A stretch of DNA of 64,000 nt. It comes from Oikopleura dioica. Lineage: Eukaryota > Animalia > Chordata. Where the stretch lies: positions 1,736,001-1,800,000 of the forward strand of contig OU015566.1 in the NCBI GenBank assembly GCA_907165135.1, written 5' to 3'. Below are positions 1 to 64,000 of this stretch, one piece after another. Every line of letters starts with the position of its first letter. Within the stretch, counting starts at the first letter, position 1. The notes under the pieces are model-generated. The model was not told the origin of the DNA. It ran no database searches and worked only from the letters and a program-made list of their open reading frames with translations. A program made the position numbers and the translations under genes.

Positions 1-299
1 AAATATTTGTTTGTTGGGTATTTTTATGCAGTTGTGCGGTTAGTGCCTCCTCTGGAACGGAAATTTGAGAGCAACCTGATTGTGGCCGTCATTCGATGTC
101 CCATTCAGCAGCGGTTTGCAAATCCACTATCAGAGGTTGCCAGATTCGAGCGCGCTCAAAAACCATAATGCCGAAAATGGGGGGAGGTTTCCTATTTTTT
201 CATTGCTTGAAATAATTAAACAGAAACAATTATCTTGGTTAATAATATTTAATAAATCGTCTTGACGTATTAATACTTGTATGCAGGGATGTGCCTTTT

Positions 300-480
300 C
301 CTATTTTTTCGAGTGCGGTGCGGTGCGAAGTGCGATTTTTTTTGCGGGTTCTTCTGCGGTGCGAAGTGCGATTTTTTCAAATTTTTCTTCGCAGTACGAC
401 GCAGAGTGCGAAGTGCGAAATATGGGGAAAAACTGCGGAAAATTTTGCGATAGTGCGAAAAGTGCGGAAGAACAGTGGTT
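300..480. repeat. Short degenerate tandem repeat (GCGAAGTGCGATTTTT-like units), probable MITE interior
   Basis: Repeated gtgcgaagtgcg(atttttt) units; overlapping ORFs here are repeat-derived. Confidence 0.55.
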
Positions 481-1094
481 TATCCCCATGTACCCTTAGC
501 AGTCCAAAAGATTTGATAGTATTAATGTAGCTTATGAAGAGCTGTAGAGCAAAATTGAGTTAACATATTGATACCCTTAAGTTATCACTATCAAATCGAC
601 GGGAAGATCCAAAAAAAAAAGAAAAGGAGGAGAACAAAAATAGGAAAGAGTCTGCAAAAAAGTTGCAAGCGTTTTAATCCGTCCGATCCACTTCCGAGAT
701 TAAATTTTCTGCCAATAAGTTCTAATCCGGATGATTAGAAATCGTAGCGTGCGATTATAATTGTTCGGAATGCGTTTTTTCTCTTTGATCAGGAATAATT
801 CTACCTTGGCAATTATTCAAAAAGCGCTACCTCTGAGAAGAAGGAAACTTCGTTTTAGTTGATTGACGCGGGGTGTATCCCCTTAATCGAGATTAAAGTA
901 TGCGAGATAAGATGCCTCTCGCCGGGCGGAAGTGGAGCTGAAGGAAGTTTAAACAAGAACTTTAGTACCCCTCTCCCGGGTCAGAAAACTTTCCCTTTGA
1001 ACTTTTGACACTTCCAGTTCCTCCTTGGGCTGTTTCTATTGGTTTTTCCCTCACGTGACTTTTTCGTCAAAGTTTCTAGGGCAGTATTTTTCAA

Positions 1095-1540
1095 CATCTT
1101 TTAAACTTGGAATCTGGATTTCAAAACCTGTGCAGAAACCTGTGTCAGGGTTCCAAAAGAGCAGGGCTTTCAGAAAAGCCCAACCCTGACTCAGGTTTTC
1201 TACAAAGGTTATTAAAACTTGGAACCTTGATTTCATAACCTGTGTAGAAACCTGAGTCAGGGTTCAAAAAGAGCACGGCTTTCAGTAAACCCAACCCTGA
1301 CTCAGGTTTTTTACACAGGTGATTAAAACTTGGAACCTGGATTCCAAAACCTGTCCAGAAACCTGAGTCAGGGTTCAAAAGAGCAGGGCTTTTAGAAAAG
1401 CCGAACCCTGACTCAGGTTTTCTACACAGGTTATTAAAACTTCGAACCTGGATTCCATAACCTGTGCAGAATCCTGAGTCAGGGTTCCAAAAGAGCAGGG
1501 CTTTTAAAAATCCCTGACTCAGGTTTTCTACACAGGTTCC
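1095..1540. repeat. Tandem array of ~111 bp units (about 4 copies), each with an internal inverted repeat
   Basis: aaacttggaa-like starts recur at ~1103, 1215, 1326, 1437; each unit has aaacctgagtcagggtt ... aaccctgactcaggttt; a solo fragment occurs at ~13140. Confidence 0.85.
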
Positions 1541-2023
1541 TGAGCCCTGAGAAAGGCCTTTCCAGAAGATGAAAAAAATGAATCTGCCCCGAGGGGCGTT
1601 CTGGTCATATTTATTTCAGCTGTAATAATCTTTATGGAGCTGTGGTGGAGATTAAAACATTATGGATGGGGTCCGAGATTGCGCGCTACTCCGTCATTAA
1701 CTCTGGCAATAACCAGAAACCAATAACCCTTCTTAAACATTTCAATTATTCAGCGCCAGCCGATCGGATGGCCACAATGGGGTGATGGACGCCAGATTCG
1801 GGCACGCGCCCGCGCGCCCTAGGCACCTGAGCCCAGACGCAGCTGCCACTTCCAGCCATAAAATACTCCCTCTCAATAAAACTGTATTGATCGCGCTATT
1901 AGAAAAGTAACTACCTGAATTGTAGAAAAATCGTCAAATATTTCTCTCGATGTTTGCAAAATCATTGATTTTCTTCGAAATTTTAGGGAGTAAAAACTTG
2001 TTCTATCATTCAGGTACAATTAA

Positions 2024-2133
2024 CCCGTTGCCGACCGTCAGGCGTAAATTTGCCTCCTACGCCAATGAGAATGCCGTATTTTTAGCCTCGGGGCATGTCG
2101 TAGCAGCAAAACTGCTACCTGGTTGGTAATGGG
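2024..2133. mobile_element. Degenerate 110 bp piggyBac-type MITE
   Basis: TTAA on both sides (2020-2023, 2134-2137); ends CCCGTTGCCGACC / GGTTGGTAATGGG are imperfect inverted repeats (10/13). Confidence 0.55.
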
Positions 2134-2949
2134 TTAATTTTCTCCTTAGTTGCTTCTTGATCTGCCCTTAGGGCATCGCCCGTATAGAAAACTTATTAAG
2201 GATCAACAGTATGAGTCTGGTTCTGTTCTTTCTTGTGCCTTGGTATATTTATATTGTCGGTTTCGCAAGGAAGCGGCGTCAAGTTGAATCTACATGAGTG
2301 TGATGAATAATTCTATTTCATCCCCTCTTCATCCGCGCCGCAACAAGCCAGCTGTGATGCTCTCCACGCGGGTCAAAGCCAACACGATTTCACGCACCCC
2401 ATTGAAGTTCGAGAGCCATTTCGCCAAATTGACACGTTGCATTTGGCACTTCTTCGTAGAAGGTATCTCTCAAGCATGGTTAAATAGGATTATTTTTCGT
2501 CATTTCTTGAAAAACTCTTTGCAAAAGAATTTCCTTAATAAATTTAAAAATAAACAGAGATCAAAAACACAGATCAGATTCTTTAGCAGAATAAGAGTCA
2601 GGGTTAATGTTAGGGTTAGGGTTAGAAATAGTGTAAGGGGTTCAAGCTGCCCCTAACCCTAAGAACCCCCAACCTTAGAGCTAAACAAGGGGGTGTCGCC
2701 CCGGAACCCCCCCCCCCTTAAGAGTTTCTTGCCCCCAACCCTAGGCACATACCCAGATTCTAGAGATATATGATGGCTCGAATCATAGGCTATGATTCAT
2801 AGGCTCGAATGATAGCCCCACTCTACAATTTTCCATCTTGCTTTCATCTTAGACCCCTCCACGTCGATAACACTCAGGGTGGGTCGCCCAAGTTTACCCG
2901 CTGCATGGAAGGGTTGCAGAAGCGAGCGAGAGAGGGAGAGAGAGTCAGT

Positions 2950-3226
2950 GTTTGATTGGCGTTGGGCGCGCGGCAGCGCCGTAACACCACGGCGGAGCGC
3001 GGCTGCCGAGCGCCATCGACCTTCTCTCGGAGACCCCCTTGCATCTTGGGGAGACGATCCTTCTGATTTTACTTAGAAACCGAAATCGGAAATTTAGACG
3101 CATCCAATTTACAGTGTCTAAAAGGACTTAATACATACTTTTTGTATAAAAACGACGATTCGAAAAGAAATAAGAAAGAGACCAAGAAGAAAAGAACATC
3201 GACAGGAGATTCAACCCAGCCTTACT
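2950..3226 (+). promoter_or_regulatory. Probable promoter and non-coding first exon of the zinc-finger gene
   Basis: ATTGG (reverse CCAAT) followed by a GC-rich tract, then an ATG-less segment ending at donor CT|GTAAGT at 3227. Confidence 0.45.
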
Positions 3227-4455
3227 GTAAGTTTTACAGAGAATAATCTTAATTACAATTGATTTTCATCTTTTTTTATCAAAATTTTAATAATAATCGT
3301 CATAAAATAGTGTTTTTTCTAATAAAGAATGTTTAAAAGACCCTCGAGATTTTCTTAAGGATATCATCAGGATTTTTCTGGAGAAAAAAATTCTAAGGGG
3401 TCACCTTATTTGCCAAGAAAAGAACCCAGAAACACGCTTATGTAATCATGAAAAAGCCAAGAAAGAAAGTTATTATGGGTGACGAGAGGGATTACGCGAT
3501 ATGAGTTGCTTTGGGTACTTGATAAGGCTCCCTGCTGGCCTGATAAAGCGCCGCTTGGAATTATGAAAAGCCCCCTTATCTGACACGTTGAAAACTAAAC
3601 GTGAGGAGAAGTTCTTTTTTACGTAACTTACTTCCTGATTATAATTAATAAAATTAAATCCCCTCTTTATTTTCCAATAAGAGGCGGACACCCTTAATTC
3701 AATCTTCCAAATTATGAGTTTTTTCTACAAAAATCAATTTCCGGTTTCTTTCAGAATCTCTTTTTAAAGGTAGAACACATTTCACAGTTGAATATCGCCG
3801 AGATACCCTTTAGTTTTTGTTTCAAAGGAGCATTAACAAAAGGATATAAAGTCGTTAGGGCTTAAGAGCATATTTCTTTTGAAAGATTGATCTTTTTAAA
3901 AATATGAGTATTAAGGGGATACCCTTAGAAAAATTTTGAAAATTATTTTTTTATAAAAAATATTTGTGTAAAATTCCTAAAAATAGCTTTCGAAAACCTT
4001 TTCTTCTTCTATTTACTAATAACAAATGTTGAAAAAACGTGGCGGCGATGCGTGGAGTAGGGGCAACCCAAGAGCTTGGTTTGGGATCAACACTGGCCGC
4101 TGTTTTGCGTTACGACATGTTAGACACCAAAACAGTCGCACCCCGACGTAATTATGAAACCGATCTAATCCCCCAAACGGCTAATCCCAAATATTAAATG
4201 CTCCCTTCTTAGAACCCACGCTTGGAACCACGAGAAACATGAAGACTTTTAAAAAAATTCTAGAGTCAGAATTTATGAAAATATATTTTTCGAAGTGATA
4301 CCCTTAACAAAAAATAATAATCAAGCAAAAAATCTCAAAAATAACAAAAAAATAAGCTGATTATTTTTTATAAACTGATATATTTATTCTTTTGAAAGAA
4401 CATTGTTGTGGGTATACCCTTAATTTCTATCGAAAATAAAATATTTTTGATTCAG

Positions 4456-7400
4456 ATGGCACAGATTCCAATGATCGGAGGTCCGAAACTTGGCTCGACT
4501 CTCCTCACCGAACCGAAGGTAAGACCCTTATTTATATCGTCGTTTTCCGAGGAGATACCCTTAAGAAAAGTCCCGAGAAAAAATACCAAGACAAAAAATA
4601 GTCATGAGATTTTTTCATTTGAATTTTTTCAGAAGCTATTTATTTTTGGATCGCGATATCCATGATGTGGGATTAGGCGCGTTAAGATTAGGGGGCCGGA
4701 AGAGAAAACAGGGGAGACGCTGGGTCGGATTTTTGCGCCCGCTGGCATTTCTCGACAAACATGCAACCAGCAGATCGGAAATGGTAGCTTCCGGTGGAAA
4801 ATTTCGAGAACTAGTAGTAAAATCATCGTTTCTGATACAAGCATCTCTCAAGTGCAGCAAGGTCGATTTAAGGGTGTCTTCGTATAATGAGGCTATTTTT
4901 AATCAAGTTTTTTTTTGTGAGGAGACCCCCTTAAGGGGGTGGTGGTCGAGACTAAGACTTTTTTCAACTTAAAAAACTCAATTTTTTTCAAATTAAGAAA
5001 ATTTCTTATGAGGAAAATTTCTTCAATACTTTGTTGATACCCTTATTTTTTCCCCGGAAACCAATATGAAGTTGTATTCCTTCGATAAAAAAAGATCAAA
5101 AAATGCGCATAGATTTCATGCTTACGAATGCAACTTCCGCAAATGACACCTTGAAGAGCATTTTTCCTAAAGATGACTTTGAAATTTCCTGCTCTGCGTC
5201 GAAATCTAAGGGACTCATGTTTGTTCCCCGCTAAGGAGTGTGTACATATTTGTCGGTGCAATTAAATTTTTTCTTTGAGGGCAATTTTTGGACTTTTATT
5301 GCTTATTCAAGTGCAGTTTTTTAAGGGGTAGTCAGGCGAAATCGGATTTTCTAGTGCTTATTTCTCGAAAATATTTCATAGTGACACCCTTATTTTACTT
5401 CAGAAAGATTTCATTGAAGGGTGTCGCTATGATATTTGAAGAGAAATACATGATTAAAAATCTGATTTTCCTTGCCTAGAGCCTTAAATTTTTGTATGTT
5501 TTTGACGAATAATTTTTATTGGGGCAATCAAGTCAATCAAATATGCATTTCTGATTTGTCAGAAAATAGAAACAAAAGCATCTGAATAAATAATCGATCG
5601 CTCCAACTTCCAGCCTGGAATTAATGCAAAGAAAGCAAACCAGCGAGGGTTTGCTATCGTTTCAAAGTGTAAACAGCGCTTTTTGATCAAGTGGCATTTC
5701 CCCTTCTGCCAAATAGCGATAGAACGATAGGTGCTGTCTGATAGACAGATTTCCCCTGACAGTAGAAGGTGCCAGGTTATTTTTTTCACCCAAGCGGGGC
5801 GATACCCGATAAGGGAAGATGAACTTATTAACCGGGGAAGGAAAAGCTCCAAGGGTCTACCGCAACCGGGGCAATATTAAAGTTCAGATCGAGATTTTCG
5901 CATTATCAAAAGTTTCAATACTTCCTTCATAAAACATTATTTATTCGTGGCGAATCCAGGGTAATTTTCTTTAAAGACAAGTTTCTTCTTTGATTTCAAT
6001 AAGGAAGACAGATCAAAAAGATCAATCTTCCTTATCAAATAATGAAGGGATACCCTTATTTTTCATAAGAAAAGCTTTGTTTTCTTTAAGGGTGTCACTA
6101 TGTTAAATATGTGAGAGTGGAGAATCAGGGTCAAAACTAATGGCGCGATTGTCAGAATACCCTGAATTTTCGCTGAGTGTGCCCAAGTCGCCTGTCAAAT
6201 GCTGGTTGGTGCGATGCGGGGATGTTTAGAGATGTCTTTGGCTGCGATGTGTGCCCGCATCAAAGGCCCCGAGCGATCACCGGAAACGGCCGCCGGATAG
6301 ATAAATCTGCCATTTGCATTTTCGGGGGAAGTCGTAATTTTAACGCGCTGCGGAAATTTTCTAATGACGCGCCCTGCGGCGAGTGAATTTCAAATCTTCC
6401 AAAAATAAGGAAATCTGTAGAACATTTTTTTCTCTACAAAATTTTTTTCAAAAAATTTTTCGAAATTTTTTTTTCAATTTTTCGATTTGCGTCAATTTCT
6501 GAGAAAAATTCAAAATTGGCATCAAACGAGAAAACATGTCATCCGCTTATTAAATTATGACAGCGACTTCAAAACCTGTCTCGTAACATGCCCCGAAGCG
6601 CGTGCGTATTTATTCGCCCACAGTGGCCCATGAGATGAGAATGTCATGTTCCGTTGACTTGGGGGCAAATACATTTCGGGCATTTACAGATTAGCCAGTT
6701 TTCTTGATGTTTGTTGTTTTGGCGGACAGCTTTGAAAAGCTGCGACATTTTGAACTAATGATTGGGCAAATTGGAACGGCTTTTGGAACTTGAGTTTTTC
6801 GAGAAAGAGAGTTTGACCTTATGTCTTTCTTTTCGCGAAAGATACTGAGCTTGCTTCTGCTCAAATCGCGGTTGATCCCCTTAACTGTCTACCTATTCTG
6901 ACCCAAGTAGCCGCTCATCCGTCCGAATAAACCCGCTTATAACTTACCCCCTCAACTTACAATTTAGTGGCAATCGAACAGTAACTCGTGCGAAGATACA
7001 CTGTCCTCCTCCAGCGGCGCTTCTTCTGACTGTAACACACAGTCGGCAATTCAAGAGACTTCACTTCCAACCTTCGAGCAGCAGAAAATGGAAAATCTAC
7101 AGGTAAGAGTAAAAATAACAATAGCGCAGAGGCAACATAGGCTACTTGTCAAATTAACACCATAAAACCGCAGAGTTGCTCTAATGACCAAAGAGATCTG
7201 TGAAGACACCCTTTTTTGGTTCAATCTTTTGCTTCTAATGCACCCACTTGCGGTTAGCTTTTTGTTGTCTCCCTCTTTTTGAGCCGTTTTTTTAATAACA
7301 AACATCGAGGAAAGGCTTCAAGACCCCTTCAGAAATTCTCAGACTAAACCATTATTAAGGCTCTGTACAACAACTTGAAGAAAACCCAGCAGCCCGCTTC

Positions 7401-9233
7401 AAAATCTTCTTTCTCAATCGACGATCTTGCGAAATCATCAAGCTTTTCTCCTCAATCAACTCCTTTCGCCACCTCCTTGGCGCAAAACGCAATCAACCCC
7501 TTCGCGTTCCAGCACCAAGAACTCTACCGAAAAGCGATTGAGAACTTGAAAAGCTCTGGTAATCCTCCCAGCACGCCAAATCCAATCGCTCCTCATCCTC
7601 ACAACGAAAATCATCAAAACAATCATTCGCACAAAAATTCCTCAAATCATCATCAACGTACAAAAATCATCAAATTTCATTGAAAAAAACAATCATTGAA
7701 ATTTTTTAATTCATTTGTTTCCACTTTACGAACCATGACTCATTCTCCTCTTAGGGCCTCTTACTCCATCTCTTCCTGCGCATTTCATGCTCGGGCAGAC
7801 GAATCCGGCGATGAATCCGATGATTGCTCAGCAAATGCAACTTGCGAGGCTCCAGCAGCATGCGATTCAGAGGCAACAGATGAAGGTTAAACTCTAGAAT
7901 AATATATAAAAGAAAAATGAAAAAGCCTTTTTAAGAAATCCCGGTTTCTTATTGGTCACTTTTTAAATCCTTGCTTCTCATTTGTTCAATGTTTCATAAC
8001 GATCTTCTGATTGGCTGACCTTAAAAATAAGCGCTTTTCATTGGCCGATAAAATTTTGAGTTCTTTTATTAATATTTTTTGCTAAATCATCATTTCAGAT
8101 GCGTGGAATTGCTGCAATGCAACAACAACGAGCAGCGTCATCGCGAGATGCTGTTTCTGCTTCGATTGTCCGAGAAGCCAAATCGCAGCTGAAAGGACTC
8201 GATCCTGAAAATATGTACATCGAATGCCCACTTTGCCACAAGCGCATCAAAAGGCTCTACCACTTCCAGCGACACATGCGGTAAGAACTGTCTTTCTACA
8301 TGATTTTAGAAAAGTGACGCCTTTAATTTTCGTTTGAAAAATAATAAACCTTCATTTGTCTTTGTCAAAAAATAAAATCTTCTTTACAGAATCCACTCCG
8401 GCGAAAAATCGCACCAGTGTCCTTGGTGCCCGTATCGATCGGTCCGCAAAGACAATCTGAAGTCGCACCTGAAGACGCACGAAAAACACGCACTCGAAGC
8501 TAGAAGGTGAGTAAACCGCCCTTGGCACTAAGCGTCTTTCATCTCCCCCTCGATTCCCAAATTTTCAAAGAAACATTCTCAAGCACCCCGTTTTACGGCC
8601 GTTTCCTCTTTTTTCAAGTTTTATTCCCATCAAGAAAAAAAAAGACAAACAAAGAAAAGGAATCAATTTTTGTCATTGTCAATTTCAATTTTTTAAAATA
8701 AAATATTCAGAAACGCTGCATATCTCGATAAAAAGCGACAAAATGAAATCGACGCGATGCGCCGCCTGCATCAGTTTTCCGTCAATCAACTTGCCATTTC
8801 TGCCATCCCGAAAACCGAGGGTCAGAAAGATGTGGATTCTGGATGCGAAAGTCCTGAAGAACTCTCTAGCAAGGTAACTATCCATACTTATTTACAATTT
8901 TTATTGAAAAAAATGACTCAATAAGAAAATTTTTAAAAGGCTAAATTTGTTCCTACACGGGAAACCCTCGATAACAAAATAATTCATCAAGCCTCCTGAT
9001 TGGCTGAGCTAAAAAATGAGCTTTATCTTTTAATTTATGCAAAATCTTGTTTTTTCTGGAGATTTTCTTTCAAAAATATTTTTTTTTCTTCCATCAAAAT
9101 CTCTTATTCCAATTTCTAGGGCTCCTCTCCTCGGCAAAACTGCTGCCCCTCTTCATCGGACTCCTCCAGCGCTTCGGATCGCCACACATCGAAGGAATCC
9201 GACACTTCGTTTTCGATCATCGAAATCGAGTAA
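4456..9233 (+). CDS. C2H2 zinc-finger transcription factor (2 fingers), Q-rich, with eh1-like FSIDDLA motif
   Basis: Exons 4456-4518, 7043-7102, 7360-7558, 7755-7885, 8099-8280, 8390-8506, 8711-8873, 9120-9233 join in frame with GT-AG introns; CPLCHKRIKRLYHFQRHMRIH-SGEKS-HQCPWCPYRSVRKDNLKSHLKTH. Confidence 0.85.
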
Positions 9234-9663
9234 ACCAATGAGAAAGATGCTAAAGATTATTTTCAAGTTCAAACTTCATCCTCTTGAATGTTCTCTATTT
9301 TTTACCACCGACGCAAAATGTCTTCCTGTTTTCAAGTTCCTGTACATTTTTTTCACAACAATCGCTCAGAGTACACAAAATTTAGTCTTGTTCATAAGAA
9401 ATTCTTACAAGTTATAATTTACGATCACTTTTTTGCTTATTTATGATTTTTTTTTCCGATCGAAGAATTTCAATGAAAGAGGGGCTTAGTTACGGCCTCA
9501 GATTTTCCAATTCTTTGATGACTGTACATTTATTAATAATAAATATTATTGCATAAGGTACTTTTCATTTCATATGAGTCATCATCGATTAAATTTCGGC
9601 ATCATTTTATAATGCCAAGTCGTAAAATGCATTGTTTTGAATCAGAATTTTCAGAAGAGAAAA

Positions 9664-10588
9664 ATGTCAAAAATAAAAGGTAATGCGGTTGAATCGAAAA
9701 AGTTTTCTGATAAAGATGCTTTATGATAGTAATTGGATGCGGATTTGGCCGAACAGGGACTCTAAGTCTGAAAACAGCGCTTGATGATCTTGGTGAGTCT
9801 TCCTTGATTGCAAATTTTAAAAAGCCGAACTCGACATTTTTAACCTTTTTCTTAAGGCTTTGGGCCAACCTATCATATGTTCGAAAACATCAAAAACAAC
9901 GACAACGAATTCTGGACCAAAATCGGCCTCGAAAAAGACCCGAAAATCCGCCACAAACTTCTCAAGGAATTTTTCGACGGCTCAATTTACAACAGCACAG
10001 TCGATTTTCCCGGAAATGTATTTTTTCAAGATCTGATGGAAATTTATCCAGATGCAAAAGTGATTTTGACCGTTCGAGATTCGCCGGATATTTGGGCAAA
10101 ATCAGCGCAAGAGACGATTTTTGGATACGAAAGTGGATCGAGATGGAGTTTTGAAAGACTGCCGGTTGTGAAGGAGATGTTGAGATTTGTGCCAGGAATG
10201 GGGTCTTATCAGCTGACGAAACTTATTGAGACGAATATTTCAAGGTAGATTTTAATCATTATTTTTTTGAGAAATTTTTTTCAGAATGTTTCTTTGCGAA
10301 AATCCTGCTTACTCCCTTTCTGGGCTTTCTGAAGCTTATTCTGACTGGATCATTTTCTGCAAGTCAAAGATTCCGAAAGAAAAACTTCTTATTTTAAATG
10401 TAAAAGAAGGTTGGGAGCCGTTGTGTGAGTTTCTGCAATTTCCAGTCCCAGATGAAAAATTTCCAAGAGCTAATGATCGAAAAAGCTTCAACAGCTGGCA
10501 CATGCTTATCCAAGAAGGAAAAGTAATAATCGCATTCCTTTCATTTTACTCTGCATTTTTATATCTGTTGCTCAAATTGTTTTCATGA
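9664..10588 (+). CDS. Sulfotransferase-family protein (Sulfotransfer_4-like), paralogue A, C-terminal hydrophobic helix
   Basis: Exons 9664-9679, 9730-9792, 9857-10244, 10285-10588; motifs VIGCGFGRTGTLSLKTAL, GPTYHM, AKVILTVRD, GWEPLCEFL, FPRAND. Confidence 0.85.
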
Positions 10589-10762
10589 AAATAAAACCGA
10601 CGACGCATACTCAAAGCTGACCATTTTGACGCTTGACCTATTTTGCTGCCATACTCGAGCGATTTTTCTGTTTATAAGCAGTCCTAAAACTGAAAAAGTC
10701 ATCATTTGAACAAAATCAAAAAGAGAAGCAGTTTAAAGAAATCGCTGACACTCTGAGCTGGG

Positions 10763-11629
10763 ATGAAGGTTATCGGCTGTGGCTTTGGTCGGACAGGAAC
10801 CCTTAGTCTGAAAACAGCGCTTGATGATCTAGGTAGGTGAGTCTTTCTTGATTTTATTGTCTTTCCAACTTTTAGGCTTTGGCCCGACATATCATATGTT
10901 CGAAAACATAAAGAACAATGACAGCAACTTCTGGACAAAAGTCGGGCTCGAGAAAGACCCAAAACGTCGACAACAATTTTTGAAAAAATTCTTCGACGAG
11001 TCAACTTATCAAAGCACGGTCGACTTTCCTGGAAATGTCTTTTTCCAAGACTTGATGGAAATTTATCCAGATGCAAAAGTGATCTTGTCGGTTCGAGATT
11101 CGCCGGAAATTTGGGCAAAATCGGCGCAAGCGACGATTTTCGGCTACGAAAGTGGATCGAGGTGGAGTTTCGAAAGACTGCCGGTGGTCAAGGAGCTTTT
11201 GAGATTTATTCCGGGAATCGGGTCTTATCAGTTGACAAAAATGATTGAGACAAATGTTCCAAGGTATAATAAAAAGGGACTTTAAAGCCATCTTTTCTAT
11301 CAATTCATCTAACAGTCTTTATCAGAATGTATCTTGGAAAAGAACCCGACTACTCTGTTGCTGGGCTCGCTGATACGTATTCTTCTTGGAGCGAATTCTG
11401 CGAAGCTGAAATTTCAGAAGAAAAGCTTTTGATTTTCAATGTCAAAGAAGGGTGGAAACCACTTTGCCAATTTCTCCAAGTTCCATTTCCCGATGAAATT
11501 TTTCCAAGAGCGAATGATCGAAAAACTTTCAACAACTTGCACATTGTCAAACAAGAGGGAAGAGTCATCATTGCCGTTTTCGTTCTTTACTTTTTTCTTC
11601 TTTTCGCTGTTTTCGAGCTATTTTTCTAA
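10763..11629 (+). CDS. Sulfotransferase-family protein (Sulfotransfer_4-like), paralogue B
   Basis: Exons 10763-10832, 10876-11263, 11326-11629; same motifs as paralogue A and two shared intron positions. Confidence 0.85.
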
Positions 11630-11761
11630 AATTGAGAAAATACAGTACAGACGAAAAAATGACGATGATTTGGTTAGATCAAAATATTTGCATGATGTTT
11701 ATTTGCGCTCTTGAAAGTCGGGCCAGTTTTTTCGGAAAGAAAAATAAAAAAAATTTAAGAA

Positions 11762-12287
11762 ATGAAAATTTTGTTTTTTATTTTCCAACTCATTTTGGCA
11801 AGATATAATTCTATAAAATGCGTCGCATTGGAACTTAAATGCTCTGGCTCAGCATTTTCTTCCCGTTTTCACGGACGCTGCGTTCGTGCATATGCAGTAT
11901 TCCGTACGTTGGAAGGGCAGGATTTGAATTTTAACGGTGTCTGCAATTTATCACTTTTCACAATTTATCCGCAGAGGATTCGAGGCGGAGAAGTAAGAAA
12001 TGTATTTGAGCCGTGAAAAAAATTTTTCTAGTGCGGGAACACCGCCGAAAACCAGGAAAATGGAGGTCTTCAGTGGACAAATCGAATCACCAATGAGCTT
12101 TACGGAATCGACGAGACTTTGAGTTGCCGACAAGGTCCTTCTGATGGTGTTTTTGCGCGTGAGAGATTATTTTTTGAGACAATAAATCTTTCATTTTTTA
12201 GCGTATGTGGAAAGCCAAACTCGCGAATTCCGCTGGAACGCTGATTCTCGAAAATTTGAAATCATAAATGCTTATGGAATGTACTGA
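11762..12287 (+). CDS. Small secreted Cys-containing protein, paralogue 1 (147 aa)
   Basis: Signal peptide MKILFFIFQLILA; exons 11762-11992, 12032-12158, 12202-12287 with 39 and 43 nt GT-AG introns; same structure in paralogue 2. Confidence 0.75.
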
Positions 12288-12369
12288 AAAAAAAAACTTG
12301 AAAAAAAAACAAAAATGGTGGCTTGATTTTTTAATAATATATATTATAGTATATAAAATTATTATTGTA

Positions 12370-12766
12370 CAGTTTTTTTCCTCTTTTGTGGACCCCAACT
12401 TTGTGGACATTTTCTTCATTTTAAGGGGTTTATGTGGGACACTTTTGCAAAGATGATGTTCCACTTTTGTGGACATTTTCCCTGGTGAAAAAATTTTAGA
12501 GGTAAAAATAGCGTATTTTTTCAAAAATCTTTTGTTTTTTCTAAGACTTTAATGGCTTTTGAGGATCATTTAACAGACTTTAGTAAAAAAGGAGCAAGAA
12601 AATACGTTTCAAGGATGAAATTTCCTATTTTTACATAGAAACTAATGGGACCGAAAAATTTTAAGCCTCTACGGTGGAACATTTTTTTGGAGACTCTTGC
12701 CCACTTTTGTGGACATTTTTGAGAAAATTTGGGACAAAAAATGTCCACAAAAGAGGAAAATAACTG
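12370..12766. mobile_element. Tc1/mariner-type MITE (397 bp)
   Basis: TA|CAGTTTTTTTCCTCTTTTGTGGAC ... GTCCACAAAAGAGGAAAATAACTG|TA: ~24 bp inverted repeats and TA duplication. Confidence 0.75.
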
Positions 12767-13289
12767 TACCATTATTATTGAACGGTTTTCATATAAATAT
12801 TTTCGGCTCAGGGTTCCAATTTTTCCGAAAAATTCGGCATAAAAATGGACTCAAATTAAACATTTGAGACTTGGCAAAGAGCAATGACTATACGATGAGC
12901 AAGCGAAAGGCTGCGCGAGATTTTCGGAAATTGACTGATTGAGCGAGTGACATTTGAGCGAGATCTAAGCGACGTTTGAGCGGTATTTAAGCGAGGCTCA
13001 CGCTCAGATGTCGTCGAATTCTACCTCCTTTTCCTTCATGGAGGTCATAAATAGTCGTGGAATAATGTGCAGCATATAATTTTCGTTTTTATCAATGATT
13101 TATTCTTTATCCAATTTTATTTTTCATTTAAGCATTTAACCTGACTCAGGTTTAAAACACAGGTCGTCGAGCCCACCTTCGACGATTTCGCCTCATGATT
13201 TCAGAAATCAAAATATTTGCTTGTTGTTTATTTGCGCTCTTTGAATTCGTGTCAGTTCTCTTCGAAAAGCAAAATAAAAAAATTGAGAA

Positions 13290-13807
13290 ATGAAAATTTT
13301 GCTTTTTCTTTTCCAACTTATTTTGGCAAGTTATAATTCTATTCGTTGCGTCGCATTGGAACTCAAATGCTCTGGCTCAACGTTTTCTTACCGTTTTCAC
13401 GGTGGCTGCGTTCGTGCATACCGAACTTTGGGAAAGCAGGATTTGAATTTTAACGGTGTCTGCAATTTATCACTTTCGGAACTGCGTCCGCCGAGGATTC
13501 GAGAAGGAGAAGTAAGAAATGTATTTAAGCCATCAAAAAAAATTAATCTAGTGCGGAAATACCGCCAAAAATCAGGAAAACGGAGGTCTTCAATGGACAA
13601 ATCGAGTCACGAATGAGCTCTTGGGAATTGACGAAACTTTGACTTGCCGACAAGGCCCTTCTGATGGTGTTTTTGCGCGTAAGAGATAAATTTTTGAGAC
13701 AATAAAGCTTTCATTTTTCAGCTTCTGTGGAAAGCCAAACTCGCGAATTCCGCTGGAACTCCTTGAAAGGAAAATTTGAAATTATCAATGCTTTTGGAAT
13801 GTACTGA
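13290..13807 (+). CDS. Small secreted Cys-containing protein, paralogue 2 (144 aa)
   Basis: Exons 13290-13511, 13552-13678, 13722-13807; frame, Cys pattern and stop conserved with paralogue 1. Confidence 0.75.
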
Positions 13808-14957
13808 ATACAAACATGAAAAATGACAAAAAAATGACGGCTCATTTATCAACATTTTATTCAACATTTTTTATCTAAATATTTTCGGCCTATTAATAAA
13901 TTTGCAGCAGAAATTCACCCAAAAGACGAGCAAGAGCAGGACTCCTAAAAAACAAAAATTTGTCTTTTTGCCTCTTTTTTTTTAATTACCGATCGAGGAA
14001 AATAAAATAATCAAAAGAAGTTCTTCGTTTTCTCTTTGATCAAAATGTTCTAAAAGCGCCTCTTTTAGTTTCATTCTTTCGCGAAAATAAAATTCAATCT
14101 GGCGTATCGGAAAAAATCGACTGGGAGAAGAGGATGATCTGCGGTGGATAAACGTCAAATGAAAGACAATATGGCGGCTCGGATCATCTAATTTGTTTTT
14201 AAGAAAAAAATATTTTTAATAAAAAATTTAAAAAGCAAATTTGAAATTGTTTCTAGAGGCGCAAGAAATACAATCAATCTAGAAGGGGACAATCAGTGAA
14301 AGGCACTTGCGTAATCAAAAAGGCAGCACGAAGTTGAGGCCTGACATTGAACGAGACAAACCTTGGGGCGAATTTTGGCCAACAAAGATCTTAACAATTT
14401 TTTTTTTGTTTTCGGCTTTTTCAGGGCTGTTTGTTCAAGAGAGACCTTCGATTTTTCGAATTCAAAAGGTAATTACAAATGTTATGGAAAAGTGGCTCGA
14501 TTAATCTGGCTGTCTGGTAGACAGTTAATGTTGACGTTAGTTTTTAAATTAAATTTTTGATTAAAAATATAAATTCGAATTTTTTTCGTTTTTTTCCTTA
14601 AAAGTAAATCATTTTTAATAACAAAAACTAAAAAAATAACATTCTACAAAAATGAATGTATCCTTCTTCGGAAAAATAATGCTTTTATTGAAAAATAGAC
14701 GTTTTTACGTCCACTCTCCATTTTTTACCCGCTATCGAATTGTCCCGCGGCGGTGGGTGTGATGCACCTTTTTCAACCCTTTCTTTATATTTTTTCCTTC
14801 CAAACTCCTAAATCCATCTCCCAAGAGACAAGAATTAAACAAGTAAAGTAGTTTTTAACCAGCGAGTTTCACTGTTTTTCATGTAAAAAATGAGTTTGTT
14901 TTAGATTTGGTAGACAAAAGAAAGAGAAAAAAGAAGAGGAAGTGACTGTTACTACTC

Positions 14958-17900
14958 ATGGGAATAAGCTTGCTCAGGAAGAAGGTTTTCCTTGGTTATC
15001 TTGGACAGGTTCGACATGCTTCTCAGGAACGGGCTTCTTTTTTATCTCCTACGGGTGTATCTTCGTTATTTTTTTCTTCAAGAACCCGATTTTTTCTGAA
15101 AATAAGCCCCAAAAAAGCAACAAAGAAAAATTCAAAAAGTGCTGGTAGCGAATCGTGGAGAAATCGCTATTCGAATTTTCAGAAAAGGTGCAATTTTTTG
15201 AACTTGGGAGTTTATTTGATGGAGGTTTTCATTTTATCATTGGATTGTCTTTTTTACTGAGGGATAGAAGAAATTTTTTTATCGAATCTTTTTAGCTCGA
15301 TTTTTACAGGCGGAGAAAACTGATTTTTCGCATGTTTTTGGGTGAAAGAAAGTGGTGAAGAAAGGCACTTTTGAATTCTTGGATTAGAATTTTCCAACGA
15401 AGTGGTCTGTTGTTCGACGGAACTCTTCGTCAGTAGCTCGTTTCAAGTGATCCTTGATGCTAGAAAAGAAAGGTTTTGTTTGACGAAGATTAAGGGGGTA
15501 CGAACGTGAAGACCATGGGCTGTCGTTTTTGGCCGGTAGGGTTGATGAAAATGCCTCGTCTAGTAGACTGAGCTAGATTTTTTTTTTTTAGTAAAAAACT
15601 CGATCTTTTGGTCGCTCGAAGATAATTTCTTTACGTGACTGTTACGGTCAGAGTCTGACCGTCAGACCGTATGTAAATGACTGTAGTTGATCAACTTACC
15701 AGTAAGCTCTTTGAGTTGCGCAACCAACTTCATCCTGAATTTGATGAGATCTCTTGATGTCTTCGAAACAGCGCGATTTCGCTGAATGATTTTCTGTTAG
15801 TCCAAAAACGGGGTGTTGTCGGGGCCTAACCCCCTCTGGCGTCCGATGTTCGGAAGCCTGACGCAAGGTAACCAGAATTTGCAATCGAGGATCAACAATT
15901 TTTGGTCAGATGATGAAACTCAATTTAGCTTGAAGGGAAGACTTTCTTATGTAATCGATTATGTAATGAAGGGGATCAAAGTGGAACTCAGTAACCTCTT
16001 GCTTTTGGGGATATTTTACCTGGTTCTCTCAATTCTTTCTTTTTCTCAGAGTGAGTTTAAGACTAAAAGTGAAGCTATTTGGGAACCTTGGTGCACTTTT
16101 ATCGCCCATTCCCATGATGCTTGTTTTCCGATGTCTTGAAATCGAGACACCAGACAATCTCCCGGCTGATTTTCTCCTATCACTTTCCGTTGAGCTTTTC
16201 ATGTGATCAGCGGCGCAAGAATACAATGAATATGGCCCGAGAGTTGGGATGACGTCATTCTCACTTTTGTTCAGATACTGTTAGTTAGACAGAAGGAGAA
16301 AATAGATGTTAGCGGCTTGAAAAACAGACACCATAAATTCGGCTCAGGATTCTTTCTTCTTGAATTTTTAATAATAAGTAATAGTGATAGGGCAATAACT
16401 TCTTTAGATCGCAGTAAAAACAGAGGAAGCATGTTTATATTTGCTTTAGCAATTTTGGATGGAACTGATATTGATGGTTAAAAATTTGCATCCTATCAAA
16501 GAGCATGCACAGAATTGGACATCGAAACCGTCGCAATCTACGCCGCTGAAGACAAACACTCAGCCCATCGCACCAAAGCTGACACTGCCTACCGCGTTGG
16601 CGAGGGAAAAGCGCCAGTTGCCGCCTATCTCGATGTTCCTGACATCATCCGCATCGCGAAAGAACAAAACGTCGACGCCATCCATCCTGGCTACGGCTTT
16701 CTCTCGGAACGAGCCGATTTCGCTCAAGCTTGTACGGACAATGGGATCAAGTTCATTGGACCCAAGCCGGATATTGTGCACAAAATGGGCGACAAGGTCG
16801 AAGCGAGAGCGATTGCCATCGCCGCTGGGGTTCCTGTCGTTCCGGGAACAGACAATCCGATTGAGAATAACTCCGAAATCCGAAAATTCATCGAGTCTCA
16901 TGGTCTTCCAGTCATCGTCAAAGCCGCTTATGGTGGCGGAGGAAAAGGCATGCGAATCATCCGGAACGAGTCGGAAATCGACTCTCAATTCGAACTCGCC
17001 AAGTCCGAAGCCGCTCGAGCTTTCGGAAACGGAGCTCTTTTTGTCGAAGCCTATCTCGAAAAACCCCGACACATTGAGGTCCAAATCCTCGGAGATGAGC
17101 ACGGAAACATCGTTCACCTCTACGAGCGAGACTGCTCGATTCAGCGACGACATCAAAAAGTTGTGGAAATTGCGCCGGGGCACTTGCTCGACCCTGTTGT
17201 CAGACAAAACATGTTGGACGACGCTGTCAAGCTCTGCAAATACGTTGGTTACCAAAACGCTGGAACGGTGGAATTCTTGCTCGATTCCGAAGGCCGTCAC
17301 TTTTTCATCGAGGTCAATTCGCGTCTACAAGTCGAGCATACAATCACCGAGCAAGTAACTGGAGTTGACTTGGTACAGTCGCAGATCAAAATTGCCGAGG
17401 GCGCCAATTTGGAAACAGACCTTCATCTCGTCCAGGATAATATCAAGACCCAGGGTACTGCCATCCAATGTAGAGTGACAACGGAAGATCCGGAGAAAGA
17501 CTTTTCCCCGGATACTGGAAGAATCGAAGTTTTCCGAACTGCTGAGGGCATGGGAGTCCGACTCGACTCCGCTGCCGCTTTTCCTGGAGCCATCATTTCG
17601 CCGCACTACGATTCGCTTCTTTGCAAAGTCATTTGCTCCGGACGAGACATGGCCGACGCTTCGAAAAAGATGTCGCGAACTTTGGAAGAGTTCAGAATCA
17701 GAGGAGTCAAAACAAACATCCCGTTTCTCAAAAATGTAGCCAAAAATCCGCAGTTCATCGGAGGCGCCTGTGATACGACTTTTATCGATGCAAATCCGAG
17801 TCTTTTCAATTTCTCACGATCGGAGGATCGGGGGACAAAACTGCTGAATTATCTTTCTGAATTGATGGTGAACGGGCCGATGTGTGACTTGCCGGTAGAT

Positions 17901-20570
17901 GTCAAACCAGCTGATGTTCAGGAACTGACTTTTATTTTAAGATAATTGAAATTTGCGGGGATAAACCCTAAGGGCCGCCCGAGGACTAAAGTTCATTAAT
18001 CGATTTGAGTTTTTGATTCAAAGAATTTTCATATTTTAATTTCACACAAAGAAGAAAATTTTAACAGTTACGATTTTTATCTCGGTCATTAGTCTAGAAA
18101 ATTTTTCGGGAATTATTTTTAAGTCCGTTGAAAGCCGACAATTTCTGGTCATTCTAAACCACTCGGCTCAACCTCCGCCCCACCTGGCTGGCGAGACATT
18201 TTGAAGTCCCGAGGACCTGAAGGATATGCCAAGGCTGTACGCCAGAACCCTGGCCTGCTCATTACAGACACAACAATGCGAGACGCACATCAATCTCTTC
18301 TCGCCACACGAGTACGAACACGAGACTTATTGGGTTGCGCGCCGTTTGTCGCTGGAGAGATGCAACATCTTGGCTCTCTAGAGTGCTGGGGCGGGGCGAC
18401 TTTCGACGTTGCCTTGCGATTCTTGAGGGAGTGTCCGTGGGAGCGATTGCAAGAGCTAAGAACGCAGATTCCAAATATTCCCTTTCAAATGCTTCTTCGA
18501 GGAGCAAACGCAGTTGGCTACACAAACTACCCGGACAACGGCGTTCGGGAATTTTGTCAACTTGCCCACGACAACGGGATGGACATTTTCCGAGTTTTCG
18601 ACTGTCTCAACTACCTGCCAAATTTGATCTTCGGAATGGAAGCTGCTGGACAATCAGGAAGTGTTGTTGAAGCTGCGATTAGCTACACAAGCGACTGTAC
18701 CGTCCAACAAGGAAACAAGTACAACTTGGATTACTACATTAAACTCGCAAATGAGCTGGTCAGAAATGGCGCTCACATCTTGTGTATCAAGGATATGGCT
18801 GGCTTACTGACTCCAAAGGTAAAAATCATAACCTGTTTCTTTTTTATCTGTTTTGATATTTTCATTTTTTTGACTACATTGAATGAATTCCTGAATGTCT
18901 CCTCTCTAGTCGTTGATATGGCTCCTGTAATATTGTTTTCGCCCCACTCAACAGCAAAGCTCCCTATTTCAACTTATTTTAAGTCCGCCCATATGCTAAT
19001 CGACGCCCTTCGTCAGCGATTCCCCGACATTCCGATCCACGTCCACACTCATGACACTGCTGGAGTCGGTGTTGCCGCAATGCTGGCCTGCTATGATGCT
19101 GGAGCTGACATGGTCGATGCTGCTGTCGACAGCATGTCCGGAATGACATCACAGCCATCAATGGGCGCTCTCGTTGCTTCTGCGGGAGAAGTTGATACAA
19201 TGCTCAAGTTGAAGAATGTCTGGAAATACAGCGATTACTGGGAGCAAGGTAAGCCTTGAAAAAGAAACGCTTCTGAAATCCATTTAGCTCGAACACTCTA
19301 CTCGCCATTTGACTGCACTGCCACGATGAAATCTGGATCATCAGACGTTTACGAACACGAGATTCCTGGAGGACAATACACAAATCTGCACTTCCAGGCG
19401 TACTCAATGGGTCTTGGCGATCAATTCAAAGAAGTCAAGCAGAAATATGCAGAGGCAAATGAGCTTTTAGGAAACATTATCAAAGGTAACGATTTTTGCA
19501 AGAACCATAACCCAAGGATATAAAGTTTAAATTTAAATTTTCTGAAATCGTCAAAATTGAGTTAAGATTAAGAAGGTAACCTTCCGTGTTAGCCGTAATA
19601 AAGTTCACTTACACTTCTGATTCATAATTTATGAATCTTTTTAGTCACTCCATCATCAAAAGTCGTTGGTGATCTGGCCCAATTCATGGTCCACAACAAC
19701 CTCTCCGCTGAAGACGTCAAAAACACTGCCAAAGACCTCAGTTTCCCCAATTCAGTCATCGACATGATGCAGGGCGGCCTTGGCATCCCGGTTGGTGGTT
19801 TCCCCGAGCCGTTGAGAAGCGATATTGTTGGATCTCTACCGACGATTCATGGAAGACCTGGAGAGAGCATGGAGCCAATAGACTTTACGAAAATTGAAAA
19901 TGAGCTGATCTCGAAGTACAAGGATTTGAACATAAGCGCGGAAGATGTGATGTCCTACGCTATGTACCCAGGTAAGAAAATTTATTCTAGAGACTCAATT
20001 TTTTGAAGGATCCCCCTCATTTTTTATCTTTAGCTGTCACTGATGAATATCTCCGCTTCAAATCCCAATACGGCCGCGTTTCCGGCCTCGAAACCCGCAA
20101 ATTCTTTGTCGGCCCTGACATTGCCGAAGAATTCGATGTCGAACTCGCTCCGGGCAAAATCGTTTCTGTCAAGCCCCTCGCTGTCACTGACTTGAACGCA
20201 TCCGGCGAGCGCGAGGTGTTTTTCAACTACAACGGAGCGCTCCGAAGTTTGATGGTCAAGGACAAGGAAGCGGCGAAGACAATCGTTTTGCATCCAAAAG
20301 CGACTGCTGGAGTGATCGGGTCTGTTGGAGCGCCGATGCCGGGAGAGGTGATCAAGCTTTTGGTAAAAACAGGACAGAAGGTCAAGCAAGGAGATTCCAT
20401 CGCGGTTCTCAGGTAAGTCTTCTTGGCTTATACATCTTTTTTCATCAAATTCTAGTGCCATGAAAATGGAAACCAACATCCCTGCCCCTTGCGATGGCGT
20501 CATCGGAAACTGCCCAGCCAAAATCGGCCAGTCTTTGACCAAAGACGATCTCATTTGCGACATTAACTAA
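14958..20570 (+). CDS. PC: Pyruvate carboxylase, with probable mitochondrial transit peptide
   Basis: Exons 14958-15054, 15107-~15182, ~16502-17921, 18135-18818, 18984-19248, 19288-19485, 19645-19971, 20034-20412, 20456-20570; [12 protein letters not shown], biotin carboxylase, [15 protein letters not shown] carboxyltransferase and SAMKME biotinyl-lysine motifs. Confidence 0.97.
15384..16202 (-). CDS. Uncharacterised gene nested antisense in pyruvate carboxylase intron 2
   Basis: Three 3' exons join in frame with GT-AG introns ([31 protein letters not shown]|[23 protein letters not shown]|IKDHLKR...GKF*); ATG exon at 16202-16087; middle junctions not resolved. Confidence 0.55.
16250..16257. 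promoter_or_regulatory. Perfect CRE palindrome (TGACGTCA) 48 bp upstream of the nested gene ATG
   Basis: Exact 8-mer; the same TGACGTCATTCTC 13-mer lies upstream of the small membrane-protein gene at 44323. Confidence 0.35.
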
Positions 20571-21258
20571 TTCTTCTTTTTTTCCAAACCAAGTTCACGA
20601 CTATTAACTTTTTTACTCTCAAGTTCACGCTCACGGCAAAAATCATTTAGCCACTCTTTTATCTTCACTGTTATGTGTTTTTCCTTTCTTCCAAATTATG
20701 AAATCTGACTGTCTCTTGTTTCGATCGAAAAACTTATTGTCTGACTTTTTATCTATTCTTTTAGTTCACTTTTAGCAATAAAACTTATTTATCAATCAAA
20801 GAATGTGTTTTATTTCTCTAGAAAAAAGGAGATTTGTTTAGTTACAGGCATGTTAACAGCAGTTTTTCAGGATTTAAGGATAAAAAAGGAATTTTTTTCT
20901 CAGAAAAAAATTGTTAAAAAGGCAATTTTTAGTTCTTTTTTTTTAATAAAAATGGTTTAAAATAAGGGTGTCTCTTCGAAATTCTATCCTTTGAAAAGTT
21001 ATTCAGTTTAATTTACCCCGTTTTTGTTCGATCATTTTGTTTCCTTGTGACCTTGAGTTTGGGCTCTCTGGTCTGCAGAAGTGTTAATAAAATCGCGCGT
21101 GAGGTAATCTACAGTACGCTCTGAGCAGAAATTGCGCGTTTTTCAGCCGCCAAGCACGCAGCGCTAAAATCAATAAATGGCAAGGCTATCTGAAATTTGC
21201 CGAAAAATCTAAACCAGGATTTTTGCAGATCAGACGAATAGCTAGAGCGAATTCAAAT

Positions 21259-23864
21259 ATGAGCAGAGCAAGACTTCTTTCAACTTCTACTCCCCAGGTA
21301 AGAAAATGAATAGTAAAAATCAACGGAGCGGAAATCGAGAAAAAAAATAGTATTGACTGTTTTATTTTCGATTTTCTAAAAATAATTTGACTGAAAATTA
21401 AGCATAAAATATTTCCGATAACTCATCCGAGCTTCTTTTTCTTCATTTTCATCAAAGTGATCGTCAGTAAGCTGCTTGTAATTATCTTGTAGACGAACGA
21501 GTTCATGAGTTCTTAGAAACCATTTTCAAAATTTGTTTTTTACATGGATCAAGAAACAGGTTTTTTGAAAAGTTCCTGAGTGGAATGGGCTCACTTCCGA
21601 AATGGTCGAAAATTTTAAAAGAATTGAAAATGCAAGAAATAGTTGGAAAAAGGAGAAAAACTGTAAAAATCATTTTTTAAGACAGTCAAAGGCCTGCACT
21701 TGAAGGTGCTTTTATACCTATTCGTTGAACTTCTACATCCCCATTATAAAAATTAAAAAGGGAAATGTCCCAACATTATCCAAAAACAAGAATAGTCTCC
21801 TTTCCAACTTCTGTTTATTTTCTGAATGTCGATCACAGCCATTCATTTGAACTTTCAGATCATGGCCCAGGGTGCTTCCACAGCCCTCGAACACAACTGT
21901 CTGCTAGACATCGACGCCTCCCAGCGACCCCACCGAGGCTCCCACATTGTCTGCACCATTGGCCCAGTCTCTCGATCCGTCGAAAAGCTCACTGAATTGA
22001 TTGAAGCTGGCATGGACATTGTCCGAATGAACTTCTCCCACGGAACCCACGACTACCACCGCGAGACCATCCTCAACGTCCGAAAAGCCATCGACAATCT
22101 TCGAGCCAAGAAGACTCTCTTCAAGCCCGTTGCCATTGCCCTCGACACCAAGGGACCTGAAATCCGAACCGGTCTCCTCGTTGGCGGCGGCTCCGCCATT
22201 GTCACTCTCGTCAAGGGCGAGAAAATCACCCTTTCCCTAGACGAAGCCGACTTCGAAAAGGGCACCAAGGACAAGATCTACGTCGATTACAAGAACCTTT
22301 CCAAAGTTATCAAGAAGGGTGACTTGATCTTCATCGACGATGGTCTTATTTCCGTCAAAGCCGTCGATGTCAAGCCAAATGCCATCGTCTGCGAAATTCA
22401 GAACGGTGGAGAACTCGGATCTAAGAAGGGATGCAACTTGCCCGGAATCGAAGTTGATCTCCCTGCTGTTTCCGAGAAGGACAAGGCTGACTTGCTCTTC
22501 GGTGTTGAAATGGGAGTCGACATGGTCTTCGCTTCATTCATCCGAAAAGCTGCTGATGTCATGGCTGTCCGCGATGTTCTTGGAGAAGAAGTAAGTTGGT
22601 CTTTTGAAATAAATAAGTAATTATTAATTTCAGGGAGCTGCTATCAAAATCATTTCCAAAATCGAAAACCACGAAGGTGTTCGGAAAGTCAGCGAAGTCA
22701 TCGAGGCCTCCGACGGAATCATGGTTGCCCGAGGCGACATGGGAATCGAAATCCCCGCTGAGAAGGTCTTCCTTGCACAGAAAATGATCATCGGCCGATG
22801 CAATGTTGTTGGCAAGCCAGTCATCTGTGCTACCCAGATGTTGGAAAGCATGACTTCCAAGCCTCGACCTACTCGGTAAGAAACACATTTGAGGGATTTT
22901 CCTTATTCATATTCTAGAGCTGAAGTCAGTGATGTCGCCAACGCAGTTTTGGACGGCGCTGATTGCGTCATGCTTTCTGGCGAAACCGCAAAGGGTGAGT
23001 ACCCAGTCGAAGCTGTCCAGATGATGGCAAGAATCGCCCGAGATGCCGAGAGCGCTATCTTCACCGAACAGGTTCCCTCTTATTTCCCACCCTCTGTTTG
23101 ATGATTTTCTAGACCTTCGCCGACATCAAGGCTAACACTGGCGTCAGCAAGGAGTGGACCGAAGTCATCGGCTCCTCCGTCGTCGAAGCCGCCAACAAGT
23201 GCAACGCCGCCGCAATTGTTGTTCTTACCCGCACTGGTGATTCCGCTCAGCGAATTTCCAAGGTAAAACCCATCCTCTCTCTTTCTTTTCAAACCATTTC
23301 CAGTACCGACCCGCCTGCCCGATCCTCGCTGTCTCCCGATTCGAGCAGACTGCTCGACAATGCTACCTCCACCGAGGAGTTCACCCTCTCCTCTACACCG
23401 AACCCGTCCAGAGCAAATGGGAAGATGACATTGAAGCCCGAGTTCAGTTTGCGTTCAAATCCGCCCTCGATCGAGGTTTTGTCAAGTAAGTCATCCTTTT
23501 TACGAAAATTGATTCAAAAATGATTCTCCTTTTCACAAATTGATTCAAGGAAAGATCAACTCGCGTTGATCGTCACCGGGCCAAGTGAAGATAAGGCTGA
23601 CAGATTTGTTGTCAGAACTATCTAAAGGGTAATTGCCGATTTGGTTTGTTTTCGTTTCAGTTACAGTCTCTTACAGTTAGCTTACAGTTTTGATGTCCAC
23701 TTAACTAGCCATTCTTTGCATGTTTTTTTTTTTTGTAAAAATCTGTAATCTTATTCTCATTAATATTTTCTAGAGCCGGCCAAATCGCAGTCGTCGTCAA
23801 CGGCTGGGCGCGCGGAAAAGCGCAGACAACAAATACCATGCGTCTCATGACCATTTCTGCCTGA
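21259..23864 (+). CDS. PK: Pyruvate kinase with two candidate terminal exons
   Basis: Exons 21259-21297, 21859-22590, 22634-22875, 22918-23071, 23113-23262, 23304-23485, then 23550-23625 or 23774-23864; motifs [57 protein letters not shown]. Confidence 0.97.
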
Positions 23865-24048
23865 GTTTCTTCCTGTACATTACAATAAATTATTCAAAGC
23901 GAAACTTGTGTATTCAAATTTCTTTCTCTCCGCTTAAGCCCTTCGATAGCCCTCACGCGAATTTGAAAAAACACGCGCTGCAGTTTATCTTAGCGGGAGA
24001 TTCAGGTTTATAAACGGAGAAAAAAGTTGAAAAATCCAAAAAACAATT

Positions 24049-24707
24049 ATGGGAAATCTTTTAAAATTCATCGCTTTTTTCCTCGCTTTCATCGGCCAAG
24101 TTGCCAACATCACCGTCGAAGCTGGCAAGAAGTACAAGAAGGCGAAGAAAGCAGCTCCCGAACCTGAGCCAGAACTCGAGCAAGAGTACGAGAACGAAAA
24201 TGAGATGGAGAAAGAAGGACCTCAAAATGACTGTAGGTTCATAATAAAAGATTTTACTTTATTGAAATTCTAGTGATGCTTTTCGCCTTGATGGTTGGCG
24301 GAGTTTGGCTGGCGCTGATTGGCATTCGACGGGTTTCTAGAGCTTTTTGTGGATCTGTCAATATTGAGGTAGAAATCAAATCTTGAAAAAAACTTCTTCA
24401 TCTATCATTTTCAGACTTTTGGAATCTTCCTTGCCGTCGCCATGTCCTACTACTGCTACTCTGGAAACCCTGAGCTTTTCTCAACCATGGTTAAACTCAC
24501 GTCTTTCTTAAATCACAACAGTATCTCTAGAATGGAAACTTCACCAAGCTCCTCGCCTCGAAATCTGCTCCTGATTTCGGTGCCGCGGCGATGGAAGTGT
24601 TCCGGAACTTGGCTCAAATTCTCCTCGTTGTTTTCAAAGACGGATTTACCTGCATTTCTGGTCTTTTCAATTCTGCTCAGAATTCTTTCAACCCTGTCAA
24701 GAAGTGA
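24049..24707 (+). CDS. Uncharacterised small multi-pass membrane protein
   Basis: Exons 24049-24232, 24274-24368, 24415-24489, 24531-24707 join in frame with ~41-46 nt GT-AG introns; several hydrophobic segments. Confidence 0.7.
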
Positions 24708-24951
24708 AAATTAGAATAAAAATCACCAAAAAAGGTTGAAGATTTTCAATTTTTCATCCGATTCTGCATTTGAAAGGTCATTTTCCGGGCGTGTTCTTTG
24801 AAGCAGGTGCCCTACATTTAAAGAAATTGTTCAATATTTAATTTGCAAGCGCGTGTTTAGTCACTAATCAAATAATTTTCCGAATCACCCGGAATTTGAA
24901 TTTCTTTCAAATTTCCTTTCATTCAGCGCTTGTGTTACAGAGTATGGAAAA

Positions 24952-27900
24952 ATGAGACACCTTCTGATTTTGCTTTTCGCTGCCGTCTGCGAGACGAAAA
25001 AGAGAAAACAGGAAGAGGAGTTTTTTCAGTGCAGGGCGAAGGAAAATTGTGGCGAGTGTATTCAGGCCTCGCCGAAATGCGCCTGGTGCGAAGGTAAGAG
25101 AGAATCTAGAGTAGGGTCGGACACAAAAAAATTTTTTGAAAGCCGCAAAAGGGAAATATATATGTATCGAAAGAGCAGAAGCTGGCGATTCGAATGATAT
25201 ATGTCTCGATGCCGTGAGAGTTGGGAATATTTTTTAAATAATTTTTAAAGATTCAAAAAAAACGTGATAATTATACGGGATTCAAGAATTTCAACTTTTG
25301 TTCTAGGCGTGCTATGATTACGATCGATAGCTTTTTTTGAAGCTCAGTAATCACTGAATTCATCGACGTGATATTTTTGGAACCAGCTGGTCATTCTGGT
25401 GGTTCGTCGCGGTTCAAACCTTTGGATGGATTGAGATCCGGCAATATGTATATCAAAATGCATATTTTTTGATAAGAAAAAGTTCCAACAGAATTTCAAA
25501 CAAAACCACTTCGTTGACCGACCGGTTCACAGCGGTTCAAAACGGTTCACGCTCCGAGTATTCAAAAAATATCGAAATATGTATATCAAAATGCTTCTCT
25601 AGTAAAAAGGAGTTTTTCAAATTGATTTTCGAACAGAACCACTTGGCAAACCGCCCGGTTTACAGTGGTTCAAAGCGGTTCACGGTCTGAATACTCACAA
25701 AATATTAAAACATGTATATCAAAATGCCTATCTACTCAAGAGGACTCTTTAAAACTTACTTTCGAACAGAACCACTTGGCTAACCGCCCGGTTCACAGCG
25801 GTTCAGAGCGGTTCACGGTCCGAATATTCACAGAATATTGAAAGATGTATATTAAAATGCTTTTCTACTCAAGAGGAGTCTTTTAAACTGATTTACGAAC
25901 CAAAGCACTTGGCTAACCGCCCGGTTCAGAGCGGTTCAGAGTGGTTCACGCTCTTAGTATTCACAAAATGCTGAAATATAAATATCAAAATGAATCTCTA
26001 AGTCTTTTTAACAGATATTCGAACCAAACTACTTGGCTAAATGACTGGTTCGTCGTGGTTCAAGACAGTTCATCTTCTATTTACATTCATAAAATTGAGT
26101 CTGCGACGGGGCGAAGCCGATCCGAAGGTGAGGCCAGTCTTGTTTATTCAATTGAGTCGGTGACGGGGCGAAGCCGACCCGAAGGGGAAGCCAGTCTCGT
26201 TTATTCAATTGAATCTGTGACGGGGCGAAGCCGACCCAAAGGGGAGGCCAGTCTCGTTTATTCAATTGATTCTGTGACGGGGCGAAGCTGACCCGAAGGG
26301 GAGGCCAGTCTTGTTTATTCAATTGAGTCAGTGACGGGGCGAAACCGACCAGAAGGGGAGGCCAGTCTCGTTCATTCAATTCAGTTTGCGACGGGGCGAA
26401 GCCGACCCGAAGGGGAGGCCAGTCTCGTTAATTCAATTGAGTCTGTGACGGGGCGAAGCCGACCTGAAGGGGAGGCCAGTCTCGTTCATTCAATTCAGTT
26501 TGCGACGAGGCGAAGCCGACCAGAAGGGGAGACCAGTCTCGTTCATTTAATTCAGTTTGCGACGGGGCGAAGCCGACCCGAAGGGGAGGTCAGTCTCGTT
26601 TATTCCATTCAGTTTGCGACGGGGCAAAGTCGACCCGAAGGGGAGGCCAGTCTCGTTTATTCAATTGAGTCAGTGACGAGGCGAAGCTGACCCGAAGGGG
26701 AGGCCAGTCTTGTTTATTCAATTGAGTCAGTGACGGGGCGAAACCGACCAGAAGGGGAGGCCAGTCTCGTTCATTCAATTCAGTTTGCGACGGGGCGAAG
26801 CCGACCCGAAGGGGAGGCCAGTCTCGTTAATTCAATTGAGTCTGTGACGGGGCGAAGCCGACCTGAAGGGGAGGCCAGTCTCGTTCATTCAATTCAGTTT
26901 GCGACGAGGCGAAGCCGACCAGAAGGAGACCAGTCTCGTTCATTTAATTCAGTTTGCGACGGGGCGAAGCCGACCCGAAGGGGAGGTCAGTCTCGTTTAT
27001 TCCATTCAGTTTGCGACGTGGCGAAGCCAATCCGAAGGGCAGGCCAGTCTCGTTTATTCGCAGACTTAATTGAATAAACTGGACTGGCCATTCGGATCGA
27101 CCTGGCCTCGTCCCAGACTGAATTGAATAAACGGAACTGGCCTCCCCTTCGGGTCGGCTTGGCCCCGTCCCAGACTGAATTGAATAAACGGAACCGGCCT
27201 CTACTTCGGGTCGGCTTGGCCCCGTCGCAAACTCAATTTAATAAACGAGACTGGCCTCCCCTTTGGGTCGGCTTTGCCCCGTCGCAAACTGAATTGAATA
27301 AACGAGACTGGCCTCCCCTTCGGGTCGGCTTCGCCCCGTCACATACTCAATTGAATAAACGAGACTGGCCTCCCCTTCGAGTCGGCTTCGCCCCGTCGCA
27401 GACTCAATTAAATAAACGAGACTTTTCTTCCCTACGGGTTAGGCTTATATTTCAGCATTTTGTTGATACTAAGAGCGTAAACCACTCTGAACCGCTGTGA
27501 ACCGGGCATTTAGCCAAGTGGTTTTGTTTGTTTATCATTTAAAAAGACTCCTATTGAGTAGAAAAGCATTATCATATACATTTTTCAATATTCTGTGAAT
27601 ATCTAGATCGTGAACCGCTCTGAACCGCTGTGAACCGGGCGGTAAGCCAAGTGGTTCGGTTCGAAAATGAGTTTTAAAGAGGCCTCATGAGTAGAGAGGC
27701 ATTTTGATATCCATATTTCAATATTTTGTGAGTATTCAGCCCGTGAACCGCTTTGAACCACTGTGAACCGGGCGGTTGGCCAAGTGGTTCTGTTCGAAAA
27801 TCAGTTTGAAAGACTCCTTTTTAGTAGAGAAGCATTTTGATATACATATTTCAATATTTTGTGAATACTCGGAGCGTGAATCGTTTGGAACCGCTGTGAA

Positions 27901-30900
27901 CCGAACGGTCAACGGAGTGGTTTTTTTGAAAATCTGTTGGAACTATTTCTTATAAAAAAATATGCATTTTGATATACATATTGCCGGATCTCAATCCATC
28001 CAAAGGTTTGGACCGCGACGAACCACCAGAATGACCAGCTGGTTCCAAAAATATCACCTCGATGAATTCAGCGATTACTTCGCTTCAAGAAAAGCTATTG
28101 ATCGTAATCATAGCACGCCTAGGACAAAAGTTCAAATTCTTGAATTCTCGTATCTTGTAGTTTCAGTCCACTTTGAGGCGCTAGAAAATCTCAGAGGATA
28201 CCCAGATTATTTATTTTTCCAGTTATGAGAAGAAAACGCTTTCAAAGCTCCAATAAAAGCCATTGACCATGTTTCTAGCACCTATAAACCAGAAAAAATT
28301 CTTGGAGATTCCTTTTAAAAACGTGAAATTTTCCATATTAGTCCTGTTCGGACATTAGAAAAAAATTTTTTAAAAAATATTCCCAATAGCTATGCATAAA
28401 ATTTTTAGTGAGGATAAAAGCCAAGTGTCTGTTACATATAAACACACATTATTGAGATTGCGGCTTTTAGATTTTTTGAGATAAGGCTGTTTTAATGTAG
28501 CTATTTAAAGAAAAAATATGTCACTTGAAAAGTAAAAGGCGTCGCAACTGTCCTTATTTTTCATTTCTACCTCTGAAATTTGTCTCGCATATATTTTGAA
28601 CCCTTTACTGCAAATAACAAAGAGAAAATAGTTCATCAGCATTCATTATATATTGAATTCGATTTTTTAAAGCTTTTTAACCAAAAAATAGCCATTTTTA
28701 GGGCTTTTTAGCCTCTCTAATCCCACGTTCACCACCAATGGTGCTAAATTTTTGTGGGTGGGGGTTTTTGACCATGCTGAATTCGGTACTGATGAGAAAA
28801 AAAGGATTTGAGAACTTTTTTTTTCTGTGTCCGACCCTAATCTAGAGCATTACACGGCAAAGAATTATTTGAGTAAAAGGAGCTAACAAATTATTTTTGG
28901 GAAATCGAGGCTTGAATCAAGACGTTAGATGAAGAAATTTTCTTTAAAAATTCGAATTTTGTATGAAAAAAAAATTACCTTTGCTACAATTTCCATGAAA
29001 AATTATGGTCATTTATACGAGTCAAATGATAAATATTCAAAAAAAATTTGCTTCACTCATCAATATTTTCCTTAGATCTTTCGATCCCAACTACCGATCG
29101 CTGCTTTGATGCTTCCTTCATCTCAAACTACCTCAACTGCTCCTCCCTCATCAACCCTCAAAGTCGAATCGAATCATCTCGAAATCGCCGATCAGCAGAT
29201 TCCGAATCCGACAAGCATGGAAAGCACAAGAAGCACAAGAAAAAATCGCCGAAGAAAAAGAAGAACAAAGGCAAATCGAACGCTGCCAAAGCTGGTTCTT
29301 TAGCTGGAAAAGCCGCGGCCGGGGCAACAGGAGCCGCAGGAGCTACAGTGCTGAGAAAACCGATCGTCAGTGATCGAGATTCGGCTCAAAACCCATTCAG
29401 TCCTTCTGCCATGAATCTCCAAATCCGCCCTTTTGACGAATTCGAATTTGAGTGGACTTTTGAGATGCCAGAATATCAACCTCTCGATCTTTACTTTCTC
29501 TTCGATTTATCCTACTCGATGGAGCCCGATGTCAAGAACTTGATCGCATATTCTGAGAAACTCTTCGAAAAGTTCGAAAATATTTACCCGGAAGGAAAGA
29601 GGGACTACTTCCACGTTGGCTTTGGCAGTTTTGTTGATAAACGACTGATGCCGGCTTCGAGTGAAAACGATGTTATCTTAGGTAAATAAACTACAGTTTT
29701 CCCTTGAAATTGAAACTCGTTTTTTTAAGAAAACCCCTGCGCTCTGGACCCATTGGATTCTCCTTCTGGAGGAAAGTGTGCAACAAACTTCGTGTTCGAA
29801 AACAACCTTCCTCTTGCTCAACGAGACGGTGCAGAATTCAGCAAGGATATCAAGCGAAACGTCAAGGTCAGTTCAAATATTGACTTTGAAGAAGCCGGAC
29901 TCGACGCGCTGATTCAAGCAGCTGTTTGCGACCAAGTCGGGTGGAGAAACACTGCGCAAAAGATGATTGTCTACATTTCCGATGCAGGATTCCACACTGC
30001 TGGGGAAGGAATCCTGAGCGGACTGCTTGATAGATACGAAGAAAAGTGCCAGCTTGAAAGCAACGTAGTCCGGGATGGAGACAAATACGACTACCCATCC
30101 GTCGGCCAAGCCGCGAAAATCCTCAATGATCGAAACATCATGTTGGCCTTGACCATTTCTGTCGATGAAGAAGATGATTCCGATATTTCCCACGTGGAAT
30201 CTTCGTACAATGACTTGGCGAGTCTCATCGGAAACTCTTTGGTGGAGAAGATGTCTAGCAGACAGAATGTGGATGAACTCGCGGATCAGATTTATAAAGC
30301 ATACAAGGAACTTTCAGAGAGGGCGTATGTCGACTTGAGTGAATTGCCGACCCCGGGTTATCCGTTCAATTGGAGAATCACGAAGACCGAACATTTTGAT
30401 AAAAATGGACGACCTGTGAGAAGAGACGATGAATGCACAACAGGTAGGAAAAACCATAAATCACATTTTTTTATGAAAATTGATGAATTTTTGAATATGG
30501 ATGAGTTCGAGATATTTTGATTGGCATAATCTTAAATCCAATTGTCGTAAGTGTAAGAGTATTATTTTATCAAATTATTTTTCTAGAATGCGAGCATGTT
30601 CTCCCTGGCCACTCCGTCCGCTACACCACCCTCGTCGAGCATGTCCCCGGCCTTGCAACTGGTTACGCAGTCAATGCCCCTGAAATCAGAATCGGTGTCG
30701 TTGAAGAGCGCCTCCAAGTGGACATGAGCTTGATCGAACACTGCAACTGCGAAAATAACGACGTGAACTCGGATCAGTGCGAGTCGAAGGACCTGGAATG
30801 CGGGATCTGCAACTGTGGCGAAGGGTACACAGATGATGAGTGTAGAGTTGATGGGGATAAACCGCCGTGTCAGAATGTTGGACATTGTGTCTGTGGAGTT

Positions 30901-32385
30901 TGCCACGTAAGATCATCCTTTCACACCAAGATCATTTGCAAGTGCTCTTTAAAAATCAATTTCACACAGTTTTGCAAGAACTATAAACTTTAGCCGGAAA
31001 AACTATTTTTATTGTTTTTTACAAACGTAAAACTTTTTCTAGTGTCCCGATAAATTTACTGGAGATTATTGCCAATGCAACCTTCAATCATTCTGCAATG
31101 CTGGAGACTGTGTCCATGGGGAGTGCCGGGAAACAGCTGATAGTACAATTGAAAGGTACAGAGAACCGGAATTTCTAAAGAAAATGCTTCAAATTAAGCT
31201 GCAAAATGGAATGTGTTTGCGAAGATGGCTGGCTAAAAGACTCTGTTGGTGCTTGTCGGTGTCCTCCAAATCCGGAAAGTTGTCTGTCAGTTGATGGTCA
31301 GAGCTGCGGAGGGGAGTTTCAGGGATCTTGCGATTGCAACACTGTGAGTTAAAGAATAGGTTTGAAAATCAACATGACTTAGTGCCGATGCAACAAAATT
31401 GCTGATTCGAACAACAACGTCCTCGGAAAATGGATGGATGACAAGAAATGCATCCCTTTCAAAGATGAATGTCAGGATTATTTGAAAAAATACATCACGT
31501 GCCGACTCGATTTTTGCGAATCAAAATCAGATGCCGGTATGTTTTTCTCTCGTTATCTCATCATCAGGGATTTTAAGAGGGTTGTTGGGAAGAATCAGCA
31601 AATGAATGTCACTTGGAAAAGAACCCGAGCTACAAAAATATCAACTTCGAGGGAAATACCGTCCAGAACTATGGAAAAATCGACATTCAGAATATTCAAC
31701 CTCAGACTTATGAAAAGGTAATCGACTCATATCTTCCAGTACTCATTTTCTTGAAGGCTCCAGGATGCACTATTCCAATCACGAAAATCGCCGAATGGGG
31801 AAGCGAAATCACCTGTTCAGCGAATTTCGGCATTGACATCCGAGAAGACAACACTCTTTCTCTCAAAGTGCATCTTTTCTCAAACGACAAGAAGTCTTTC
31901 GAGGAAAACTTGACAAAATGCAGCATGGACCCCAAAAAGTGGATGACGATTGCAGGCTGCAGTACTGCTGCTTTGTTGATCCTTCTTATTGCCAGTATGT
32001 TTGAACCTCTCTCTCTCTTTTATAAGTCAATTTTCTAGTCATTGCGATCTTGGCAAAGTGGTATTTGAACTATCAGTCCAAGAAAGAATGGATACAACAT
32101 GAGTCAAACGTCGAAAAATCAATGCACAATATGACGCAAAACGCCCTCTACACAAATCCAACATCAACTCACAATGCGACTGGTGACCAAAACTCTCTTG
32201 AAACTGTTAGTCCTCTCATGATATTCTCCTCTCAAATATTTTTTCAGGACAATTTGCTGGATAAAACGACTGGATCTCATGTTCTCCCAGAGACAGGAGC
32301 AAACAACAACAACGAAACTCAACTGGATGAAACTGTTCAAGCTGGTGCGGCTGGAGAATACTGGGGTCGAAATCGCCAGAAATAA
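24952..32385 (+). CDS. Divergent integrin beta subunit
   Basis: Signal peptide and PSI start (CRAKENCGECIQASPKCAWCE); beta-I MIDAS DLYFLFDLSYSM; EAGLDALIQAAVC...VGWR; Cys-rich EGF repeats; TM helix ending LAKW; exons 24952-25093, 29076-29681, 29730-30443, 30587-30906, 31043-31155, 31199-31343, 31383-31536, 31578-31717, 31757-31994, 32039-32205, 32248-32385. Confidence 0.9.
25112..28839. mobile_element. 3.7 kb non-autonomous hAT-type foldback element in integrin intron 1
   Basis: 8 bp target duplication ATCTAGAG (25104-25111, 28840-28847); 14 bp perfect TIR TAGGGTCGGACACA; long internal inverted arms; no transposase ORF. Confidence 0.85.
26085..27425. repeat. 60 bp minisatellite, ~16 copies forward then ~6 inverted, at the centre of the foldback element
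   Basis: Unit tgacggggcgaagccgacccgaaggggaggccagtctcgtttattcaattgagtc; orientation flips at ~27065. Confidence 0.9.
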
Positions 32386-32434
32386 TTCTTTATTTGTAAA
32401 TAAAATGAAGTTCACAGATTTTCTGATCAAAGAG

Positions 32435-33475
32435 TCACTTTCTCCAGTTCCAAAAAATGTTCCAATCGAAATCTGAGCCGCTTTCAGTTTCACTTGCAGC
32501 TTTGATAGCTTCAGTTGTTGTTAATTGTGGCGGAAATTCGGTCACTTCTTCGAACCCGTATTCATCATACTCGAAAATCAGCCCTGTTCTGAGATCGACA
32601 ATACTGTCACTGTAAGATCCGTCTCCTTGGCAATCGCTGATCATGGAGTCTCCCGAGCTTTCCGCGGGTTTCGTTGATCATCCGATATGTTACAAAAAGA
32701 AACTTTATAGAAACCCATCGCTAGAATACCACGCTCTTAAGGGGGTAGAACTAGGTTTTTCGAAAATAGCCGATTCTAGACCGGCGCTCAAAGCCAGGAG
32801 AGCTTAGATTTTCATATTCTCTCTTCGGCTGAAGATAGAACAAACTTAGATCTAACAACATTTTTCTTAAATTTTTTTTTCGTCAACACATTTTGGCGTG
32901 AGAGAGCGAAACTTCAACCCCCCTCTTCGAAACTTGCAATTTTAGCGTATTCGCGTCCTCAAATTTCCTGAATCACGTGACTAGCCAAAATTTTTAACTC
33001 TCATTTTAAGATAGTTAAACCATTTATCTAGCAACATTTTTGAGGAAATTGCGTAATCATAAGTAAAAACAGGTTTTTCTTATTAAAGGGTGCCTCCCGA
33101 AAATCACGATTTTTCGAAAAATCTAGTTCTACCCCCTTAAACAAGGAAGATTCGTGTTGCATTCTAGATATCGTCCTCTTTCATCTGTTACCCGCCTAAA
33201 AATGAATAAGTTCTAGTTCAAGCTTGAAAAAACCTGATCGGGAGGAGCTCGTCTCCAGTTATTTTGTCAATGCAGTAGCAAGTGCCATCAAAGCACTGCC
33301 GCGCGTTGTATTTCTTGTCATTCAATTTTTGGCACTTGATTTCTTTTCGCCATTTTTTCGCGCTTTTGCAATTTTTCGCCGGAATCGACAGCGGATTTGC
33401 GAAGAACGGGTTCTCTTTTTGATCAAAAATTATTCCACAGTTGATCAGACTAAAGAAAATTGAATAAAGGAGCAT
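32435..33475 (-). CDS. Secreted thyroglobulin type-1 repeat protein (~182 aa)
   Basis: Signal peptide MLLYSIFFSLINC; QCFDGTCYCIDKITG motif and a degenerate second repeat (SDCQGDGSY...VDLRTG); exons 33475-33234, 33195-33133, 32735-32715, 32657-32435 give one open frame. Confidence 0.7.
32741..33136. mobile_element. 396 bp MITE with TTAA duplication and GGGGG ends, coinciding with an intron
   Basis: TTAA at 32737-32740 and 33137-33140; ~26 bp TIR GGGGGTAGAACTAG(G/A)TTTTTCGAAAA with one mismatch. Confidence 0.9.
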
Positions 33476-33847
33476 TTCGAGTCAAAATCTTAAGAAAAAA
33501 AGGAAGACTGAAGATATTCTGAAGGCACAGTGATTTATCTCGCCTTGTAATTGGGCAATTACGAATAGCCACGTCCGAGTTTGAGATTTTTTTTTCACAT
33601 CTATCTCGTATTATCCCTTTGATCCCATAAATTATCCAATTCTGACGAGTTTTAGTCATTCTGGAGGACACAGTCTAATGTCGTTGTAGCAGCCAAGTGA
33701 GTCCCACGCAGGGTCGCTGTTTATTGACTGACAGGGTCACTTGACGGCTATAAAAATTTTCTTCCTCCGAGATAAATCCACTTCATTACTTTCACATTCA
33801 ACCTTTTTTTTCTGATTCAGGGAAAAGTTTCAAAGAAGGGAGAAAAA

Positions 33848-34498
33848 ATGGTCAGAGTAGAAACAGTTGAAGTCAATCGAAGCCCAGATTTGGTCAGGAA
33901 GATAAGCTACAGCTCAACTTTACCAGGTTCGATATTGATTGTTTTTAAAATTCTAGATTTTGATTTGCATTAGTCAGAGTTATAGTTAGAGTCAGAGTGG
34001 CATTGACATTGGTATATTCATCGACGAAAATAAAAAAAATAAAACCCTATTTTTCGAAGCAAAAATCACGATTATGGTTTCTCAAAATCTTTATTTCAGG
34101 CTACGATTATGCTATCAGTCCGGAAGCTCCTTATTGGCATACGAGAGTCGTCGGTGCGGAATGGATGCGAGTGGATTTTGACACTTGCTTGACTCTTACT
34201 GGACTAAAGGTACTGTAGCTAAACTGAATCAAAAATCATCTTTCTGAAGCTTCAAGCCTCGGGTCTCGAAGGCGCAAAATGCTGGGTGCAGTCTTTCTCC
34301 GTCCAAGTCGTCCGAGAAAATGGCGATGTCGAATTTATCAACGACTCGAAATCCTTCCGAGGAAATACGAATGCTCACTCGACGAATACAGTCACCTTCA
34401 ATCGGCCGCAAACTTGCAAGGGGCTTCTTATTCTCCCCGAAACTGCTAAAAACGATGTTATTTCCCTGAAACTCTGGCTTTCTTATCTCAAAGTCTAA
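33848..34498 (+). CDS. Stand-alone discoidin (F5/8 type C)-like domain protein (145 aa)
   Basis: Exons 33848-33926, 34100-34209, 34250-34498; EWMRVDF, WVQSFSV, FRGNTN pattern; no signal peptide. Confidence 0.7.
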
Positions 34499-34530
34499 AA
34501 ATAAAAACTCTAAAAAAGGGTATATTTTGC

Positions 34531-34837
34531 CTAAATAATAATACAGTTAGGACAGGGTCCGACTATTCGGTCGACGTCTTGATTGTCGAGATCGAAAATC
34601 GCATCCTCGATTTTCTTCGAGTCGACTTTTTCGACCACAGGAGTGTCTTGCTTGTCCGGTTCTTCTGTCTTCACTTCTTGATTCTTTTTTATGCTCCGCC
34701 TAGAACTATTTTTCGCCTTCAAAATTTAGTTTCTCTTGCTACCTTTTCTTTCGGGAGGATCTCTTCCTCTTCAACCTTGGTTCTTCCGTCTGCTGAGCGG
34801 TCTCTTGGTCGTTTTGGATAACTTCTTCTTCATTCAT
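34531..34837 (-). CDS. 87 aa charged micro-protein ending in a CaaX box (CIII)
   Basis: Exons 34837-34743 and 34699-34531 joined by a 43 nt GT-AG intron; KRKRSSRKKRR basic cluster. Confidence 0.6.
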
Positions 34838-35061
34838 TATGTCAAATTATATAATTTTAATGATTGATTCTCTAAAGATAATTTTGCATTTGGAAAATTA
34901 TTTTGATTAGCTTCCGGTCTGTCTATTTATTTTTCGATTTTGCTTTGCAATCACTTCATAAAATCAATTTTTCTTTACTAAAGTGAGTTTTCGTTTTTTA
35001 TTTGATAAAAAATTTTGACGGTAGAGAGTCAGAATTCATCGAATCCGGTCAAAGTCAGGTT

Positions 35062-38000
35062 TCAAAAATTAGCCATTTCTTCCTCTTTTGGTTCTTCTTT
35101 TTTCTTTTCTTCTTCAAAAGAAGGGTTTTCAAGTGCCGATTCTTCCTTCTCTATTTTGTCGAATTTTCCATCTTCTGGTTTTTGAAGCTCCTGGAATTTA
35201 TAGGCAGCGAGGGCGTAGAGAAAAATGTTGATGATTTTGAACGTCAAAGCTAAAAACAAGTTAAGAAAAATGTTTTGACCACGATGGGACTCGAACCCAC
35301 AACTTCCTGATTCGAAGTCAGACGCCATATCCATTAGGCCACGCGGCCGCTGTTTGATCTCTGCTAATAAAAGAACTCACGTAAGGAAAGCATTCCCGCT
35401 AGAAAAGTGTCATCATTGTAGACATGGCAAGATCCTCCTTTACCGCATTCCGTAGTCGACCAGATCACGCAACTTTTGTCCATGAATTTTCCAGCGACTA
35501 TTGGGGCCCAGCAGTTTCCGAACGCTTTGATGATTACCCACATTAGACCCAGGGCAAGTCCTTTGTTTTCAGTGCCAACAGCTCTAGAATCGGAATGACA
35601 CATGAATTTCGCGAAAAAAAAAGAACCTCAGAATAGCGATGGGCGCCGTGACATCAGTGAGAAACTCGAAAAAGATGGTGAAAAAACTGATGATGAGCAT
35701 TTGAAGATATTGAGCGCTACATTCATCTTCTTCTTCTTGTTCTTTATCACAAGCTTTCATGTATCCATACTCTTCCGGACCAGCACAGGCGCAGTTGAAA
35801 TACTAAAACTGACGATGAACTACAAGAAAAAGGCCTACCGTTGCGCTCTCACTTTTTAGGCGGTGAAAAATCTGGGTCTGAAGCCCTCTCAGACCGAGAT
35901 TTAGCGCGAGGCGTGTATTTTCTGAGACGTACAACACCTACCACACTCCCCGCAGCTCAGAGCTTTGCCGAGCGCGCACCAATCAGAGCGCGGAGTGAAA
36001 TAAGCGCCCTCACTCGGAAATAAAATCAAGAATCAAAGTTTATTAAAATAAACGGTTTTTTTGACAGTGTTGATGAATTAAAAACTTATTTTTGCTTAAA
36101 AGGGCGGTTGTTTTTTATACATAATAATAATATAGTTACATATAATATAGTTTAAATAAATTGATCGATTAAATTTTATTGGCTTTTCCACACTCAATCC
36201 CGGCTTCACCCACTTCAATCTTTGCTTCAACAACTTCGATCCTAGCTTAACAGACGTCAATCCTGGTCGCTCCAGCGTCAATCCCGGCTTCTTAAGATCC
36301 GATCGGGGCGTCACTTTCTTCAATCCTAGCTTCTCAGATCCCAGTCCCGGCTTTTCAGTTGTCTATTATTTCCTCTTGAATAATGATCATGGCTTCTCCA
36401 AGATTAAATTGACGCCGTGATTGAAACTGATGAAGCTGGGATTAACACTGAAAAAGTCGGGATTGACGCCAAAGATTCTTTGACAAAGAACCCGGGATCG
36501 ACATTCGAAAATCCAGAATCGGCAGACTCCTGAATTGGCTATTTAAGAAACTCAGGATTTTGAGAAATCCAGGATTTGAGAAATGCGGGATTTTGGGAAA
36601 TGCGGGAGCAGAAAAAAGAAAAGGGTTGAAAATTCCAGCGGCGAGAAGCAAAAAAAATTTGGCGAGAAAAAAGCAGTCAAAATCGCGTTAATGAAGAACC
36701 GGAAGGGCCGTCAAGCCCCTTAAATTAAAAAATCAAGAATCGGGGCTGAGACGGCCCGAAGGGCCGTCAAGCCCCTTAAATTAAAAAATCAAGAATCGGG
36801 GCTGAGACGGCCCGAAGGGCCGTCAAGCCCCTTAAATTAAAAAATCAAGAATCGGGGCTGAGACGGCCCGAAGGGCCGTCAAGCCCCTTAAATTAAAAAT
36901 CAAGAATCGGGGCTGAGACGGCCCGAAGGGCCGTCAAGCCCCTTAAATTAAAATCAAGAATCGGGGCTGAGACGGCCCGAAGGGCCGTCAAGCCCCTTAA
37001 ATTAAAAATCAAGAATCGGGGCTGAGACGGCCCGAAGGGCCGTCAAGCCCCTTAAATTAAAAATCAAGAATCGGGGCTGAGACGGCCCGAAGGGCCGTCA
37101 AGCCCCTTAAATTAAAATCAAGAATCGGGGCTGAGACGGCCCGAAGGGCCGTCAAGCCCCTTAAATTAAAAATCAAGAATCGGGGCTGAGACGGCCCGAA
37201 GGGCCGTCAAGCCCCTTAAATTAAAAATCAAGAATCGGGGCTGAGACGGCCCGAAGGGCCGTCAAGCCCTTAAATTAAAAATCAAGAATCGGGGCTGAGA
37301 CGGCCCGAAGGGCCGTCAAGCCCCTTAAATTAAAAATCAAGAATCGGGGCTGAGACGGCCCGAAGGGCCGTCAAGCCCCTTAAATTAAAATCAAGAATCG
37401 GGGCTGAGACGGCCCGAAGGGCCGTCAAGCCCTTAAATTAAAAATCAAGAATCGGGGCTGAGACGGCCCGAAGGGCCGTCAAGCCCCTTAAATTAAAAAT
37501 CAAGAATCGGGGCTGAGACGGCCCGAAGGGCCGTCAAGTCCCTTAAATTAAAAAATCAAGAATCGGGGCTGAGACGGCCCGAAGGGCCGTCAAGCCCCTT
37601 AAATTAAAAATCAAGAATCGGGGCTGAGACGGCCCGAAGGGCCGTCAAGCCCCTTAAATTAAAAATCAAGAATCGGGGCTGAGACGGCCCGAAGGGCCGT
37701 CAAGCCCCTTAAATTAAAATCAAGAATCGGGGCTGAGACGGCCCGAAGGGCCGTCAAGTCCCTTAAATTAAAAAATCAAGAATCGGGGCTGAGACGGCCC
37801 GAAGGGCCGTCAAGCCCCTTAAATTAAAAATCAAGAATCGGGGCTGAGACGGCCCGAAGGGCCGTCAAGCCCCTTAAATTAAAAATCAAGAATCGGGGCT
37901 GAGACGGCCCGAAGGGCCGTCAAGCCCCTTAAATTAAAATCAAGAATCGGGGCTGAGACGGCCCGAAGGGCCGTCAAGTCCCTTAAATTAAAAAATCAAG

Positions 38001-41000
38001 AATCGGGGCTGAGACGGCCCGAAGGGCCGTCAAGCCCCTTAAATTAAAAAATCAAGAATCGGGGCTGAGACGGCCCGAAGGGCCGTCAAGCCCCTTAAAT
38101 TAAAAAATCAAGAATCGGGGCTGAGACGGCCCGAAGGGCCGTCAAGTCCCTTAAATTAAAAAATCAAGAATCGGGGCTGAGACGGCCCGAAGGGCCGTCA
38201 AGTCCCTTAAATTAAAAAATCAAGAATCGGGGCTGAGACGGCCCGAAGGGCCGTCAAGCCCCTTAAATATAAAAATCAAGAATCGGGGCTGAGACGGCCC
38301 GAAGGGCCGTCAAGCCCCTTAAATTAAAAAATCAAGAATCGGGGCTGAGACGGCCCGAAGGGCCGTCAAGCCCCTTAAATTAAAAAATCAAGAATCGGGG
38401 CTGAGACGGCCCGAAGGGCCGTCAAGCCCCTTAAATTAAAAAATCAAGAATCGGGGCTGAGACGGCCCGAAGGGCCGTCAAGTCCCTTAAATTAAAAATC
38501 AAGAATCGGGGCTGAGACGGCCCGAAGGGCCGTCAAGCCCCTTAAATTAAAAATCAAGAATCGGGGCTGAGACGGCCCGATGGGCCGTCAAGCCCCTTAA
38601 ATTAAAAAATCAAGAATCGGGGCTGAGACGGCCCGAAGGGCCGTCAAGCCCCTTAAATTAAAAAATCAAGAATCGGGGCTGAGACGGCCCGAAGGGCCGT
38701 CAAGCCCCTTAAATTAAAAAATCAAGAATCGGGGCTGAGACGGCCCGAAGGGCCGTCAAGCCCCTATAATTAAAAAAACAAGAATCGGGGCTGAGACGGC
38801 CCGAAGGGCCGTCAAGCCCCTTAAATTAAAAAATTTAAAAGAGTGAGCTGAGTGAACTGATTTTCGAAAATGAATTTATCTGCTCAGCTCTGCTCAGACA
38901 ATTATCACTCAGCTAAGCTTAGGCTAGCTCAATTATTCACGAACATGATCTATTCTGCTTAGCTTAGCTTATCTTAGACAAGTTTCATTCAGCTCAGCTT
39001 AAGGATTATAACATATTTTCACTACTTAAAAACAGTAAAATACAGCTCAACCCAGCTCACTCAGCTCAGCTCACCTCTAATTAGGGTGCGCTCAGCTAAG
39101 CTCAGCTCAATAACCTCTCAAAATGGCCAGCTCAGCTCAGCTCAGTGAGCTCCAAAATTGGCGTGCTCAGCTCAGCTCAGAGAATTTATCACTCATGGCA
39201 GCTCAGCTCAGCTCATTAAAAATAAAGCCAAATTTGCAACTCTGGTGGGAGATGGGAGCTGAGATTTTTGAAAATTACGAGCTCTTATCTTAATCCTGGG
39301 TTAATCGATTTCTATCTGGGCTTTTCCAGCGGCTATCCAATCTTGGGAAGTCATGATCGACATTCGAGAAGCATGATTTGCAACTGAGAAGCCGAGACTG
39401 AGGTCTTAGAAGCTAGGATTCAAGTAAATGACGCTTGGATCGGCATAAAGAAGCCGGGATCGACGCTGGAGATGCAATAATTGACGTTTGAGTCACAAGG
39501 ATTGACGTCTGAAAGCTATGATCGAAGTTGTTGAAGCCGGGATTGAAGTTGATGAAGCCGGGACTGACTGTGGAGAAGCCAATAAAAACAGTTTTATCGT
39601 CAATCATTGATTGACAATCAATCTAAATTAATTCGCATCGCCGTTAGCCAAAGGCGACTATTTTGTTTATAAGAGGATGAAAAAAGGTATATCAATAGAG
39701 CCAGCATAAATATGCAGAAAAAACTGCACAAGAAAATGTCTTTTTTACTAAGATAAATTTATCAAAGAAGAGTTCCTAATTAGCAAAGGAAGATTTTTTG
39801 CATTCCTAGAGCGCGCTGCTCCTTAGCGCCCCCACAAGGCCGACCCTCAAGTCAATTTTTCCCCTGCTTCGAGATGTTACGTCATTCCGAGTAATAACCA
39901 CACCGCAGGCTCAAGTGAAAGTGCGCCTGAATTTTTAGCGCACCGCCCCGCGAGTGAAATCGCAACGGTACCATTTCATATCCATCAGGATTATCCTCAT
40001 CTGGCGGCATTGTTTGACTTTCAGCACATCCAGCATGACATGGAGAAAAGTAAGTTTTCCCAACAAATTGCTTCGTGACCGGATCTTCTTTCCCAATACA
40101 AGTCGGGAAGTAGTAGCGTTCGATACAATGGCAGTCATCGTTGCACTCGTTTTTCACGCTGTAGTTTGATGGGTGGTCAAAGAGGCCAAAATGGCTGACC
40201 GATTCTTGCTGGACAAAAACGTTGTTTGGATAAGGAGAAGTAACACCAACGAGTTCCGGCTGGCCACAGGATAGAAACGCCGACCAAGCATAGAAAAAGG
40301 CAGCGAGGGTGGCGGCGATGGTGGAAAAGATCATGATTCCTCGGCCGCTGAGTTTCATGCATTTGATCACGACTCCACCGAAAATGCTTCCGAGAAGAGC
40401 TCCTGGAACGCAAACGATCCCACTTGCCACAGCAGAATTAGCAGCGGTCACATGAAATCGCACTTCGATGATCTTTGGTCCAAAATTCATCAGCCCTGTT
40501 TTCACCGGAGCATCAAAAGCGCTCCCGAACGAGCAGAGAAGAAAAATCGGATTCTTCACCACCGACATCAAATTTGCTTCTCCAGCGGACGAATCTCCAT
40601 CTTCAATTTCGACCACTCGTTTTTTCTTGATCTCCGCGGTCCCAGGAATTTGCCTCGGAAAGCCGAAAAAGAACGGTCCTTAAAGTTCCCCGTGACCTTC
40701 AAAATTTTCTGAATGACCTTCAAGTACTCACCAACAAAGATGCAGCCAATGCCCGCGGCGAGAATTCCAGGCCACCACGCCCCTACCCACTGGGGCTCGC
40801 CCGGCTCGATATTATCCGGCTTTTCGACCGTGTCGAAATCTACCCAAGTCGATAAGCTAATTGCTCCGCCCAAGTACCCAACAAGCGGCCCAAGCGCCGT
40901 GCAAGCTCGAACCAGAGCAAAGTAAATAGCCCCTTTTCCAGGTGGACAGCTTGTCTCGATGAACGCCATGCTGACTGTATGAAGAGGAACACTGCCGATC

Positions 41001-41587
41001 CCGATGAAAATTTGGCCAAGAACAAACATTGCCAGCCACCATTGAAGATTCTGCTCATTTTCGACGCATTCTAGAGGTTCATCGACGCAGAATTCGAAGT
41101 CATCGCCGTCGGAAGCACTGTTGTTCATTCCAGGATAAGAGTAGTTGTCCGTCAAAAAATGAGGAAGCGAGTAAAAAATACAGCCAAACCCAAGAATCAC
41201 CATACAAACACAATTCTTGACACCAACAGTCGCCGTCCAGGACTTCGTTATCGTTACAGCACTGGCAACGAAAGCAATTTCGCTGAAGACGATCATGAAT
41301 CCAGTCATCCACGACTCGAAGCCGAATCGTTTTTCAAGCGTCGAAACGCAAATCGGAATCAGCCCGAAATTGACGCCGCACTGCAGCAAGACCGCCAAGC
41401 AGAGAAAAAACGTAAAGACTCCGATTTTATTAACACATTCGATTTTTCCATAGCAAGGGGCGTTTTTCTCTGGTAAACAAGAATAAGGACCTTCATCTTG
41501 CTCACCGAAATCGTCTTTTTTCTTATCAAAGAATGAGTTATTTTTTACAATTTATGATTTTTTTACCTTTTCCTCCTCTTTCTCCAT
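35062..41587 (-). CDS. SLCO: Organic anion transporting polypeptide (SLCO/OATP family)
   Basis: STLEKRFGF, GDQWVGAWW-type EPQWVGAWWPG, Kazal-like CHCIERYYFPTC...YFSPCHAGC and FMDKSCVIW motifs; multi-exon with a 4.2 kb intron at 35809-39971. Confidence 0.92.
35276..35348 (-). tRNA. trnR-UCG: tRNA-Arg (anticodon TCG), inside an SLCO intron on the same strand
   Basis: Reverse complement GGCCGCGTGGCCTAATGGATATGGCGTCTGACTTCGAATCAGGAAGTTGTGGGTTCGAGTCCCATCGTGGTCA folds as a cloverleaf with intact A and B boxes. Confidence 0.93.
36175..36600. repeat. Degenerate AATCCCGGCTTC-type repeat element; related inverted copy at ~39330-39600
   Basis: ttttattggcttttccacactcaatcccggcttca at ~36176 matches the reverse complement of ~39555-39590. 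Confidence 0.5.
36701..38833. repeat. Satellite of ~51 bp units (about 41 copies), each a GC-rich hairpin plus AT-rich spacer
   Basis: Unit aattaaaaaatcaagaatcggggctgagacggcccgaagggccgtcaagcccctta; variation mostly in A-run length. Confidence 0.97.
38840..39245. repeat. GCTCA pentamer-rich element remnant ending in a hAT-like TIR
   Basis: Many (a)gctca units; ends aaatttgcaactctg, resembling the CAGAGTTTGAAAT TIR of the MITE at 59962; no matching left end found. Confidence 0.4.
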
Positions 41588-42106
41588 AATTTAAGCTCTC
41601 TTCTTAATCTTTAAAAAAAAGTTACATGAAAATTTTCTGCTGAAAATCTGGGCGAGTGAAAAACAAATATTGGAGATAAATACACTTTATAATGGTACCG
41701 CGAAAATAGTTTGTTGATCATTCTGCACGGATTTTATGGTCTTCTTGTTTCTGGCAAGAATCCAAAGAAAAAGCTCGTCAAAGGAAAAATTGCAACATAA
41801 TCTCGAATTCAAAAAAAATGCACAATTGTCAATTAACACCGCCACAGATTGGTGTATCAAATAGTAAAACACAAGATTGCGTATCAGCCGATCTGAACCC
41901 AAAACTAACGATCGGGCCGTCCTGACGTGTACCAAGCGATTATCCAAAACACAGATCGGGAGCCAATCCGATCAGCACCGTTTCGATTGATAAGCGTGCA
42001 CCCCCGCTGCGCCTGATCATTTTTACGCAGCTCTCCGATACGCGAGAACGGGTTTGGAAAAAAATTTGATTTTTTTTCAAGAGATAAAAACGAAGACTTA
42101 AAAAAG

Positions 42107-44130
42107 ATGAAGGCCTGGATCGAAATATATCTTCAAAAAAATATAAATTATTAAGCAAAAATCATTAAAAATATCGTTATATCAGATCTAGAAATCTTTC
42201 CTTCCTGAATTTTTTAATTTAATTATTCATTTTAATCCATTCAAAGCTCTCTATCTCCTTACTTTTATCAACAACCAAGGGTTTTGACCTGTCAACCCTC
42301 GAAGCCGATGGCCTCGAACTTATGCAACCATGCTTCGGCCTTCCTCGATCAAAAAATCTCCCCAAGATCTCCAGCGGTATTGTCCCGAATAACTACAAAT
42401 GCAAAGTCCGCTGCATCGACTACAAGAAACACCGATTCGCTGTCCGAATCACTGATGGAGAAATGGTGCCAAAACTCGGCTGCGCTACTGCTGAAACTCG
42501 GGGCTGCCCACTTCACGAAGACTATTACTTTAGACAGAAGCGGTCTATCTTCGACAAAGAGAACCAAGATTACATTACTCCGAAAACGACGTTTGTCAAA
42601 TGCAAAAATTTGGGAATTGACTCTCCTGAATTCCGCCATCGCTGCGTCAAAAACCGCCCTCAAGTCTCCCCAGAGCTTTCCTTCCGATGGGTTCCTGATC
42701 TTCGAGAATGCTCTGAAGTCTCAACAACGACGACTACAACCACCACAACAACAACTACGACGACAACAACGACCACAACAACTCCCGAATCCTCAGTCTC
42801 CGATTGGTCGAGCTGTCCGGATTCCGGAGTTTGTCGACCGGAAATTCAGACCAGAACTATTGATGGCGCTATAGGAACCGATCTCGAATCATTCTAGAGT
42901 CAAGATAAGAGCCTAGCTCAATATTCAAGTCTTCTTTCTAAATCGGGCACAAGAGTCACGAAGATGCTTCCCGTTCTCCTGCCAAGCTTGCCATGCTGAC
43001 ATGACGTTCTTCGAGTGGGATATCAGTTCGACAACCTTGACTGCTAGAATTCCATGGGTCAGCCGAAACAACTTGGTCGATGGTTTCGTACCAGTCAACA
43101 AACGAGTCAAGGTTTCCATTTTTCATTTTTTCTAGAATCTTTATTTCTTCTAGAATGCTCGATGCATGGACTCAGTTGAAGTTAACGCGAAATTAGGAAG
43201 CCCGTGCTTGTGTGACGAAGATCAAGGCTGCGCTTTCGACAATTGGCCGGAAAATATTTGCGCTAGAAACGGCTACGGAGAAGAGTACTTCTGGACTCCC
43301 GGTCCTCAGAAAACTTTCACTGAAGATCGAGATTTTACTAGCACGATTGTCGAGGATGATTACTCTTTGACTTACCTAGGTAAGGATTTTCAAAGAGGGT
43401 TAATCATTCTACGTTTTTTCAGGAACGAATGGAGAATCTGATGTTCGATTCTCCGATCGAATCAGCTGGTGGGAAAACGGACCATCCATCTGTCGCGCTA
43501 GAACCGAGCTCTACATGCCTGGTGTCGAGCGACCAGTTTTGAAAGACGATGGTTCTTTGAGCACCCCTGCATGGAACCAACTCGAATGCGATTTTGAGAT
43601 CAACAAGTATCCAACAACAAACGATCCTATTTCAAGCACTTCATCCAGCCATGGAAGCGACAGCTATGAAGTTTTGACTGGACATGCTAAATGGATCAAG
43701 GAACGGCTCAAAATTTTGAACACCAAATAGAGTAGATTCAATTCTAGAGCCAAAATAGGCTTCGGAACTCAACGAAGAATACGAGCGACTAATCATTGTC
43801 GGCAACTACAATCAAGGCTTCATGTACGAAGAAGGCCAAGAATACGGTCTTTGTCGATGGTCGAAAGAAAACTGCATCAAAAGATCTGGCGCTAGTTGCC
43901 ATTCTGATGGAAGTCTGAGCGCTGTTGAAAACGAACAGACGAGAGATTTCATCAGAAACGCTCCTTACCATCCTGGCGTCCTGAGCTGGAGACGAGGAAA
44001 CTTGGTCTGCAACAGTTTGGTCGGAGTCCAAGGAATTACTAATAATGTCTATTCTGTGCGAAACGAAATTTTCCCTGACAACGATGAGCTTGAAATCCTT
44101 GTTCGATCTGTCGACATTACACCAAAATAA
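42107..44130 (+). CDS. Secreted modular protein with Thr tract, TSP1-like motif and Cys-rich C-terminal region
   Basis: Signal-peptide-like LSISLLLLSTTKG from 42247; ~21 Thr run; DWSSCPDSGVCRPEIQTRT; downstream exons to stop at 44130; start codon and two junctions need non-canonical (GC/GA) or ambiguous donors. Confidence 0.65.
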
Positions 44131-44409
44131 AATAACTATCGTGTCTTGTTTATTGGTGTTGATAAATTATCAATGATAATGCAGCCAAAAACTCATGATT
44201 TTCGCCTTTATATATTTTTATTTCTCAATGATTAAATTTTGATAAGAATTTTTAATAAAATTTTCTAAGAATTTTTTAACGACTCTGTTTCTTTGACAGC
44301 GGGCAAGGCGATGATTGGACCTTGACGTCATTCTCCAAATCATTCTTTGTTACGATCTTATTTGAGTAGTTCTCTTTTGGAGAACAAATGAACAGAAACA
44401 CGAGAAATT

Positions 44410-44887
44410 ATGAAAGAGGAAGAAAATTGCACTAACGAAAGATCAGGCCAAGAAAAGGATGTTTCTCTTATCGACACAGATCAAGAGCTCGTTGATGACG
44501 GTCAGCTTCTTGGTCAAGGGTAACATTCTTTAATTATTATTATAAATAAAACTTTTTTCATAAAGACAAGTCAGTATTGACATAGATGTCCCTCTTCTTG
44601 ACACAAATGAAAGGCAACGAAATGAAGAGGAACAAAATGATGACCAAGAAGTAAATACCCCTTCAACTGAAGAGAACTCGAAAAAATGCTGCTCGAAAGA
44701 ATGTAAAATCGTCACAAACAGCATTTTGTTTTTGTTTGTCATCGCTTTGCTGGTATTCAAATTCGTCTTTGAGTTCAATCACAATTCTGATCCGATAGGG
44801 ACTATTTTCATTCCGATTCTTGGAGTTCTTACCCTAGCGAAACTTTTGCATGACGTAAAAAATGCCGACTTTACTAAATTCTGTTGA
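44410..44887 (+). CDS. 143 aa acidic protein with KKCC motif and two hydrophobic helices, copy 1
   Basis: Exons 44410-44519 and 44566-44887 with a 46 nt GT-AG intron; upstream ATTGG and TGACGTCA. Confidence 0.7.
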
Positions 44888-45376
44888 CAATCATTACATC
44901 AAATAAAATCATCACGCTTGAAACAGTCTCTTTGAAAATAAACGGCGCGAGGTTAAAAAATTCTAGATAAAAGCGCGAAGCTGCGGTTTCGCGACAATTT
45001 CTCTGACACGACTTCCGTTAACTTCCATCTTTTCGCACCCTAAAATTTTCGATTTGTAGAAAACCGATATTATCTAATTTGATTACGTGAAAACGTCACC
45101 GCTTTCTTTTTTCTCAATTCTGATTTCATCCGGGTTCAAAGAAGTCCTCTTTCTTTTCTTGTAAAATTTTATTTCTGGAATAGAATAGAGATAGTACTGG
45201 CCAGTAATTCGCAAAATTATTCCATCACTTGTGACTGCGATTGTTGGGTTGTTGGATACATATTAGTAAAAAGAAGGGGAATTTGTACAGGGGAGAATTA
45301 TTTTCAGATTGTCAATTTTCATCGCATTGATAACTGCAGGGTTTCAAGGGCATCGAGCAGAGCTGGCGACGAGGAA

Positions 45377-46645
45377 GATGGCGCTATAGGAACCGATCTC
45401 GAATCATTCTAGAGTCAAGATAAGAGCCTAGCTCAATATTCAAGTCTTCTTTCTAAATCGGGCACAAGAGTCACGAAGATGCTTCCCGTTCTCCTGCCAA
45501 GCTTGCCATGCTGACATGACGTTCTTCGAGTGGGATATCAGTTCGACAACCTTGACTGCTAGAATTCCATGGGTCAGCCGAAACAACTTGGTCGATGGTT
45601 TCGTACCAGTCAACAAACGAGTCAAGGTTTCCATTTTTCATTTTTTCTAGAATCTTTATTTCTTCTAGAATGCTCGATGCATGGACTCAGTTGAAGTTAA
45701 CGCGAAATTAGGAAGCCCGTGCTTGTGTGACGAAGATCAAGGCTGCGCTTTCGACAATTGGCCGGAAAATATTTGCGCTAGAAACGGCTACGGAGAAGAG
45801 TACTTCTGGACTCCCGGTCCTCAGAAAACTTTCACTGAAGATCGAGATTTTACTAGCACGATTGTCGAGGATGATTACTCTTTGACTTACCTAGGTAAGG
45901 ATTTTCAAAGAGGGTTAATCATTCTACGTTTTTTCAGGAACGAATGGAGAATCTGATGTTCGATTCTCCGATCGAATCAGCTGGTGGGAAAACGGACCAT
46001 CCATCTGTCGCGCTAGAACCGAGCTCTACATGCCTGGTGTCGAGCGACCAGTTTTGAAAGACGATGGTTCTTTGAGCACCCCTGCATGGAACCAACTCGA
46101 ATGCGATTTTGAGATCAACAAGTATCCAACAACAAACGATCCTATTTCAAGCACTTCATCCAGCCATGGAAGCGACAGCTATGAAGTTTTGACTGGACAT
46201 GCTAAATGGATCAAGGAACGGCTCAAAATTTTGAACACCAAATAGAGTAGATTCAATTCTAGAGCCAAAATAGGCTTCGGAACTCAACGAAGAATACGAG
46301 CGACTAATCATTGTCGGCAACTACAATCAAGGCTTCATGTACGAAGAAGGCCAAGAATACGGTCTTTGTCGATGGTCGAAAGAAAACTGCATCAAAAGAT
46401 CTGGCGCTAGTTGCCATTCTGATGGAAGTCTGAGCGCTGTTGAAAACGAACAGACGAGAGATTTCATCAGAAACGCTCCTTACCATCCTGGCGTCCTGAG
46501 CTGGAGACGAGGAAACTTGGTCTGCAACAGTTTGGTCGGAGTCCAAGGAATTACTAATAATGTCTATTCTGTGCGAAACGAAATTTTCCCTGACAACGAT
46601 GAGCTTGAAATCCTTGTTCGATCTGTCGACATTACACCAAAATAA
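45377..46645 (+). pseudogene. 5'-truncated duplicate of the secreted Thr-rich/TSP-like gene
   Basis: Identical 3' exons but no promoter, signal peptide or Thr tract. Confidence 0.7.
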
Positions 46646-46729
46646 AATAACTATCGTGTCTTGTTTATTGGTGTTGATAAATTATCAATGATAATGCAGC
46701 CAAAAACTCATGATTTTCGCCTTTATATA

Positions 46730-47116
46730 CAGTCGGAGTCCAAAATAAGGGACTTTTTTTGCTCCAAAATTTTCGAAAAAAGTCCCTTAAATTGGGTCAT
46801 CAAAGCAAAAAATATGTCCCTGCCAAATTTTTTCAAAGTATATTTTTTGCGGCAAAATAAGCTGAAGTCATTGTTTTTCTTGCTTTTATGACATTTTTGA
46901 AAGAGGAAACCATATTCTGAAAGGGAAATCACTTCAGTTTGCGGCAAAACTGGTTGAAATCAAGGTTATTGATACCATTTATTGGCTCTCAGCTAACCGA
47001 AAAAGCTTACTAATCTCAGAAAGTCCCTTAAATTGGATTTTTTTCTGCCGCTGATTTTCGGCATTTTGAGCCAAAAAGTCCCTTATCTTGGTGTCCCTTA
47101 TTTTGGACTCCGACTG
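46730..47116. mobile_element. Tc1/mariner-type MITE (387 bp), present in only one duplicate copy
   Basis: 24 bp perfect TIR CAGTCGGAGTCCAAAATAAGGGAC; TA duplication confirmed by the empty site in copy 1 at ~44210. Confidence 0.95.
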
Positions 47117-47313
47117 TATTTTTATTTCTCAATGATTAAATTTTGATAAGAATTTTTAATAAAATTTTCTAAGAATTTTTTAACGACTCTGTTTCTTTGA
47201 CAGCGGGCAAGGCGATGATTGGACCTTGACGTCATTCTCCAAATCATTCTTTGTTACGATCTTATTTGAGTAGTTCTCTTTTGGAGAACAAATGAACAGA
47301 AACACGAGAAATT

Positions 47314-47791
47314 ATGAAAGAGGAAGAAAATTGCACTAACGAAAGATCAGGCCAAGAAAAGGATGTTTCTCTTATCGACACAGATCAAGAGCTCGTTGAT
47401 GACGGTCAGCTTCTTGGTCAAGGGTAACATTCTTTAATTATTATTATAAATAAAACTTTTTTCATAAAGACAAGTCAGTATTGACATAGATGTCCCTCTT
47501 CTTGACACAAATGAAAGGCAACGAAATGAAGAGGAACAAAATGATGACCAAGAAGTAAATACCCCTTCAACTGAAGAGAACTCGAAAAAATGCTGCTCGA
47601 AAGAATGTAAAATCGTCACAAACAGCATTTTGTTTTTGTTTGTCATCGCTTTGCTGGTATTCAAATTCGTCTTTGAGTTCAATCACAATTCTGATCCGAT
47701 AGGGACTATTTTCATTCCGATTCTTGGAGTTCTTACCCTAGCGAAACTTTTGCATGACGTAAAAAATGCCGACTTTACTAAATTCTGTTGA
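47314..47791 (+). CDS. 143 aa acidic two-helix membrane protein, copy 2
   Basis: Duplicate of 44410-44887 at offset 2904. Confidence 0.65.
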
Positions 47792-48246
47792 CAATCATTA
47801 CATCAAATAAATCATCACGCTTGAAACAGTCTCTTTGAAAATAAACGGCGCGAGGTTAAAAAATTCTAGATAAAAGCGCGAAGCTGCGGTTTCGCGACAA
47901 TTTCTCTGACACGACTTCCGTTAACTTCCATCTTTTCGCACCCTAAAATTTTCGATTTGTAGAAAACCGATATTATCTAATTTGATTACGTGAAAACGTC
48001 ACCGCTTTCTTTTTTCTCAATTCTGATTTCATCCGGGTTCAAAGAAGTCCTCTTTCTTTTCTTGTAAAATTTTATTTCTGGAATAGAATAGAGATAGTAC
48101 TGGCCAGTAATTCGCAAAATTATTCCATCACTTGTGACTGCGATTGTTGGGTTGTTGGATACATATTAGTAAAAAGAAGGGGAATTTGTACAGGGGAGAA
48201 TTATTTTCAGATTGTCAATTTTCATCGCATTGATAACTGCAGGGTT

Positions 48247-51037
48247 TCAAGGGCATCGAGCAGAGCTGGCGACGAGGAAGCCCCCGGAGCAGCATTTTTC
48301 TGTGGCAGGGGAGTAGGTAGATGACTAGGAGAAAAATAAGTTCTCTGAAATCAAGGAAGAGTATTTGGACTTACCCCGCAGCAGGCAGTGTTGACATTAT
48401 CGACATCGTAGAGATTGCCACCGCAGCATTCTTGCATCTAGAATTTACCCGTTTTTGAGCCGAAAAAGGGATGATTTTTTTACCTTGGAGCTGTATTTAT
48501 GATTTCCGCAGCAGGCATCTGGAGCGATGAAGTCAGTATTTCGCTCGTTCTGGATCTTGGTGCCGGTGAAAGTGGAGGCGATGAAGTCTGGTGATTGAGG
48601 GGCAGAAAGTTGCTCGTCGTGGAGGGCGATGACGGAAACGGTGTATTCATCGTATGGGTCGTAGCTTGGGCCGGAAACCTCGAACTAGAAAAAAGAAAAT
48701 AAAACAAAGTTCAGAACGGATTTTGTTCTCATTTTTAAAGGGCAAAATTTACGAGCACCCTTATCCCATACAACTTGCGCCGGATTTTGCGTCAAAAAAC
48801 GACTCAACTCCGAGAAAGATCGGCATGGAAATAAACGTTGACCCCGGTTCCCGGTAACTTTATTTATTGACCAAATAATTTTCTTGTGAATATAGAGATA
48901 CGAATGACGGGGGGAGAGAAAATGCAAGTCAGCAAGCAAATTCTCCTACTCAAGCAGAACCGAAGCAGAAGAAGTGTTGCAATGGTTACAATCTATGTGC
49001 CTTGATCATCATTCTAGCTATAATCGCTGGCTCTGTATTGGCTGCTATTTTTGCCCCCGGAAGCGGCCCAAGATCAAGATCGCATGGTAGAAGAATTGGT
49101 TAAAAATGACATGTTTAACAAAGGCTATTTAACTGAGAATAAAGGTTTAAACATACCCAGTAAAAATCTAAATGTTTCAAAAACATCTCAAATCTTTCAA
49201 GCTACAAAAAACTCTCAATAAGCCGCGTTTAGTAAAAACACGCGCTTCACATAAAATAAGCAGTCATGTCTATTTACACCCACCAAATCCCAGTCATTAG
49301 TTACCTCATTGCTGTTTCTGTCAATATCCTGGAACCACGGTTTTTGCGCGGTGACTGGAGTGAACGGGGCAAAGACGAGGCGGTATCCGTTTTCTGGCTT
49401 CTTTGCTCGGGGATGATCCCAGGACACTTTCATTGAGGTTGAGCCGAAGATGTCACGCTTGACGCGGAGGTTTTCGGGTCGGAGATAGGTTGGAACCTGA
49501 AGAGTTAATCGTTAGTTGGAGCATCAAACAGATCGTAGAGTAGATTGTTCTTGAGGAAAATAATGAGAAAAGTAGGATCAATTAACCTTATCATCAGAAA
49601 GATATTGTCAAAAACAACTTCAAAATCTAATTTGAAAATAAATTAAAAGAAAAATATAAAAACCTTCGAAAAATGGGCAGATTTTTTCACAAATTTTATC
49701 CTTCTTTTTTTTAAATTCAATTTTCTGGAGTTCAAAAAAAGAAAAGGTTCACGTGAAATTTTCATAAGCCTGTCACACTCAATTTGGGCTATCAACATCA
49801 AACGTTGGTTAGATCATTTCAACTCGTCATTTGCGGCCTCGCTTATGCAAATACTACCGAGTGCTGGTTTCTTAATCGCGCTTTATCGCTCTATCTTTCC
49901 TCTTTATTACCTGGCAATTCTGTTGTTTTGGGAAGTTGGACTCGGCATCGGCGATGGCGACGGAGATGGTTTCGGAAGGACCTTCGATGTCGTTGAGGAC
50001 GAATCGGACGGAAACAGTGTAGACGACGTTTTGGTATAGTCCCTCAATATTGGTCTGGGAGGTCCAGGCGCCGGGGAAGAAGGTGGGGGACTTGGTGAAG
50101 CCCTGGGGAGTGTTGGGAGAGTACTCGATCTTGACTTAGTTTGGCTTTCAGAATTGGGATTTTTCGAATCGAAAATTTGTTAAAAAATAAACTTGGCAAT
50201 GGAAATCGAAAGATATGATTTGTATCTTTCATCAGTGATAAATCATCACATTTGCCGTCTCTTCTATTCAATTTGTCCGTCTTATCACCGAACAAGCCCA
50301 CGTGACGGGCCACCTGCCAGAGCTAGCAGCATGAAAATATTTTCTGAGAGCCATTCCTGAATCATATTCTTGACTTGGCGAGTCCCAAGCGAGGAGGACA
50401 TCGGCTCGTTCCCAATCTCGGATGTTTTCTTCGACAACAGTGAGTCCAGTGGGCTTTGGTGGGAGTGAAGTGACTTCGAATTCAAAGGGCTTGGACCAAG
50501 CGTCGTTGAATGGGTTTTCGCAATCGTCGCACGCGGCGGCTTGGACCATGTATTTTCGAGAAACGCCTTTTCCGAGGACGATTTGAAGATTCGTGTCGCT
50601 AGTGAAATATCTCTCGCTGGAATCGTCTACATTGGTGATGACGTACTGGTCTGGTGTTTCTCCCTGTCGGTTGTCTGCTGGTTGCCATTCTACCCAAACG
50701 GTACTGGCGTATCGGGCGACAGTGATGACGTTTTGAACTGGCTGTGGGGAGGTCCAGGCGGAGAAGGAAGTTGGGGTTCCAGTCTCAGAGCCGGATCGGG
50801 GGATCAAAGTGACATCGTATTTTCGGTGGGTTTTGAGTCGATCGATGTTGATAGAATTATCTCTTTTCTTATCGAACTTGACGCTTCCTGCTCTCTTTCC
50901 ATCCTGGTCGGTGACGATGACATCCCAGCTGTCGACGCTGTCGGAACCAGCGACATCCCAGTTGAAGAAAAGTCGAGTTCCACGGGTTTTGTAGACATCG
51001 ACATTTGTTGCTTGGGCATCAATAGCTGCTTGTGCTC
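48247..51037 (-). CDS. Fibronectin type III repeat protein with C-terminal galaxin-like CCG repeats (5' end not located)
   Basis: FN3 patterns (VWVEWQP..., PPKPTGLTV...LAWDSP, PENLRV...KVSWDHP...GYRL); C-terminus DACCGNHKYSSK|MQECCGGNLY...TACCG|SSTYSPATEKCCSGG...CP*. Confidence 0.75.
48825..49103 (+). CDS. Small single-pass membrane protein nested antisense in an FN3-gene intron
   Basis: Exons 48825-48853 (frame open from acceptor at 48741) and 48896-49103; KQKKCCNGYNLCALIIILAIIAGSVLAAIF; lies within host intron 48685-49304. Confidence 0.6.
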
Positions 51038-53065
51038 CTTAAAATTCTGTTAGTCAATGTCCAGCTCTCTAGAATCCCTCTTTTTGGGTTAAAATCTTGA
51101 TAACTTGAGTCTCCCCACTTAAAAATTGAGCGATCCATCAAATTAAAACAGCTTGGCTTCGTGAAATTCACCGATTAGCCCTCAAATCATTTGGCGTGAT
51201 TCCGCTGCTCAAATTTCAGAATTTTGAGCTGCTCATTGCATTTAAAATTCTCGAAATCGTGAAAAAAAAATCACTTTAGCGAAAATTCTCTAAAAAATAA
51301 TATTTCGCAATTTGCCCGGCTCGAGCTAAGAAGATAGCTGGCAATAAATCAAATTAATTACGCGACAGCTACTAGTCAAAATATCAGACCGCGAAATCTT
51401 AGACCGCGTTAAATGTCCACTCAAGAATCTTACATAACTGATATTTTGACTGACATGATTCTGTTCACGTAACTTTGTAAATAGACTTCTCGGAAACTTG
51501 CGGCATTTCCCGTTTTTACGAAAATGGCCAGAATATAATCGAGGTAAGAATTTTGCAATAAAAATATTTTAATTTAAAACTCCGAATTTTCGATACAAAA
51601 AAGGAATTTCTTGCAAAGAGCTGGTGAGTCATTTTGTAATTCTTATTAGAATTTTCTCAAGAATTTCAATCTCTTGCAAATCATCCTAATCATTTATAAG
51701 CATGCAATAATCGAATTTCCACGTGCTTTCATAATTGAACGAATCCGCAGATGAGTGACCCTAACTGGACTTTCTGCTGTTTTCGAGGGAACTCGGTTTG
51801 CCACCCGCTTAATCCCCGCAACTTAGAGCGGGCGAGTTTTAACCGGGTTGACATGGCCGTCACGTGGTTGTATAGAGTACAAAGTTTGCACGTTTTAGAA
51901 CAAGTTGAAATGTCTCTTTTGAAAGTGAGCAAAGATTTTAAGACATTATTAGTTTTATGACCACAGACTACGGTTCAATCATCAAAATAGCAATAATTTC
52001 GATTGATTCGATTTGGCAAAAAAGAAAATTCTATAGTAAGATTAAAAAATGGAACAAGAACTCTTAAAATGAATTTTTTCTTGATAATTTTCTTAAGGGT
52101 GTAGCGTCCAAATTCATTTTTTAACCAAAAGTCGTGATTTTTGCCTTATTTTGGGCTTTTTCAAGGTTTTTTTTAATAAAACATGTCAAATTGTCTTTAT
52201 TTTATAGAAAAACAAATAAATTTCGAGAAAAAATATTAAATAATTGAAGAAAAAAATGGTGTATCTTATTTTTTACCTGCTAGAAACGAAAGTCCAGCAA
52301 CCAACTTCATCTTCTTCTGATTAGTTCCTGTTCTCTTTTTCTTTCAAATATACAAAACTAACAAAAAAAGAAGCGCTTGGCGTAATTTTTCCTACTTTTA
52401 CGGTGGTGGAGCAGCACAGAAACCGTCCGGGCGGCTCCGGCGCGCCACCTCGCGGAGCACCACCGACGCGGTGAAGGGACACAAAAAGCACCAAATGAGC
52501 ACCTAGGGGCATACTGACAAATTCTGAGCTGCTAAGAATGGCTTTGCTAAAGGTTTACACGATTGCGGGGCATTTAAAATCTACATCTCTTGGATTTAGT
52601 TCTGTTAAGCGACACACACTAAACTAGCATTTTGAAGGATTATCTATCTTACAAGGAAATTATAATTCATAAATACAGACAGATTTAGTGAGTTCTGGTT
52701 TCCTTATCCTTCTTCTAGAAAAATTTCAGTACGATATCATTGATAAACTTGAAAGCGAGAAATTTAACGGCTACAAATTAAATTTCCTTGATGATTTATT
52801 AAAAACTAAAATTTTCGCTTTATTCATCGTCGCGTGAAAAATCAACTTTGTCTTATTAAATTAAATCAAGCCTTCTGAGGCTTTTCTAAACGGACCTTTT
52901 GGATTTCTATATTTTTGTTAAAAGAGTGGCCCGTTAGTTGTCATAATAGACTTTGCTTATGTAAAACAAGTGTTACGTTTGTCAATGCGCACGATTCAGA
53001 TTCAACATTGTTTATTTCTTCTAAATTTCACGAATAATCACAATATTGTTATGCCTTAATAAGTT

Positions 53066-54261
53066 CTATTCTTCAATTGTCTTCTCTGTGAATGAAACAG
53101 TAAAAGTGATAAGTTCTTGGTCAAAATGATCTTTGTCGATAAAGAGTTGAAATTCAAAGATATTACTTGGAATGTCTTCATCCTTCAAAGAGACCAAAGA
53201 AGTCTCGTAGTATTCATCCAGCGATGAGTGTATTTCGAGATAAGTATTAAGCGGAGTTTGCAACGCAAACAAAACAATAAAATATGGCTCTTCTTCTTTT
53301 ATGTAAAGCTCGAATGCATAATCGTTCCTTTCAATACACGTAGAGGGTTCTTTGAAATATTTTTTCGGCACATAAAAGACTTTAGGAAATTCTTCGATGT
53401 CTTTAAAATAATTTTTGCCAAAAGGATCATCTCCGAAGAATGCTTTGAACTTTAAGTTATCAATCCCAGCTTCGAGGGCAGTAAGAAAAAGATTTATATC
53501 TTTCGCCTGATGACACACGCTCGAATTTTCACCAAGAAGAAATTTCTCGATAATGTAAACTCTTTCGTGTTGTTTTAGCTTGATTTTCCTCAAGATCTTC
53601 AGTTGAGCTTCTTGAGTTTCCGAATCGTCAAAAAGTTTTGTGATTTTCCGCTCATGCTCTTTTATCCCTTCAGCTATTTTGATATTGATTTTTTCTAAAT
53701 TTTCATTTGCTTTTAATATCATCACTCTTTGTTGCTCATGTTCTTTTTTCGATGAGGCGTGTTTTTGCTCGAGAATATCAAGCTTCCCATTAAAAGTTGA
53801 TTTATACTCGTCGGTTATTTGCTCAATATTGTTGAGATGCATTTCCAACACGACAATTTTCGAGTTTTGCCCACTGATTCTTGTTTCAAGATCATCAATT
53901 TTTTTCTGTTTGAGATTATTTTGTTGCTTAAGATCCTCAATCTTCTCGCTCAATGCTTTGACTGTCTCTTTTTGTTCTTGGCGCTCAGAAGAAATTTTTT
54001 TCTCAAATTGTTCCTTTACCAAAAGAATTTTTCTGTCATTCTCGAGCTCTCCATGAAGTCGAAAGTCACGTTCTTTTTTAAGGTCATTTTTAAGCAGATC
54101 GATCGATTTTTTCAGCATTTCAATATCTCAATAATTGCTTTTAGTTTTAAGAGGACAAAAAACTTTCTGCTACCTGATTGAGACGCATAATTAACAGTCT
54201 CGTGATAGGCATTTTGCGAGTTTGTGATGTATTTAATAGAATATCTTCTCTCCGATGACAT
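53066..54261 (-). CDS. Uncharacterised coiled-coil protein (382 aa)
   Basis: 350 aa ORF extended by exon 54261-54174 through a 47 nt GT-AG intron; heptad-rich N-terminal half. Confidence 0.7.
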
Positions 54262-54711
54262 TTTTTTAATGAATAGTTTTTGTGACAAAGCGCTGCCTAA
54301 CTTCACTGCAAGTTGAGTGAGAAAATCAAATAAGAAACCTCTTTGAAAAAGATGAGCTCAAATAAAAGACCACAAATATTCGCTGAATAACTCGAAAATC
54401 CTGAATTACCGGAAAAGGGCTGCGTGGAGCACGGCCGGTAACTCGGCGGTCATGGGTTCCGTTTTTCAACGCGTAGCTTAAAATCTCGGATTTGTTCAAA
54501 ACCGAAATTTAGGTTTTTCTTGATTTTGGACAGCTCATCTTTCTTTTACCAGAAATGTTTATACGAAACAGTTTTATCAACCGTTCAACGAAAATATCTC
54601 ACCAAAAGAAAAGATAACACAAGGGTTCAAAATTTGCAAATAAGTATATTTTGGCATACAGATCACGGAAATGTTGGATTGGGTTTGATTCGTTGACGAT
54701 CAATTCTATGT

Positions 54712-55965
54712 TCAGTTCGACTTGGAGAGCTTGAGTACGTGCCATTGCGACGACGGCAGTTTTGGACTGAGAAGATATTGAAAAAATAATTGGATTTTAA
54801 ATAATTGATTAACCTTGAAATCATATCTCGCCAGTGTTGTCGCTCTAATGAACTTCCCTTGTGGCCAAGAATCACCTGAAAAAAATAGCCAATATCAGAA
54901 TGACTCCCTTAATTTTTACCTTTCCGATGCATTCGTTTCTTCCGATTCTATCCTTGTCCATTACAATCACTTCCAGCGTGTAATCTTTCAGCTTCTCCAT
55001 CGGGATATAAAACTCAAATTGCTCGTTGAATTCCGGGTTCAAGGTGTTTTTCTTCACCGCCGTCTTTTTCTTCTCCGTTCTTTGGCCTCGATGATGCAGC
55101 CAAATTTTCGTATACGGATCTTGGGTGGGTTAGACAAACGGAGAGAAACTGGTTAATACCTGATGAGCCGTTGAGGTCCATCGCGCGAAGATTTGATCCT
55201 TTGATGATTCCCAAGACGAGACGGCCCTCCAGGGGGACGTACATCAGCGAGATCAACAACTGCCCGCGTTTTTGCTAAACATCCATCATTTTTCTATTGC
55301 CTTTCAAAGCGATTTCTTACCGTGGCTGTGCAGGGAGCGAGAGGCTCTGTGAATGTTTGTGGATCGGAGGATAGATGGACTCGATTGAGTTGTACAAAGA
55401 CCTGAAAATTGGTAGAATCGGACCAAATTTTCGACAAAAAAGCCTTTTTCATATCAGTAAATACCTCTCCTATCGGATCATTTCTTGAGAACCGATCCCA
55501 ATCCATCATCTGAAGATACAGTACTCGCTGAGAGATCTTCTCAAAAGGATAATCTAGAATTTTATAAAGGAAAACATCCATTTTTAAAAGATACTTTGAA
55601 ATACTAAGGACTCATTCCATTGAGGATTCAGTGTTTTTCTCCGCACTTTTGTCTCCAGTTTGTTTTTCTTATCGGGAAGCAAGCAAACCTGAATTATGGT
55701 GAAGGGGTGATCTTACTGAATGAGAGCGCTGATGGCGACTGTACTTTGACAAACGGATCTGAGGTTCCGGAAATGTCCATGGCAGGAATTTTGTCCGCTT
55801 TCATAATTTTGACTTTTTTGGGTCATCAATTTTTGCTTCAGAAATTTTTTTCTGTAACAAAAGTTCGGCGCGATTATTGACCCTGACTATAAATGTGGAG
55901 CTTGAGAAATCATAAGCAAGGCTGAATTTGATCGTCCCGAGTCCATAATTCTTCTGTTGATCTTT
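54712..55965 (-). CDS. SYT7: Synaptotagmin-7-like tandem C2A/C2B region (N-terminus not resolved)
   Basis: [12 protein letters not shown]|[71 protein letters not shown]...QWHVLK; closely follows the SYT7 pattern. Confidence 0.88.
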
Positions 55966-57899
55966 CTACAAAATAATACTAGTTAAATTGTTAACGTCCA
56001 AAGAAATTTTACGATGTCATTGATTGTTTCAGTAACTGACTGTATTCCGGCAGTTATTTTTCCCAGAATACCCCCAGACTCTTCCGTCGACCCAGTGTTA
56101 GTCAGCCCTTGATTTTGTCTAATCAAAGCGTTCAATAATGGGAAAACTGAAATTATCATCGTGACACCCTTATTTTCATCATTTTTTATCTTGAAAATGA
56201 GTCATTTTCTTTATTTGAATGCTCTTTCTTTGGCCTGAATTTGCAGTAACAGCGTCGTTGTTGACTGCACTGTTGTCTGGTACAGTATTCGTCTGCTCCT
56301 GACTACTGAGGCGAGACATTAGCGCAAATGACAGCCTTCGCGACGCATTGATAAATCCGGATCCCTTTAATTCGGTTTGATTCTCTCTTTTATCCCTCTT
56401 TTAGGATCATCTCTTTCCTTTGCTGCAAAATGACTGTACTGTCTAATTATACGAAAGAGGGTGGATTAAGCTTTTGTCATTGACTCAGTTCGCAAACGAC
56501 AATGGGGAAAAAGGGGGTGAAAACTGGGTAAAGATCGGTTTAAAGTATTGATGAAAGTGTGCTCTCGAAATCGGCAAATAAAGTGAACAACCGGTACTGC
56601 GGCAACTACGGAGTCTGTAACGCATCAATTTTTAATTGGCTTGGGAGAACAGCTATTTTAGATATTTTGTTGGATCTAAGAGGGCATTATTAATGCCGCA
56701 TTAAGGAGGTGTGGGGCGACTTGGCGAAGATTCGAATTTTAAAATTTTCTTTCTATTTTTAGAAAGCCCACATCAAGAGCATCAAAAAAGGTCTCCAGCT
56801 TTTTTTCTCAATGCCAACAAAAGTTGGTTAAAAACGGGATTGAAAATTGGCATTTCTATGAAAATTCGTGAAATCAGATTTTTTAAAGTCTTTTAAATGC
56901 AATTATTTTAATATTTTTAGAAAGCTTACGACTCGCTGAGTATTTTTATTCATAAGAGTGACTCACTTATCTAACTGTATTACGAGTTTGTGCAATTTTA
57001 AATTTTTTTTTTTTGACAATTTGAAACCCAATTTTCGATTCAAGTTTTTAAATAAGCAATTTTTGCGAAAAATTAAATTCCTTCAATTAAACCCTAGAAC
57101 AGCGATGGAAATTTCTTTTTATCATCAAAATTTAAAAAAATTAAAATATTTTCATTAAAAAAATCGCGTTCAAAAATGACGCAAAATGACGATTTTCACG
57201 GGAATGACTTGGAGTCGAGGTCATTATGGCCAAAATCCCTTAATCATTTTTTCTGAAAAAATTTTCAACTCTAGTTTAGAGTCCAATCTATAAATAGAAG
57301 AAGAGTTTTTATAAATTTTATTACCCATCTGAGCCTGAGGGCTGTTTGAAAATGGTCGATTTGCCGAAAATTGCCCCACACCTCCTTAAGCTGTCTTTCA
57401 AAGGACTTTTTGAGTCAAATTGTAGGAAATTTCTTTGAAAAAATGCTCTGTTTTGAGTCAAAACGCCATAAAACCGTTCCAACTCAAGAAAACCTTCTTG
57501 GCTGCTGGAATTTTTCAAGTCTTGTTTTTGACTGTTCATCATTATCTCTCAATTTTCAAAAATGCTTTTGACGCAAAAAGTTTCGCCTGATATGGGTTCT
57601 GTTAAAAACCACGATCCATCATTAGCGAGTGAATTTGAGATGAGATTTTTATTTTTTTAGTAGGTGTTTTGCCACAAGAAAAATAGCATTTCCACGATCA
57701 ATATTATTTTCTCAAACAGATGTCTATCAGATTCTATGAATAAAGATCTTGATGGGGTAAAAGGAATGTCAAAATCAAACCGACCTCGTCATCTGATGCG
57801 CAAGAGTATCGTTTTTGAGAGTTCTTTTCAAAGTTCACAAAAATTTGAAAAAAAAGCTTTTTGTCAATTTTTAAATCGCGTGGGCGGCTTATAAAAAGC

Positions 57900-59512
57900 C
57901 ATATTGGCTCCTCATTCGTCAGATTGACAGAATCAGGTTTCTTATTGGTTCGAAATTTTCAACCAATAAGATCCCAGAATTCGGTCTTTCAGCGAATCAG
58001 CAAGCGAAAATGACCGAGTTCTTGAACACCTCGAACTTCCTCCGAAAATACTCATTGGCCCTTTCATCAAGGCTAGATGCTCTTGGTCTACTATTCTTCC
58101 GAAAGCTCGAAGCTCTAGAAGCGATCCTCGAAACATTTGGAGTCAAAAAGATAGACTCTTTTCTCGTCATTTTTTCTCTTTTTCTCTTCTGATTCGAGAT
58201 AATCAAGTGGTGAACTTTTTTTCGCGAGGGGCTGCTGATTCCTTTTACAAGTTGATTGAAAATTCATGATAACTTGAGCTTGTAAGGCCGCACTTCTTAG
58301 AAAAGTCTGTTGCCCGCTTTTTCAATGCGTTCTCATTTTGCGTCTCGGATTCAGGATTAATAATCGGCTCAGTCGGTCTTCGATTCAAGGACGAGACAAA
58401 TTAGCAAAAATGGAATCCAAATGCATGAAAAAGGGATTTGCGATTGGGATTATTTTTGAACGTTTAGGGGTTGAACCTGCTTTTTTATGCTACATTGGTC
58501 TACAAATTCTTCGTTTAAAGGGGGTAGAAACAGCTTTCTCGATTTTGGACTTCAGCTACATAAAAGAAAACAAAATATTTATTAATGTTAACGGAAATTC
58601 CTCATAAATGTTCCTACTAGGAACTTCCTAGAAAAGGGACTGAGATTCACAAAACTGTGACTGAAATTTGCTTAACTATCAGGTGACTCGAGATATTCCT
58701 ATTTGAAAAGTGGCGAAAATCGAGAATTTCGGAGAGATGAGTTGCTTCTTAGCCCGCTTTCTCAAAAAATTGATGACTAAAAAAAATTTCGAGAGAAACG
58801 TTCCTAGATCTAAGATGAATCTATCTAAACCTGAAGAGAAAATTTGAAAATGTAAGATTCTCTTGTCTGTAGCGCCGGTCAAAAATCGCCTTTTTCGGAA
58901 AAAAGCTGTTACTACCCCGTTAAAGCTAACCCTAACCCTAGCCCTTCGTTTTCAAGCTAATAACAGATCTCATCCTAACCCTAACTCTAACCCTAACCCT
59001 TCCTTTGGGCACAAAAGAGAACGGGTCCTTAAATTAGCTTCGTTATCCGCCTGAATCTCTGAATAAAAAGGAAAACCCAACGACCATCTCCTGTGCTGAC
59101 AATGCTCCTGTTAACGGTGTTCTCTCAGATCATCAATAAAACATAGATTAGAAAACAGGTACATAACGATACGCATTCATGTCAGAAAACGTCTCATCTC
59201 CGGTTTTCACCCTTCCTCTGTAACAGTTCGCTCGTCAAGCTCATTTCCAGACGACGATTTTCTTGAGTGCGGATTTGAGCAATTATCGCTGCAAAGTGAT
59301 CGAGTCAAATTTCGGAAGTTTTCGTTTCGAGATTGGCGGCGTTGTTTCAAGTAGTACTCGCGTCGTAAATTCTCATCCATGATTTCATCAGCATCTTCTT
59401 CCTTTTTCTCTTCCCCCTCGCATTCTCTCAGTTTGATTTCTCGACCGATAAGGCTTTTCTTTCTTGACTCTCGAGGACCGACATGATCACTGTCAGAAAA
59501 TCTCGTCGCCAT
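57900..59512 (-). CDS. Possible low-complexity coding exons (upstream part of the SYT7-like gene or a separate gene)
   Basis: 101 aa ATG ORF at 59512-59207 and further coding-like segments at ~58400-57990; junctions not resolved. Confidence 0.35.
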
Positions 59513-59917
59513 TTATGTTCTTTTCGTCTCTCTGGTAGATATTTTGAATAATTCACGACGAAAGTCGGATTTTTCGCGTTCAGAGTGGATGGGAGCCACG
59601 ACTCGAAATAAGACGTTTTTGCATATTATATATTTCACCAAGGCTCTTCTTCATTCCCAGCTAATCTAAGTATTGTAATAACCAGCATACAAGCCAAAAA
59701 GTCGATGAAAATCACATTTGACTTAGAGCAAAAATTGATGACTCATCAATAAGTTCAAAAGGCAATTTCAGAGTTGGCACAAAAGAAAACAAAAAAAAGA
59801 AGGACTAATTAAGTTAGTCCTGTGCTCTTATTCAATCCTTATTATACATTAACTGATAGGCCTCATTTAAATATTGTTGATAAGAGTTGGTGCCCGGGGG
59901 TTGTTAGCACGGATTAA

Positions 59918-61389
59918 GGGACCTGGGCGAGCAGCGCTGAGCCAAACTTCACGCGCTCGCCCAGAGTTTGAAATTTTCGTGACTCGCGAGCGGCTCACTT
60001 GAGAGCGAGCGAGCACGAGCATGATGCTCTTTGTGCTCCCGAGCACATTTATTTCAGGGCTCGTGCTCTTTGCGCTCGCGAGCGCATTTCATTTCGCGCT
60101 CTCGCTCTCTTGGCTCTCGAGCACTGGTCGAATCGTGCTCTCGCTCGATCGGCTCTCGAGCTGAAAAAAATGACTCGCGAGCAGCTTTCAAGGGCCTTAA
60201 ATGATTCGGCGGCCCCGTGACTAATTCCATATGAGTCCCTGTCACACGAGTTAGCACCTCGCGGTGGGCATGTTTTATCTGTTTACTCTCGGCTTTTCGC
60301 ATTCTGCTGCCGAATTCTAAGCCTAATGAAGCTTACATAAAACCGAAAACAACAAAAATAGATCCTCAAAGAAATTTATTTATGAAAGTGAATAATTATG
60401 CGAAAAAATTATTCTTTTAATTTTGCTCGCGAGCCGCTCGTGAGTCAATTCCATGGCGAGCACAAGAGCAGCCGCTCCCGCTCGTCTAGCTCCCGAGCAT
60501 TGCCGACATATGCGCTCGTGCTCTCTGCGCTCGCGAGCGGGTTCAAATTTGGGCTCGTGCTCTTTTGGCTCTCGAGCCAACTCATTTTCATGCTCCCGCT
60601 CCCCTGCTCTCAGAGCAATGATAAATTTTTGCTCTCGCTCTTTTCGCTCGCGAGCATTTGCGAGCATTTCAAACTCTGCGCTCGCCGTTCTTCTTAGAAA
60701 TAAGATTTTTTGAAATTTCTTTTTGTAAATTATATCTCCAAATCTTCAGCTTTCTTTTCCGATTCTAAGTTTTTCTCTATCATTCTTGGTTGATGAGCTA
60801 GCGAGAAAATGAGAAGCCCAACTTCAAAAGGCATCAAGTCTTGTAGACTAAATTTTTTCTTCATGAAACTAGCACCATTGAAAAGAGCGTTAAATTCTGA
60901 ACAGATCCCACTTCATCAGCTAAACTAAATCTGTACATACTGGAGATAGAGGCCAGATAAACAAGATAACTTAGCGCCCGCGCAGCGGGAATCATGTCCA
61001 GGAAGCCCAAAATAGCTAAATCGGAGCGTCCAGCCGCGCCGCGACCAGCTGCGCGCGCTAAGTAATTTTCTTAATCTGGCCTTACACGCCAATAAGTACG
61101 GACTTAGTTTAGCTGATGGAGTGGGATCTGTTCAGAATTTAACGCTCTTTTCAATGGTGCTAGTTTCATGAAGAAAAAATTTAGTCTGCAAGACTTGATG
61201 CCTTTTGAAGTTGGGCTTCTCATTTTCTCGCTAGCTCATCAACCAAGAATGATAGAGAAAAACTTAGAATCGAAAAAGAAAGCTGAAGATTTGGAGATAT
61301 AATTTACAAAAAGAAATTTCAAAAAATCTTATTTCTAAGAAGAACGGCGAGCGCGTGAAGTTTGGCTCAGCGCTGCTCGCCCAGGTCCC
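59918..61389. mobile_element. Palindromic MITE (~750 bp when empty) with TTAA duplication and GGG ends
   Basis: TTAA|GGGACCTGGGCGAGC ... GCTCGCCCAGGTCCC|TTAA; arms are near-perfect reverse complements around a ~55 nt spacer near 61010. Confidence 0.9.
59962..60678. mobile_element. hAT-type MITE (717 bp) nested in the left arm of the palindromic MITE
   Basis: TIR CAGAGTTTGAAAT; 8 bp duplication CGCTCGCC; interior rich in GCTCGCGAGC repeats. Confidence 0.92.
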
Positions 61390-61527
61390 TTAAAATTTCG
61401 GTCCCAAAAATTACTAACCATAACCCGAACCCTTCCTCTAACCCTAACCCTAGCCCTAACCCCGATAACTAAGCGTACTATTACAATCAATGACATCGTA
61501 AAACCCCTTTGACAAAAAAGAACGTAC

Positions 61528-63533
61528 CTCGCTATCAGTGAAAAATCGCAGAATGGACTCCATCTGCGTCGTTGTCTCAGAGTGGTGGTAAGTGTTTTTG
61601 AAATTGAATCTCTGCTGAGCTTGATTTTTCGATGGACACCACTTTCCTTGTCTTGCGATTTTCGTTCAGCTTGAGGCCAGCTTGGAGTGAGGCACACGTT
61701 TGGTCCACTAGAATTCAAATTTTAATCATTTTTCAATCAAATTTTTTCAATTAAAATTCGGCGAAACTAACAAACCAACTAATTTTCCTGTGTTTTTCTC
61801 TTTTACTCGAGGGGGCCAAGCCCTTTCCAGCATAACTTTCAAACTCAATAAAAACCATATGTTCGAGTGTCAGAAGAATGTCTCCCTGACGACCTGACCT
61901 TCTGCTCCGGATCAGAAACTCTTAATTGAGAGTTTTTTCTCAAGTGCTCTTGAAAATCGAAAATAGATAATTCTTCTATTTTTCAATATGAAAATAAATC
62001 GCTTGAGAATTTGTCTTTACAATTTATGTCTCAAAAATAACATGATGACACCCTTATTCAATCTTTCAAAAAAAAATATAATCAGTGGCGTCATTTTAAG
62101 GAAGTGGGGTCATGGGGGAAAACCGACAGAAAATTTAAAAAATTTTGCGTGGGCGGCTGCTGATTGGCCGGTTTCCAAAATCCAGGCTTCTGATTGGTTG
62201 AAAAATTTGACAAAAGACTTGTGGGGATTTTTGTCGGTTCCTTTAATTTTTACTCAATATTTTCGAGTTACCTTTTTAAAAATTGATATTAAATTCTCTT
62301 TGAAAGAAGTTTTTTCAGACTAACAGAAAATAAATTCGAAGAATAGGCCATTGGATCTGAAAATATATGTACAAGTGCTAATCGGGCGGATAAACCGAAT
62401 TATTGGGCCGAAGGTGTTTCCCTATCTCACATGATTTGGTCCGTCGTGGAGGGGGGAGAATGGCGTTACCAAAAAAATTTTTCGTAACCGTTACCAAAAT
62501 TTTGGTAACCGTTACCAAAATTGGTAACCATTACCAATATTTTTTCCTTTTCTTTTAAGCGAAAAACCAGAGAATGGCGTTACCAAAATTAGTAACGGTT
62601 ACCAAAAATTGGTACCGGTTACCAAAAGGAAGCTTCTCTCAAAATCAGGCGCGGAGCGAATTCAACCTTTAATTTCGGGATTTCTTTGATAAAGGACCTT
62701 TTAAATAATTTTTTTCCGGATACCCTCCTCGGTTCGCCGGGATTTGGGCCAGAAAGTGTGTGATGGTGAAAAGAATTCGAGAAAATGAGGACGAGCCTGT
62801 AATCGTTCATTAAATACTTTTTATAAATAAATGTTAGGGTAAGGGGGCACTGGGCAAAATGACAGAAGAAACTCACCCGAGGGGGATAGGCTAGGGTTAG
62901 TTAGGGTTACTGAAGGTCACCCTAAGTAACCCTAGACTAGACCCCGGCATCTTAGGCCCGAAGGGACGGAGCCCCGAGGTAAGGGACACTTGGATTTGAT
63001 AATTTCAAAAAAAATTTTTTTTTTATTTCTTTTTTATTTTATAAAAAAATTAGGACCAAAAAGTCCCGGCGAACCGAGGATGAGGGAAAAATTCCGGCGA
63101 ATCGAGGGTCATCCGTTTTTTCTTTAATAAGGGTTAGTAACGAATTCGGGACTTCTGCGATCTGACATGATTAAAATGATAAAAAACAACAAAGCCCGAG
63201 TTCTAGAGACCCTTTTTCTTATTTTTTCCATTTTTGAAATAAAGAATTTTCCGGAGAATGGCGTTACCAATTTTGGTAACGGTTACCAATTTTAGTAATG
63301 GTTACCAATTTTTGGTAACGGTTACCAATTTTGGTAACGCCATTCTCCTACTACCTCCGTCGTGACTGTTAATTTCGTACGTACTCGGCTTTTGAGGCAA
63401 AAAGTGCACTTCTCGAGCGCTTTTCTTGTTCACTCATTTCTCTTGAACTTCTTCTCGAGCTCATTAAAGATCTTGTGGAAGAAGAAAATTTGCAGCGACC
63501 TTCAAAAGGAACTCTCGGAGGTCTCATTGTCAT
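61528..63533 (-). CDS. Possible 5' exons of an uncharacterised gene
   Basis: ATG exon 63533-63385 (phase 2) and exon 61707-61528 (phase 2 to 2) have compatible GT-AG sites; continuation not found. Confidence 0.4.
63253..63348. mobile_element. ~96 bp palindromic mini-element made of GGTTACCAATTTTGGTAAC units; partial copies at ~62455-62620
   Basis: Ends GGAGAATGGCGTTACC / GGTAACGCCATTCTCC are perfect inverted repeats. Confidence 0.7.
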
Positions 63534-64000
63534 TTTTTTCAATTAGCCGAAAGTAAACTCGAATTACAAGATTTTCCCTCTCAAAAAATGGAGAAATAAA
63601 TCTTCCCGGGAAAGGAAAAAGAAGGAGGGATGAAACGGAATAGGGAGAAGGCTCAATATGACAAGGATCGGGTAGGAATATGAGCTTTTTAATCAAAACA
63701 GATAATTTAGGATGATAAATAGAAAGAGGCAAATAAAAATTTATAGAAATCAGCATTTTTTAAAGAAAATATTTTGTGATTTATTCGATTCAAGTATTGA
63801 AAAAATCGAGCATTCAAAAATGCTTCTATCGAGATTTTTGCCTTGAATTTTTCTCAAATAAGCAACTTGACCCCCTTAAATTTTCATTTAAAGACTCTCA
63901 AATAGATATTTTCCGATACAGTAGCTCTGAAGAATTTCTATAATTGAAATGACGAAAAAAGTGTATAAGAAAATTCATTTGAAGACTCTTTTCATTTAAG

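Follow-up and report, generated by a model that had tools for sequence, protein, structure and literature searches.

A young Kolobok-type MITE in a coding exon of a probable thyroglobulin type-1 gene of Oikopleura dioica, a candidate nascent intron

Results

A MITE within a coding exon

A 396-bp non-autonomous DNA transposon (MITE; 32741..33136) lies in the second exon of a small, probable thyroglobulin type-1 (Tg1) gene on the minus strand of a 64-kb window of Oikopleura dioica DNA (the whole stretch analysed; positions are counted from its first nucleotide). Sequence comparison shows that the insertion is real and derived, and the element supplies predicted splice sites, making the locus a solid candidate for a nascent intron rather than a demonstrated one. 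The element breaks the codons ...PCLR/AW..., and the minus strand reads ...CCT TGT TTA A/GGGGGTAGAA...CTACCCCC TTAA G/AGCGTGG, or, as read over 32400-33600, ...CCT TGT TTA A/GGGGGTAGAACTAG...CTAGTTCTACCCCC TTAA G/AGCGTGG. The initial annotation had placed the element in a thyroglobulin-repeat coding frame at CCT TGT TTA A, and rereading the sequence reproduced all of its coordinates.

A precise empty site is found in three independent data sets: a DNA run carrying the same species label (X5) and two marine-metagenome contigs (L005 and L006). In X5, one contig runs from 32737 through a C straight to 33139, giving CCT TGT TTG AGA GCG TGG (PCLRAW) on the gene strand; its depth (58) is that of the flanks, so this sample shows the empty form only. 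L005 and L006 read CCT TGT TTG AGG GCG TGG, again PCLRAW. The CLRAW allele that the initial annotation had predicted for other populations thus exists, while the filled allele is seen in the assembly only and in none of the other haplotypes or lineages examined, which counts against an insertion that is efficiently spliced. The target-site duplication is TTAA on both sides (gene-downstream copy, 32737..32740; gene-upstream copy, 33137..33140), whereas all three empty alleles have a single TTGA. The window codon at 33140-33138 is TTA; a synonymous Leu change, TTG>TTA, in the window lineage therefore made the TTAA before the MITE landed.

Misplacement of a repeat copy into the exon during long-read assembly was considered, the MITE family being high-copy and the DNA runs of the same study containing only 70–86% of the sequence words of the stretch. 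An artefact of this kind would create no target-site duplication, so the perfect TTAA duplication, where other lineages have a single-copy TTGA, speaks against it, as do the exact and otherwise undisturbed boundaries, and we regard this explanation as very improbable.

Ends and family of the element

Inverted-repeat searching identified two 30-nt arms, 32737-32766 and 33111-33140, that are 97% complementary. Each arm consists of TTAA and a 26-nt terminal inverted repeat (TIR) of the element (32741..32766 and 33111..33136); the TIRs are complementary at 25/26 positions, in agreement with the size, TTAA duplication and ~26-bp TIR first described. An 18-nt end motif is present at both ends (chance expectation in the window, 0.01), and three occurrences were reached in 0/100 shuffles. 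Following the third, degenerate match in the window revealed another copy of the family (58520..58919), an old one with ~72% identity across 210 nt, in DNA that appears to be non-coding. Its ends read GGGGGTAGAAACAG... and ...CTGTTACTACCCCG, with TTAA at 58920-58923; it directly adjoins short interstitial telomere-like CCCTAA runs (58926-58998), and no convincing ORFs were found close by. Scanning metagenome sequences for the 18-nt TIR end gave two sites, both dismissed as chance matches with neither an inverted partner nor further similarity. Elsewhere in the window there are 100%-identical blocks (42862-44214 vs 45377-46729, 1353 bp; 44213-44500 vs 47117-47404, 288 bp), the product of a segmental duplication of very recent date or of duplication in the assembly.

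Summed X5 depth over the MITE bins is ~3,700–22,000, compared with 56–70 for the unique flanks; since summed depth is not copy number, the family is termed simply high-copy and recently active. Of 583 X5 contigs on the MITE, 161 are at least 99% alike, with about five majority differences from the window copy among those listed. Judged by its near-perfect TIRs and its few differences from the rest of the family, the exonic copy is young.

The element has the TTAA-specific 4-bp duplication and the 5'-RR...YY-3' termini of the Kolobok superfamily (PMC9587614), starting with GGGGG and finishing with CCCCC (5'-GG...CC-3'). In contrast to a complete Kolobok system, only a non-autonomous copy is seen here, and no autonomous copy with a Kolobok transposase was found within the 64-kb window. 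PiggyBac elements share the TTAA duplication, but their TIRs are 12–19 bp long with a highly conserved first C (5'-C[C/A/T][C/A/T]; 5'-CCC...GGG-3') (PMC5381638); membership of that group was rejected, as the TIR here is 26 nt and opens with G.

A constrained host gene

The interrupted gene encodes what is probably a small secreted Tg1 protein, of 181 aa in its ancestral form, and is conserved. Exon 1 (33234..33475, minus strand) carries the ATG, a signal-peptide-like N-terminus and most of the Tg1 domain, and is kept in L005 and L006, which hold the whole three-exon gene of an ortholog at ~80% DNA identity. Intron 1 (33196..33233, minus strand; 38 nt, GT-AG) has a position common to this ortholog and to a paralog annotated as OKI2018_I69.chr1.g351 (P0017). 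Exon 2 originally comprised 60 + 21 = 81 nt (33195-33136, then 32735-32715). Its upstream half (33133..33195, minus strand; ...RYLECNTNLPCLR) now ends at 33136 or 33133, depending on whether a GG or a GT donor is taken, and its downstream half (32715..32735, minus strand; 21 nt, AWYSSDG) has become a micro-exon created by the insertion. In the paralog, the second exon runs without interruption across the homologous ...NLPCLDFWYGSS...ECDAGGSY....

The micro-exon, through which the initial annotation kept the frame to the natural stop, is supported by the ortholog, whose introns measure 38 and 61 nt and whose exon structure matches that of the window gene. The 57-nt GT-AG intron that follows the micro-exon (32658..32714, minus strand) contains in-frame stops, is kept in the ortholog (61 nt) and is also supported by X5, where indels between 32686 and 32708 add up to a non-multiple of three and so fit an intron at that place. 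It is absent from g351, in which the exon is continuous; the paralogs differ here by the gain or loss of an intron, an event that has no connection with the MITE. A gene model with GCGTG/GT as donor and ATCAG/CG as acceptor was rejected, as it removes the WYSS motif kept in both ortholog and paralog. The last exon (32435..32657, minus strand) ends with TGA at 32437-32435.

In a Pfam comparison with PF00086, exon 1 by itself reaches 17.4 bits, below the gathering cut-off of 20.6, because intron 1 splits the domain, whereas the paralog (23.8 bits) and a homolog (P0003; 31.5 bits) exceed the cut-off, and the QC...CYCID...G...C motif is conserved. Differences between X5 and the window in the last exon are mostly synonymous (11/13 at synonymous third positions), and comparison of the window with L005 gives a dN/dS of 0.064 across the gene, with 0.087 for the part upstream of the insertion and 0.027 for the part downstream. 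On these comparisons the host gene is real and under strong purifying selection, and so is in use in the species.

The annotation of g351 begins within the Tg1 domain and has no signal peptide, which suggests that it is truncated at the 5' end. On the opposite strand (29048-32100, + strand), a convergent multi-exon neighbour was judged by eye to be integrin beta chain-like, with a motif (DLYFLFDLSYSM) that recalls the beta I-domain MIDAS, and with Cys-rich EGF-like ORFs.

Potential splice sites

Three junctions that would restore an open reading frame were predicted. In the GT-AG register originally proposed (candidate intron 32736..33132, minus strand; 397 nt), the donor GT at 33132-33131 is formed by bases 5-6 of the element, within the TIR at 33111..33136, and the AG at 32737-32736 by the duplicated TTAA and the next host G, as the initial annotation had it. 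Splicing from 33132 to 32736 would remove 397 of the 400 added nt and leave an open product of 182 aa (CLRGAW, one additional Gly), also as described, but this is not the sole in-frame route. A GG-AG junction (33135..32736) would remove exactly 400 nt, leaving no scar and restoring the ancestral 181 aa (CLRAW), and pairing of the TIR GT donor with a CTAG in the 3' TIR (intron 33132..32751) would leave +18 nt (CLRGSTPLRAW). Retention, in contrast, brings translation to an end at a TAG directly after ...CLRG (102 aa), the immediate stop anticipated in the initial annotation. When the GT donor is paired with nearby AGs, 5/18 combinations yield open in-frame products, which is about the chance rate, so an in-frame junction is in itself unremarkable.

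Under the hypothesis of the initial annotation, the MITE would be excised efficiently as a newly gained spliceosomal intron of introner type, by one of these three registers, and the allele would be functionally near-neutral; this is a serious possibility that we hold with reservation. It draws on these in-frame, stop-free junctions and on the symmetry of the TIRs, which makes the splice signals independent of insertion orientation; the generalisation that any insertion at a sense-strand TTAA/G would be tolerated is logically consistent. Its pyrimidine-rich ...TTCTACCCCCTTAAG acceptor at least equals the GGAAAG acceptor of the 57-nt host intron. Splice-site weight matrices inferred unsupervised from ORF pairs in the window were near-uninformative, dominated by false pairs, and were discarded; comparison of signals was confined to well-supported introns of the host gene and paralog. 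Undisputed introns of the gene and its ortholog have donors GTTTTT and GTTTCT/GTTTCA and acceptors TTTTTAG and GGAAAG, and the paralog tolerates an annotated intron of 415 nt, so that neither the weak GTAGAA donor and the AAG acceptor nor the length (~400 nt) of the candidate would exclude splicing. In O. dioica annotation, 11–12% of introns are non-GT/AG (PMC8008620), GA-AG being prominent among the non-canonical ones (PMC7072748). The ORF downstream of the insertion is intact, but this carries little weight for so young an insertion.

Against efficient splicing, the predicted pre-mRNA fold places both TIRs and the TTAA copies in a ~30-bp terminal stem (MFE -129 kcal/mol, z = -5.1) with both candidate splice sites inside it. 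Such a stem could juxtapose the sites, or it could mask them; sequestration of both would work against their recognition.

Transcripts and proteins

Neither a spliced read or contig nor a corresponding protein was found in the RNA runs and protein collections searched, which also weighs against efficient splicing. One raw RNA run with the species label gave 0 reads over 1.3 kb, which does not amount to a test. Nine other runs labelled as RNA of the species contain almost none of the sequence words of the stretch and may come from other cryptic lineages. Two polyA/random-primed plankton metatranscriptomes (X8 and X9) contain only other copies of the MITE (~93–99% alike; depth 2–6), still joined to unrelated flanks exactly at TTAA, again a point against efficient removal; these unspliced family copies in wild RNA libraries could be pre-mRNA or DNA carry-over.

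In a collection of 5.8 billion proteins, no exon-1 or last-exon protein of this lineage was found, although the annotated OKI2018_I69 paralog is present. The top protein matches suggest that the window comes from Okinawan O. dioica. Search lengths were 47–149 aa and about 89–282 aa (161-aa query) for exon 1, and 44–140 aa for the last exon. These searches, including an exhaustive representative search, returned the paralog, the last exon of the ortholog and distant Tg1 proteins, and the junction was in none of them. Exact-product look-ups gave no record for the exon-1 ORF, the last-exon ORF, a MITE-internal ORF or a neighbouring 191-aa ORF. The host gene thus appears to be unannotated, and the 181-aa secreted Tg1-domain gene seems to be missing from public O. 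dioica protein sets; as the orthologs also seem to be unannotated in the other public sets, the gene may just have escaped annotation, and its absence is weak evidence.

A transcript could also bypass the MITE by skipping the whole of exon 2, or the gene could be silent in this lineage, with the insertion having no consequence. Exon 1 and the last exon would stay in frame, because the ancestral exon 2 (81 nt) is a multiple of three, and none of the indexed RNA runs gave evidence of expression. However, skipping would cost the Tg1 domain two conserved cysteines, and a silent gene fits poorly with strong purifying selection on a gene used in the species, so that we consider both variants improbable.

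Discussion

Our best explanation, held tentatively, is that the filled allele is a rare, segregating and imperfectly neutralised insertion (a null or a hypomorph). The synonymous TTG>TTA change in exon 2 first made the TTAA target, into which a young Kolobok-type MITE then inserted by cut-and-paste. Unspliced transcripts from the filled allele would stop at the TAG right after ...CLRG. At best, splicing from a donor in the TIR (33132 for GT, 33135 for GG) to an AG that overlaps or lies close to the TTAA duplication would rescue a fraction of them, and the insertion would thus be raw material for an intron rather than an established one. A poorly neutralised allele is favoured by the combination of a constrained gene, a young, derived copy and two splice sites inside a ~30-bp stem, and by the lack of any sign of processed mRNA in the protein collection or RNA-labelled runs searched. 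Against it stand the three in-frame, stop-free junctions available on paper, host introns with equally weak signals, the 415-nt paralog intron and the frequency (~11–12%) of non-canonical introns in O. dioica (PMC8008620).

The locus invites comparison with introners, DNA-transposon-derived intron families described in Micromonas and Aureococcus (Huff 2016; surveys PMC9860276, PMC12130899). As in those families, the element is a multi-copy, non-autonomous DNA transposon with TIRs and a target-site duplication. The X5 depths, the 161/583 near-identical contigs and the second copy in the window indicate a multi-copy family; 26-nt TIRs and the TTAA duplication lie at the ends of the candidate intron; and the orthologous sites lack the element, X5, L005 and L006 being empty and the paralog exon uninterrupted. 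In introners the element brings one splice site and the duplicated target completes the other, and removal leaves a scar that is a multiple of three; here, both are predictions. Oikopleura is not named in the main text of either survey, and the tunicate with validated introners is Styela clava (PMC12130899).

A further comparison is with Fritillaria borealis, also a larvacean tunicate, for which MITE-derived non-canonical introns are described (Henriet et al. 2019, as summarised in PMC11282704; PMC13326754). These introns bear TIRs and target-site duplications, occupy species-specific positions and are removed by a spliceosome that tolerates odd sites; they are mostly AG-AC or AG-AT and are accompanied by specialised U2AF paralogs, whereas the candidate sites here are GT-AG or GG-AG. 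The present case differs further in that one insertion of recent date is involved, and its empty allele is known. For Oikopleura itself, transposon insertion is tabulated as the source of some introns in Table 1 of PMC3443670, citing Denoeud 2010. Both the Fritillaria introns (PMC11282704) and the Oikopleura entry (PMC3443670) lend precedent to efficient splicing at this locus.

It is conceivable, and in our view rather unlikely, that the active Kolobok-type MITE family of Okinawan O. dioica is a true introner, its symmetric ends supplying a GT or GG donor and a TTAA-G acceptor. In that case, splicing would remove exonic copies with the frame kept, or even scarlessly, and the birth of introns would be visible as presence/absence polymorphism in a culturable chordate. 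Scarless GG-AG removal would also be a possible origin for part of the unusual G*-AG introns of O. dioica.

The origin of new spliceosomal introns is a long-standing question. Known introner systems are mostly those of protists and algae, or ones in which the event is obscured by age. O. dioica can be cultured and completes its life cycle in a few days. At this locus the insertion can be set beside its precise empty allele and the ancestral exon, in a host gene under constraint and with explicit junctions predicted. If the MITE is not spliced, the locus would be one of the expected segregating loss-of-function insertions; if splicing is confirmed, its value would lie in showing intron gain at a stage when the site is still polymorphic, and in a chordate amenable to culture.
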